From a virus (lineage: Duplodnaviria > Caudoviricetes): a stretch of DNA of 51,157 nt. Positions 1 through 51,157 of the stretch are shown here, piece after piece. Within the stretch, counting starts at the first letter, position 1. Each line of letters begins with the position of its first letter. The notes under the pieces are model-generated. The model was not told the origin of the DNA, ran no database searches, and was given only the letters and a program-made list of their open reading frames with translations. The stretch spans positions 1-51,157 of the IMG/VR virus record IMGVR_UViG_3300028920_000091. One strand, 5' to 3'. A program made the position numbers and the translations under genes.

Positions 1-56
1 GTCACCTAAATCACACACGGGCGAATAATACCACCTACCCCCCCTGCTCCACCCCC

Positions 57-85
57 TTATAAAAATCCTCGCACGCCCGTATAAT
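57..85 (+). promoter_or_regulatory. Candidate early promoter (TTATAA-17 nt-TATAAT)
   Basis: Perfect -10 TATAAT at 80-85 and a weak -35 at 57-62, upstream of the first + strand gene. Confidence 0.4.
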
Positions 86-110
86 ACCTCGCCGTTTCGG
101 ACTACTCGCT

Positions 111-154
111 GAACGCAACGCTTGACAGGCGTGTTGCTTGTCAGGTGTGCGTTT
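111..154 (+). other. Leader hairpin
   Basis: Imperfect inverted repeat aacgca..cttgacaggc / gcttgtcagg..tgcgtt. Confidence 0.45.
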
Positions 155-193
155 AACCCATAACACGCACGGGATGTGCGAGGAGGAAGAACA

Positions 194-484
194 ATGGGTA
201 TCACTTACAGACAGATGGCAAGAGGAGCAGGTATGTTGGCGAACCTGAACCCCAAGATAACACTATGGGGCAAGGCGTTCAACAAGGTCTTTGACACCAA
301 AGACAAGTATGCCGAGGTTTTCGGTGGCTCAAGCGTCAATGAACAGGCGTTAGCCAAGTATCTCACGCACACGAAGTCAAAGTCAAAGGTCAATGTGTCG
401 CCGAAAGGCAATGGCGAGCTTATCACTATTGCGAATAACCTGTCGCAGGTCGCAACGCAACTCGCCAATTACGCATCAAGGTAA
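194..484 (+). CDS. Hypothetical early protein
   Basis: ORF with AGGAGG RBS before ATG 194. Confidence 0.8.
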   Translation: MGITYRQMARGAGMLANLNPKITLWGKAFNKVFDTKDKYAEVFGGSSVNEQALAKYLTHTKSKSKVNVSPKGNGELITIANNLSQVATQLANYASR

Positions 485-549
485 ACGCACACGCAAATAA
501 CATGAGGGCATGGCAACACGGCTATGCCCTCTGGGAGGAGGTGAGAACA

Positions 550-723
550 ATGAAACGCAAGGGAACAAATGTAGCCATATACTATCGCTACGGCACAGTA
601 TATAGCTACGCCAATGAGGCAGAACAGAAGGCAACACAGGATAGGTATCGCAACACCAAGGACGAACACAAGCTCAATGTGGTTGAGGACAGGACAATGA
701 TACGCCAGTTGTTCAAGGCATAA
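550..723 (+). CDS. Hypothetical early protein
   Basis: GGAGG RBS before ATG 550 (internal to track ORF 502..723). Confidence 0.7.
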   Translation: MKRKGTNVAIYYRYGTVYSYANEAEQKATQDRYRNTKDEHKLNVVEDRTMIRQLFKA

Positions 724-738
724 CCAACAGGAGGGACA

Positions 739-924
739 ATGCCGAAACCAATAGTTATCTCCATTGAGGATTACCATGGCAACACATTGATGGCGTTTGA
801 AATCAATGACCAGTTGGACATAGGTAAGACTCACCAGTGTGAGATGGCTGATGTGGACTATGACCACCACTTCGGCACAGCCAATAGCATGGTCAGGATA
901 CAATCAACAGTGAGGGAGGGATAA
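739..924 (+). CDS. Hypothetical early protein
   Basis: AGGAGG RBS; stop overlaps the next start (TAATG). Confidence 0.75.
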   Translation: MPKPIVISIEDYHGNTLMAFEINDQLDIGKTHQCEMADVDYDHHFGTANSMVRIQSTVREG

Positions 925-1019
925 TGTGCGAACATTGTAAGCACAGGAACAAGTGCCGTTTCAAGGCATTGATTAAGGGCGTGGTTGTCCACTTTTGCCC
1001 TGACTTCTGTGCCTTCTGA
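924..1019 (+). CDS. Small Cys-rich peptide (MCEHCKHRNKCRF...FCPDFCAF)
   Basis: Read by hand; GGAGG RBS, TAATG coupling, CxxC pattern. Confidence 0.55.
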   Translation: MCEHCKHRNKCRFKALIKGVVVHFCPDFCAF

Positions 1020-1042
1020 TGGCTAACAGAGGGAGGTGTCCA

Positions 1043-1183
1043 ATGAAACCCACATTGGAACAGATGCGTGAACAGATGATACAACAGGTGAGACATGACA
1101 CACCTGAAGTTGTCAAGAAACGCAACCAAGTCGTCAGGTATTTTGATGACACAATGTATGAGGACAAGGAGGAACATGAGTAA
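1043..1183 (+). CDS. Hypothetical protein (46 aa)
   Basis: Read by hand; GGAGGT RBS, fills the gap between neighbours. Confidence 0.6.
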   Translation: MKPTLEQMREQMIQQVRHDTPEVVKKRNQVVRYFDDTMYEDKEEHE

Positions 1184-1379
1184 ACTGAACATGTATGGGC
1201 ATGACATTGTTGTGTCCAAGCAAACTCTCATTGACAAGGGTGTGATACAAGAGGCACCCAAGCCCAAGCCAAAGCCAACACCCAAGGTGAGACACCTGAA
1301 CAGCACATGGTATGATGACGCACTTCACAGACGCAATGAGCTGAACAAGAGGAAGCACAAGGGCATCAGAGTTTATTAA
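1176..1379 (+). CDS. Hypothetical basic protein
   Basis: AAGGAGG RBS before ATG 1176. Confidence 0.7.
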   Translation: MSKLNMYGHDIVVSKQTLIDKGVIQEAPKPKPKPTPKVRHLNSTWYDDALHRRNELNKRKHKGIRVY

Positions 1380-1398
1380 CCAAAGGAGGACAAATGAA

Positions 1399-1689
1399 GT
1401 GAGCATATGTTCAGAGTGTGGCAAACATATCCATGAGTGTGCCTCATGCCCTGTTATAATGAGGAGCATGTCATGGAAGGTGGCGAAGGACTTGAACTCA
1501 CACCCACGCAAGGTGGAGCGATATAATCCCACGCCACAAGGAACACACAGGTTCAAGGCATACTGCCCTGTGTGTGGGCAATACCAGTATGCGTTGACAG
1601 ATGACGGCTCATTGGACATAGTGTTCGGTGAGCCATACTACTGTGGAAACCCAGCATGTAATGCGTTGCTTGATAATGGCGTAGAGTAG
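1399..1689 (+). CDS. Zinc-ribbon protein
   Basis: CSEC, CASC, CPVC and CGNPAC motifs. Confidence 0.7.
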   Translation: MSICSECGKHIHECASCPVIMRSMSWKVAKDLNSHPRKVERYNPTPQGTHRFKAYCPVCGQYQYALTDDGSLDIVFGEPYYCGNPACNALLDNGVE

Positions 1690-1697
1690 GAGGAACA

Positions 1698-1862
1698 ATG
1701 AAAGAGGACATCTGTAAACTGTGCGAATACTACAACAAGAGGACTGGCTACTGTGAGTCAGACTTGGATGACAGAGTTCCTATCCAAAATGTGTGTCAAT
1801 GTGGTGAGGCAGACAAGATAGTGGATAATCTCCACACCTTTGAAAACCTTGACCCAAAATAA
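1698..1862 (+). CDS. Small Cys-rich protein (54 aa)
   Basis: Read by hand; AGGAGG RBS, CKLC...C...CQC. Confidence 0.6.
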   Translation: MKEDICKLCEYYNKRTGYCESDLDDRVPIQNVCQCGEADKIVDNLHTFENLDPK

Positions 1863-1882
1863 CAACCAAACAAGGAGGATAC

Positions 1883-2410
1883 ATGAACAACACAAAGGCA
1901 AATCTCAATGACCTTAAGGTAAACCCCAAGCTCAAGCTCACTGAAGCACGGAGAAAGGCTTTCGTTAAGATACTTGAGGACGAGTTCGTCAACCAGACCA
2001 CAGCCCTCAATGCCAACCTCAAGGAGGCACAGGAGAAGGTCATCATCCAATGGAAGAAGGACACCAACTGGCACAGGCTGGTCAAGGATTACAAGACAGC
2101 CCAAGCCAAACTGGATTTGGCTGCGAAAGCATTGGAAGAAACAGGGTTGGACTCAACAGGGAGCAAACTCAACTACTCAAGGCGTGATAAAGCACAGGAG
2201 AGCATCAACAAACTGGACGAGAAGATAGACAGGGCAACAACTGCCCTGCGTATACCCCACAACATCAAGAACAAGCTGATAACCAAGCTCAACATGTGTG
2301 AGTATATGGGTGAAGCACAGGTGATACTCACCCATGTGTTGGGTAATGGTATCCTGCCACAAGTGGAGAAGAAAGACCTGCTCATGTTGACAGATGAAAG
2401 GAAGGGCTAA
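1883..2410 (+). CDS. Hypothetical coiled-coil protein
   Basis: 175-aa ORF with AAGGAGG RBS. Confidence 0.85.
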   Translation: MNNTKANLNDLKVNPKLKLTEARRKAFVKILEDEFVNQTTALNANLKEAQEKVIIQWKKDTNWHRLVKDYKTAQAKLDLAAKALEETGLDSTGSKLNYSRRDKAQESINKLDEKIDRATTALRIPHNIKNKLITKLNMCEYMGEAQVILTHVLGNGILPQVEKKDLLMLTDERKG

Positions 2411-2619
2411 TGATAGTCTACACAGTCTACCCAATGGAGATAACTGGAGCGTGTGAAGAAGGGTGTGAAGGCAAACTGGAAGGGCGAGTAGCATACACAA
2501 CAGGGACATACTTCAAGTCAATGGAAGATGCTGTTCAGTATATCAAGGACAACTGTGATGTTGAAGATGGTTGTGTTGATTACTGTATAACACTTGAGTG
2601 GTGTCCAGAGGAGGGATAA
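2410..2619 (+). CDS. Hypothetical acidic protein
   Basis: Translationally coupled ORF (TAATG at both ends). Confidence 0.7.
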   Translation: MIVYTVYPMEITGACEEGCEGKLEGRVAYTTGTYFKSMEDAVQYIKDNCDVEDGCVDYCITLEWCPEEG

Positions 2620-2765
2620 TGACACAGATACTGATAGTGTTGGGTCTTGTCCTATGTATAGGCGTGATGTGCTTCATCATAGGATACCAGGTAGGTTGGA
2701 ATAGCTCCGTGAAGTTCACGGAGCATTACATTGACAAACTGTGGAACCAATGGGAGGTAGAATGA
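2619..2765 (+). CDS. Small single-pass membrane protein
   Basis: Read by hand: MTQILIVLGLVLCIGVMCFIIGYQVGW...; GGAGG RBS. Confidence 0.6.
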   Translation: MTQILIVLGLVLCIGVMCFIIGYQVGWNSSVKFTEHYIDKLWNQWEVE

Positions 2766-2766
2766 T

Positions 2767-2937
2767 ATGCCAGAATTATTAAGAACACTGACGGACATCT
2801 ACGACACGCTATACAGGGTGGCCATGTTCCTTGCAAGGCTGACAAGATACCTTGATAGGCACGACATCTTCACACAAGAGGAGACGAAGAACCTGTATGA
2901 GTTGTTGGAAAAGATACCTGATGGGAAGGAGGGATAA
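2767..2937 (+). CDS. Hypothetical protein (56 aa)
   Basis: Read by hand; GGAGGT RBS, TAATG coupling to the next gene. Confidence 0.55.
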
Positions 2938-3191
2938 TGCCAAGGATACTGGACACAATAGGCAAATACAACATAGTTGAAGGCAACGATGGCGTTCTGT
3001 ATTGCACATGTCCAGCATGGAAGTTCAGCAAGGACAAACCCAAGACATGTAAGCACCTGACAAGCTACCTGCGTAGGCAACAGACCATGCTTGGTGATGA
3101 TGAGCATGTGCCAACACTGATAGTAAGCGATACCAAACTGGACAAGCTAATAGACAGGGCGATACATCAACTGAAAGGACGGGAACAATGA
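2937..3191 (+). CDS. SWIM zinc-finger protein
   Basis: YCTCPAWKF...TCKHL matches the SWIM CxC-n-CxH signature. Confidence 0.8.
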
Positions 3192-3230
3192 CAAGAACAG
3201 AAATGCTACGAGCAAAAGCAAAGGAGGAAC

Positions 3231-3575
3231 ATGCCAACACCTGTAGTTAGAGTGGAACACATGCACCTTGTCAATGGGACAGGTGTAACCAAAGCGTTCT
3301 GTGATTTGGTGATACTGGATACCTTCGTAGTCAAGGGACTACGCATAGTGAACGGCAAACACGGGCTGTTCCTGTCCATGCCAACACAGAAATCAAAGGA
3401 CGGCAAGTGGTATGAAACTTTCTATCCCACAAGCAAGGAGATGAGGAAGGGACTACAAAGCCTTGTCCTTGAGGCGTATGAGTTGGAGATGGAACAAGTG
3501 AAAGTGGTGCCGGAACAGGAACAAGTAGCATCAAAACAACTGAAGATACCCAACAACATGAATAATCTACATTGA
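3231..3575 (+). CDS. spoVG: SpoVG-family nucleic-acid-binding protein
   Basis: KAFCDLVILDTFVVKGLRIVNGKHGLFLSMP..KDGKWYETFYP is a typical SpoVG signature. Confidence 0.9.
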   Translation: MPTPVVRVEHMHLVNGTGVTKAFCDLVILDTFVVKGLRIVNGKHGLFLSMPTQKSKDGKWYETFYPTSKEMRKGLQSLVLEAYELEMEQVKVVPEQEQVASKQLKIPNNMNNLH

Positions 3576-3609
3576 AAGAGTGTTGAAACTAAAGAGAGGA
3601 GGTGATATA

Positions 3610-4476
3610 ATGAACATAGCTCCAAGACTGGAAATGAAAACCAAGGACAAGGATGTGCGGTTTCCTGCCGTAGTTGAGCCGAAGTATGACGGCGAGTTCA
3701 ATGTCTACTTCAACGGCAAGCTCATCAACAGACACGGAAGGGTGAGGGCCAACACTGCTATCACGGATACGCTCCTAAGTATATTCGGCAGTGACTGTGT
3801 GCTGTATGGCGAGCTTATCAAAGAGGGTGGTCAAGCAGGTGACATCTTCAAGCTCAACAGCGATAAGGATAATCCCACATGCTACATGGTCTTTGATGTG
3901 TTGCATTACCAAGGCGAGGACCTCACAAAGCATCCGCTGATGGAACGGAAAACACTGCTGTCTCAGATATGGGACACTCTGCCCGACGGGGCGGTCTGGA
4001 ACACATGCACGGGTGACTTCAATGTGGATATTGTCCTCGGAACCAAGGTGCATACACATCAAGAACTATGGCGTGAATATCAACAGGCTACCAAGTCAGG
4101 ATACGAGGGTGTGGTTGTAAAGCCACTCAATAGTGTGCTACCTGTGACATCATGGGTTAAGCTCAAGACTGAGTTCACCTCAGACCTCAGGGTCTATAAG
4201 GTGTGCCAAGACCAAGAGCGGATAGAGGTAGAGCATGATGTATACAATGAGGCAGGTGACTACCTGTTCAATGTGGTAACTGGCGTGAAGTGTGTTGATA
4301 AATACAAGAAGGACATCAAGGTGGGTGACATCGTTGAGGTTAAGTATAATCAGATACTGGGTAGTGGGTCATTGAGACACCCAGTGTATGTGCGTAAGCG
4401 TGATGACAAAACAAGAGGGGACAGCATAACTGTCCGCAGAGGAGGTGACGAGAGTGAAGACGAGCAAAGTGAGTGA
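3610..4476 (+). CDS. ATP-dependent DNA ligase (minimal: adenylation plus OB domain)
   Basis: Motif I EPKYDG, LYGEL, VFDVL, EGVVVK, WVKLK and C-terminal SLRHPVYVRKRDDK; GGAGGTGA RBS. Confidence 0.92.
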   Translation: MNIAPRLEMKTKDKDVRFPAVVEPKYDGEFNVYFNGKLINRHGRVRANTAITDTLLSIFGSDCVLYGELIKEGGQAGDIFKLNSDKDNPTCYMVFDVLHYQGEDLTKHPLMERKTLLSQIWDTLPDGAVWNTCTGDFNVDIVLGTKVHTHQELWREYQQATKSGYEGVVVKPLNSVLPVTSWVKLKTEFTSDLRVYKVCQDQERIEVEHDVYNEAGDYLFNVVTGVKCVDKYKKDIKVGDIVEVKYNQILGSGSLRHPVYVRKRDDKTRGDSITVRRGGDESEDEQSE

Positions 4477-5806
4477 CCAGACACTGCGTGAAATGCGTGA
4501 TACCTTAAAGCCACACAGGCAGAACAGCAAGTGGATAGCACACCAGTTGCTATCACAGAGAGGGCAAAAGCTACATCACAGCACGATAAGGCAGAGGTTC
4601 ATTGACATGGGTGAACCACTGGGAGGCAAGAAGACGACACCAAAACCAACACCACAAGGAGGAGGAAACATGAGCAAAGGAACCTTCAAGTTCAAGAAGG
4701 GCGATAAGCTAATCATATCGCACACCTTGCCTGATGATGACACTGTATTACCCGGCATCAATGACGAGATGAGGCAGATGAAGGGCAGGTCAGTGACCAT
4801 ATCGGACATGGTAGATGACAGCAGAGGCAGGATATACTCTGTTGAGGAGTGTGAGTGGGCGTGGCTTGAGGACTGGCTTGAGGTGAAGAAGACCAAGACG
4901 AAGCGTGAGATAGAGGTGAACGCTGACCCGGTAAACCCAGAGTTGGAACAGTTCATACCCAAAGCTGAGGTGTTCGCACACTATGTGGAGAGGGGTGTAG
5001 ATGACAGGCTCGCTACTCACTTGGACCTTCAGGCATCAGGCAAGGGCAACAAGTATCCACTGTTGCAGGGTAAGCAGGGAACAGGGAAGACCATGGCACC
5101 GCAGTATTACGCACACAAGAGGGGGCTTCCTCACTTCCTGTTCTCCTGTTACGAGGACTTCAAGTTACCCAAACTGTTCGGTGATAAGACAATACGAGAG
5201 GGTAACATAGAGTTCATTGAGTCGCTGTTCGTCAAGGCGATACAGGGGCCGTGCGTTATAACCTTTGATGAAATCAATGCGATAAGTCAGCCCAATACCT
5301 ATGACTTCCATGCATTGACAGCCAACAGGGAGCTGTTCATCAAGGATGCTGACAACGGGAACGGCAAGGTGTATAAGTTGCACCCCGGCTGTCGCATATG
5401 CTTTGCTCAGAACCCAAAGAGCAAGAAGTATATCGGCGGTAATGTGAGAGCGAGCAACTTCCTTGGCCGTTGCACTTACATCAGCTACCCGGAGTTCACA
5501 ACCAAGGAGCTTGACAGCATACTTGAGAAGGCACACCCCGACATGACACCGGCAGAGAGGTCACTGTTCGTCAAGTATTACGAGGCTGTGAACAAGACGA
5601 TAGACAAGAGCGAGTTGCCTGTTGACATCAGCATAAGACAGCTCCACAACATGATAGACCTGTGGATGGCAGGCTTCTCACTGCACGAAGCGATAGAGGA
5701 CGGCATGGCTTCGGTTACTGAAGCGATAAGCCAGCCGTCAGCAAAGGAACCGTTGATGACACTGGCCAAGGGTGTGTGGTCAGACCTCAATGAAAGGAGA
5801 GTGTAA
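4454..5806 (+). CDS. MoxR/CobS-like AAA+ ATPase with N-terminal extensions
   Basis: Walker A GKQGTGKT, Walker B ITFDEIN, FAQNP sensor and SIRQL. GTG 4454 has GGAGG at good spacing. Confidence 0.88.
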   Translation: MKTSKVSDQTLREMRDTLKPHRQNSKWIAHQLLSQRGQKLHHSTIRQRFIDMGEPLGGKKTTPKPTPQGGGNMSKGTFKFKKGDKLIISHTLPDDDTVLPGINDEMRQMKGRSVTISDMVDDSRGRIYSVEECEWAWLEDWLEVKKTKTKREIEVNADPVNPELEQFIPKAEVFAHYVERGVDDRLATHLDLQASGKGNKYPLLQGKQGTGKTMAPQYYAHKRGLPHFLFSCYEDFKLPKLFGDKTIREGNIEFIESLFVKAIQGPCVITFDEINAISQPNTYDFHALTANRELFIKDADNGNGKVYKLHPGCRICFAQNPKSKKYIGGNVRASNFLGRCTYISYPEFTTKELDSILEKAHPDMTPAERSLFVKYYEAVNKTIDKSELPVDISIRQLHNMIDLWMAGFSLHEAIEDGMASVTEAISQPSAKEPLMTLAKGVWSDLNERRV

Positions 5807-7530
5807 TGGACGCACAAGAAAGGCAAAGGCGTAGGACATTTGACATCATCTCAAAGTTCATGGCTGACAAGAGCAGGGTGAGCCTTGAGATGGTAGAAAA
5901 TGCGATACCTTCATGCAACCCAAAGACAGGACACATCACACTGCCGAGCAACATGAAGACCGAGAACCTTATGGCAGCGTTGGGTCTGCTCGCACATGAG
6001 GCAGGACATATCAGGTTTACCAAGTTTGATTTGTCCAAGGCTGTGCGTAAAGACAGTGACCGGCACATCATCAATGCATGTGAGGATGCACGCATTGACA
6101 AGCAGATGATGGACCTGTTGCCCAACATGCGTGGGTTCTACCAAGAAATGTATGACAGCTTCGCTGAGAAAAGGAAGAAGAAACCAAGCACGGCACCCAT
6201 TGAAGTCAAGATACTTCAGGCCCTCATCAAGAGGAACGAGGGGTTTATGGAGAGTGTGGAGCCTGATGTATACAAGGCCATATCCGGACACAACTTAGAC
6301 CAATACTTCCAAGAAGTGATATACAAACTGTATGACTTGGCCGGCAGCGACACGAAAACCCACAGGCAGGCACTATGGGGTGCCATAGATAACTTCGCCA
6401 AGAGGTTGTTCAAAGCAAAGGAGGAGCATGAACAAGAGCAACAAGCAAAGGGACAAAAAGGAAAATGCAATGGCGGAAATGGCGGTGATGGCAACACTGG
6501 ACAAGGCTCTAACTCCACAAAGGATGCTCAAGGCACTGGCAGCGGGACAGGTGCAGGTGATAAACAAGAGCCTGACAGCGAAGGAGACGATACAGATAGT
6601 GGAAGCGGAGACGGCGATGAGGGAGATGTTCCACAAGGCAATGACAGCGGAGACGGAGGACCCGGCCAGAGCAGGAAGGCAGTCCAAGTCTCGGGCGACG
6701 GCACCTTCAAGGAGAGGCCGAAAGCCAACACCGAACTCAACCTTGACGGCATGGATGAGTATGAAGACGAGAAGCGTGAGCTACTTGAAGCGGACGAAAG
6801 CGTGGCTTATGAGCCTATTACGGAGAACGAACAGATAGCACTGAGAGAGACAACCAAGGTGTGCTTCACGGAGCTGTTGAACATCAAGGAAACCAAGGTC
6901 GTTCCCGAAGGTGAGGTGTTGGATACGGACAACTTGGTAGCGTTCCCCGTAGGTGACATTGATGCTATCTACAAGGACGCAACGCATACCAAGAGGATGA
7001 AGTCAAAGGTGCTGTTGCTGTTGGACTGTTCGGGTAGCATGGAGGAAGAACTCTATGACAAGGTGAGCAGGGAGCAGACAGTGGCAAGCACAGCCAAGTC
7101 CATAATACACATACTTGAGGAGTGCAACCAAGCGTATGGACTGGATGTGACCTATGACCTGCGTGCATTTGGTAACCGATACCACATCTTGAGCAAGGAG
7201 AACTGGGAGCGTGAATACTTCAGGATACCTGACGGCGGCACATCGTTGGAGACGGCCTTCAATGCGTCACTGGAGGAGATGATGAAGGCATGGGATGTGG
7301 ATGGGAACAAGCTCATCCTCACTATCACTGACGGCGAGGTGAACCAGCGAGAGATAGAGGAAGTAAGAAAGAAAATCATAGACAATGCAAGCACAATTAA
7401 AGTCATGGTGGTGGGTGTCGGTGCTTGCCCGGTCGGCCACTTTACCAAGCTGATAACAAGGCACAACATTATCACTGGTGAGATGGCAGACAGGACCATC
7501 ATGGACGCAATAACAGAGATGTTAGACTAA
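5806..7530 (+). CDS. CobT-like protein: HExxH metallopeptidase-like domain, acidic linker, vWA domain
   Basis: HEAGH and NACEDARID motifs, MIDAS LLDCSGSM, GGT and ITDG; coupled to the AAA+ gene. Confidence 0.88.
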   Translation: MDAQERQRRRTFDIISKFMADKSRVSLEMVENAIPSCNPKTGHITLPSNMKTENLMAALGLLAHEAGHIRFTKFDLSKAVRKDSDRHIINACEDARIDKQMMDLLPNMRGFYQEMYDSFAEKRKKKPSTAPIEVKILQALIKRNEGFMESVEPDVYKAISGHNLDQYFQEVIYKLYDLAGSDTKTHRQALWGAIDNFAKRLFKAKEEHEQEQQAKGQKGKCNGGNGGDGNTGQGSNSTKDAQGTGSGTGAGDKQEPDSEGDDTDSGSGDGDEGDVPQGNDSGDGGPGQSRKAVQVSGDGTFKERPKANTELNLDGMDEYEDEKRELLEADESVAYEPITENEQIALRETTKVCFTELLNIKETKVVPEGEVLDTDNLVAFPVGDIDAIYKDATHTKRMKSKVLLLLDCSGSMEEELYDKVSREQTVASTAKSIIHILEECNQAYGLDVTYDLRAFGNRYHILSKENWEREYFRIPDGGTSLETAFNASLEEMMKAWDVDGNKLILTITDGEVNQREIEEVRKKIIDNASTIKVMVVGVGACPVGHFTKLITRHNIITGEMADRTIMDAITEMLD

Positions 7531-7546
7531 CCAAAGGAGGAAGAAG

Positions 7547-8266
7547 ATGGCAAGAGCAACTAACTTGAAGATTATCGCAACGGACGCAGGTGTGGTGTGT
7601 GATGTGAAGATGGAGAACTTGAGCGGGCGTAAGCCGAGGACAGTGGCAGGTGTGCCTATTGAAATCAAAGCGGATGGGTCACCGAAGCTCAAGTATAAGG
7701 ACCATGCCGGCAATGAGCTGTCCTTTACCAACATGCTGAACGGACAGCCCGTGATGACAGATGGCCGTGGCTATGTGGATGAGCATGGCCAGTTGCAGGA
7801 CCCGATACCATACATGGTGTTGGAGGACGGCACGGAACTGGTAGCAGAGCCGAGGCCAAAGACAGAGGTGTATGAGATAAAGGGTTGGATGCCCGAAGGA
7901 ACAGAGAACAGCTATCTGATAGAGAAAGTGTATCAGATAAGGCCATCACAAGGCACATCCAAGAAGGATGTCATCCGGAACCAGACCAAGCATGCCAACA
8001 CCGCAGCCATGAAGAAGTTGTATGACTACATGGTTGAGCATGGCGTGGTAGCCAAGGCAGTGTGCAATGTATCAAGCACAGGCAAGCTTGACTATGTTGG
8101 GTTCCTGAAGGCGGTGGACCTTGGGACACAGTGGACCATGGAGATGGTGATAGCCAAGCAGGAGAAAGAGTATGCTTGGATGGAGGAAAAGAACTTCCAA
8201 GCACAGGCACAGCAACAGCAACAGGCAACCATTAAGAACAACATAAATACAGTGGATGCACTGTAA
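7547..8266 (+). CDS. Putative divergent Ku-like DNA end-binding protein
   Basis: Segments resemble the prokaryotic Ku core in order (MARA..GVVCDVKM; YEIKGWMPE..NSYLIEKVYQIRP; LYDYMVEHGVVAKA). Similarity judged by eye. Confidence 0.5.
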   Translation: MARATNLKIIATDAGVVCDVKMENLSGRKPRTVAGVPIEIKADGSPKLKYKDHAGNELSFTNMLNGQPVMTDGRGYVDEHGQLQDPIPYMVLEDGTELVAEPRPKTEVYEIKGWMPEGTENSYLIEKVYQIRPSQGTSKKDVIRNQTKHANTAAMKKLYDYMVEHGVVAKAVCNVSSTGKLDYVGFLKAVDLGTQWTMEMVIAKQEKEYAWMEEKNFQAQAQQQQQATIKNNINTVDAL

Positions 8267-8276
8267 GGAGGACACA

Positions 8277-8456
8277 ATGAAGAAGACCATATTCAGAAAG
8301 CACGACCCCCAACCACCCATACCTGCGGAGTGTGGGCCACATATGCCATGCTATGTGCGTGACATAGACAGTAAGGACAGGTCATGTGTGCAACCTGCTT
8401 GGAAATGCACAGAGTGTATGAACCGATACAGATTGGAGAAACAAAATGGAGCATGA
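8277..8456 (+). CDS. Small Cys-rich hypothetical protein
   Basis: AAGGAGG RBS before ATG 8277. Confidence 0.65.
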   Translation: MKKTIFRKHDPQPPIPAECGPHMPCYVRDIDSKDRSCVQPAWKCTECMNRYRLEKQNGA

Positions 8457-8802
8457 CAAATATGAGTTCTATGACCAAGACTCACCGGAAGGAAAGGCCG
8501 CATACAAACAGGCCCTCGGCGATGCCTTCCTCACATTGAGTGAGATGCAGAGGGGGGACTCCTTCTATATCATAACCATCAAGAAGGGGTTGTTCTCCAA
8601 GTCGGGGAGGATAATCGGGAAGTGCATGAGCCAAGATGTAGACCAAATGAGGAAGTTGCTTACCCAGTTATCGGATGACCTTTCCAAATCCAACAGCACC
8701 AAGGAAGAATACGATGAGTTCAACAGAATAATGGAGAACTTCTATGACAACGATACCGAACAACCCGACGAGCAAGGACCTCCTGACACGGAAGGAGATT
8801 AA
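8446..8802 (+). CDS. Hypothetical protein
   Basis: 118-aa ORF in operon context. Confidence 0.7.
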   Translation: MEHDKYEFYDQDSPEGKAAYKQALGDAFLTLSEMQRGDSFYIITIKKGLFSKSGRIIGKCMSQDVDQMRKLLTQLSDDLSKSNSTKEEYDEFNRIMENFYDNDTEQPDEQGPPDTEGD

Positions 8803-9019
8803 GACTGAAGCTGACCTTGTAGTGTTCCTTAAGTATGCCTACCTCTCAGGCTACAAGGAAGCTTACAAGCTGAGTGTGGAAGGCAAGGTCTGCCCCCGCT
8901 GTGGGGAAACTATACGCAAGAGACTCGCCCCGGACGATAAGACACTATGGAAAAGGATAAGTGTTCACTTCCATAAGTGGCTCTTGTCCATATCTAAGCA
9001 GAACCCGCATCAAGAATAG
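8744..9019 (+). CDS. Hypothetical protein with CPRC motif
   Basis: Last + strand ORF; GGAG RBS. Confidence 0.65.
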   Translation: MTTIPNNPTSKDLLTRKEIKTEADLVVFLKYAYLSGYKEAYKLSVEGKVCPRCGETIRKRLAPDDKTLWKRISVHFHKWLLSISKQNPHQE

Positions 9020-9419
9020 CCACGAACCCACGCTGATATGGCCTCTTAACGCACAGCAAGGGGATACCATTGCCCCCGTATCCCTTTGCTTGTGCAAGGC
9101 CACGCCTGATAAACTCTGCCTTCCGCTTGGACAGCAACCCAACGAACCCACGCATGCTGATGGCAAGTATATCGGAGACCTCTATCTCATGTGATGGTAT
9201 AAGCACATACAGCGTGTGGCTTTTCTTTGTCCCCACCACGAACCCGCAGGTGTAGTCAACCATAAGATACTTGGGAACCTGCTTACCATACTTGCACTCT
9301 ATTGAATAAATAGGATGGTCAATATCAGCAACCCTATCATGGTAACCAACACGGATGTTGCGTTTCCCACCAAGCACATGGGCTACCTCCTTCTCAAGTT
9401 CTTTCCACGCTTTCACCAC
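8994..9419 (-). CDS. PD-(D/E)xK nuclease, putative Holliday junction resolvase
   Basis: WKELEKEVAHVLGG...ADID...IECKYGK; at the end of the replication module. Confidence 0.72.
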   Translation of the reverse strand: MVKAWKELEKEVAHVLGGKRNIRVGYHDRVADIDHPIYSIECKYGKQVPKYLMVDYTCGFVVGTKKSHTLYVLIPSHEIEVSDILAISMRGFVGLLSKRKAEFIRRGLAQAKGYGGNGIPLLCVKRPYQRGFVAILDAGSA

Positions 9420-9645
9420 GCCCCCCTTTTACTATTTTCTTAGCCGCTTTTTCTATAAGGTCATCCAAGCTTTTGTCCTTCTTCTCGGTAAGCTTTTTCT
9501 TTTCGTTTGACTTGAGCTTCTGTGCCTGCTTAAAAGCACTGCGAATATACTCATTGTGGGTCGCATAAGAATAAGTCGCAGTGAACAGGTCACGCAAATC
9601 CGTATCAAGTAGCCCACCCCAATTTTCTGTTGCTACGATACCCAT
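9394..9645 (-). CDS. 83-aa protein with an N-terminus homologous to the major capsid protein N-terminus and a Lys-rich tail
   Basis: MGIVATENWGGLLDTDLRDLFTATYS versus [29 protein letters not shown] (16/26 identical); GGGGGTGA RBS. Confidence 0.8.
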   Translation of the reverse strand: MGIVATENWGGLLDTDLRDLFTATYSYATHNEYIRSAFKQAQKLKSNEKKKLTEKKDKSLDDLIEKAAKKIVKGGRGESVERT

Positions 9646-10160
9646 GTTATCACCCCCAATAGTAACCCGTATAACCAACACGCCCACCACCAGCTATCAG
9701 CCGGACACCATACCTTGACCAAGCCTATCTTTTTGCATGGCCCCCAGCTCCACTCAAAACAATTAGAACTGATGGCGGCCCCGATAAAACCAACACCCGA
9801 CAGCACAAGGATACCAAGCATAGGCAACCAAGAGAACCCATGGCCCACCCAGTAATACCATGCCGGTATCGCACCGCACAGCAACCCGTTCAGGAACAAC
9901 CCGAAGAACCCCATGGCCTGCTCTATTATGTCCGTCCCGGCCCACACCATCTGTATGCACTCATCATAGAACAGGGCTTGGTATATGCCCCAGCTTAAGA
10001 ACACAAGGAACAGGTAGAAATACCAAGGGTATCCACCAAGCAACGCAAAGACAGCCGTCACCAAGCCGACCAACAGGCCACGCTTCCACTTGCCGAAGCC
10101 ATGCTCTCCCCCGATAGCCCACGCAAACCCCATCAGTATCGCCAGTATTATGCCCATCAT
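9633..10160 (-). CDS. Multi-pass membrane protein
   Basis: Several hydrophobic Trp/Gly-rich segments. Confidence 0.8.
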   Translation of the reverse strand: MMGIILAILMGFAWAIGGEHGFGKWKRGLLVGLVTAVFALLGGYPWYFYLFLVFLSWGIYQALFYDECIQMVWAGTDIIEQAMGFFGLFLNGLLCGAIPAWYYWVGHGFSWLPMLGILVLSGVGFIGAAISSNCFEWSWGPCKKIGLVKVWCPADSWWWACWLYGLLLGVITWVS

Positions 10161-10444
10161 TCCCCCTTTACAAATGTCGCCAACACATCCATCTCGTCCT
10201 GTAACAGCATCTCCTCCCCGTCAATGACAAGGCCAACCCCTACAAACTTGTCTATCAACACCCGGTCACCCACCTTAAGGTCTATGCACTCATTGGCCTC
10301 TACTACCTTGCCCGTCAGCAACCTGCTGTTTCCCCACAGGTCAGCATCCACCGATTCCGGAAGGTGTATACCGCCCTGAGAAACAAGCTTGGGTATCTCC
10401 AACTGCAACAACACATGTCCCCTCTTAGGCTTTAGTAACATCAT
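10157..10444 (-). CDS. groES: GroES/Cpn10-like co-chaperonin
   Basis: LKPKRGHVLL...SQGGIHLP...GKVV...LKVGDRVLIDKFVG...IDGEEMLL.DEMDVLA. Confidence 0.88.
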   Translation of the reverse strand: MMLLKPKRGHVLLQLEIPKLVSQGGIHLPESVDADLWGNSRLLTGKVVEANECIDLKVGDRVLIDKFVGVGLVIDGEEMLLQDEMDVLATFVKGE

Positions 10445-10623
10445 ACTCTCCTTTTTTGTATAGTTTTTTTGCCTTTCGGTATGCCCTTCTTGGGTCTACC
10501 TTTTTTCTTATGCTTTCCGGCAGGTGTGCGTATTGCATCATCACTGCCTTGCGTATCGCCTTTGACTTCACCTTCCTCATGTTCCCCCAGTTCATATGGT
10601 TTCGTAGTCATCACCCATGACAT
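10441..10623 (-). CDS. Small basic hypothetical protein
   Basis: GAGGA RBS; Lys-rich C-terminus with a KGRPKK AT-hook-like motif. Confidence 0.6.
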   Translation of the reverse strand: MSWVMTTKPYELGEHEEGEVKGDTQGSDDAIRTPAGKHKKKGRPKKGIPKGKKTIQKRRV

Positions 10624-10825
10624 TCCTCAACGGCACAGCATAACAAGTTATTTTCCCGTTAGTTTCCAGCGGGTGCTTCACTATGTCCGCACCCGTCATC
10701 TGGTAACTTCTTCCCTTTAGCGTTCCCTTTGTGAACACTATGTCGTTTAGGTCTTTTACTTTGTATTTTGCTATCAGCACCGTCCTGTCGTGCCACCGTG
10801 GGTTCCATATTTCTATTCTGTTCAT
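10592..10825 (-). CDS. Hypothetical protein
   Basis: GGAGGAGG RBS. Confidence 0.75.
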   Translation of the reverse strand: MNRIEIWNPRWHDRTVLIAKYKVKDLNDIVFTKGTLKGRSYQMTGADIVKHPLETNGKITCYAVPLRNVMGDDYETI

Positions 10826-11099
10826 CCTCCTCCAATCGTCTTGTCAGCCACCCCTCATAGAGTATGCCTTCATCCAATGTTATACGATACTGTGCTATGA
10901 CACTATCATGGCACGCATGGCATAACCCAACGGCATTGAAGGGGCTATGCACGAAGTTAGGACACATTGAACGGGCCAGACTGCTGTTGTGCAACCTGTG
11001 ATGCACTTCTTCCATTGGTTTAAGACAGTGCTTACAATACCCGTGCTGTGCTTTAAACACAAGTGTCCTAACTTCATGCGAGAACCCCTCACAATTCAT
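10659..11099 (-). CDS. HNH endonuclease
   Basis: CKHC...EVHH...NAVGLCHACH. Confidence 0.82.
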   Translation of the reverse strand: MNCEGFSHEVRTLVFKAQHGYCKHCLKPMEEVHHRLHNSSLARSMCPNFVHSPFNAVGLCHACHDSVIAQYRITLDEGILYEGWLTRRLEEDEQNRNMEPTVARQDGADSKIQSKRPKRHSVHKGNAKGKKLPDDGCGHSEAPAGN

Positions 11100-11251
11100 G
11101 CCCTACCTGCTGTCCTTGTTTTGGCACCTCTCGGTGGTTGCCTCTTGGTCCCACGGTTGCCAACACCACCGCCGGAACCATCACGCCTGCGGGTCCCACC
11201 GCAACTACCCCTGCCACCACGACCTGCGTTACCACGACCTGTTCTTGCCAT
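11096..11251 (-). CDS. 51-aa Gly/Arg-rich peptide
   Basis: Read by hand: MARTGRGNAGRGGRGSCGGTRRRDGSGGG...; AAAGGAG RBS, overlapping start/stop with both neighbours. Confidence 0.7.
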   Translation of the reverse strand: MARTGRGNAGRGGRGSCGGTRRRDGSGGGVGNRGTKRQPPRGAKTRTAGRA

Positions 11252-11577
11252 CACTTGTCTCCTTTCAGTTTACCTCTCGGGACTATGTATACCTTCCCGT
11301 CCTTGTATATGACATCCAGCCTGAACTTATACTTCGTCTTGGCCCGTGTCCTGATATAGGATTTGAACCCCGTATACTGTTTCATGTTCTCAATGCCAAG
11401 GCTACCCATGTCATTCCACATAACATCCTCAGTGTCCAAGGTGATAGCCCGCTCAATGATGTGGTCATACCTGCCCCTCACCTGCTTGCACCCCTGCTCC
11501 AGTATGTCCTCCACATTGCTCTTTGGTATCACCAGCCACCCGTTCCCCGTTGCTATCTTCTTCTTCCTTCCCATCAC
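11251..11577 (-). CDS. Hypothetical protein
   Basis: AAGGAGG RBS. Confidence 0.75.
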   Translation of the reverse strand: MMGRKKKIATGNGWLVIPKSNVEDILEQGCKQVRGRYDHIIERAITLDTEDVMWNDMGSLGIENMKQYTGFKSYIRTRAKTKYKFRLDVIYKDGKVYIVPRGKLKGDK

Positions 11578-11689
11578 ACCCTCCTTTGTTTAGATACGCT
11601 ACGATACATGGTATACAGAACATGCTACCCCACACCTTGATGTGCGGTGTATCGCCGCACTTATCACACCTGAGTATTACTTTCTCCAA
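11465..11689 (-). CDS. Small zinc-finger-like protein
   Basis: CDKC...CIPC; the C-terminal part overlaps the next gene. Confidence 0.45.
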   Translation of the reverse strand: MEKVILRCDKCGDTPHIKVWGSMFCIPCIVAYLNKGGCDGKEEEDSNGERVAGDTKEQCGGHTGAGVQAGEGQV

Positions 11690-12264
11690 TACACACCAGT
11701 CCAGTCTATGATATTAAGCGGCGTTGTTATCTTACGCTTCCACCGGAAGTCTGTCACCGCATATCGGCAGCCCTTGACTGCCCCGTAGTCATCTATGATA
11801 CAGAACCCACCGGGTGAGAGCTTATCATAGAGTATATCCAACACCTCAATGGTTGACCCATACATGTCCCCGTCCAGCCGGAGTATAGCAAGCTTGTCTA
11901 TCGGTGCCGTTGGCAGGGTGTCCTTGAACCAGCCCTCAAGGAAGACCACCTTGTCATCCAACAGGCCCTCCTTCCTGAAGTTATCTTCTACCTCCTGCCT
12001 GCTGACCGCCAACTCCTTACGCCTGTAATGCTTGTCACCATCGTCAGCCCTATACTTGGGGTCGGGGGGCGGTAGCCCACGAAAGGAGTCAGCCACGAAC
12101 ACTCGCCTGCCTGTGTGCATTGACTGCATGAGCATACACATGCCCCCCTTCCAGACACCAGTCTCTATGAAATCTCCCGGGATACCTTCCGCCACGACGG
12201 TATCAACACACCGCATAAGGTTATCCACACGACTGCCGGTAACCATAGTATAATCTTTATACAT
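11677..12264 (-). CDS. TylF/MycF/NovP-family O-methyltransferase
   Basis: GDFIETGVWKGG, DSFRGLP, GWFKDTLP, LRLDGDMYGST and GGFCIIDDY motifs. Confidence 0.92.
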   Translation of the reverse strand: MYKDYTMVTGSRVDNLMRCVDTVVAEGIPGDFIETGVWKGGMCMLMQSMHTGRRVFVADSFRGLPPPDPKYRADDGDKHYRRKELAVSRQEVEDNFRKEGLLDDKVVFLEGWFKDTLPTAPIDKLAILRLDGDMYGSTIEVLDILYDKLSPGGFCIIDDYGAVKGCRYAVTDFRWKRKITTPLNIIDWTGVYWRK

Positions 12265-12478
12265 CTTTGTCACTCTTGTCTTCCCACGCTTTGCGTATAA
12301 CCGCCCATATATCTTGATACCATGTGCGGTCTGAATAGCCCAGCTCATGCCGTGCTATGTCCACCACCACTTGGATGTCCGAATCGTTATCAGAATTATA
12401 GGCGGTCTCTATCTCCTCATCCCACTCGGAACAGAAGTCCATCAAAGCCTTACGCCTTACTTTGTATTTGCTCATCAA
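12257..12478 (-). CDS. Hypothetical acidic protein
   Basis: ORF in operon context. Confidence 0.65.
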   Translation of the reverse strand: MMSKYKVRRKALMDFCSEWDEEIETAYNSDNDSDIQVVVDIARHELGYSDRTWYQDIWAVIRKAWEDKSDKDV

Positions 12479-12608
12479 GTCCCCACCTTTCTTGCCAACA
12501 CCTCTTACTGCAATACCGTTGCTGCGGGTTCTTCTGGTTAAACCTCTTACCGCACATCTCGCACTTTACTTTTGTCTCTCTCCGAAACCCTTTCTTTTTT
12601 TCTGCCAT
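12450..12608 (-). CDS. Small zinc-finger protein (52 aa)
   Basis: Read by hand: KCEMCGKRF...QRYCSKRC; GGAGG RBS. Confidence 0.7.
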   Translation of the reverse strand: MAEKKKGFRRETKVKCEMCGKRFNQKNPQQRYCSKRCWQERWGLDEQIQSKA

Positions 12609-13051
12609 ATTATTCCTCCGTTCTCATACAGCCGTATAGCATCGGGATACTCACGGTATAATTCCCAACACTTGGTAGCCTTGTCAGCCTCCTCCCACTC
12701 CAGCCATATGGACATGTATTCCTCCAATGCCTTGGCGTTGCTGTAGTTAGAGGAAGTAATCTTACCTACGGCATCCATATACTTAGACACCTCAGGGTCC
12801 TTGAACACACGCAAGAGTATCTCCTGCTTCGCCTCTTTCTTCTGTGTCTTCCAGTCCATAGTATCCATGTCAGCACGGAGGGACTCCAGCTTATGCGGCG
12901 TAGAAGGCAGAGGCTGGTAAGCAAACTTATCCAACATGCCATAAGCCACCTCGGCCATGTATACTTCAAGCTCCTCTTGCGGAAGGCCAGCCCTTAAGGC
13001 GGCCATACATACCGCACCTATCTCATCATTGGCGTTCCATACTATCTCCAC
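12566..13051 (-). CDS. Hypothetical protein
   Basis: 161-aa ORF with AAGGAG RBS. Confidence 0.8.
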   Translation of the reverse strand: MEIVWNANDEIGAVCMAALRAGLPQEELEVYMAEVAYGMLDKFAYQPLPSTPHKLESLRADMDTMDWKTQKKEAKQEILLRVFKDPEVSKYMDAVGKITSSNYSNAKALEEYMSIWLEWEEADKATKCWELYREYPDAIRLYENGGIIWQKKRKGFGERQK

Positions 13052-13085
13052 CGTCTGTCTCCTTATCCATTATCCTTTGGGTTGG

Positions 13086-13181
13086 TGGGGGCTGGTCTTC
13101 TATGTTGCCTTAGTGTAACTACCATTTGTCATTACTCGGCTCGTTCTGCAGAACTGCCTTTCATCAAGCAACAAACCCCCA
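13086..13181 (-). ncRNA. Candidate structured RNA element
   Basis: Closing stem UGGGGGUUUGUU/GACCAGCCCCCA enclosing further hairpins in a gap with no long ORF. Confidence 0.3.
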
Positions 13182-13192
13182 TAACTCCTCCT

Positions 13193-13471
13193 TTAAATTG
13201 GCTCCCCGAACAGGTCTGTTACCCTGTTCCATTTGTAATAAGCAAGCTCATAATCACCACGGCCATACTTATCCTTAAACTTCTGTGTTGATATGGGGAC
13301 ACCCAGCTTTACCACCGTCCCCTTGTAGTCCACATGGGTATAGCCACGACCTACCGGGACAGCAACCAGATGCTCTACCTCGGCGTCCTTACCCAACACC
13401 TTGACACCCGGTATCACCGTCTTAGCCTTATATACTTTTGTATTTTGCGAGTGGGTCGTATTTGTCTGCAT
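13193..13471 (-). CDS. Hypothetical protein
   Basis: GGAGG RBS before ATG 13471. Confidence 0.7.
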   Translation of the reverse strand: MQTNTTHSQNTKVYKAKTVIPGVKVLGKDAEVEHLVAVPVGRGYTHVDYKGTVVKLGVPISTQKFKDKYGRGDYELAYYKWNRVTDLFGEPI

Positions 13472-14126
13472 ACTTATCCTCCAATGCTTTGGCATAGTTA
13501 TGGTCGTTGGCTATGAACCAGTCTATAGTGGCCTTCCATCCCCTGTCATTATGACCCTTCATAAAGGAACTCTGTGCCATCTTGTCTATAGCCTCCTTCC
13601 AGTTGTCCTTGAAGTGTATGTTCTCAAACCTCTTGCCCAGCTTCTTTTCCCTCTCGGGAGTGAGAGTAACTATACGGGGTAGTCCTTTCTTACTATTCCA
13701 GTAGTCTACTATCTCCTTATAGATACTCTCTTGTATATCCTTATCCTTATCCTTCACCCTTATTATACTGTAATGGTTAGATAACCCTTTACTAACCCTT
13801 TCCATCTGTTTTATCACACCCCTATGTGTAGAGGATGCAGGATTAAGGGGTAAGCCATACTGGAACTCAATGAACTTGGGTATAAACCAGTATGTCCCAC
13901 CGTTAAGGATACGCACCTTCTCACCATAAGCCACAAGGATTTCCCTCTCGTCATATACTTGAGCAAGATGATGGCTGGCCAGTATAAGGTTGACTTTATA
14001 TATACCGGCACAGTCACACTTGTCTAAGATGTATACCCATAAGAACTTATACTTGGTTTCAAGATTATAGAACCAAGGGTCGTCCCATTTATCCGTATCT
14101 GTCAGTCTCTTAGCCACTTTAAACAC
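13428..14126 (-). CDS. Phage replication initiator / replisome organiser
   Basis: N-terminal KRLTDTDKWDDPWF..L...KFLWVYIL..CD.AGIY, low-complexity KDKDKD linker and C-terminal GWKATIDWFI..NYAKALE.KY. The start may be GTG 14117. Confidence 0.8.
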   Translation of the reverse strand: MFKVAKRLTDTDKWDDPWFYNLETKYKFLWVYILDKCDCAGIYKVNLILASHHLAQVYDEREILVAYGEKVRILNGGTYWFIPKFIEFQYGLPLNPASSTHRGVIKQMERVSKGLSNHYSIIRVKDKDKDIQESIYKEIVDYWNSKKGLPRIVTLTPEREKKLGKRFENIHFKDNWKEAIDKMAQSSFMKGHNDRGWKATIDWFIANDHNYAKALEDKYADKYDPLAKYKSI

Positions 14127-14142
14127 CCCTTATTTTCAACAG

Positions 14143-14220
14143 AAAGGGGCCTCAGAGGGGCGAAAGGGGGGGAAGAAGATGAACCCCCCTTAAAAGTGGG
14201 AATGCCCCTCTAAGGACCTT
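14143..14220 (-). promoter_or_regulatory. Nested stem-loop (terminator, attenuator or origin element) upstream of the initiator gene
   Basis: Outer arms aaggtccttagaggggc/gcccctctgaggcccctt and inner arms aagggggg/cccccctt. Confidence 0.5.
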
Positions 14221-14228
14221 ATATCGCC

Positions 14229-14675
14229 TCAGAAGGGTGGTTCTTCTTCGCCCGCCACCATGACAGGTTGCTGTGATGCGTCCACGCTGTAGTTTGTCAC
14301 CTTATTATTGTTGTAGTCCTTGTCATAGCTGACAGTCCAGTAGGTAGTGCATCCCTTGCAGGCATCAAGAACCTTGGCAAAGGACTTGGACCCTACCTCC
14401 ATGGCTGACAGGTTTGACAGGTCTACATTACACGCCTGAACAAGGTTGGCTATGCGGAACAGGGATTTCTCTGTAAGGGGTGTGTAGTCCCTCATAGGCC
14501 CACCTGTGTCAGGACCCTCTATGATAGTGGATGTCCACAATACCTGAGGGGTCTTTGTGTTCTTGGCTTCAGTCTCCTCCCAGTCCTCAATACGCACACG
14601 ATAGGTGCCAGCCGCATACACCGGGAAGCTCTGGCTCGCTACCTTGCTCCAATCAATTACAGCTTTCTTGCCCAT
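14229..14675 (-). CDS. Single-stranded DNA-binding protein (DUF669-like)
   Basis: AGTYRVRIED..E motif, acidic tail EEEPPF, adjacent to the Sak4-like gene. Confidence 0.75.
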   Translation of the reverse strand: MGKKAVIDWSKVASQSFPVYAAGTYRVRIEDWEETEAKNTKTPQVLWTSTIIEGPDTGGPMRDYTPLTEKSLFRIANLVQACNVDLSNLSAMEVGSKSFAKVLDACKGCTTYWTVSYDKDYNNNKVTNYSVDASQQPVMVAGEEEPPF

Positions 14676-15418
14676 TACTCCTCCTTTTTCTTGTAATCAT
14701 ACTCACGCAATTTTGTCAGCAAGGTAGGGAAGTCGGCTACCTCGGCATCGTCAAGGCCCTTGAATTGACACTTGGTAACACACTGGTCATCAGGTCCGAA
14801 CTTGACCCACCGTTTCCCTGACTTGTCTGACACTCGCAGATGTCCACACACATCTACGATACCCACTATCTCCGGAGCTATACGCTTTGCCATCTTCGGG
14901 AAGGTGGCTGTCAACACCTTGCCGTCCATGTTGCGTATATCCAGCGGGAACTCCCATGCGTTGAACACTACCGTGATACCCTTGAACACAAGGTCACGGA
15001 ACAACCGCAGGTATTCCCTCATCTTGAACGCACCATCACCGTATTCTTTTATCTCGGTGAACTCCTTGTCCCGCTTGCGTGTCAGATACAGCAGGATGAA
15101 CTGTTCCATCTCGCTGATGTTATCCAACACCACATACTTGAACGGGTGCTTCTCAGTGGCCAGATACTTATACATCTTCTCCAGCCTTTCAAGCTCGTCC
15201 TCACCTTTGATACTGAACACCATGTGGTCAGTTCCCATCAACGGCCCCACCCCCGCCTCAAAGCTGATGAACAATGTCTCACCAGCCGGGAGGGTGCTTG
15301 CCATTGTGGTCTTGCCTACACCGGGATTAGCGTATATCAGGAACGATATTCCCCGCTGTATCTTATCCGGCACCTTACTCGGATTAAGAGTGTTGTTCGG
15401 TATATTACCGTTGGACAT
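14675..15418 (-). CDS. Sak4-like (AAA_24) ssDNA-annealing ATPase
   Basis: LIYANPGVGKTT, YVVLDNISE and VDVCGHL motifs; GGAGGAGG RBS before ATG 15418. Confidence 0.85.
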   Translation of the reverse strand: MSNGNIPNNTLNPSKVPDKIQRGISFLIYANPGVGKTTMASTLPAGETLFISFEAGVGPLMGTDHMVFSIKGEDELERLEKMYKYLATEKHPFKYVVLDNISEMEQFILLYLTRKRDKEFTEIKEYGDGAFKMREYLRLFRDLVFKGITVVFNAWEFPLDIRNMDGKVLTATFPKMAKRIAPEIVGIVDVCGHLRVSDKSGKRWVKFGPDDQCVTKCQFKGLDDAEVADFPTLLTKLREYDYKKKEE

Positions 15419-15617
15419 ATGGACCTCCTCCAAACTTACCTGCCCTCGCACGGAGGTCAGTCTCTGCTTTCCACCCTATCACCACTTCAGTTAGGGTCTT
15501 TACCGCTCCCGTCAGAGACAGGATATGCTCCTGCAAACTGTCCAAGGAAGCTGGAGCTTGCGGCCGTTCCTGTTGACTGGCATTTAGCGGTGATTTCTTG
15601 CTGTCTATGTCTGGCAT
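15405..15617 (-). CDS. Hypothetical protein
   Basis: GGAGGTGA RBS; overlaps the upstream ORF. Confidence 0.6.
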   Translation of the reverse strand: MPDIDSKKSPLNASQQERPQAPASLDSLQEHILSLTGAVKTLTEVVIGWKAETDLRARAGKFGGGPYVQR

Positions 15618-15957
15618 CTTTCACCTCCTTCTGTAATACTTCAAGTTCGTTTAATGGCACACACTTTGCTGTGCCTGTGCCTGAATCCCACATCGGTTGC
15701 ACGGGCGGATACTGTGGGGCCTGTATCTGCATAGTATCAAGCTTACTGAGTATCTTATCCAACAGGTCCTTGAGCATGTCCTGCCTCATAAGCAGGGCGT
15801 TGATACCGTCCTTCACCAAGTCAAGCTTGGTCTCCACACTGAGACTGGCCCACTCCACTGTCTTGTCGTTATTCAGTATCACAGGCTTGCCCATCTTGTC
15901 CAGCAAGCGTTTCTTCGGTGTGATTAACAGTGGCTTCTCTTTTTTTCCTTTCTGCAT
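15487..15957 (-). CDS. Hypothetical protein
   Basis: GGGGGAG RBS before ATG 15957. Confidence 0.6.
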   Translation of the reverse strand: MQKGKKEKPLLITPKKRLLDKMGKPVILNNDKTVEWASLSVETKLDLVKDGINALLMRQDMLKDLLDKILSKLDTMQIQAPQYPPVQPMWDSGTGTAKCVPLNELEVLQKEVKDARHRQQEITAKCQSTGTAASSSFLGQFAGAYPVSDGSGKDPN

Positions 15958-16837
15958 AACTCTCCCCCTTTTCAAAACATAATTGAACAGTCAGCTCATC
16001 GGGCTTTTCATCCCAACATATCTTTGAATACGGACACTCTTGATTAAACTGCCAGCATGCTTCTGGGTTGCGGTAATACCTGCCCGTCTTCTTACGCATG
16101 CGTATATCCTGAATAAGTGTGGTCATGTCCTGTTGCCACAGGTTGATGTCTGTTTCGGTGCGGTAGGTATAGTAACGGCGATAGTAAAACTCAGGCCGGT
16201 CATGGTAGTCCTTCATTATACGCAGTCCGAACTGGTCCATGTTCTCGGTAAGACGCTTACGCAACATAGGCCGCTTGATGATGTCAAACATGATACCGGC
16301 TATCGGTAGCTCTGTTTTTTTGTTGGCACCATAAACATACCCAGTCCCCTGTGCTGACTTACTGGCCCTACCTTCAAACTGTCTCATGCTTAATCCGGTA
16401 GTCTTAAATTCCCTGACCCACCAGTTCCCGTTGGATAGGACGAGACCATCAAGTCGGCCTATGAAGCGTATGCCCCGTGAGGAAGGCAACGGAACTTCAA
16501 ACTCCATCTCCGGTATCACTTCAGTTATCTCTGCGTCATACTCTGCGAAAGGAAAGTTGCCAAACATGCCAAGGGTCTGGTAACGAGCGACCACCAGTTC
16601 TTCTTGGTCTATCAATTCTGCTTTTGATATTTCTTCTGCGAAACTTTTTCTGATGTAGTCAAGGCAGTCATCGTGCGAGACACCAAGGTAATGTTGCTCC
16701 ATGGCACCATGCAGTATACGGCCTGTAATCAGGGATGTAGAGTGTTTGCGTGGGACGAGGTGTTCAACTGAATCAAAGAAATATTTTTTCCAGCAACTGC
16801 GTGCTATTGCGGATGAACGGTATGAAATGTATTCCAC
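15869..16837 (-). CDS. PD-(D/E)xK exonuclease (Cas4/RecB-like, Cys cluster)
   Basis: SCWKKYFF, GRILHGAME, GRLDG, REFKT, QGTGY and CWQFNQECPYSKIC motifs. Confidence 0.88.
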   Translation of the reverse strand: MEYISYRSSAIARSCWKKYFFDSVEHLVPRKHSTSLITGRILHGAMEQHYLGVSHDDCLDYIRKSFAEEISKAELIDQEELVVARYQTLGMFGNFPFAEYDAEITEVIPEMEFEVPLPSSRGIRFIGRLDGLVLSNGNWWVREFKTTGLSMRQFEGRASKSAQGTGYVYGANKKTELPIAGIMFDIIKRPMLRKRLTENMDQFGLRIMKDYHDRPEFYYRRYYTYRTETDINLWQQDMTTLIQDIRMRKKTGRYYRNPEACWQFNQECPYSKICWDEKPDELTVQLCFEKGESYAERKKREATVNHTEETLAGQDGQACDTE

Positions 16838-16866
16838 TTTACTCCTCGGTTTTTAACTTCACCGAT

Positions 16867-16894
16867 AGTATAGCATGAAAAAATCTTTAGTCAA
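16867..16894 (-). promoter_or_regulatory. Sigma70-type promoter of the replication module
   Basis: TTGACT-16 nt-TATACT with extended -10 TG, just upstream of the exonuclease RBS. Confidence 0.75.
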
Positions 16895-17645
16895 GAGGGT
16901 AGCCCAAAAAAAGCAGAGGTTTTTTCAGGAAATCATAGTCCCATTGTTTCCTCGGAAGGTTACGCCAGAGTTGCATCCTGTCTTTCCGGGGAGGGGGGAT
17001 GTTCTTTATCTCTATGCCCACGAAATCCCCGAGCCTTTTTACCTCCCGTTCAGGGTGTTCAAGGAAATCCTCATACCGTATCATCAGGAAGTTTTTGGGG
17101 GCAGGGGTCTGGAACATGATGTCAAACTGGAACTTCCATGACAAGGCCCGGTTCATATAGACATCATCCGTCAGGGGGCAGGGGACATCAAAGGCACCCA
17201 GTATATCCGTGATGTGCGGACCCTGTATGACATCCCGTGGGTCCCTTACCCAATAGACAAAGCTCATCTCGGGGAACATGCGGGCCAGCCACGGGTAGAT
17301 AAGGCCCGTCTCCGGTAGCTTCCACCCACGCTTACCCTCCCTGTTAATGATAGACGAAAGATACTTGCTGAGTTGCTTGTCAATGTTGGGTATAGTGCCG
17401 CTGATAAGGGTCTTCAGGTTCCACAGGCCACCGGTGATATGCCTCGCACGGTAACCGGCCATACGGCACACGCTATAATAGACATTATTTGTGCCTATCA
17501 GGTCCATGGATTTGTTGAGAGGGGTCCCCATAAACACGCCGTTATCTTGTAAAAGCTGTGTAGGAATCCTTGTCCCAGAGTGACCCCTCCCGAAAACGCA
17601 CACCACATCCTGCGAATTAAGCGAATTAAGCGGATTAACTTTCAC
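16887..17645 (-). CDS. Sulfotransferase family protein
   Basis: 5'-PSB-like GRGHSGTR, RGWKLP, WVRDPRDV and IRYEDFLEHPE motifs. Confidence 0.85.
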   Translation of the reverse strand: MKVNPLNSLNSQDVVCVFGRGHSGTRIPTQLLQDNGVFMGTPLNKSMDLIGTNNVYYSVCRMAGYRARHITGGLWNLKTLISGTIPNIDKQLSKYLSSIINREGKRGWKLPETGLIYPWLARMFPEMSFVYWVRDPRDVIQGPHITDILGAFDVPCPLTDDVYMNRALSWKFQFDIMFQTPAPKNFLMIRYEDFLEHPEREVKRLGDFVGIEIKNIPPPRKDRMQLWRNLPRKQWDYDFLKKPLLFLGYPLD

Positions 17646-17893
17646 TTAACACTTACCCCCAACTTCAAGAACCAGAACTTGATACCGACAAACGCCTTGT
17701 CCTCACACGATGCCACATTGGTAATGGTCCCTGTCTGGTGAGTAACATTGGTAGGTGCCAGAAAGATTTTCCAGAACACAGCCAAGCATACGATAGTGAC
17801 GGCTATGTTCCAGAGTAGCTTACCCAACACCACCCCGTTGAAGATATTGAACCCGCCAAAGAGCTTGAGTAAACTGAAGCCTGAGAATATCAT
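17642..17893 (-). CDS. Small membrane protein
   Basis: Hydrophobic segments; coupled to its neighbours. Confidence 0.7.
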   Translation of the reverse strand: MIFSGFSLLKLFGGFNIFNGVVLGKLLWNIAVTIVCLAVFWKIFLAPTNVTHQTGTITNVASCEDKAFVGIKFWFLKLGVSVK

Positions 17894-18051
17894 CAGCTTA
17901 TCCTGAAGAACTCTTTAATGACTTCAAGTATCTTGTTGTCCACATTGGTGGGTGTCACCTTGACTATGCACTCCACGACCCTTAGAAGCAATAGGCCGGC
18001 CGTTGCTATCTCGGCCCAGTTTGCTTTAACGAAGGCGATAATTTGTTCCAC
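17893..18051 (-). CDS. Small membrane protein, holin candidate
   Basis: Read by hand: MEQIIAFVKANWAEIATAGLLLLRVVECIVKVTPTNVDNKILEVIK...; AAGGAGG RBS. Confidence 0.6.
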   Translation of the reverse strand: MEQIIAFVKANWAEIATAGLLLLRVVECIVKVTPTNVDNKILEVIKEFFRIS

Positions 18052-18172
18052 TTGTCATCCTCCTTGTTTAACAGCTTTTCTTTAGCGTCATTATACAACT
18101 TATCTAAAGCATCTGACAGCTCCCGCTGTGCTAAAGCGATGCGTTTCATGTCGTGGAGTATAAGGTTGTCCA

Positions 18173-21100
18173 TTATATTACCCCCAAGTGTTGCCTTCTT
18201 ACCCTCTTGGTAGAGGTCTGGAACTTATAGGCGTAGGGATTTGTCATGCGTAACATGAAGTTTTCCAAGATGGTGTTTATATCCTCGCCCTTATCCATAG
18301 CCAACATCATCAACTCCTCATAGTCACCGGCCATCCATGCCTGCTTCATCTTCTGGTCTATGCGGCCCTTCTCGTATTTCTCCGTTGCCCTTAACCTCAT
18401 CAAGTCCTGATAGTCCAAGTAATCTTGGCCAACACCGCCGGTTGACCTGCCGGTGCGGACACCTACAAAGCCAAGCATGTCCTCCTTGCTTGACCTCATC
18501 TTCTCATAGTCCGTCAGCTTGACAAAGCCCGGGTCAAAGCTGTTGATGAACCTCATTATCCCATGCTTAAGCCTCTCCTGCGGGGGTGCCCCCTCGTCAT
18601 AGTCTATGGTGTTGTCGCCCCACCACTCCTCACCCAGTGCCGTGTTGACTATGAGGCCAAGCGTCGGGTCCTTCTTGTTGCCGAAGTATCTCATGGCCTT
18701 GCCTTGGGATACATCCCACGGTGTCCCTAAGAGCATAGCAAGGTCCCTGACATCCTTAAAGAGCGGAGGTGTCCATGTGATGCCGTTGCCCATCTCGTCT
18801 ACCATGCCCGTATCCACCTCAAACCACTCGTCACGGGGCTTCTCCCACGGGAATACGCCGCCCACAAGGTAGCTGTATATGCCTGCCATGGTAGCAAAGC
18901 CCAACACCTGTGACATTATCTGCCTCCTAAAGAACTGGGCGTTAGCCTTCAGCTCCTTCTCTGTCCATCCGTGATGGCCCAGTGTAAGCGTCTGCCTCGT
19001 ATCCAACGGCCCAAGAACAGGACCACGCCCGAACATGCCGGATGCCTGTTTCCAGAGCGAGAGCTGTGCGTTACGGGCAAGCAGGACATACCTCCAGAAG
19101 TTGGCAGAACTGCGGGAGAAGGCATAGTTGGACGGGAACCCGAAGGCCGTGTTGATATTGTCTGCCGCCATAATGCCGGCTTGACGCTCGGCAAAGCCCT
19201 CCTTCATAAGCTGCCGCCTACGCATATCCCACGCCTGCACTGACGCTCCCTCTGCCGCCTTCCATAGCCAACGGGTAAGACCGGCCTTATCATAGACCAT
19301 ATCTTCCAGCATACGCTGCTTACTCTTGCCGGGGCCGAACTCTACCATCCCCAGAAAGTCATCGGTGAAAGCTGACAGTGCGTTCCTGTGCGTAGTGGTA
19401 TTCAGGCCATGCCTTGTAGCCGCATCCAGCAATTCCTTGGGCGATTGCCACTTACGCAGGCTCTGTATGCCCGGTATCTTATTGATACCCAACAGCGACA
19501 CCTCGGGTAGCCCAGCCATAGCGTGCTTAAGCATGCTCCCGCCTGCCTGCAATGCGGCCAGTGACCAGCGTGGCACATTATACCAAGCGGCCCCGTTCAT
19601 GCAGGTAGGTATAAGCGAATTGTATACCTGCCATGCCTGATATGTGGGGTTCATAAGGACAGCCAGCTTGTGGAGACCACGCACCTTGTTGTAAGCACGG
19701 CCAAACTTGTTGCCCTGACCGGCCCCTATCTTGGGAGCCTTCCCGCCATAGAACTCCTCAAGTAGCTTGTAAGACTCCATCGCATCCTTGTGGACCCACA
19801 ACGGCTTGAAGTCCCCGCCCGCATAGCTCCCGAACTTACGCCGCTGGTAATCACCGTCCATGGCCCTGTAATTATTCCAGTTAAGACCCTCAGGAGCGGA
19901 CGCTTTATACATCACCATAGGCTCACCCGTGGTAGCGGTGTTGGTATGCATCAGGTCGTTGATTACCCCGAACAGGTCAACAGACTTGCTCTGCTCCAGT
20001 ATCTGATGGAGTATCATCTTCTGCGGGTCCATCACAAAGTAGTCTTCCATTTCATGTCCGGCCGCCCTGATGTCACGCTCAACTTCCTCTATGCCCTTGC
20101 GGGCATCCCCTTCACCCTTGCTTCTCTTACGCTGTGAGGAAGTGTAGGCTTTATCAGCCAGCACGCCACGGGACAGAAGCTCGCCCTTCTCGTTCAGTGC
20201 TATCCTCGGCATATACCCTACCTCAGCCTCCGCCTCGGCCGCCTTGGGGCTGAAGAACCCCTTGTCCACGCCGTCCTTGAGCATCTGCTTGTATTCGGCT
20301 TTGAGCTTTAATAGTATTTCCCTATATTCAGGCCGGAGATTGTCCCAGTAGTGCCGGGTCTGGCCGAGCTTGGTCTTGGAATACATCCATGGCCTTGCCG
20401 GGTCAGGTATCATAATGTCCTCACCGGCCAGATACATCTGCCGCCATATCATCTTGAGCTGTTGCTTGTTCTTTGTATCAACACCAGTCAGCTTGTATGC
20501 CTCTGTCATGGCATCACCGATACGCTTGTTTACCTCGGCCGCCCTGAGCATAAGCTCCCTGCCGGCAGGCACACCGCTGAACCTCATAGCCCTGTATACG
20601 GCATCCTTCTCATGGAACGCAGAGAAGTTCATATGCCCGCTGGTCTTAAGTATATCGTCAAAGTATTTACGCTGTTCCTTAAGCTGTTCCTGTGACAGCC
20701 CTATCCTGCCCCCGGGTGTATCAGCGGCCGGGTTGGTAAAGCGTGTCCATGACCTGTTGGCAAAGAAGTTAAACAGTGAACCCATCCCGAAGAAATCCAC
20801 ATAGAACATACCACCGCCCTTATCGGAGCGTGTGGTCATGGGACCGAAATGTCCCAGCCCTTCGCCTACCTCGCCGACACCCATCTCCTCCTGCATGGTG
20901 TTGGCTTCAATAACATCCCTGAGGCCGGTAAGATATATGGGTGCCATGCGTCCCTTCTTAAGCCTCTCAGCCAACACGCTCTCCATCTCGGCTTTCTTCT
21001 CGGGCGTGATGATACGCATATCTACATCAAGACCCTGTTGCTTAAACCAGTTCTGCCAGAAGCCCTGCATATCCTCCATGTATTTCTCACGCTGGACTCT

Positions 21101-24100
21101 CTGCTCTGATACGGGTGCGTTGGGGTCTGGCCTGAAGGTCTTACCCAGGCTGGTATGCTCGGATGACTTCCATTGTAAAGGATACTTTCTCCTCAAAGAC
21201 AACGCCTGCCTGAATATGGAGGTGGCCGCCGGTGTCAGAGACTCCGTATCGGGGCGGGAGAGAGGCTCTACAAGGCGTTTCATTGTATGTAGCCCTTGGC
21301 TCAACCTCTCCATGGCCAACCCTAAGGTCTCCAGCTCGGATGTGTAGGTCTCCCACCTGCCCTGTAAGTCCCTGCTGGTTATGGTCTCATACTCAAACAT
21401 CTTGGTTTTCTTATCCCACTTGGGTATTATCCTTATACCACGGATGTCCTTGGCCTCCCTGACTATACCTACTTTATCCTCCCATATCCAGCCCTTGGCT
21501 CCCTTTGGACCCCGACCTTCAAAGCCTATGATTATGGGTGTAGCCCCCTTGATACCCTTAACCCTCTGCCCCCTGTTTATAATGTCATTGTATGTAAGGC
21601 TCTGTGTTTCCATCTGCTTCTTGAACCTTGCTACAGTTTCCCAATACTCAAGCTGCCCCTTCAGCGTCACACCCTCAGCAGGTCTCCCTTCCCGCATGTC
21701 CTTGACTATGCGGGCCATGTTGGTTTTATGTTTCTTGGCAAACTTAAAGATGTCCTTGCGTAAGGTCTCCGCCGCAGCCAACTGCTCCTTGCCACGCTCC
21801 GTTCCCGTAGCCCTGAGCTTCTCTTTTATCGTGGCGTTGAACACACGGTTTAATACATTGCCTATAGTGGCACCCTCTACAGTCACATAGGTCCCGTTAA
21901 TATCCTCATGGTTCTGTGCTATGTTGCCGGATATGACACGGGACTTATCCTTGCCCATGAAGCTGTCCTTAAGGGAAGGTTGTTTCGTGAAGGCAAGCTC
22001 TACCATCTCGTCAATAAAGGCATTGACACCGCCTTTACCAACAAAGACATCGGTGCCTTTCTCCATACCATCCAGCACATAGTCATAGATATACGATGTC
22101 CTCTCCGCAGTGGCATTAATGTCGTTGATTAACTTGGCCGCCTTATCCAAAGCGTCTTGGCTGGCACCTTGCCTGCCTATGTAATCTGTAATAGCATTAC
22201 GCAGTGTGCGGGCCTCCTTGGTGCCTCCGCCTATGGAGTCCAAGAGACCCTGATACTCGTTAAGCTCGGCGGGTAGCCCCCATTTCTCATACCACTTCAC
22301 TACCTCACGGGCCTGTTTGGCTGTAACGCCGGCCTTCTTAACCAACACCTCGGCCGGGTTCTCCAAGGTGTATATGGCTTCTCTTAAACCCTGTATGCCC
22401 TTGAAAGCCTTGAGCAGTTTCCTTTCTACATTGGGAGTAACGCCCCGTGCGTTGGCTACCTCTGTCCTCATATCACCAGCACGCACCCTGTTCACCGTAT
22501 ATTCAAATAGCTGGTCTTTAATGTCCAACATGGAGAAGTCTGTCCCGATAAGCTTCTCAATATCCTTGATGCTGTTGGCCGGGTTCTTAGCTTTGGTATT
22601 ACGCACAGCCTTCAGGAAGGCCGGGGCCTTTGACTTCTTGGCCAAGTTATCAATGGCTGACATTACTGCCGTCTCGGCACGCACGGCACTCATATCCGAA
22701 GACTGCCTGAATATGTCGGGAGTTATCTTAGTGTCGGGGGTAAGCTCAACATTGCTCTTAAAGTATTCCCCAAAATATTTCTGGAGAGTTCCAATGGTCT
22801 TGGACTGTTCCTCGTATGCCTTAGGGCCAGTGTATTTGTTAAGTAACTTCTGCTCCCTTTCGTTCCAGCCTGCCGGCTTTATCCTCCTGCCAGCTCCCTC
22901 GCCTGTCTCTATCTGTGGTATATCACCCTTGATAAAATGTTCCAGCAGAATATCACCCAAGCGGGCCGCTTTATCCCCCAGCTTGTAACCTTCTACAGCC
23001 TTATGGATACCCTGCATGACATTTTGAAGTCGGCTAAGAACATCACCTGTCTCCTCAAACTTGAAGGGAGACTTCCTGCCACCTACATACTGCCTTCTTG
23101 CAACATCCTGTGAGAGTGAAAGCAAGTCACTCTTGGAAGCAAGTTGCGTCTCCCTTACGCTATCCTTAAGGACTGACTCCGGAACGCACACCTCAATCAC
23201 AGGTATGCCTGCCTTCCTTGCGAAGGCCGCTTCACGGGGTGACTTACCCCTGCGATATACCAACAGTGATACATCCTCCCGGTATTTAAGAGCATCCTTT
23301 GGGTTAAGGAAATCCATAGTCATGCCCGTAACAGCATCCGCCTTCCAGTCAAACTGTTCGTGCATGGCTACACGGCGGTCACTGACCCACTTCCTAAGGT
23401 TGGCCTTGCTGACTACCCTCATCACACCGGTAGACTCGGGAGAATACAGGAACTGTAAAGCCTCGTCTATGCTTGAAAAGGTAAGCTGTTGGCCAAAGCG
23501 GTAGTCTATGCCCTGCCCAGTATGGCCCGTAACGAATACGGCCTTACCCTCAAGGCCACGGAAATCGTTAGCACTATCCGACTGGGGTATGTCGCCTATA
23601 GCCTTGCGGCGTGCCAACGCCTCCTGTGCCAACTTATGTGAAGCCATCTTACGCCCGAATACATTGGTTCTTATCAACGCTTCTCTCTGCTTAAGCATCT
23701 CAGGTGTTGGCTCTAATCCTTCAGACGGGTCTATTATGGCCTGCATGGTTTCCTTGTTGACACCCGTCTCCCTGCACAATACATCCATGGATATACCATC
23801 AGCAGCAAGCTGGCTTAAAGCGGCCGCTTCACGGGCCAGTAGCTTATTAGCCATCCTGCTGAAATCCTCGGCCAGAGGAGCAAGAGCCTCATGCTCGGCA
23901 AGCTTCATGGATTCCATGGCAAGCTTCTTGGCTAATTGTATATTTCTATCAGCAAGCAGGAACTCTATACGCTTGGCAGGTTTGTCTAACCGTTCAGGTG
24001 CCTTCTCGCCTATGGTCTGCCTGACCTTATTCAGTATACTTTGGAACTCATCCTGCTCAGTGGGTGTGCGTTTTGCTTTTCTGTTCAGTGCCTGTAGCCG

Positions 24101-25912
24101 GTTGGCCAGTTGGTGCAACGCCTTCTTGTTGGGAGAGTCCTTCACTACCTTCTTGAAATCACCCAACAATGTGTTAAGGTCAAGGAGAGGTTGCTCCTTC
24201 TGCTCCCGTGCCAACGCCTCCAGCTTCTTAACATCCTTGTTTTTGACGGCATCCTGCACCGCCTCAAGGTTGGATGTATCAACATAGAAGCCCTTGGCCT
24301 TTTCGCCCAGCATATTGTGTGCCTCTACCTGTGCGTTAAAGGCACTGCTGGCCATGACAAAGTTATAAAAACCGCCCTTGCCGGTATCCATCTGCCTTAT
24401 AATATCAGCTACAAGGGCCGGGTTTATCTTCCATCCATCCTTGTAGTCTTTACCCCACAATGTCTTGGCTGATTCTACGGCCGTTGGGTATGTATTAAGC
24501 AGGGCGTTCCACTTCATGCGGAGAGGATTGGCATTGTCTACCTTCTCCTGTTGGATTTCAACCTGCTTCTGGCGGGAGATGATAACTTCTTCTTTGCCCT
24601 TAGCCTGCTGGGTCTTTTCTTCTTCAAGCGGGACCTCTGTAGGTTTCTCCTCAAGCGGCTTCTCTATGCCGGTAGCTGCTTTCTCGGCCTTCTCCTGTGC
24701 TTCAGCTACCTGCTTAAGAAATTTCCTACGCTCTACAAAATCGTTCTTGACCTTGAGCATGGCCTCTTGGTAATTCCTGTATTGGCCCGGGTCCCTCTTT
24801 TTGAGGTCTTCCAGATACCGGTTATACGCCATGCCCGTAGCGTCGGTGTTCTCTATGAGGTTACCGTGCTTATCCTGTGTGTATACCCGTGAGATTTCCC
24901 CCCTCTTGAACTGCTCTTGAAGCTTGAGGTCTGTAAAGGACTGGTTCCTTTCAGTCTGAAGGACATCCTCTACCATGACACCGGGATACTTGCCGGCTGT
25001 GACACCCTGTTCTTCCGTCAGCACTCTCTCAACGGTGAACTTCTTGCCCTTCTCTGAAGACTTGATAAGGTCGGATAGGGTCATAGGCTCCGTGCGATAC
25101 TTGGGGCCGAACATCTCAGCCCAGTGCTGGGCCTTCCTTACATCCTTCGGGAGCTTCCATCCCTGCTTCGTCTTGCTCGGGATACCCTCACCCACAAGAC
25201 CGCCCAATGTAAAGCCGAGACCACCTACGGCCATGTTCCTGAGCCGTTCATCCAAAGACTCAGCCGGGTCCATAGCCCCGAAACCTGAACCTATGACCAT
25301 GTTGGATATGGCGTGAGCCAACACTCCCCTGACATTGGGGTCCATTATCTTGCTGCCGGTAATAGCATCAAAAGCCTTCATGGTCTTGGGTGTTACGGCC
25401 TTACCAAGCCCCCCGAAGATGGCAAACCACATGGCCGTGTCAGCACCTTGGCCTATGCGTGTGGCTATATCTTCAGCAGAACCGGCATCATACCCAGTTT
25501 CTCCCATGGCACCATAAAGAAACCCGGCAACGGTAGGATTACGCACAGCGGCAGTAACGGCAGCGATGTTGGTTCCAAGACCAGCAAGCTTGAAACCCTC
25601 ATGGATTACTTTCTCTGCTGTTTGGTCAGGCTGTTCTACCCACGGCTTGATATTGCCAGCCGTAAGGCCCTCTACATAGCCCCTGTAAGCCTGTGCGGGC
25701 ATACTCGCAGGGTCCATACCAAAGGGTAAAGTCTCAAGGATGGGCCTTATCTGAGTTCGCCATGCGTGGCGGACAGGGAAAGCCTGCTTGAACTCAGCAT
25801 CCTGCCGCTGGACAGCATCAAGGAGGCTATCTGTCTGTTGGAGACCAGCTACCTGAGATATATCCTGCGTGGTCTGCTGTTCCTGTAGAACTTCCAGTAA
25901 ATCTCTGCCCAT
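18173..25912 (-). CDS. Large (2579 aa) internal virion / DNA-ejection polyvalent protein
   Basis: Size and position as the third of three genes after the tail genes; hydrophobic Gly/Ala N- and C-terminal regions; internal HTH-like and HhH-like motifs. Confidence 0.75.
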   Translation of the reverse strand: MGRDLLEVLQEQQTTQDISQVAGLQQTDSLLDAVQRQDAEFKQAFPVRHAWRTQIRPILETLPFGMDPASMPAQAYRGYVEGLTAGNIKPWVEQPDQTAEKVIHEGFKLAGLGTNIAAVTAAVRNPTVAGFLYGAMGETGYDAGSAEDIATRIGQGADTAMWFAIFGGLGKAVTPKTMKAFDAITGSKIMDPNVRGVLAHAISNMVIGSGFGAMDPAESLDERLRNMAVGGLGFTLGGLVGEGIPSKTKQGWKLPKDVRKAQHWAEMFGPKYRTEPMTLSDLIKSSEKGKKFTVERVLTEEQGVTAGKYPGVMVEDVLQTERNQSFTDLKLQEQFKRGEISRVYTQDKHGNLIENTDATGMAYNRYLEDLKKRDPGQYRNYQEAMLKVKNDFVERRKFLKQVAEAQEKAEKAATGIEKPLEEKPTEVPLEEEKTQQAKGKEEVIISRQKQVEIQQEKVDNANPLRMKWNALLNTYPTAVESAKTLWGKDYKDGWKINPALVADIIRQMDTGKGGFYNFVMASSAFNAQVEAHNMLGEKAKGFYVDTSNLEAVQDAVKNKDVKKLEALAREQKEQPLLDLNTLLGDFKKVVKDSPNKKALHQLANRLQALNRKAKRTPTEQDEFQSILNKVRQTIGEKAPERLDKPAKRIEFLLADRNIQLAKKLAMESMKLAEHEALAPLAEDFSRMANKLLAREAAALSQLAADGISMDVLCRETGVNKETMQAIIDPSEGLEPTPEMLKQREALIRTNVFGRKMASHKLAQEALARRKAIGDIPQSDSANDFRGLEGKAVFVTGHTGQGIDYRFGQQLTFSSIDEALQFLYSPESTGVMRVVSKANLRKWVSDRRVAMHEQFDWKADAVTGMTMDFLNPKDALKYREDVSLLVYRRGKSPREAAFARKAGIPVIEVCVPESVLKDSVRETQLASKSDLLSLSQDVARRQYVGGRKSPFKFEETGDVLSRLQNVMQGIHKAVEGYKLGDKAARLGDILLEHFIKGDIPQIETGEGAGRRIKPAGWNEREQKLLNKYTGPKAYEEQSKTIGTLQKYFGEYFKSNVELTPDTKITPDIFRQSSDMSAVRAETAVMSAIDNLAKKSKAPAFLKAVRNTKAKNPANSIKDIEKLIGTDFSMLDIKDQLFEYTVNRVRAGDMRTEVANARGVTPNVERKLLKAFKGIQGLREAIYTLENPAEVLVKKAGVTAKQAREVVKWYEKWGLPAELNEYQGLLDSIGGGTKEARTLRNAITDYIGRQGASQDALDKAAKLINDINATAERTSYIYDYVLDGMEKGTDVFVGKGGVNAFIDEMVELAFTKQPSLKDSFMGKDKSRVISGNIAQNHEDINGTYVTVEGATIGNVLNRVFNATIKEKLRATGTERGKEQLAAAETLRKDIFKFAKKHKTNMARIVKDMREGRPAEGVTLKGQLEYWETVARFKKQMETQSLTYNDIINRGQRVKGIKGATPIIIGFEGRGPKGAKGWIWEDKVGIVREAKDIRGIRIIPKWDKKTKMFEYETITSRDLQGRWETYTSELETLGLAMERLSQGLHTMKRLVEPLSRPDTESLTPAATSIFRQALSLRRKYPLQWKSSEHTSLGKTFRPDPNAPVSEQRVQREKYMEDMQGFWQNWFKQQGLDVDMRIITPEKKAEMESVLAERLKKGRMAPIYLTGLRDVIEANTMQEEMGVGEVGEGLGHFGPMTTRSDKGGGMFYVDFFGMGSLFNFFANRSWTRFTNPAADTPGGRIGLSQEQLKEQRKYFDDILKTSGHMNFSAFHEKDAVYRAMRFSGVPAGRELMLRAAEVNKRIGDAMTEAYKLTGVDTKNKQQLKMIWRQMYLAGEDIMIPDPARPWMYSKTKLGQTRHYWDNLRPEYREILLKLKAEYKQMLKDGVDKGFFSPKAAEAEAEVGYMPRIALNEKGELLSRGVLADKAYTSSQRKRSKGEGDARKGIEEVERDIRAAGHEMEDYFVMDPQKMILHQILEQSKSVDLFGVINDLMHTNTATTGEPMVMYKASAPEGLNWNNYRAMDGDYQRRKFGSYAGGDFKPLWVHKDAMESYKLLEEFYGGKAPKIGAGQGNKFGRAYNKVRGLHKLAVLMNPTYQAWQVYNSLIPTCMNGAAWYNVPRWSLAALQAGGSMLKHAMAGLPEVSLLGINKIPGIQSLRKWQSPKELLDAATRHGLNTTTHRNALSAFTDDFLGMVEFGPGKSKQRMLEDMVYDKAGLTRWLWKAAEGASVQAWDMRRRQLMKEGFAERQAGIMAADNINTAFGFPSNYAFSRSSANFWRYVLLARNAQLSLWKQASGMFGRGPVLGPLDTRQTLTLGHHGWTEKELKANAQFFRRQIMSQVLGFATMAGIYSYLVGGVFPWEKPRDEWFEVDTGMVDEMGNGITWTPPLFKDVRDLAMLLGTPWDVSQGKAMRYFGNKKDPTLGLIVNTALGEEWWGDNTIDYDEGAPPQERLKHGIMRFINSFDPGFVKLTDYEKMRSSKEDMLGFVGVRTGRSTGGVGQDYLDYQDLMRLRATEKYEKGRIDQKMKQAWMAGDYEELMMLAMDKGEDINTILENFMLRMTNPYAYKFQTSTKRVRRQHLGVI

Positions 25913-26602
25913 TTAAGCTCCCGGTTTTACTTGGTTAAGGGCGGCTATGGCGGCAGCCCTTTGCTCATCCGTTGTAGGTGTCTGGCCCGTAGCCGGCGTG
26001 ACATAGTTGGTGCGTTGCACGCCAAGCCTGTTAAGTGCGGCATCAACAGCACGCTTTGCCGCCGGGTCCAAGATAGCCCCGGTCGCAGGGTTTACCCCCG
26101 TCCTTTGCATGGTAACAAGCTTCTCGTATACGGCGTTAGCATCCTCGCCTGTCATCTGTGCCAACTGGTCAAGGTATTGCTGGGGCGGAGCAGGTTGTAT
26201 ACCTGCCATCTGACCCGGAGTAGTAGCGGCCACAGCATTACGGACAAACCCACTGAACCCACCGCCACGCTGGCCGGCACCCCTCTGCCGCATCATCAGG
26301 TCTTGCAGGTTCATGTTCTGTGCCTGTGTGTTGTAGTAGTTGGCTTGGGCCTGATACAATGGCCTGATAGCCTCAAGCCTGCCTTCATCGGCAGCTACAG
26401 CCCTCTCCTCATACCCTGACTTTGCCTGCTCCAGACCAAGCTTCTCCTCATACCTCTGCCTTTCCTCCCGGCCCCGCATGTATTGCGTCATAGGGACAGC
26501 AAAGTTACGGAACATGGAAGCCATGGGGTTGGACTGGACACTCGGATATTCATAAAACCGGCTTGCCTGTTCTACTGGTTGATATTGTGCTGGTAATGCC
26601 AT
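25913..26602 (-). CDS. Putative ejection (internal virion) protein
   Basis: Gln/Ala-rich; lies between the pilot-like gene and the giant gene. Confidence 0.6.
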   Translation of the reverse strand: MALPAQYQPVEQASRFYEYPSVQSNPMASMFRNFAVPMTQYMRGREERQRYEEKLGLEQAKSGYEERAVAADEGRLEAIRPLYQAQANYYNTQAQNMNLQDLMMRQRGAGQRGGGFSGFVRNAVAATTPGQMAGIQPAPPQQYLDQLAQMTGEDANAVYEKLVTMQRTGVNPATGAILDPAAKRAVDAALNRLGVQRTNYVTPATGQTPTTDEQRAAAIAALNQVKPGA

Positions 26603-26611
26603 TTCTCCTCC

Positions 26612-27670
26612 TTATCCGTATGGTCCTGATACACCATAGTTTACTGGAACCCCCATCAGTTGTGGTGCTGTCTGTGTCTGGGGCTGTTGTGTTGTAGATG
26701 TCCACCAATCCAAAGCAGGCTGTGCAGCTTGACCTGCCCACCCAGCCACTGTGCGTGGAAGCCATGTCAAGGTATTGCCAACACCTTGCGGGACCCATGC
26801 AGATGCCGGTATCCTGCTGTTGGGACCATATGCCGGTTCTACGGCCTGAAACCCTGAACTCGTAGGCGTAGTCACCTGACCGCTACCCAAGCTATCTATG
26901 TATCCCGGGGGAAGCGTAGTATATTGCCCGGTCATCGGGTCAACCTGTTGCTGTTGCTGTTGCTGTGGCATCCTGAAGTTGCCCAACGCCCCCATAAGGT
27001 CAGCAAATGGAGAGCCACCACCGCCAGCTCCCGGTATCTGTATACCAAAAGGACTGGATATAGCAACATCCGGACCCTTAGGCATCTGGCTTGAAATCAT
27101 CGGGAACCTGTATGCGTCCTCCTGCATGATGTCAACACCCATCTTGGTTATAAACTCGTCTATGGAACGCATCTTGTCTTCATAGCGTGAAAGAGCCTTG
27201 TTGGTATAAGCCATGGTAGGCTTAGGTCCTATCCCTGTTGCTGCCCCCGCTTCCCTGACAGCATCCATAACGCTCGGACCATAAGGTCTCGCTGCCCCGC
27301 CCCCAAAGTAAGCCTGCTGGAGCGGCCTCTGCTGCATCTCCCGGAGCTGTGGGATAGCCTCCTCGTAGTAGGCAGGGAACTTGCCCTGCATCATACGCTC
27401 TATGTTCTGTGAGATAAAGTCCGATGTAAGGCCAAGCCTCGGCTCGGTGAAGGAATACTGTGGCAATGTGATAACCTCAGGGGGCATGTATTCATATCCG
27501 CCCGGATACCCTTCTTCCCCAAATCCAGATAAGCCGCCGGCTATGGCACCTAAAAGACCACCTGCTGCGGCACCCCACGGGCCTCCTATTTGAAAGCCGG
27601 TTCCGGCCCCACCGACAGCACCAGAGGCAGCTCCGCCTATTCCAGCACCCCAGTCGTATCCGTAAGCCAT
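26612..27670 (-). CDS. Putative DNA pilot / ejection protein
   Basis: N-terminal glycine zipper (GAGIGGAASGAVGG...GPWGAAAGGLLGAIAG). Confidence 0.65.
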   Translation of the reverse strand: MAYGYDWGAGIGGAASGAVGGAGTGFQIGGPWGAAAGGLLGAIAGGLSGFGEEGYPGGYEYMPPEVITLPQYSFTEPRLGLTSDFISQNIERMMQGKFPAYYEEAIPQLREMQQRPLQQAYFGGGAARPYGPSVMDAVREAGAATGIGPKPTMAYTNKALSRYEDKMRSIDEFITKMGVDIMQEDAYRFPMISSQMPKGPDVAISSPFGIQIPGAGGGGSPFADLMGALGNFRMPQQQQQQQVDPMTGQYTTLPPGYIDSLGSGQVTTPTSSGFQAVEPAYGPNSRIPASAWVPQGVGNTLTWLPRTVAGWAGQAAQPALDWWTSTTQQPQTQTAPQLMGVPVNYGVSGPYG

Positions 27671-27678
27671 GATTCCTC

Positions 27679-27918
27679 CTAACTTAATTCTATATAGCCG
27701 AGGTTACCCTTGGCTGTTTTCCAGTATATTCTCTTTGTCCCAGCCCCATCATCATATATGACCTTCTTGCCAAGCGGCACCGTGTTGGCTGTGGGTAGCG
27801 TCTCGGTGTAGATAGTGCCTTCCGTTTTCTGGGCATTGTCATCCAGTATCTTCTGGAGTATCGGAAGATGCTCGTCCTTCATGCCCGGTAATTTATCTAC
27901 TTGTTCTATACCCATCAT
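27679..27918 (-). CDS. Hypothetical structural-region protein
   Basis: GGAGG RBS; coupled ORF. Confidence 0.7.
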   Translation of the reverse strand: MMGIEQVDKLPGMKDEHLPILQKILDDNAQKTEGTIYTETLPTANTVPLGKKVIYDDGAGTKRIYWKTAKGNLGYIELS

Positions 27919-28799
27919 TCCTCCACTACCAGTATCCTCTTGTATGTGCTACCGTTCTGTTCTATCTGGTTGGCATACACACACTTCCATTGGACAGTTA
28001 TAACACGGGACCCAGCGGGTAATACTTCTACCCACTCCAAAGACATAGGCCACGCTCCGGCATCGTTTGTCCCGGAAGCATTGTTGTAGCCATAAGTTGC
28101 TATCTTCTGGACACTATCCACGCAGATATTAACAGCAGGATAAGGGTCAGTGCCACCTTCTATGCACGCATGGAACCGTATGCTTACGGGCTTTATTCCG
28201 GATGCCACAAAGTATATACTCATATCGTCCATGTCAGCATAAGCAGTAGAGTTCCTCGTTATATCGGTTATGCCTATAGCACTTACCCTATTCTTAACAT
28301 TATTTACACCCGTATTACCAACAGCCGTGACGGCCCCCGTGCCATCACCGGCAGAGTAATAGAAAAAGCCTATCAGCTTTGCATATGTCACACCCGTAGG
28401 GTAGGTGCTGTTGCTTAAGGACAGAATACCCGTAAAGTTAGTATCATCCGCATCCGCTACGGCCCACACATAATACTGGGCGACTGCCGCATTACCCGTA
28501 TCAAGGTCATCTCCCGATGCGGCTATGTCAGGCATGGTAAGTGTAATCTCAGCCGTATTGGCACGCATCCTGTGCTGGTCCTCCGAAAAGTTTTCCAACA
28601 TAAGTTCACCTATGCCTACAATAACAGTTTTAGCAGAACCATAACGCACATAGCAACCGTTCCTGTAGTTATCCAAAAGCCTGTCCAGCGGGTTCTGTAG
28701 ATAGTTCGTGGTATTGTCATCTATAAGCGATGCGTTTGTGTCACCTTCTAAAGCAGCAGTCCCATTACCTCGCATCCAGTCATTAATGTCTCCAGCCAT
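27915..28799 (-). CDS. Putative tail fibre / tail-associated protein
   Basis: Beta-rich sequence directly downstream of the nozzle gene. Confidence 0.6.
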   Translation of the reverse strand: MAGDINDWMRGNGTAALEGDTNASLIDDNTTNYLQNPLDRLLDNYRNGCYVRYGSAKTVIVGIGELMLENFSEDQHRMRANTAEITLTMPDIAASGDDLDTGNAAVAQYYVWAVADADDTNFTGILSLSNSTYPTGVTYAKLIGFFYYSAGDGTGAVTAVGNTGVNNVKNRVSAIGITDITRNSTAYADMDDMSIYFVASGIKPVSIRFHACIEGGTDPYPAVNICVDSVQKIATYGYNNASGTNDAGAWPMSLEWVEVLPAGSRVITVQWKCVYANQIEQNGSTYKRILVVEE

Positions 28800-28808
28800 C
28801 TCTCCTCC

Positions 28809-31307
28809 TTATACGATTATCGGTTCGGGCGTATACAAGCCCTTGAACTCTTTGACCATTAAATCCTCTACATCGTTCTTATAGAGCCGTAGCTTCAGCT
28901 CCCTGCCCATGGCAGTTGAAGGCAGGAAACTTTCCCACCGTGAAGTATAGGTCGTAAGGTCTATAGTAAAAGAGCCGTTACTGTTCTCTGTCCACCAGTC
29001 CACCTCCAAAGTCCCAGCCGTAGCCTCAAGCCACACCCCTATCTTCTTCCATATCTTGTCTACAAAAGGCTCATTGAAATTACGCCAACCCGTATCGTAA
29101 ATGAACTCAACGGCGTTCTCAGCCACGGAACCCCCTACCCTGTAGTTGAACTTGATAACATACCCATCAGAAAAATATACCCTCGGTGAACCTGCCGTAG
29201 AAACACACTCCATAACTACCCTCATCTGGAACCATATGTCGGCAGTAGCATCGGCCATATCGGCGGGTGTGTTCTTCCACTCGTTTGGCGTAGCCGGATA
29301 CCAAGCCGCCGCTTCACAGTCTACCTGTGTGGCACCTGTGCGTATCTGGAACTTGACCTCATCATCATCATCATGCTTACGCATATTCCAGTATAAGTTT
29401 ATAAGAGACCCTGCGTTTATTTGCATGGAGTTAAAGGTTATGGTGCCGTCCGTATCGGACCGGTCTATCACGCCGGGGAGCTTATCTATACTCACAGCAT
29501 CTGCCGTAAGGGTCCAGTATGTAACATCCGTTGGAAGGTTGCCTGTAGACTCAAGTATACACACATACTTTGAGCCAAGATACAGCACTACATCTCCATC
29601 GTGGTATGTTGTGCCGGCATCATAAGCGTCCTCCGCTGCCGTAGGGGTAAGATTTGTGGACAACAGCTCGTCTATGGTTAAGTCCCACCCGACCTCAAAC
29701 CACGGGCTATCTTGAGTGCCGCCTATATAGATGTCATCCAAGGTGCTGTCTTGGAGCTGTGACTTCTTGTTCCAGCGTATCCACAGGGGTGTATCCTCAG
29801 CACGGTAAACAAACCCGTCCCTGCTGTCACCATAATACACATCCCCCATTTCATCATCCCCATCATAAGAAGCAAAGCAGTTTATGCCGGTGTTCTTTGT
29901 CACACCAGTAGCGGCGGTATATCTGGTAAATGTGTCTATGGAAAGCTTCTGCCTGAAGAAATTATAGCGAGCTACCCTGTCGTGGTAATCGTTGCCATCC
30001 GTAGCGTTGGCATAAGAGAACATCAACACGCCCTTTGAGTAATGTGCCACCACATCCGTGTATGAGCTGGACAGTATCTCGCTGACATCAAACTCATCCA
30101 CAATGGGAGTAAGGGTAGCCCCATCAAACTGATACCAGTGGTTCCAGCCAAGGAACAAGACCCCCACCTGCGTCTGCAAGACTGACCACGGAGCCACGGG
30201 GCCTGTAAAAACAAGAGGGTCATCCACATACCATGACTCGGGACCACCCGACTGGAGATTAAACCCACCGCCGGAATCCCAGTTGCCGGAAGCAAAGCTG
30301 ATATGTGCCTTGCGGATAGTGTTCCTTTTCATTATGCTCATAGTCCCCATGGCTATAGGGATACCTATAATCTCATCGCCGTCATCCGGGTCTATCTCCA
30401 TATAATCAAGGTTGGTAGTCTGCTGTATGTAACCCGGTATATATGGATTGGAATAATAGACCTTGTTGGGATTATCCGGGTCCCCCGATAAAAAGAACCG
30501 CTCCCTGTTTATCTGTAGAAGGTTGCCCTTAGGCATATCATCAGTCACGGCCCCTATAGCCCCAGCTCCGCTTACATCATTGTTGGTGTCAGTATAAGTC
30601 GTAGCATAATTGTTGGCTATCGTTGTTACCAGCCGGTATACTCCCCCAGTTTCAGAGGATTTCCTGTATATCTTCCTGTTGGCTGTGCCTGCCGGACCTA
30701 AGGGGATGTTGGATAACTCTATATCCTTGGCCGTAACGGAAGCTATCTCATTGCTTACAGCCCCGCAGATATACGCATCGTTGTCCATTGTTACCTGATA
30801 AGAAATGTTGGTTCTGGTTATAGCCCCGGCCCCCGTGCCTGCTATGCACTTACAGGACCCCAGCTCCCACACTACCTTATCGGAAGATGACCCGTCGTAG
30901 ACCATCATGTTATCAAAAGCGTTGCCCATTATAAGCAACCCTTGGTATGTCCTGAAGGCCATGCGTTTATTCTCTGTCAGCGACATCCCGGCTGGTAATG
31001 TAAGTGCGGCCCATGTGCCGGCAGCGTCGTTCCCAACATAGATATTCGTCCCGTGGACCTTTACGCTGACTATCGTCCCATCCGCCCTGTAAAACCTATA
31101 AAGCCCCATGACCGCCCCGGTTCCTGAGCTGGTGGTATTATAAAAAGATATAGGGTCACGCTTCACCACTGCACCCGGCTCTACTTCATATCGCAGGTTC
31201 CGGGCAAGCTCGCAGTAATTACCTTCAAGCTCAAGGGTCTCCATCTTGCTGTTCATACCCGGCATGGGCTTGATATAAAACTGTTTTAAGGGTGATGTCA
31301 GTGCCAT
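28809..31307 (-). CDS. Tail nozzle / stabilisation protein (P22 gp10 or T7 gp12-like)
   Basis: 832 aa, beta-propeller-like; N-terminal GMNS...ARNLRY...GAVVKR; follows the adaptor gene. Confidence 0.72.
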   Translation of the reverse strand: MALTSPLKQFYIKPMPGMNSKMETLELEGNYCELARNLRYEVEPGAVVKRDPISFYNTTSSGTGAVMGLYRFYRADGTIVSVKVHGTNIYVGNDAAGTWAALTLPAGMSLTENKRMAFRTYQGLLIMGNAFDNMMVYDGSSSDKVVWELGSCKCIAGTGAGAITRTNISYQVTMDNDAYICGAVSNEIASVTAKDIELSNIPLGPAGTANRKIYRKSSETGGVYRLVTTIANNYATTYTDTNNDVSGAGAIGAVTDDMPKGNLLQINRERFFLSGDPDNPNKVYYSNPYIPGYIQQTTNLDYMEIDPDDGDEIIGIPIAMGTMSIMKRNTIRKAHISFASGNWDSGGGFNLQSGGPESWYVDDPLVFTGPVAPWSVLQTQVGVLFLGWNHWYQFDGATLTPIVDEFDVSEILSSSYTDVVAHYSKGVLMFSYANATDGNDYHDRVARYNFFRQKLSIDTFTRYTAATGVTKNTGINCFASYDGDDEMGDVYYGDSRDGFVYRAEDTPLWIRWNKKSQLQDSTLDDIYIGGTQDSPWFEVGWDLTIDELLSTNLTPTAAEDAYDAGTTYHDGDVVLYLGSKYVCILESTGNLPTDVTYWTLTADAVSIDKLPGVIDRSDTDGTITFNSMQINAGSLINLYWNMRKHDDDDEVKFQIRTGATQVDCEAAAWYPATPNEWKNTPADMADATADIWFQMRVVMECVSTAGSPRVYFSDGYVIKFNYRVGGSVAENAVEFIYDTGWRNFNEPFVDKIWKKIGVWLEATAGTLEVDWWTENSNGSFTIDLTTYTSRWESFLPSTAMGRELKLRLYKNDVEDLMVKEFKGLYTPEPIIV

Positions 31308-31984
31308 TAGTGTATGTTCCTATAGTTTTTCATCAACAACGCTTCCTCATCCACCTGCTTCTCCGTATCCCTTTCGGTCACATAGTGCTGGAGCTTGCTT
31401 GCATATTTGCTCCAAGCATCATTAGCCTTCTCGCCCCAGCCCCTCGTCTCATATCCAGTAGCTACTACCCAGTCCCCCATAGCTGTCTGTAACTCAAACG
31501 GTATCTTATGTATCGTAAGCAGGTCATCCTCGTCGCTTGTAATATCAGTGAAATCATTGGCGTAATAGACCTGAAGATAATCCGTCCCTTGGTTTGTGCT
31601 GTTGGGTGTTGGGAAAAGGCCAAGCAAATCCCTCTCCCTGTCCTCGTAATACTTGTAAGGAGTAGAAGCATCAGCGTTCTTCCAGCCGGGAACTTCCTCA
31701 TCCAACCTGTTCTCATCAGTCTGGATAAGCTTTATCCAATTCTGAGCATCCGAATACATGTATACCCTCAGAACGGACAGCCAGTTAGGAAAACTGTTGC
31801 TTAATGTATACTCACCATCAGAAGTAGTGGTGATATACCCGTTGGCCTTGATACACTTGGTCTTATAAGCAACATCATGGCCGGCATTGTTTATCCACTG
31901 GTTAAGCTCGGTATCATCCCAGAACGCCGCCGTGGTCTCGCCAAGTCTCTTGCGTATAAGGTTTCTTAATTGTAATCTTGTCAT
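31307..31984 (-). CDS. Head-tail adaptor protein
   Basis: MTRLQLRNLIRKRLGE....WDDTELNQWINNA and GLFPTP motifs, typical of podovirus adaptors. Confidence 0.78.
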   Translation of the reverse strand: MTRLQLRNLIRKRLGETTAAFWDDTELNQWINNAGHDVAYKTKCIKANGYITTTSDGEYTLSNSFPNWLSVLRVYMYSDAQNWIKLIQTDENRLDEEVPGWKNADASTPYKYYEDRERDLLGLFPTPNSTNQGTDYLQVYYANDFTDITSDEDDLLTIHKIPFELQTAMGDWVVATGYETRGWGEKANDAWSKYASKLQHYVTERDTEKQVDEEALLMKNYRNIH

Positions 31985-32715
31985 GGATGGCTCCTTGCAT
32001 GGTTACAGGGCATCGGTGCCCAATATCCGGGAATAGTTATATGGTCCGTTAGCCCTTCGTTAGGCAGAGCGTGAAACACATTGGCCGCGTTTATATGGAG
32101 TTCGTCTATATTGCCCCAATAAAAATTTTGGTAGCTATTAAATGTGCCTATACGAAGTGCCTCGTTCATATCGCTTAAAGCATTATCACTTGCAAGATAA
32201 CCGGTCTGCTTACCATTCACATAAACGCCCCAATAATAATGGCCTCCGCTATAAACCCTTACTCCACAAATATGTGTCCACTCATCTTCAGATATATTCA
32301 CATTACTTGTAATTGCACCTGCACTTGTATGGTAAAATTTGGGGGCATTAGCTGCTATACATAACTGCCAAAACTTGTCCTGTGAGCCACCCCTTTGAGC
32401 AACAATATCTTGCTCGTTCCCATACAGGTTGGTAGGATATACCCAACAATCTATCGTAAAATTGGCTGTTATATTCCAATCGGCGTGGTCGGCATAATAT
32501 ATAAAATCTCCATCGTTATCATCCTCGCCACCGCCCAATAACAGGGAGCCTGTCCCCACCTTCTTGACAGATGTATCAACTATAGGGCCATTCACCGTAA
32601 ACTTGTTTACTGTAGCGTTCCCGTGGTCCCCGCCTACTGAAGTATCAGTAAAAGTAGTGCTACCCTGACTTCCATCAAAGGTCATATACAGTTTCGTATT
32701 TGCGTTATTTACCAT
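31981..32715 (-). CDS. LamG/concanavalin A-like virion protein
   Basis: FTIDCWVYP, WTHICGV, YVNGK, LRIG and GNIDELHI motifs. Confidence 0.85.
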   Translation of the reverse strand: MVNNANTKLYMTFDGSQGSTTFTDTSVGGDHGNATVNKFTVNGPIVDTSVKKVGTGSLLLGGGEDDNDGDFIYYADHADWNITANFTIDCWVYPTNLYGNEQDIVAQRGGSQDKFWQLCIAANAPKFYHTSAGAITSNVNISEDEWTHICGVRVYSGGHYYWGVYVNGKQTGYLASDNALSDMNEALRIGTFNSYQNFYWGNIDELHINAANVFHALPNEGLTDHITIPGYWAPMPCNHARSHP

Positions 32716-32724
32716 CTTATCTCC

Positions 32725-33630
32725 TTACGATATTACTATCGCCCTTGCTATCGGGGTGTCATATACCACAAGCACTATGCCCGAACCACCGGCTCCACCA
32801 GTCCCATTATATCCAGAACCACCACCGCCACCTGTGTTGGCCTGACCGGCATCGCCATTACCGGTTTCTCCAGTATTCGTTTTACCGTTTCCGCCGCCAC
32901 CGTCACCGCCTACCCCATAATTGTCTGCGTAATAGCCAGTTCCGCCACCACCACCGGCAAAAACGCCACTATCCCCAAGAGCCGTTCCTATCAAGGCGGA
33001 GTAATCTTTGCCATCGCCTCCATCACCGGCAACAGAATTGCCAACAGCATCTTCCCCTACTTCTGTGGCACCGCCTCCGCCCCCTCCCGCATCGCCACTA
33101 CCGGGAGAAACAGCCGCACCGCCATCCTCGCCATAACCAGTCCCTCCGGCAGAAGCACCTTGCGTGGACGCTCCGCCCGCTCCGGATTGCGAACCACCTC
33201 CACCACCGCATCCACCGTCATTTCCATCCAGTCCATTACCCGAACCTGATACATATGCTCCGCCTGAACCTCCACCTATCGCCGTCATTGGAGTATCTTG
33301 GACATCCCATACGCTATTATTTCCGTTAGAACCTTCACTATCCACGCCATGACCGCTGTTCGGCCCTCCGGCTCCGCCCGCCCCAACAACTACTTCATAA
33401 ACTCCATCGCCATCGTGGTCAGAAGTAACGGCAAGGACCTCATCATCAACCACACCGCCCGCACCGCCTCCACCGAACCACACATCTCCGCCGCCGCCTC
33501 CTCCACCAGCCACGACAATAACCCGGACATCGCCGCCCTTTATAACGGTAAAGTTTCCACTTGAAGTAAAAGCGTGTATGGTCTTGTTACCATAATAAGA
33601 TATAGTCCCACCGGTTGCTACGACACCCAT
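32725..33630 (-). CDS. Glycine-rich tail-associated protein
   Basis: ATGGTI...IHAFTSSGNF..VVAGGGGG...ANTGGGGG..GGSGIVLV. Confidence 0.82.
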   Translation of the reverse strand: MGVVATGGTISYYGNKTIHAFTSSGNFTVIKGGDVRVIVVAGGGGGGGDVWFGGGGAGGVVDDEVLAVTSDHDGDGVYEVVVGAGGAGGPNSGHGVDSEGSNGNNSVWDVQDTPMTAIGGGSGGAYVSGSGNGLDGNDGGCGGGGGSQSGAGGASTQGASAGGTGYGEDGGAAVSPGSGDAGGGGGGATEVGEDAVGNSVAGDGGDGKDYSALIGTALGDSGVFAGGGGGTGYYADNYGVGGDGGGGNGKTNTGETGNGDAGQANTGGGGGSGYNGTGGAGGSGIVLVVYDTPIARAIVIS

Positions 33631-33669
33631 TACTTTCCTCCTGTCTTATGGAGGTGATAAAATATTGAT

Positions 33670-34007
33670 TTACTCAGTCCTAACATCCTTCTCCCACTTC
33701 AGTTCTGGCTCGTTCCAGTAATACATTTCCGGCCTGCCGTCCGGTGCGAAGGTCGGCTCGGGTTCTGGCACCGGAGGCTCCCAATCCAACTTCTCGTTCA
33801 GCGTCCAAGAAGGATAAGGTCTTGGGCGAGCAAAGTTTGTCTTGTCCGGATGGTAGGTATATCCCTTACCGGCGTAGTGTTTATCTTTGCTGTTCATAAA
33901 GGTCTCAACCCACTCGCCACCCAACCGTTCCTCAAGCCATTCCTTGCTCTCGCAAACAACGACCCGCTGAACTATACCGTCCTTGATTTCCGCAAAGTAT
34001 CTTGCCA

Positions 34008-34008
<1 letters not shown>
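33670..34008 (-). CDS. Putative tail fibre accessory / assembly protein
   Basis: MARYFAEI...YAGKGYTY...PYPSWTL...WEPPVP..YYWNE pattern, between the fibre and the Gly-rich gene. Confidence 0.65.
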
Positions 34009-38735
<4,727 letters not shown>

Positions 38736-38746
<11 letters not shown>

Positions 38747-39221
38747 CTCTCACCGCCAATAACATGTTTGTCTTTTTTGTATGAAACCTCGCATCCACCT
38801 TGTATCCCCTGTCCTCCCAGAACTTAACAGGCCAGAAACTCTTATGCCTCTGTAGCTCAGGCAATGTCATCTCAAAGTTCATCTTCTCGTTGGGCGTGAA
38901 TATGACTATCCTTTTCTTGGCTATGCCCTCCAGAGCTTCCAGTGCATACAGGGCGGCCGCCTGTTCCAGATGCTCTATCCCGTCCAGCCACATCACCACA
39001 TCAAAGCTCCTCGGAATAAACAGGCTTCCTATCTCAGCCACATTGTATACAATGGGTATGTGTGTTTTACCTATCTTTGCAAGCCGGGTCAAATCTAAAT
39101 CAACACCTATCTTTATCTTTGCGGGAAGCTCCCGTGTTGGGTTACACTCACCGCAACACACATCCAGCATGGTGTCTTGCTCGTTTATCAGCGGCCTTAA
39201 ATGATAAGTAAGATATGTCAT
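38736..39221 (-). CDS. Class I SAM-dependent methyltransferase
   Basis: MLDVCCG, IGVD and SFDVVMWLDGIEHL motifs. Confidence 0.85.
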
Positions 39222-39913
39222 ACCAACAGTGTCCTCCAATCCTGTGCCGGACCTGTCCCCCATTTTCTCCTGAACCTCTTTTTGTTATATTGAAACAGGG
39301 GCTTCTTGTTCATTTCCTTATAGGTCGTGGTGCAATTATGCTTCACAAACGCAGGGGCTACCCGCATCTTACCCCCGGCCTTAAGGTAGCATATACAAAA
39401 ATCATCGTCCTCGCAGCCATACCCGGAGAACTGCTTATCCAGATAGCCTATCTTGTTGAACACCTCGTTGTGGATAAGCACACAAAAGAAGTTCATGGTC
39501 CTGTATGTATCCTTGGCTACGCCTGCGGACTGGGCCTTCTGGTCAGGGTTCATCACCCCGTTGGAATACGGCCCAACCATACCGATATTCACCGGGATAT
39601 GCGGCCGTGCCGGCCCCGGGAGCTGTTGCACCATGGCATCTATAGCTCCGGGTGTAAACTCTATGTCGTTATTACATATGAGCTTAAGTGGATTTTTACC
39701 GAACTTAACCCCTATGTTGACATTGCGGGCAAAGACAAACTTACCCTTTGTCGGGATGACCATGGCTCCCTTACGCTCGCAGTATTCCTGCGTCCCATCC
39801 GTAGAGCCGCTATCCACAACTATAAGCTGATAAGGATACTTAGTATTGATACTCTCAATACACTTCTTCGTGTCCTCAATGTGGTCCTTTGTGAGTATTA
39901 TAATATCTATCAT
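39218..39913 (-). CDS. Glycosyltransferase family 2
   Basis: IIILT, IVVDSGSTDGT, CNNDI and YGCEDDDFC motifs. Confidence 0.92.
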   Translation of the reverse strand: MIDIIILTKDHIEDTKKCIESINTKYPYQLIVVDSGSTDGTQEYCERKGAMVIPTKGKFVFARNVNIGVKFGKNPLKLICNNDIEFTPGAIDAMVQQLPGPARPHIPVNIGMVGPYSNGVMNPDQKAQSAGVAKDTYRTMNFFCVLIHNEVFNKIGYLDKQFSGYGCEDDDFCICYLKAGGKMRVAPAFVKHNCTTTYKEMNKKPLFQYNKKRFRRKWGTGPAQDWRTLLV

Positions 39914-40680
39914 GCTGGCACCTTCGCTTTACTACATATGAACGGTGGGTTGGGATAGGAGACCCTCTCCGTCCCGTCCCCGTAATTATATAGCCAACTC
40001 ACCTCACTTGCCGTCAACGCCTTATTGAATATCACCAGAGCGTCTATCCCCCCGTAATAATCGTAATTGGAACTCCCATTATACCGGGCCACATACAACT
40101 CCTTGGCCGTGGTAAAGTCCCCGAAGGTCACTCCGCTGGTGGACCCATCGTAGGTTCCATCAAGAGCGACCTCCTCCCCATCAAAATATATCTTCTTGCC
40201 ACCTACCCCGCCCACCGTGCTGTCCAATACGGCTACGATATGGTGCCAGTCCGCTACCGCACCATTCCCCCACACCGCACTGTTGGTCTGGGCTATATTG
40301 CCCCTATTCCCCTCGCTCATATAGTCTACCCGCAACTGGCCGGTATTCTTATACTGCGATACATTGAACAGGCTGTCTGCCCCGGTTGTGTCCTGCGACC
40401 CCACAAATATCCTGTGGTCTGAAGGCACTCCGTCAGCCGGCTTGGCCCATAAAGACACCGAGAAACTGCCCCTTAGAGTAGCCTGAAAAGTCTGGTTCAG
40501 GTTGACATAATCACTGCTGTCCTCAAAGTTGAAAGCCTTGTCTATCTTTCCGGCAATACTCTGGTCCTCGGTATTGGCATCTACCATCATAGCGTCCGTG
40601 CCTACCTCATTGGTCACAGTAGTATTAGCCGCATCGTCGTTACACTTGTAAAAAGCTACTACATTACCGCTTAAATCCAT
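39910..40680 (-). CDS. LamG/concanavalin A-like protein
   Basis: FSVSLWAK, WHHIVAV, IYFDG and GGIDALVIFNKALTASEV motifs. Confidence 0.88.
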   Translation of the reverse strand: MDLSGNVVAFYKCNDDAANTTVTNEVGTDAMMVDANTEDQSIAGKIDKAFNFEDSSDYVNLNQTFQATLRGSFSVSLWAKPADGVPSDHRIFVGSQDTTGADSLFNVSQYKNTGQLRVDYMSEGNRGNIAQTNSAVWGNGAVADWHHIVAVLDSTVGGVGGKKIYFDGEEVALDGTYDGSTSGVTFGDFTTAKELYVARYNGSSNYDYYGGIDALVIFNKALTASEVSWLYNYGDGTERVSYPNPPFICSKAKVPA

Positions 40681-41672
40681 TATGCCACCGCCCAATCAAG
40701 AAACATATCCATAAACTGTGTCCTTAGTCTTGTCAGCGAAGCGTTCCTCATGCACCAACGCTTACCTAACTCTCCAATGGTCTTACAACTCTCAGGCGTA
40801 TCTATCAGATACTGCACCTTCTCCACGAACTCATCCTCAGACTGCACCAGAAAACCCCCTCCAGAGGCCCTCAGTTGCTCTGAGAGGCCATCTTTATGGT
40901 CCCGGGCTACCACGGGTATACCCGACAGGTTCGCCTCTGTAACGACCTTAGACCAGCTCTCAGTGGTATCTCCCCAGATGGCAAAGATGTCTATCCCTTC
41001 CAGAAAAGAAGCCATGCCTCCCGCCTTGGTGGGTCGGACCTTGAACCTGTCATCTCCCGAAGGGGACGCTCCGACGAGGGAGAAATCACATCCCCTGAGC
41101 CTCTTTAAGAGGGTATAGAAGGAGGGTGGAACCTTGCCCCGTGAGACCCAAGTCCCACTTTGGACACGGCCCACGACAGGTCTCCGCACAGGTCTTTTGA
41201 TATTTATATACGGAGCGACATCCACACAGGGAGGCATGGTAACAGCGTTGGTTTTCATCCTGCGTTCACAATTACTGTATGCCCTACGCACCCACTCCGA
41301 GACAAACCAGTCATAGTCTGCCGGTATAAGCGGGCGTGTTACCATGTGATGAACACCGATTACCCTGTAACGACGCAGCCACTCAAAAGGCCAGCCGCCT
41401 TCAAGGCTGGACCCCTTAGTGTTATGAAGCATGATGACAAAAGGGTCTATATCCTTGACCATCTCCTTGGTCACCATATCTCCTGCGTTCATGTATTTGA
41501 CATGCTGGTTCTGAAGGTAGCGGATAAAGCCCAAGTCCTCGCCACCAGAATTAACTGTCAGCAGGACATGGAATAGCTGGGGGAACGCTTTGACAAAATC
41601 AATTACCGTTGTCTCAATACCGCCCAGACGGGCGTAGTTATTGATGTGAAGAACGGTATTCTTCTTTGTCAT
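40680..41672 (-). CDS. Glycosyltransferase family 4 (GT-B)
   Basis: LGGIET, VSEWV and ESWSKVVTEANLSGIPVVA motifs. The start may be upstream at 41735. Confidence 0.88.
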   Translation of the reverse strand: MTKKNTVLHINNYARLGGIETTVIDFVKAFPQLFHVLLTVNSGGEDLGFIRYLQNQHVKYMNAGDMVTKEMVKDIDPFVIMLHNTKGSSLEGGWPFEWLRRYRVIGVHHMVTRPLIPADYDWFVSEWVRRAYSNCERRMKTNAVTMPPCVDVAPYINIKRPVRRPVVGRVQSGTWVSRGKVPPSFYTLLKRLRGCDFSLVGASPSGDDRFKVRPTKAGGMASFLEGIDIFAIWGDTTESWSKVVTEANLSGIPVVARDHKDGLSEQLRASGGGFLVQSEDEFVEKVQYLIDTPESCKTIGELGKRWCMRNASLTRLRTQFMDMFLDWAVA

Positions 41673-41988
41673 AAGTGTAGGCCCCACAGAAGGGGCAACC
41701 CCCAACGACATTAAAGTCTGTTCTATATCCGTCATAAGATACTAACCTCTCCTCAGAATCCGCACCGTCATACTCTACTGGCGTGGAGTCGGGACCACCG
41801 TCATAAGCCACTATCTCAGGGTGAGTTATGCCCATGCCGAGGCGTGAACCCCATGGGGCACGGACATCCCTGTCGGTGTTGCACATAAAACCGCATCTGC
41901 CACACCTGACATAGTGAGAGTCCTGCGGGAACGCATTGTCTGCGTTCCTTCCATACCTGACTTCCTTAGACTCCAAGAACCGTCCCAT
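41638..41988 (-). CDS. Zinc-ribbon protein
   Basis: CGRCG...CPFCG; GGAGG RBS, TAATG coupling. Confidence 0.7.
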   Translation of the reverse strand: MGRFLESKEVRYGRNADNAFPQDSHYVRCGRCGFMCNTDRDVRAPWGSRLGMGITHPEIVAYDGGPDSTPVEYDGADSEERLVSYDGYRTDFNVVGGCPFCGAYTYDKEEYRSSHQ

Positions 41989-42263
41989 TACTGCCTCCAG
42001 TAAGTATGAACTCCTATAGCTGTAAGGGCTGCCGTCAGGATTATCAAAATAATGGCCCATATCTTGCCGGTATGCGACTGAAGTTTCTCTACCTCCGCAC
42101 GCAAACCCGGCTTGCCGTTCCCAAATATGATGTCATGTATCATATCCTTAAAGGCTATGATGGCATCCATCTTTATTGAAATGCCCTCCTGCTTGACTTT
42201 TATATCGGATATTTCGTCAAACAGCCTACCCATCACTTCATCATGTTTGGAACACTTGTCCAT
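41988..42263 (-). CDS. Coiled-coil protein with C-terminal transmembrane helix (XhlA/holin-like)
   Basis: FGNGKPGL motif followed by IWAIILIILTAALTAIGV. Confidence 0.65.
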   Translation of the reverse strand: MDKCSKHDEVMGRLFDEISDIKVKQEGISIKMDAIIAFKDMIHDIIFGNGKPGLRAEVEKLQSHTGKIWAIILIILTAALTAIGVHTYWRQ

Positions 42264-42718
42264 TATTTTGGGTCCCTAAGCATCTCCACATTGGAAGCGG
42301 TAGGGTTCTGAGGCTCAAGTATCCTCTGTATCTGTTTCCACTTGAGGACATTTGCCTGCTGTGCCTTTTCCCACATGATGTTCTTCTGGATAGCTCCCGG
42401 ATACCTTGCCGGGTCACGCATCTCCGAGAAGCTGGGCATGTTCTTCCTTATTTCTTCAGCAAGCTTGTCAGCCTCTTTCTTCAGCTCGTCCTTCTTCTGG
42501 CCGGTAATCCTCGGAGGTGTTCCGTCCTTAATGGCCTGCTCCAGAAACCGGACTTCCCTTCTCATCCTACCAATGTCAATAGCGGCCTTGCCACGGGTTC
42601 CTTCACCCGCATTTTCCTCCTCAAGAATCTTGATATGGCTCTCTATCTCTGCCTTTTCTCCCATCAAGTCCCTGATTTGTGCCGCCGACAACACTTCCTT
42701 TTTCTTTGACCTTACCAT
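42263..42718 (-). CDS. Hypothetical protein
   Basis: AAGGAGGAG RBS, 151 aa. Confidence 0.8.
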   Translation of the reverse strand: MVRSKKKEVLSAAQIRDLMGEKAEIESHIKILEEENAGEGTRGKAAIDIGRMRREVRFLEQAIKDGTPPRITGQKKDELKKEADKLAEEIRKNMPSFSEMRDPARYPGAIQKNIMWEKAQQANVLKWKQIQRILEPQNPTASNVEMLRDPK

Positions 42719-42736
42719 GATACTCCTCCTTAAATG

Positions 42737-42758
42737 GGGGTGAAGTATCAGCCACCCC
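42737..42758 (-). terminator. Short GC hairpin, possible weak terminator
   Basis: GGGGTG/CACCCC stem followed by CATTTAA. Confidence 0.35.
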
Positions 42759-42767
42759 TATTGGTTG

Positions 42768-43058
42768 TTATACATAGAGATAAAGGTTGCCACCATCAAT
42801 GGTAGTAGCCACAAGCCCACGGTTGCCGTTGTATTCCAACGCCTGCGTGGTAGTCCACGGTGCCCCCTCAGTGGAAGCATCCCCAGCCTTACATCTCCAT
42901 ACCTCGTTTCCCAGACTGTCCGATAACACGACATCTTGGTCATCTGCACCCGCCGTGTAGGATATTTTCCTAAGCACATAAGGTTTGCCATGCTCAAAGA
43001 TGGTGTCACCCTCATCAGAATTGGTCAGGTGTATCGGATTTGTAGTTGTATCAGCCAT
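42768..43058 (-). CDS. Small structural-region protein
   Basis: GGGAGG RBS; beta-rich, 96 aa. Confidence 0.75.
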   Translation of the reverse strand: MADTTTNPIHLTNSDEGDTIFEHGKPYVLRKISYTAGADDQDVVLSDSLGNEVWRCKAGDASTEGAPWTTTQALEYNGNRGLVATTIDGGNLYLYV

Positions 43059-43072
43059 CTTTCCTCCCGTTA

Positions 43073-43853
<781 letters not shown>

Positions 43854-43884
43854 CGTTCTCTCCTTGTTTTCAGAGTCGCCTCCA

Positions 43885-43907
43885 GCGGGGGGCAACACAC
43901 CCCCCGC
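43885..43907 (-). other. GC hairpin downstream of the major capsid gene
   Basis: gcgggggg/ccccccgc stem with a 7-nt loop. Confidence 0.5.
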
Positions 43908-43921
43908 CAAAAACAAGCAAT

Positions 43922-44818
43922 TTACGAAACATTGGCACCGTAAACCCATGTCCAGCTTGAGAAACCATAGCTGTAACGGGTGTATACGGACCACTTGCTG
44001 ACATAGGTATCAAAGTCCTTGTCCTTGTTGAACTCGGTCGGTATCCTGTCAAACCACTTCAGGAACATCTTTGAATACCTGCTGTCTATGAGGAACCAGT
44101 TGTTGGTATCGCTCAGGTAATCCCAAACGATAACATTATAGCGGCCCTTCCAGAAGTTGGCAGTGTTGTCCGAACTGTCAACGACCTTATCGGAAGCCAT
44201 AAGTTCCCATGCCGTCTGTTCCAGTTCCGGCGGGACCAGCAATGTGTCGCCCATCGCAGTGCAGAGGTTATCCGTCTCGTCAAGATAATCCCTCATGGCC
44301 AGCCTTGCGGTAGCCAGAGAGGTCTTGGACAGGGCCGTAGTCCCTATGTTGCTCTGGGTTGTGGCAGTGCCGACCCAAGTGTGGCCCGAGGCACACAGAG
44401 CTTGGGAGTCACCACCAGCGAACACACTGGTATTAAACGCACTGTTGAACACAGACGCAGCATGCTTTTCCCGTGTGCGTTTTGCCGAGACAGCAAGCTG
44501 CTGAGGTCTGCGGTTTATGATGCTGTAAAGGTCATCATCCACCAGCTTCCTCTCTATTTTCATACCCTTCACCCACTCCTTGTGGGTATAGGATATGCGA
44601 TACTGACCTTCAAAGTCCGTGTAGGGAATTGTCCCCGTGAACTCCTCAAGGTCACCTATTCCGCCTATGGCATAGTCGTATTCAACGGCTTTACCAGAGG
44701 TTTCCACGCCGTAGAGTTTCTCTGACTGCGTGTCGGGTAGGCTGTATTCGTCAAGGAATATCTTTCTCAGACCGGGGTCTAAGAGATACCCAAAGTTTTC
44801 TGACGCTACAATACCCAT
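43922..44818 (-). CDS. Major capsid protein (Mu gpT-like, HK97 fold)
   Basis: 298 aa; [30 protein letters not shown] and RYSYGFSSW motifs; GGAGGTGA RBS; position after the scaffold. Confidence 0.88.
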
Positions 44819-44840
44819 TGTGTATCACCTCCTCGGATGT

Positions 44841-45623
44841 TTACGATTCCTGCACGCCGAACACATGGTCCTTAAGCATTATCTTGTAATAAAACTTAGG
44901 ACCGTTTCCACCCTTCACCTTATCAAGGTTGTTAAGCCCCTTGTGGATACCGGGTTTCATCGGCTCCAGACCTTGGTCCCTGTCTATAAAGGTCTCCAAG
45001 ATGCGGATGTTCGTGGCAGCTTTGAGCTGAGTCTGACAGTCCCCGGATGCTACAACCTTTGCAGCAGCGGTAAGCGGCAGTGAATACTGCCCGGGAGCCG
45101 CAATAACAACCACGGTATCAGACCCGCCGCCGGTTGTCACTAAGGCACTGTCCATGGTGCAAGAACCACTCGCTGAGGCCGTTATAAGCCTCAAACTACC
45201 CTTGACACCGACCTGAGTGAGCGGGAAATAGACCCAGTTGAAGTCTATGTTGTCCTGCAAGCTCGGAACGGTCAGCGTCGTGGTAGATGTGCTGGTTATC
45301 GCAACATCGTCAGCCGCAGCCAGAGAGTGTTCTACCTTGTATATGGCAAACGGGTTGATGATTATCTTCCCATACTGCCCGCCGGAACCCGTAGCCGTAT
45401 CCGGGGTAGTCCCACCCGACTCGTATGTCTTCTCGTTCAGGATACCTATGGCATTTATGGCCTGATTGGCCGCCGTGGCGTTATACGCCGTGACGAACCT
45501 GCCCGGTTCCGTGGCCGTGGTATCCAGCATGAGAAGCTCACCGTAGTCAAGGTTAGCCGCATCATATACCAGATAGTCTCTGACTATCGCTTCGTGTGAA
45601 TAGAAGTCATAACTATACTTCAT
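44841..45623 (-). CDS. Capsid-associated (decoration/cement) protein
   Basis: Beta-rich protein immediately upstream of the MCP. Confidence 0.6.
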   Translation of the reverse strand: MKYSYDFYSHEAIVRDYLVYDAANLDYGELLMLDTTATEPGRFVTAYNATAANQAINAIGILNEKTYESGGTTPDTATGSGGQYGKIIINPFAIYKVEHSLAAADDVAITSTSTTTLTVPSLQDNIDFNWVYFPLTQVGVKGSLRLITASASGSCTMDSALVTTGGGSDTVVVIAAPGQYSLPLTAAAKVVASGDCQTQLKAATNIRILETFIDRDQGLEPMKPGIHKGLNNLDKVKGGNGPKFYYKIMLKDHVFGVQES

Positions 45624-45633
45624 TGTTTCCTCC

Positions 45634-45918
45634 TTATCGTTTACTCCCCCCGGTTTGTTCTATAATGTCCCTGAACTTACCGGCATGCTTGCCACCATTG
45701 GCAAGTGGAGCATACGGATGCATGTCAGGCCGGCCTGATATGTCGTATTGAAAAGGCACACCGCATTTCCTGCAACGATACCGCAGTCGTGTGGGGCCTA
45801 TGTTCTCCACGAACCTTATGGCCTTGCTCTGGCATGTAGGGCAAATCAGTTCGCCCCTATATGCTCCCGGATTTATCCCCTTCTTGAGGATATTTCCATT
45901 GGTTATTATCTCGGTCAT
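45634..45918 (-). CDS. Zinc-ribbon protein
   Basis: CPTC...YRCRKC. Confidence 0.72.
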   Translation of the reverse strand: MTEIITNGNILKKGINPGAYRGELICPTCQSKAIRFVENIGPTRLRYRCRKCGVPFQYDISGRPDMHPYAPLANGGKHAGKFRDIIEQTGGSKR

Positions 45919-46715
45919 TTCTGCCTCCTTGACTTATGCTTCTTGTAGTCCTCCGGCTTTACACCCATGACCATAGCCGCAGCCTGCTCCTGCTGGCTGA
46001 GTGGCTCGTCATCGGATGTTGCCTGTGCGGATGGCGTATAAGTCCCTTGGAGACCCTGCACTTGTTCACCCTTCTGGATTTTAGACAACACTTCCTGCTG
46101 TGCCTGCTGGGTAAGAGCCTCAACCTTCTGACCTTTGACAAGGTAGTAAGCCATGTCAACGATACCCGGCTGTGTCCTCTGTGCCGGCGGCAACGCCCGG
46201 ACATAGTTGTCTATCTCGGTAGCATAAGTAGGATAGTCCTTGTATTTACCCATGGCCTGTGCCTTTTGCCCGTCCACAGCACGCTGCATACCATCGTAGT
46301 GCTGTATCCCGTTCTCTATCATCCATGCCGTAGCCTGCATTGGGTCTTGCTCCCATAGCTGTGCAGCCTGTTGCATAAGGTTCTGCTGAGGCTGCTGAAA
46401 GCTCTGTGCCGGATAATAGTTCTGGGCTGGCGGTATCTGCATAGGCGGTTGGCCATATACCTGCTGTTGTCCCATCCTACTCTGCACCTCCTGCACCAAC
46501 TGGGTGAGGTTCTGCACTTGGTCTCTAAGTTCCTTAGCTTTTGCCCTTTCTTCCTGCAAAGCGGTCAAAGGAACCATTTGCCCCTGTTGTTGCCCAGCTT
46601 GGGCCTGCTGGGAAGCAGCCTGTTGCTGACCCTCTTGGGCCTGCTGGCCGGCTGCGGCCTGTTCGTTTGCAGGGGCTGCCGAACCCTGCTGATTATTTAC
46701 GGCGGCTTGTGTCAT
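45915..46715 (-). CDS. Capsid scaffolding protein
   Basis: Gln/Ala-rich, VPLTALQEERAK coiled coil, C-terminal MGVKPEDYKK; between portal and MCP. Confidence 0.72.
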   Translation of the reverse strand: MTQAAVNNQQGSAAPANEQAAAGQQAQEGQQQAASQQAQAGQQQGQMVPLTALQEERAKAKELRDQVQNLTQLVQEVQSRMGQQQVYGQPPMQIPPAQNYYPAQSFQQPQQNLMQQAAQLWEQDPMQATAWMIENGIQHYDGMQRAVDGQKAQAMGKYKDYPTYATEIDNYVRALPPAQRTQPGIVDMAYYLVKGQKVEALTQQAQQEVLSKIQKGEQVQGLQGTYTPSAQATSDDEPLSQQEQAAAMVMGVKPEDYKKHKSRRQK

Positions 46716-46770
46716 GTTATGACCTCCATTTACCATGGCTGTTACGGACAACCACGAAACCGATGCAGCG

Positions 46771-46986
46771 TTATGCTGCCTCCCTGTCCATTACATCCTG
46801 AGGGAGATGTTTTAAAGCTTCAAGGGCCTGTATCTCTGCCTGTTTGACCTCAAGGTCCTCTTTCTTGACATATCTCAATGTCTTTTCCATCTGTGTGATA
46901 CGGAAGTCTATCTCACCGCACACATCCTCCCACATTGAGCTGGCTGCTATTTCTTCTGCCCTGTCAGGTTTCAAAGGTTTGCTCAT
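46771..46986 (-). CDS. Small post-portal protein
   Basis: 71-aa helical ORF coupled to the portal gene. Confidence 0.7.
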   Translation of the reverse strand: MSKPLKPDRAEEIAASSMWEDVCGEIDFRITQMEKTLRYVKKEDLEVKQAEIQALEALKHLPQDVMDREAA

Positions 46987-48728
46987 CTTGGCATCGGCCC
47001 CATTATTTCCTGTTTAATCTGTGTCGGGTTGGCCCCTTCGGCCATCCTCTGTCTTATCGCCTGCTGCTCCTGTGGGCTTAACTGGCCCGGTTGGACCATG
47101 GGCTGTGCCACAGTAAGCTTCGGTATATCCTTGAACCCGAACAGTTCGGCTATACGCCTGTTGATTTCCTGCCTGTTCACTGTCGGGTCATTTGCTGTAA
47201 CCTCTTTGTATCTAAGGAGTTGCCCCACCTGAACCTCCTTGGCCATGGTCTCAGAGATACCTGTTGGTATAAAGTAGACCTTAGCGTCTATATCCTGCGG
47301 CGTGAGAAGCACGGGAACCTGAACCCCGTCGTCCCCGACTATGGTTATCCACTCCTCTACCGTCATAAACTGTTTCATGTTCTGGAAATAGAACATCGCA
47401 AGCTGTTGGATAAAGTCTGTCTCCAGCTTACGCAACACCGGACGGAACCGTGTGCCGGCCGCACCCTGCAATAGCTGGATACCCATGGCCGTCCTGTGTT
47501 CGGCACCCTGCTCCGGCATGAGGTGTGCGGTTGCACCCGTCGCTTCCCGGAAGTCCTGCTTTGCCAACGCTTCTTCCTCGTAGGCACTCTTGGTCACATC
47601 GGGCGTATCCATCCACCGGATGCTCTGCGTAGTGTCAGACACCTTATGCCATTGACCCGGGCGTGATACCTGAAGCTTCCGGATGTTGATTAAGGGGTCG
47701 TTGCCGTTATAAAAACCCTGCTTGTTAAGCACAAGGTCTACATTGTCAAGCCGTTGGTTTACGGTCTTGTTAAGCCTGTCGTTAGTAGAAGCCCCGACTT
47801 TGCCAACACCTATCCCAAACCAGTTCGGTTTCTTGTCTTCAAAGAGTTTTAACCGGCAAAAAGGCTCCATCTGATGGTTAAACGGGTTCGGAACGCCTCT
47901 TATCTTAATAGACCTGTTGACTATGATAATCCAGTAAGGAACGCCCATATTCTGCTTTGTCCGGCCGTTTTCGTCCTTATAGTCCTCGTTCCACGGCCCC
48001 CAATACTCCAGAAGCTCATACTGCTCACCCTGCTTCAGGTCAGCTTCCAGCAGGTCAGCCGGCAACGGAGAGTCCAAGGCGGCCTGCAGGTCCTTGGTCT
48101 CAAAGAAAGGGTTATCCTTAAGACGCTTAAGATACTCGGAATCCACCAGACGCTGCCTTATGATAGGCAGGCCGTCCCCTATCTCCAGCTTGGCAGGATG
48201 CGGATACATCTCAAAGAAGTCCACATACTGGCATCCGGGCCTGTTCTCCAGTATGGTCTGATACCGGTTGCCGTCATTGTCCAGTTGCCATGCCTTCTTG
48301 ACATACCATGTGGCCTCAAGGTATCCCGTCCCGAACAGCGTAGTCTGGCCCAAGGCCGGTATAGCCTGACCCTGCACATCAGATACCCTGAAATAATGCT
48401 GTATTGACCCCTTGATGACGATACCCTGCTGGGGGGTAGCCTGACCCTCCACATGGCAGTCTATGGGTGCATCGTTGGGGAAAAGGGCCGTAAAGAGCCT
48501 CGGCGAAATGGTCTGCTCCGCCTCTACCATGACAGGCACGGCAACTTGGTTCTGCCAGTCCTGCTCCCGGGAGGGGGGCTTACAGCTCCAAAGGTCATAC
48601 GCCTTCTTGGCCTCCTCAAACTCCTTATGCCAATGCTTCTTATAACGCTCAAACTCAGCGGCCACATACTTGGTCATAGGGTCTTGAATATTGTTCTTTA
48701 TGGTCTTGGTCGTCTTTTTTGTAGCCAT
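46983..48728 (-). CDS. Portal protein
   Basis: 581 aa after TerL; LFGTGY, LLEYWG, NQRLDNV and TAMGIQLL motifs of podovirus-type portals. Confidence 0.88.
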   Translation of the reverse strand: MATKKTTKTIKNNIQDPMTKYVAAEFERYKKHWHKEFEEAKKAYDLWSCKPPSREQDWQNQVAVPVMVEAEQTISPRLFTALFPNDAPIDCHVEGQATPQQGIVIKGSIQHYFRVSDVQGQAIPALGQTTLFGTGYLEATWYVKKAWQLDNDGNRYQTILENRPGCQYVDFFEMYPHPAKLEIGDGLPIIRQRLVDSEYLKRLKDNPFFETKDLQAALDSPLPADLLEADLKQGEQYELLEYWGPWNEDYKDENGRTKQNMGVPYWIIIVNRSIKIRGVPNPFNHQMEPFCRLKLFEDKKPNWFGIGVGKVGASTNDRLNKTVNQRLDNVDLVLNKQGFYNGNDPLINIRKLQVSRPGQWHKVSDTTQSIRWMDTPDVTKSAYEEEALAKQDFREATGATAHLMPEQGAEHRTAMGIQLLQGAAGTRFRPVLRKLETDFIQQLAMFYFQNMKQFMTVEEWITIVGDDGVQVPVLLTPQDIDAKVYFIPTGISETMAKEVQVGQLLRYKEVTANDPTVNRQEINRRIAELFGFKDIPKLTVAQPMVQPGQLSPQEQQAIRQRMAEGANPTQIKQEIMGPMPR

Positions 48729-48913
48729 TATGCCTTCCTCTTACGATAGGACCGCTTAGGGCCATCATACATGCCGGACGGATGTTTAGGGGGCTGACCT
48801 GTCTTTAAAGCAAGTCCTGTTTTTGATTGAGCTATCTTGGCCGCATCCGCAGGAGTCTTACCTTCCCGCAAAAGGGCGTGATACATCTTATCAACTCTTG
48901 TTCCAGTAGGCAT
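48728..48913 (-). CDS. Small basic protein
   Basis: ORF between TerL and portal (MPTGTRVDKMYHAL...AAKIAQSKTG). Confidence 0.7.
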   Translation of the reverse strand: MPTGTRVDKMYHALLREGKTPADAAKIAQSKTGLALKTGQPPKHPSGMYDGPKRSYRKRKA

Positions 48914-48924
48914 AGCCAGCCCCC

Positions 48925-50463
48925 CTAAAAGTTTCCAGCCTTCCGCTCCACAAGGTCATGGTAGTTCGTGCCGCCTTGGCCCTTATAGACCGTGGTGGGA
49001 TGCTTGGTATACTCCCCCTTGTATACCAGCTCACCCTCCTCGTTCTCCTTGGGATTGTGGAAATGCGGGTCAGCGTTCATAATATACTTCAAACAGTCCA
49101 TAAAGTGGTCGTTCTTCTTCTTGGGCCGCTGTTTCGGGTCCAAGTCGTCACTCCCACGCCTGTATTCGTCCCAGATATAATGTGTAAACTCATAAATAGT
49201 CTGTTCACAGTTCCTCATCACCCTCAGAAGCGGGATTTCCATGCCGGCCGTGGTCTCAAACTTGGGTAACAGGGCTTGTTTGATGCGGTTACGGCCCAAA
49301 TCCGGGTCCGTGTTGGCCCGGGAGGTGAATATCCCATACCTCATAAGCTCTTTACGGGTATTAAACCCGCCCGCCAACTCATTATCCTTGTCCATCGCAG
49401 GGTCTATGAAGCGTATCAGAGGCACTCCAGACTGTTCTTGTGCGTGAATTGCATGTGCGATTTGCTCCAGATTCATGCTATCAAGCCAAAGCTCGTCATA
49501 AATCCAGAGTTTACCATGCGGGTCCGCTGCGAGCCAAAGACATGCGGTTGGCGTGCGGGGGTGAGGGTCAATACAAAAATACTTCGTCCAGTGCTTGGGT
49601 ATCTGGAAAGGCTCTATTATGTGCATGGACGGGTTGAACTCTTTATATATCAAACCTGTAAGGTGTAGAAATCTACCGTGGATACGGGCTTCTTTTTCCT
49701 CGGGTGTGAGTGAGGCTTCAAAGTCCTTGATGGCATCTTCCGAGAGGTGTGGGTTATCTCGGATGTCAGTTGTGACCACGAATACATTTGGGTCGTTGGA
49801 GTTATAGATGTCATCGTATATCCACGGCTGCGTGAGAGGAGTGAGCGTAAGCCAAGCTCTCCCTCGGAAATCAACAAGGCCACGGAGCGTGGCTATCCAC
49901 TTATCACGGGGTATAGGCTCATCAGCCCAGAATATGTGGCCCCTCCAGCCCTCGTATTGCTCCGTAGACTGCTCGTAAGTCAATATATCAAAAGAACTAC
50001 CGTTCTTTAACTCGTATTTTACCGGCACCCCTATGGGGTTGCGGGTTATTTTCTTGATAAGGGCCGGGTCCAGCCACTCGTTGAGGAAGGGTATGATGAC
50101 ACCACCGGCCGCCTTTTGAAAGTCTTTACAGGCTATTCTCCCTATGACGGGGCCTTGGAACCGCATATCCTCCGGATACCACTCAGGATACATGCCGGTC
50201 ACATGGAAAAGGAACTCCTCGCCCCCGCAGGTAGTCTTACCCGACCTGTTCCCGCCAAATATGGCCCGGATGTTGGCTTTGGACAGATGGAACTCAAGTT
50301 GCTTGGGATGTGGCTCGTAATACAGAAGACGCTTAGTCTTTCGCCAGCGGACCTCCAAGTCCATCAGCGTCAGGTAGTTCTCCTGTTCCACTCGTCCCAG
50401 TGCCTTGAACTCCTCCTCCGTCAAGTGCATGTCTTGCAATGGCACTAAGTCGTCTAAACTCAT
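48925..50463 (-). CDS. terL: Terminase large subunit
   Basis: PHPKQLEFH, GGNRSGKT, WADEP, TLTP, nuclease CIDPH and NDHFMDCLKY; GAGGAG RBS before ATG 50463. Confidence 0.95.
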   Translation of the reverse strand: MSLDDLVPLQDMHLTEEEFKALGRVEQENYLTLMDLEVRWRKTKRLLYYEPHPKQLEFHLSKANIRAIFGGNRSGKTTCGGEEFLFHVTGMYPEWYPEDMRFQGPVIGRIACKDFQKAAGGVIIPFLNEWLDPALIKKITRNPIGVPVKYELKNGSSFDILTYEQSTEQYEGWRGHIFWADEPIPRDKWIATLRGLVDFRGRAWLTLTPLTQPWIYDDIYNSNDPNVFVVTTDIRDNPHLSEDAIKDFEASLTPEEKEARIHGRFLHLTGLIYKEFNPSMHIIEPFQIPKHWTKYFCIDPHPRTPTACLWLAADPHGKLWIYDELWLDSMNLEQIAHAIHAQEQSGVPLIRFIDPAMDKDNELAGGFNTRKELMRYGIFTSRANTDPDLGRNRIKQALLPKFETTAGMEIPLLRVMRNCEQTIYEFTHYIWDEYRRGSDDLDPKQRPKKKNDHFMDCLKYIMNADPHFHNPKENEEGELVYKGEYTKHPTTVYKGQGGTNYHDLVERKAGNF

Positions 50464-50887
50464 ATACAAGCTCCTCGGGAGTGTGACTTTTATATATGGA
50501 CACCTGTTGGTTAAACTCCACTGTTGGCGAAGATTTAGCCAGTGTGTTCATTATCCGGGTAACCTCACGGCTACCTTCAGCATCTAACTTTCCATTACTT
50601 TTAAGGTAAGCCAGACGCTCATTTATCATTTTCAGGGCTTTTGCTTTGGAATCCTTGGTAAGGTGCCGTATCTTCTCGGTATTCTTGAGGGTTATCTTTT
50701 CCAGCTCACTATGGAATATGGCGGCTATTTCACCCATTTTCTGGGTGTTGCCTTCGTAAAGGTCATACATAGCATCTACGGAGATGTCGCATGCCTTGGC
50801 TACTTCCTTGATAGAGAGGCTACCTTCGGAGAGTAACTCTAACGCTTTCCAGTGTTTTGGCTGGAGACCTGCTGATTTTCTTCCCAA
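50333..50887 (-). CDS. terS: Terminase small subunit (N-terminal HTH)
   Basis: LSIKEVAKACDISVDAMYDL HTH; directly upstream of TerL. Confidence 0.7.
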   Translation of the reverse strand: MGRKSAGLQPKHWKALELLSEGSLSIKEVAKACDISVDAMYDLYEGNTQKMGEIAAIFHSELEKITLKNTEKIRHLTKDSKAKALKMINERLAYLKSNGKLDAEGSREVTRIMNTLAKSSPTVEFNQQVSIYKSHTPEELVYEFRRLSAIARHALDGGGVQGTGTSGTGELPDADGLGGPLAKD

Positions 50888-51018
50888 CCGCTCGCCCTCC
50901 TGTCTTCAAAATGCACACCACAGCCCTTGCATATCCAATAAAAAGGGGTCATCATGCCCTCCCGCTTACAGCGTGGTGCCTTATAGAACTCCTTGCTATA
51001 GCATACGGGACACTCCAT
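50839..51018 (-). CDS. Zinc-ribbon protein, first gene of the late operon
   Basis: MECPVC...WICKGCG; AAGGAGG RBS. Confidence 0.65.
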   Translation of the reverse strand: MECPVCYSKEFYKAPRCKREGMMTPFYWICKGCGVHFEDRRASGWEENQQVSSQNTGKR

Positions 51019-51035
51019 GACCCCTCCTTTTATAT

Positions 51036-51070
51036 AAAAAAAGAGACGACGCTCCCTAAGCACCGTCTCT
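51036..51070 (-). terminator. Intrinsic terminator in the late-operon leader
   Basis: AGAGACGGTGC/GCGTCGTCTCT 11-bp stem followed by a T-tract. Confidence 0.75.
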
Positions 51071-51086
51071 ATTGTATTCCGCTTAA

Positions 51087-51114
51087 AGTATAACACAATA
51101 TATACCATTGTCAA
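51087..51114 (-). promoter_or_regulatory. Strong sigma70-type promoter of the late operon
   Basis: TTGACA-16 nt-TATACT with extended -10 TG. Confidence 0.82.
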
Positions 51115-51157
51115 GCTGTTAAGAAAAGAAATTGGGGGGCTACACACATGCCAAGGG

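What the first reader, a model, noticed from the sequence alone, without database searches (positions are those of the whole stretch)
9394..9645. A small non-structural-region protein copies the N-terminus of the phage's own major capsid protein
Seen: MGIVATENWGGLLDTDLRDLFTATYS matches the MCP N-terminus [26 protein letters not shown] at 16 of 26 residues, starting at Met1. The upstream RBS context is also alike (GGTGATA-AC-ATGGGTAT versus GGTGATA-CACA-ATGGGTAT). Many shared residues use different codons, which suggests conservation at the protein level rather than a fresh duplication. The remaining ~55 aa are an unrelated Lys-rich helix. The gene is 35 kb from the MCP, in the replication operon, two genes after GroES, so it should be made before the capsid. 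Inference: a capsid N-arm mimic acting as (a) a decoy for capsid-sensing abortive-infection sensors, (b) an assembly inhibitor/timer or exclusion factor against related phages, or (c) a tag that docks a basic DNA-binding peptide inside the capsid. I know of no described example.
Basis: partly seen in the sequence, partly recalled or inferred. Interest (0 to 1): 0.85.

Follow-up and report, generated by a model that had tools for sequence, protein, structure and literature searches.

The report
Orphan gene copying capsid N-arm
A small gene found only in this one phage begins with a diverged copy of the first 26 residues of the phage's own major capsid protein; the copy is real and the gene looks translated, but nothing yet shows what it does.

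Summary
The ORF at 9394-9645 (minus strand, 83 aa) shares 16 of 26 residues, from Met1, with the Mu gpT-like/HK97-fold major capsid protein (MCP, 43922-44818). BLASTP gives E 1e-7. A profile built from 31 MCP N-arms, without this ORF, finds it as the only second hit in the genome (E 2e-4). No other ORF start in the window exceeds 7/26.

The ORF looks coding. It has an SD plus ATG, fills a 213-nt gap between two genes, and its codon-usage score equals the mean of real genes.

It is a strict orphan. Only itself is found among 5.8 billion clustered proteins and 1.84 billion representatives, and none of 9 related phage records has a second N-arm copy.

Eleven of 16 shared residues use different codons. 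That implies peptide-level constraint only if the donor was the resident MCP; a neutral copy from an unsampled relative is not excluded.

The claim that the protein is made before the capsid is unsupported. The function (N-arm partner binding, decoy, timer) is untested.

Side finding: in relatives, the same N-arm coding stretch is a hot spot for group I introns with HNH endonuclease genes. This suggests a break-repair origin for the copy.

The parts
9394..9645 (-). Orphan ORF, 83 aa (P0002). ATG at 9645, stop at 9394-9396.
   Evidence: Codon-usage log-odds of its exclusive part (9420-9632) is 0.228 per codon, against 0.233+-0.092 for in-frame windows of 25 training genes and -0.50+-0.22 off-frame.
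9568..9645 (-). Codons 1-26: diverged copy of the MCP N-arm.
   Evidence: 16/26 identical, E 1e-7. Hit by the MCP-only N-arm profile at E 2e-4. Keeps E7, L12, L13, L17, R18 and F21; loses P15 and G16; I20 becomes L.
9648..9657 (-). Shine-Dalgarno-like GGGGGTGATA, which contains the GGTGATA shared with the MCP gene. It also encodes the end of the upstream membrane-protein gene.
   Evidence: The upstream gene tail GVITWVS* is read from GGGGGTGATAACATGGGTATCGTAG.
9394..9567 (-). Codons 27-83: charged Lys/Glu-rich helix with no detectable relative. The last 26 nt overlap the next gene.
   Evidence: no family or relative. (helix 10-74). (charge counts). (overlap with 8994-9419).
43922..44818 (-). 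Major capsid protein, 298 aa, HK97 fold, Mu gpT-like / Phage_capsid_4.
   Evidence: Pfam PF25209 E 2.2e-16 and PF10124 E 2.4e-14. phrog_371 E 9.6e-23. Foldseek top hit SU10 capsid 7z48_F, E 2.8e-6. PDB profile hit 8rkc, E 6.4e-5.
44741..44818 (-). MCP N-arm, codons 1-26, the source-type segment.
   Evidence: Invariant P15, G16, L17, F21 and near-invariant E7, L12, L13, R18, I20 in 31 MCPs.
44823..44829 (-). GGTGATA in the MCP ribosome-binding site.
45915..46751 (-). Putative scaffolding protein (Gln-rich, helical), with a conserved C-terminal motif AAxAMG...E.Y. A candidate partner of the N-arm.
   Evidence: Homologues lie upstream of the MCP in 27 related loci. Alignment A2 of 20 sequences. 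No family hit. The role is inferred from position and composition.
10157..10444 (-). GroES/Cpn10-like co-chaperonin, two genes upstream of the ORF.
   Evidence: Pfam PF00166 E 2.8e-8. phrog_3188.
9633..10160 (-). Predicted membrane protein, 175 aa. Its last 13 nt overlap the ORF's first codons.
   Evidence: No family. Membrane nature judged by eye from the sequence.
8994..9419 (-). Downstream gene, 141 aa, last of the minus-strand block. Looks like a PD-(D/E)xK-type nuclease by eye.
   Evidence: 44% identical homologue in related record G004. No family hit.

Best explanation
The ORF is a lineage-specific chimeric gene. A stretch of about 90 nt from an MCP gene (the ribosome-binding site plus the first 26 codons, which encode the capsid N-arm) was copied into the variable accessory region. 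There it supplies three things: the stop codon of the upstream membrane-protein gene, a ready translation start, and the N-terminus of a new 83-aa protein whose remainder is a novel charged helix.

Status of each step:
- Shown: the homology, its anchoring at Met1, the gene-like features, and the orphan status.
- Inferred, about 0.85: origin by partial duplication or ectopic copying. This was possibly helped by double-strand breaks, because in relatives exactly this stretch is a homing site for group I introns with HNH endonuclease genes.
- Inferred, about 0.65: the ORF is translated.
- Inferred, about 0.3: mode of action. The N-arm-like amphipathic segment keeps the conserved hydrophobic positions I3, V4, W9, L12, L13, L17, L20, F21 and Y25, plus E7 and R18. 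It would engage whatever normally holds the MCP N-arm during procapsid assembly. In phage 80alpha that partner is the C-terminal helix-and-hook of the scaffolding protein. The small protein would then either ride into procapsids or compete with MCP for scaffold.
For: Homology.

Gene-like features: SD plus ATG. The ORF exactly fills the 213-nt gap between two genes and overlaps both. Codon-usage score is 0.228 against a gene mean of 0.233; only 0.6% of off-frame windows score as high.

Constraint:
- 11 of 16 shared residues are encoded by different codons, including two-step switches at L13, R18 and S26.
- pN 0.37 against a saturated pS 0.78; bootstrap pN/pS 0.24-0.83, with 0.3% of replicates at or above 1.
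- Under a null with the MCP branch constrained and this branch neutral, conditioned on the observed 35+-2 nt differences, 0 of 3194 simulations reach 15/25 identity.
- 35 of 738 possible single-base changes would create a stop. The ORF staying open has P 0.03-0.10 for a neutral branch of 0.2-0.3 substitutions per site.

Own-lineage donor: the ORF is closest to its own MCP (16/26, then 15/26, among 41 MCPs). The first 24 nt match at 20/24, whereas the own MCP matches the MCPs of 18 relatives at only 13-18/24.

The N-arm as an interaction module: it is the most conserved part of the MCP family. In 80alpha the scaffold C-terminus binds the capsid protein N-arm helix, and a satellite protein competes there (PMC5644958, passages read).

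Break-repair route: group I introns interrupt codons 12-17 of the MCP gene in relatives.
Against: No relative of the gene exists in any collection searched. None of 9 related records has a second N-arm copy. There is therefore no comparative evidence of selection on this gene itself.

The copy has lost P15 and G16, which are invariant in 31 MCPs. It is predicted as one uninterrupted helix, so it may not adopt the N-arm conformation.

Three of 9 (near-)invariant positions changed, against 7 of 16 variable ones. The substitutions thus do not visibly avoid constrained positions.

Divergence is mosaic: 20/24 nt identical at the start and 23/54 afterwards, Fisher p 0.001. A single simple duplication does not explain this.

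If the donor was an unsampled relative's MCP, a neutral branch of t = 0.2-0.3 gives at least 15/25 identity in 38-81% of simulations.

Confidence: 0.4

Rival explanations
1. Functionless by-product. A fragment of an MCP gene, possibly from a co-infecting relative, was pasted into the accessory region by illegitimate recombination. The resulting ORF is open by luck and drifts neutrally. It may or may not be translated.
For: Strict orphan status. Absent from 9 of 9 related records. Loss of the invariant P15 and G16. The neighbourhood is hypervariable: the flanking genes are found in 1 of 5 and 0 of 5 relatives. A neutral branch of t = 0.2-0.3 from a foreign donor reproduces the identity.
Against: Codon usage is typical of real genes. 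The ORF stays open despite 35 stop-prone single-base changes (P 0.03-0.10). It has an SD at proper spacing and tight packing with both neighbours. Under an in-genome duplication model neutrality is rejected, with 0 of 3194 simulations reaching the observed identity.
Confidence: 0.3
2. Captured translation start. What matters is the MCP gene's efficient ribosome-binding site and first codons, which drive expression of the charged helix. The helix would be the functional part, for example in nucleic-acid or membrane-proximal binding. The N-arm residues are passengers.
For: The SD plus first 8 codons are much better conserved at the nucleotide level (20/24; third positions 5/8) than codons 9-26 (23/54; third positions 4/18), Fisher p 0.001. 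GGTGATA at SD spacing is shared only by these two of 36 genes.
Against: Codons 9-26 keep 9/18 residues with saturated synonymous sites. Only 1 of 20000 random placements of the observed differences does as well. That pattern points to the peptide, not the RNA. Part of the 5' conservation is explained by the overlap with the upstream gene's last codons and stop.
Confidence: 0.12
3. Chaperonin-targeting leader. The MCP N-terminus would direct proteins to the GroEL/GroES-type folding machine, and the small protein uses the same leader.
For: A GroES-like gene lies two genes upstream. For T4, a review states that the N-terminus of gp23 targets fusion proteins to GroEL, and T4 encodes its own co-chaperonin gp31 (PMC3012670, passages read).
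Against: An 83-aa single-helix protein needs no chaperonin. Among the four related records scanned with the Cpn10 profile (three of them at least 98% complete), only G003 has a Cpn10 gene, and it has no such small gene nearby. The highly conserved N-arm is therefore not tied to a phage GroES. Gene proximity is the only link.
Confidence: 0.05
4. Decoy against host defences that sense capsid protein, or an exclusion factor that poisons assembly of related co-infecting phages.
For: Only the resemblance itself and the location among accessory genes.
Against: No defence or anti-defence family was searched for or found. There is no evidence that any sensor reads this N-arm. Early expression is not shown. 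The gene is absent from all 9 sampled relatives.
Confidence: 0.05

Closest known systems
SaPI1 CpmB, which competes with the 80alpha scaffolding protein (PMC5644958, passages read)
   Same: A small helical protein carries a short copy of a capsid-assembly interaction motif from a phage structural protein. It acts at the interface between the scaffold C-terminus and the capsid N-arm.
   Different: CpmB copies the scaffold's C-terminal motif, is encoded by a satellite, and its binding was seen by cryo-EM. Here the copied part is the MCP N-arm, the gene is in the phage itself, the protein has no similarity to the scaffold-like protein, and binding is not shown.
[quoted passage not shown]
   Same: A short N-terminal peptide is shared by otherwise unrelated small, often basic proteins and directs them into the prohead.
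   Different: The T4 sequence binds the scaffolding core, is removed by the prohead protease, and is not derived from the MCP (recalled). Here no protease gene was recognised among the 30 proteins scanned, there is only one carrier, and there are no virion data.
T4 gp23 N-terminus as a GroEL-targeting element, with the phage co-chaperonin gp31 (PMC3012670, passage read)
   Same: A phage with its own GroES-type gene, and an MCP N-terminus that acts as a portable signal.
   Different: No homology to gp23 was tested or expected. The link here is gene proximity only.
Chimeric orphan genes made by partial duplication in mosaic phage genomes (general knowledge, recalled)
   Same: A short piece of an existing gene with its start signals is fused to new sequence in a hypervariable region, and is found in one lineage only.
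   Different: The copied piece is the most conserved, interaction-prone segment of the capsid protein, and it keeps half of its residues despite saturated synonymous sites.

Membership tests
HK97-fold major capsid protein paralogue (Phage_capsid_4 / Mu gpT-like) | Match to the family profile and presence of the P and A domains | tested here: not met
   P0002 has no Pfam or PHROG capsid hit. Only residues 1-26 align to the MCP. The model is a single helix.
MCP N-arm segment of this phage family | Family-invariant residues P15, G16, L17, F21 and near-invariant E7, L12, L13, R18, I20 | tested here: inconclusive
   6 of 9 are kept (E7, L12, L13, L17, R18, F21), I20 becomes L, and P15 and G16 are lost. 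The profile hit is E 2e-4.
T4-type internal protein carrying a capsid targeting sequence | Targeting peptide shared by several cargo proteins, and a prohead protease that removes it | tested here: not met
   This is the only second copy of the N-arm in the genome. No protease family was found among the 30 window proteins scanned. Not all ORFs were scanned.
T4-type internal protein carrying a capsid targeting sequence | Presence in proheads or virions | not testable with these tools
   Needs virion proteomics.
Scaffold-mimic size or assembly factor (CpmB-like) | Sequence similarity to the scaffolding protein's capsid-binding C-terminus | tested here: not met
   BLASTP of P0002 against the scaffold-like P0012: best E 2.6.
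Genuine protein-coding gene | Start signals, codon usage, and packing between neighbouring genes | tested here: met
Genuine protein-coding gene | Conservation of the intact ORF in relatives | tested here: not met
   No homologue anywhere. Absent from 9 of 9 related records.
Genuine protein-coding gene | Expression | not testable with these tools

The most novel reading that the evidence does not exclude
A phage encodes a free-standing mimic of its own capsid protein's N-arm. The mimic uses the N-arm's assembly interface (the scaffold C-terminus or the inner shell surface) either to load a charged helix into procapsids or to tune or poison capsid assembly. This would be a class of accessory protein, a structural-protein N-arm mimic, that I found described in none of the three paper searches run.
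Probability: 0.2. Interest if true: 0.75.

Novelty: new variant of a known kind. Interest (0 to 1): 0.45.

Why it matters
If the protein is made and binds the N-arm's partner, it would show that phages can recycle a 26-residue assembly interface as a portable docking or competing module. That would give a natural handle for loading cargo into HK97-fold capsids or for blocking their assembly.

Even as a by-product, it is a clean, datable example of gene birth. A ribosome-binding site plus a conserved leader has been fused to new sequence.

The link to an intron-homing hot spot in the same 26 codons suggests that homing-endonuclease breaks may seed such copies. That idea can be tested across phage genomes.

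Tried and rejected
Searches that found nothing.
- blastn and tblastn against 50,697 phage records found nothing.
- Pattern scans with P0002 matched 214 stretches in viral contigs and 597 in metagenome contigs; none was confirmed.
- The word-indexed protein search and the exhaustive HMMER search returned only the query itself.
- The ESM Atlas gave no usable hit.
- A search for short proteins sharing MCP residues 1-40 returned 7 of 7 truncated MCPs from contig ends. That search needs shared 5-residue words, so it would miss a copy as diverged as this one.

Homology of the C-terminal part.
- No alignment to the two small ORFs next to the nuclease homologue in G004.
- No significant alignment to the scaffold-like protein.
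- No alignment to an intron-encoded HNH protein.
- My impression of a shared 'D.L..IEKA' motif with the G004 ORFs is rejected.

Synteny.
- The downstream nuclease-like gene has a homologue in 1 of 5 relatives, and the membrane protein in 0 of 5.
- Neither has close relatives in viral contigs.
- The GroES-like gene occurs in G003 in a different context.

Other checks.
- Rfam found no RNA family in the window, either at gathering scores over the whole window or at E up to 10 in 8500-11500. The ORF is therefore not next to an intron remnant.
- The promoter/terminator scan gave counts no higher than shuffles.
- Complex prediction of scaffold-like residues 60-221 (alignment A2) with P0002 returned 'no answer' (score 0.02, mark 0.32). 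This counts neither for nor against binding.
- The MCP model has low confidence in the N-arm, so it says little about the N-arm's conformation.
- Nei-Gojobori pS values above 1 for some MCP pairs show that the estimator is unreliable at 25 codons. I use those values only qualitatively.
- In one search the rows for L016 and L022 were out of register by one base and are disregarded.

No supplementary files were requested.

Full report
WHAT IS THERE

The window is a nearly complete virus record (98% by CheckV). On the minus strand it carries, in order:
- a large terminase (48925-50469);
- an SU10-type portal (46983-48728);
- a Gln-rich scaffold-like protein (45915-46751);
- a conserved 260-aa protein (44841-45623);
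- the major capsid protein (MCP, 43922-44818);
- collagen-like and glycosyltransferase genes and tail genes;
- then a PD-(D/E)XK nuclease, an AAA_24 ATPase, a DnaD-like initiator, a TylF methyltransferase, an HNH endonuclease and a GroES/Cpn10 homologue (10157-10444);
- a membrane protein (9633-10160);
- the ORF in question (9394-9645);
- a last, nuclease-like gene (8994-9419).

The MCP is a Phage_capsid_4 / Mu gpT-like HK97-fold protein.

THE OBSERVATION

- The 83-aa product and the MCP share 16 of 26 residues without gaps, from Met1 of both (E 1e-7).
- The similarity is far outside chance for this genome. Against the MCP's first 26 residues the ORF scores 16, and the best of the other 2120 ORF starts scores 7.
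- In an all-against-all comparison of 1897 starts the pair stands alone at 16, with the next best at 11. For this comparison, 225 starts in collagen-repeat regions were dropped.
- A profile made from 31 MCP N-arms, without the ORF, finds it as the only second hit in its genome (E 2e-4).
- Of the 16 shared residues, 5 use the same codon and 11 a different one.
- The remaining 57 residues match nothing. Together with residues 10-26 they are predicted as one long helix. Residues 41-83 hold 14 basic and 8 acidic residues.

IS IT A GENE?

Four features say yes.
- The ATG is preceded by GGGGGTGATA at SD spacing.
- The ORF fills what would otherwise be a 213-nt gap. It overlaps the upstream gene by 13 nt and the downstream gene by 26 nt.
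- The codon-usage score of the non-overlapping part is 0.228 per codon. In-frame windows of 25 training genes average 0.233+-0.092, off-frame windows average -0.50+-0.22, and the other five frames of the region score -0.20 to -0.65.
- Homology that begins exactly at Met1 favours the ATG at 9645 over the upstream starts that a gene caller chose (P0003, 95 aa).

IT IS AN ORPHAN

- The word-indexed search of 5.8 billion clusters returned only the query itself.
- The exhaustive HMMER search of 1.84 billion representatives did the same.
- tblastn of phage records and pattern scans of viral and metagenome contigs found nothing.
- The MCP has 51 related loci at 43-79% identity.
- In the nine related records I could search whole (G001-G009, three of them at least 98% complete), both the ORF and the N-arm profile hit only the MCP gene itself.
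- The local neighbourhood is hypervariable.

SELECTION ON THE COPIED PEPTIDE

Synonymous sites between the copy and the MCP are saturated: pS 0.78, third positions 9/26. Non-synonymous divergence is pN 0.37. The bootstrap range of pN/pS is 0.24-0.83, with 0.3% of replicates at or above 1.

Randomly placing the observed differences gives 6.3 of 25 identical residues on average. None of 20000 simulations reaches the observed 15.

A pairwise ratio mixes two branches, so I simulated a stricter null in which the MCP branch takes only synonymous changes and the copy evolves neutrally. Conditioned on 35+-2 differences, the mean identity is 7.5 of 25, and 0 of 3194 simulations reach 15.

This argument needs the donor to be the resident MCP. 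If the fragment came from an unsampled relative whose codons already differed, a neutral branch of 0.2-0.3 substitutions per site gives at least 15/25 in 38-81% of simulations. Against that scenario, the 83-codon ORF would stay free of stops with probability only 0.03-0.10.

Evidence on the donor:
- The copy is closest to its own MCP (16/26, then 15/26, among 41 MCPs).
- Its first 24 nt match the own MCP at 20/24, while the own MCP matches the MCPs of 18 relatives at 13-18/24.
- GGTGATA precedes the MCP gene in only 1 of those 18 relatives.

Divergence is mosaic: 20/24 and then 23/54, Fisher p 0.001. Part of this is explained by dual use. The SD and the first 13 nt also encode the last residues and the stop of the upstream membrane-protein gene. 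The rest is unexplained; a later short gene conversion is one possibility.

WHAT THE COPY KEEPS AND LOSES

In 31 MCPs the N-arm is the most conserved stretch. P15, G16, L17 and F21 are invariant, and E7, L12, L13, R18 and I20 are nearly so. The copy keeps E7, L12, L13, L17, R18 and F21 and all large hydrophobic positions except Y11 and L22. It replaces P15-G16 by T-D. The kink between the two short N-arm helices of the MCP model (H9-12 and H15-25, low confidence) is therefore predicted to become one continuous helix. Substitutions do not clearly avoid the constrained positions: 3 of 9 against 7 of 16.

MECHANISM

In HK97-fold capsids that use a separate scaffold, the N-arm helix is where the scaffold's C-terminus binds. 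This was shown for 80alpha, where the satellite protein CpmB competes at that site (PMC5644958, passages read).

This phage family has a scaffold-like protein with a conserved C-terminal motif. My best guess is that the N-arm-like segment engages that partner, or the N-arm's seat on the shell, and so docks into or competes within assembling procapsids. This is an inference, to which I give about 0.3.

Alternatives are listed as rivals:
- a neutral by-product;
- a captured translation start;
- a chaperonin-targeting leader, by analogy with T4 gp23 and gp31 (PMC3012670, passage read);
- a decoy or exclusion factor.

The claim that the protein is made before the capsid has no support. The structural and replication genes share one strand, and no promoter or terminator signal above background separates them near the ORF.

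AN UNEXPECTED LINK

In relatives, the N-arm coding stretch is interrupted by group I introns (Rfam RF00028, 59-72 bits) that carry HNH endonuclease ORFs.
- After codon 12 in L016-L021.
- After codons 12 and 17 in L022, leaving a 15-nt middle exon.
- At nearby positions in L029 and L037.
- In L026 an HNH gene sits before 'GLRKIF', without an Rfam hit.

The window itself has no intron. The segment copied into the orphan ORF (SD to codon 26) therefore brackets a homing hot spot. Endonuclease breaks there, repaired aberrantly, are a plausible but unproven route to an ectopic copy.

VERDICT

This is a real and statistically solid partial paralogue of the MCP N-arm, inside an ORF that looks translated. 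It is known from one genome only, and its function is unknown. It is a new variant of known themes: chimeric gene birth, and short assembly-interface mimics or targeting peptides. Interest is moderate. It would rise sharply if binding to the assembly machinery or virion incorporation were shown.

Noticed in passing
L016 3186-3909; L017-L021 (same type); L022 5289-6278; L029; L037; L026 7800-8650: Group I introns (RF00028) carrying HNH endonuclease ORFs interrupt the MCP gene inside the N-arm coding region, at three or more different codon positions (about 12, 14-17 and 17). Rfam found at least one intron in 9 of the 12 relatives scanned. L026 has an HNH insertion without an Rfam hit.
   Followed up: partly
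L022 5289-6313: Two group I introns lie only 15 nt apart in one MCP gene, leaving a five-codon middle exon (LDPGL). Exon borders were inferred from the protein alignment, not from splice data.
   Followed up: partly
window 9633-9657: The upstream membrane-protein gene ends inside the copied MCP segment. Its last residues GVITWVS and its stop codon are read from the SD and the first 13 nt of the orphan ORF.
   Followed up: yes
window 45915-46751 and alignment A2: The scaffold-like Gln-rich protein evolves fast (28-38% identity, where the MCPs are 66-79%). It nevertheless keeps a C-terminal motif AAxAMG...E.Y, likely the capsid-binding end.
   Followed up: partly
window 34008-37961 and 43116-43994: Two collagen-repeat (G-x-y) proteins, one directly after the MCP gene. 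They lie near glycosyltransferase, methyltransferase and sulfotransferase genes (38736-41735, 16887-17645), which hints at decorated or glycosylated virion fibres.
   Followed up: no
window 18173-25912: A 2579-aa ORF without any Pfam hit at E 0.001.
   Followed up: no
window 3580-7530 (+): A plus-strand block encodes an ATP-dependent DNA ligase, an AAA_5 (MoxR-like) ATPase and a vWA-domain protein. It converges on the minus-strand block that ends with the orphan ORF's operon.
   Followed up: no
MCP profile A1 against PDB 8rkc: The matching segments to the Mu GpT-domain capsid protein come in swapped order (query 158-221 to target 230-292; query 239-289 to target 169-225). This may be a permutation or a weak spurious second segment.
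   Followed up: no
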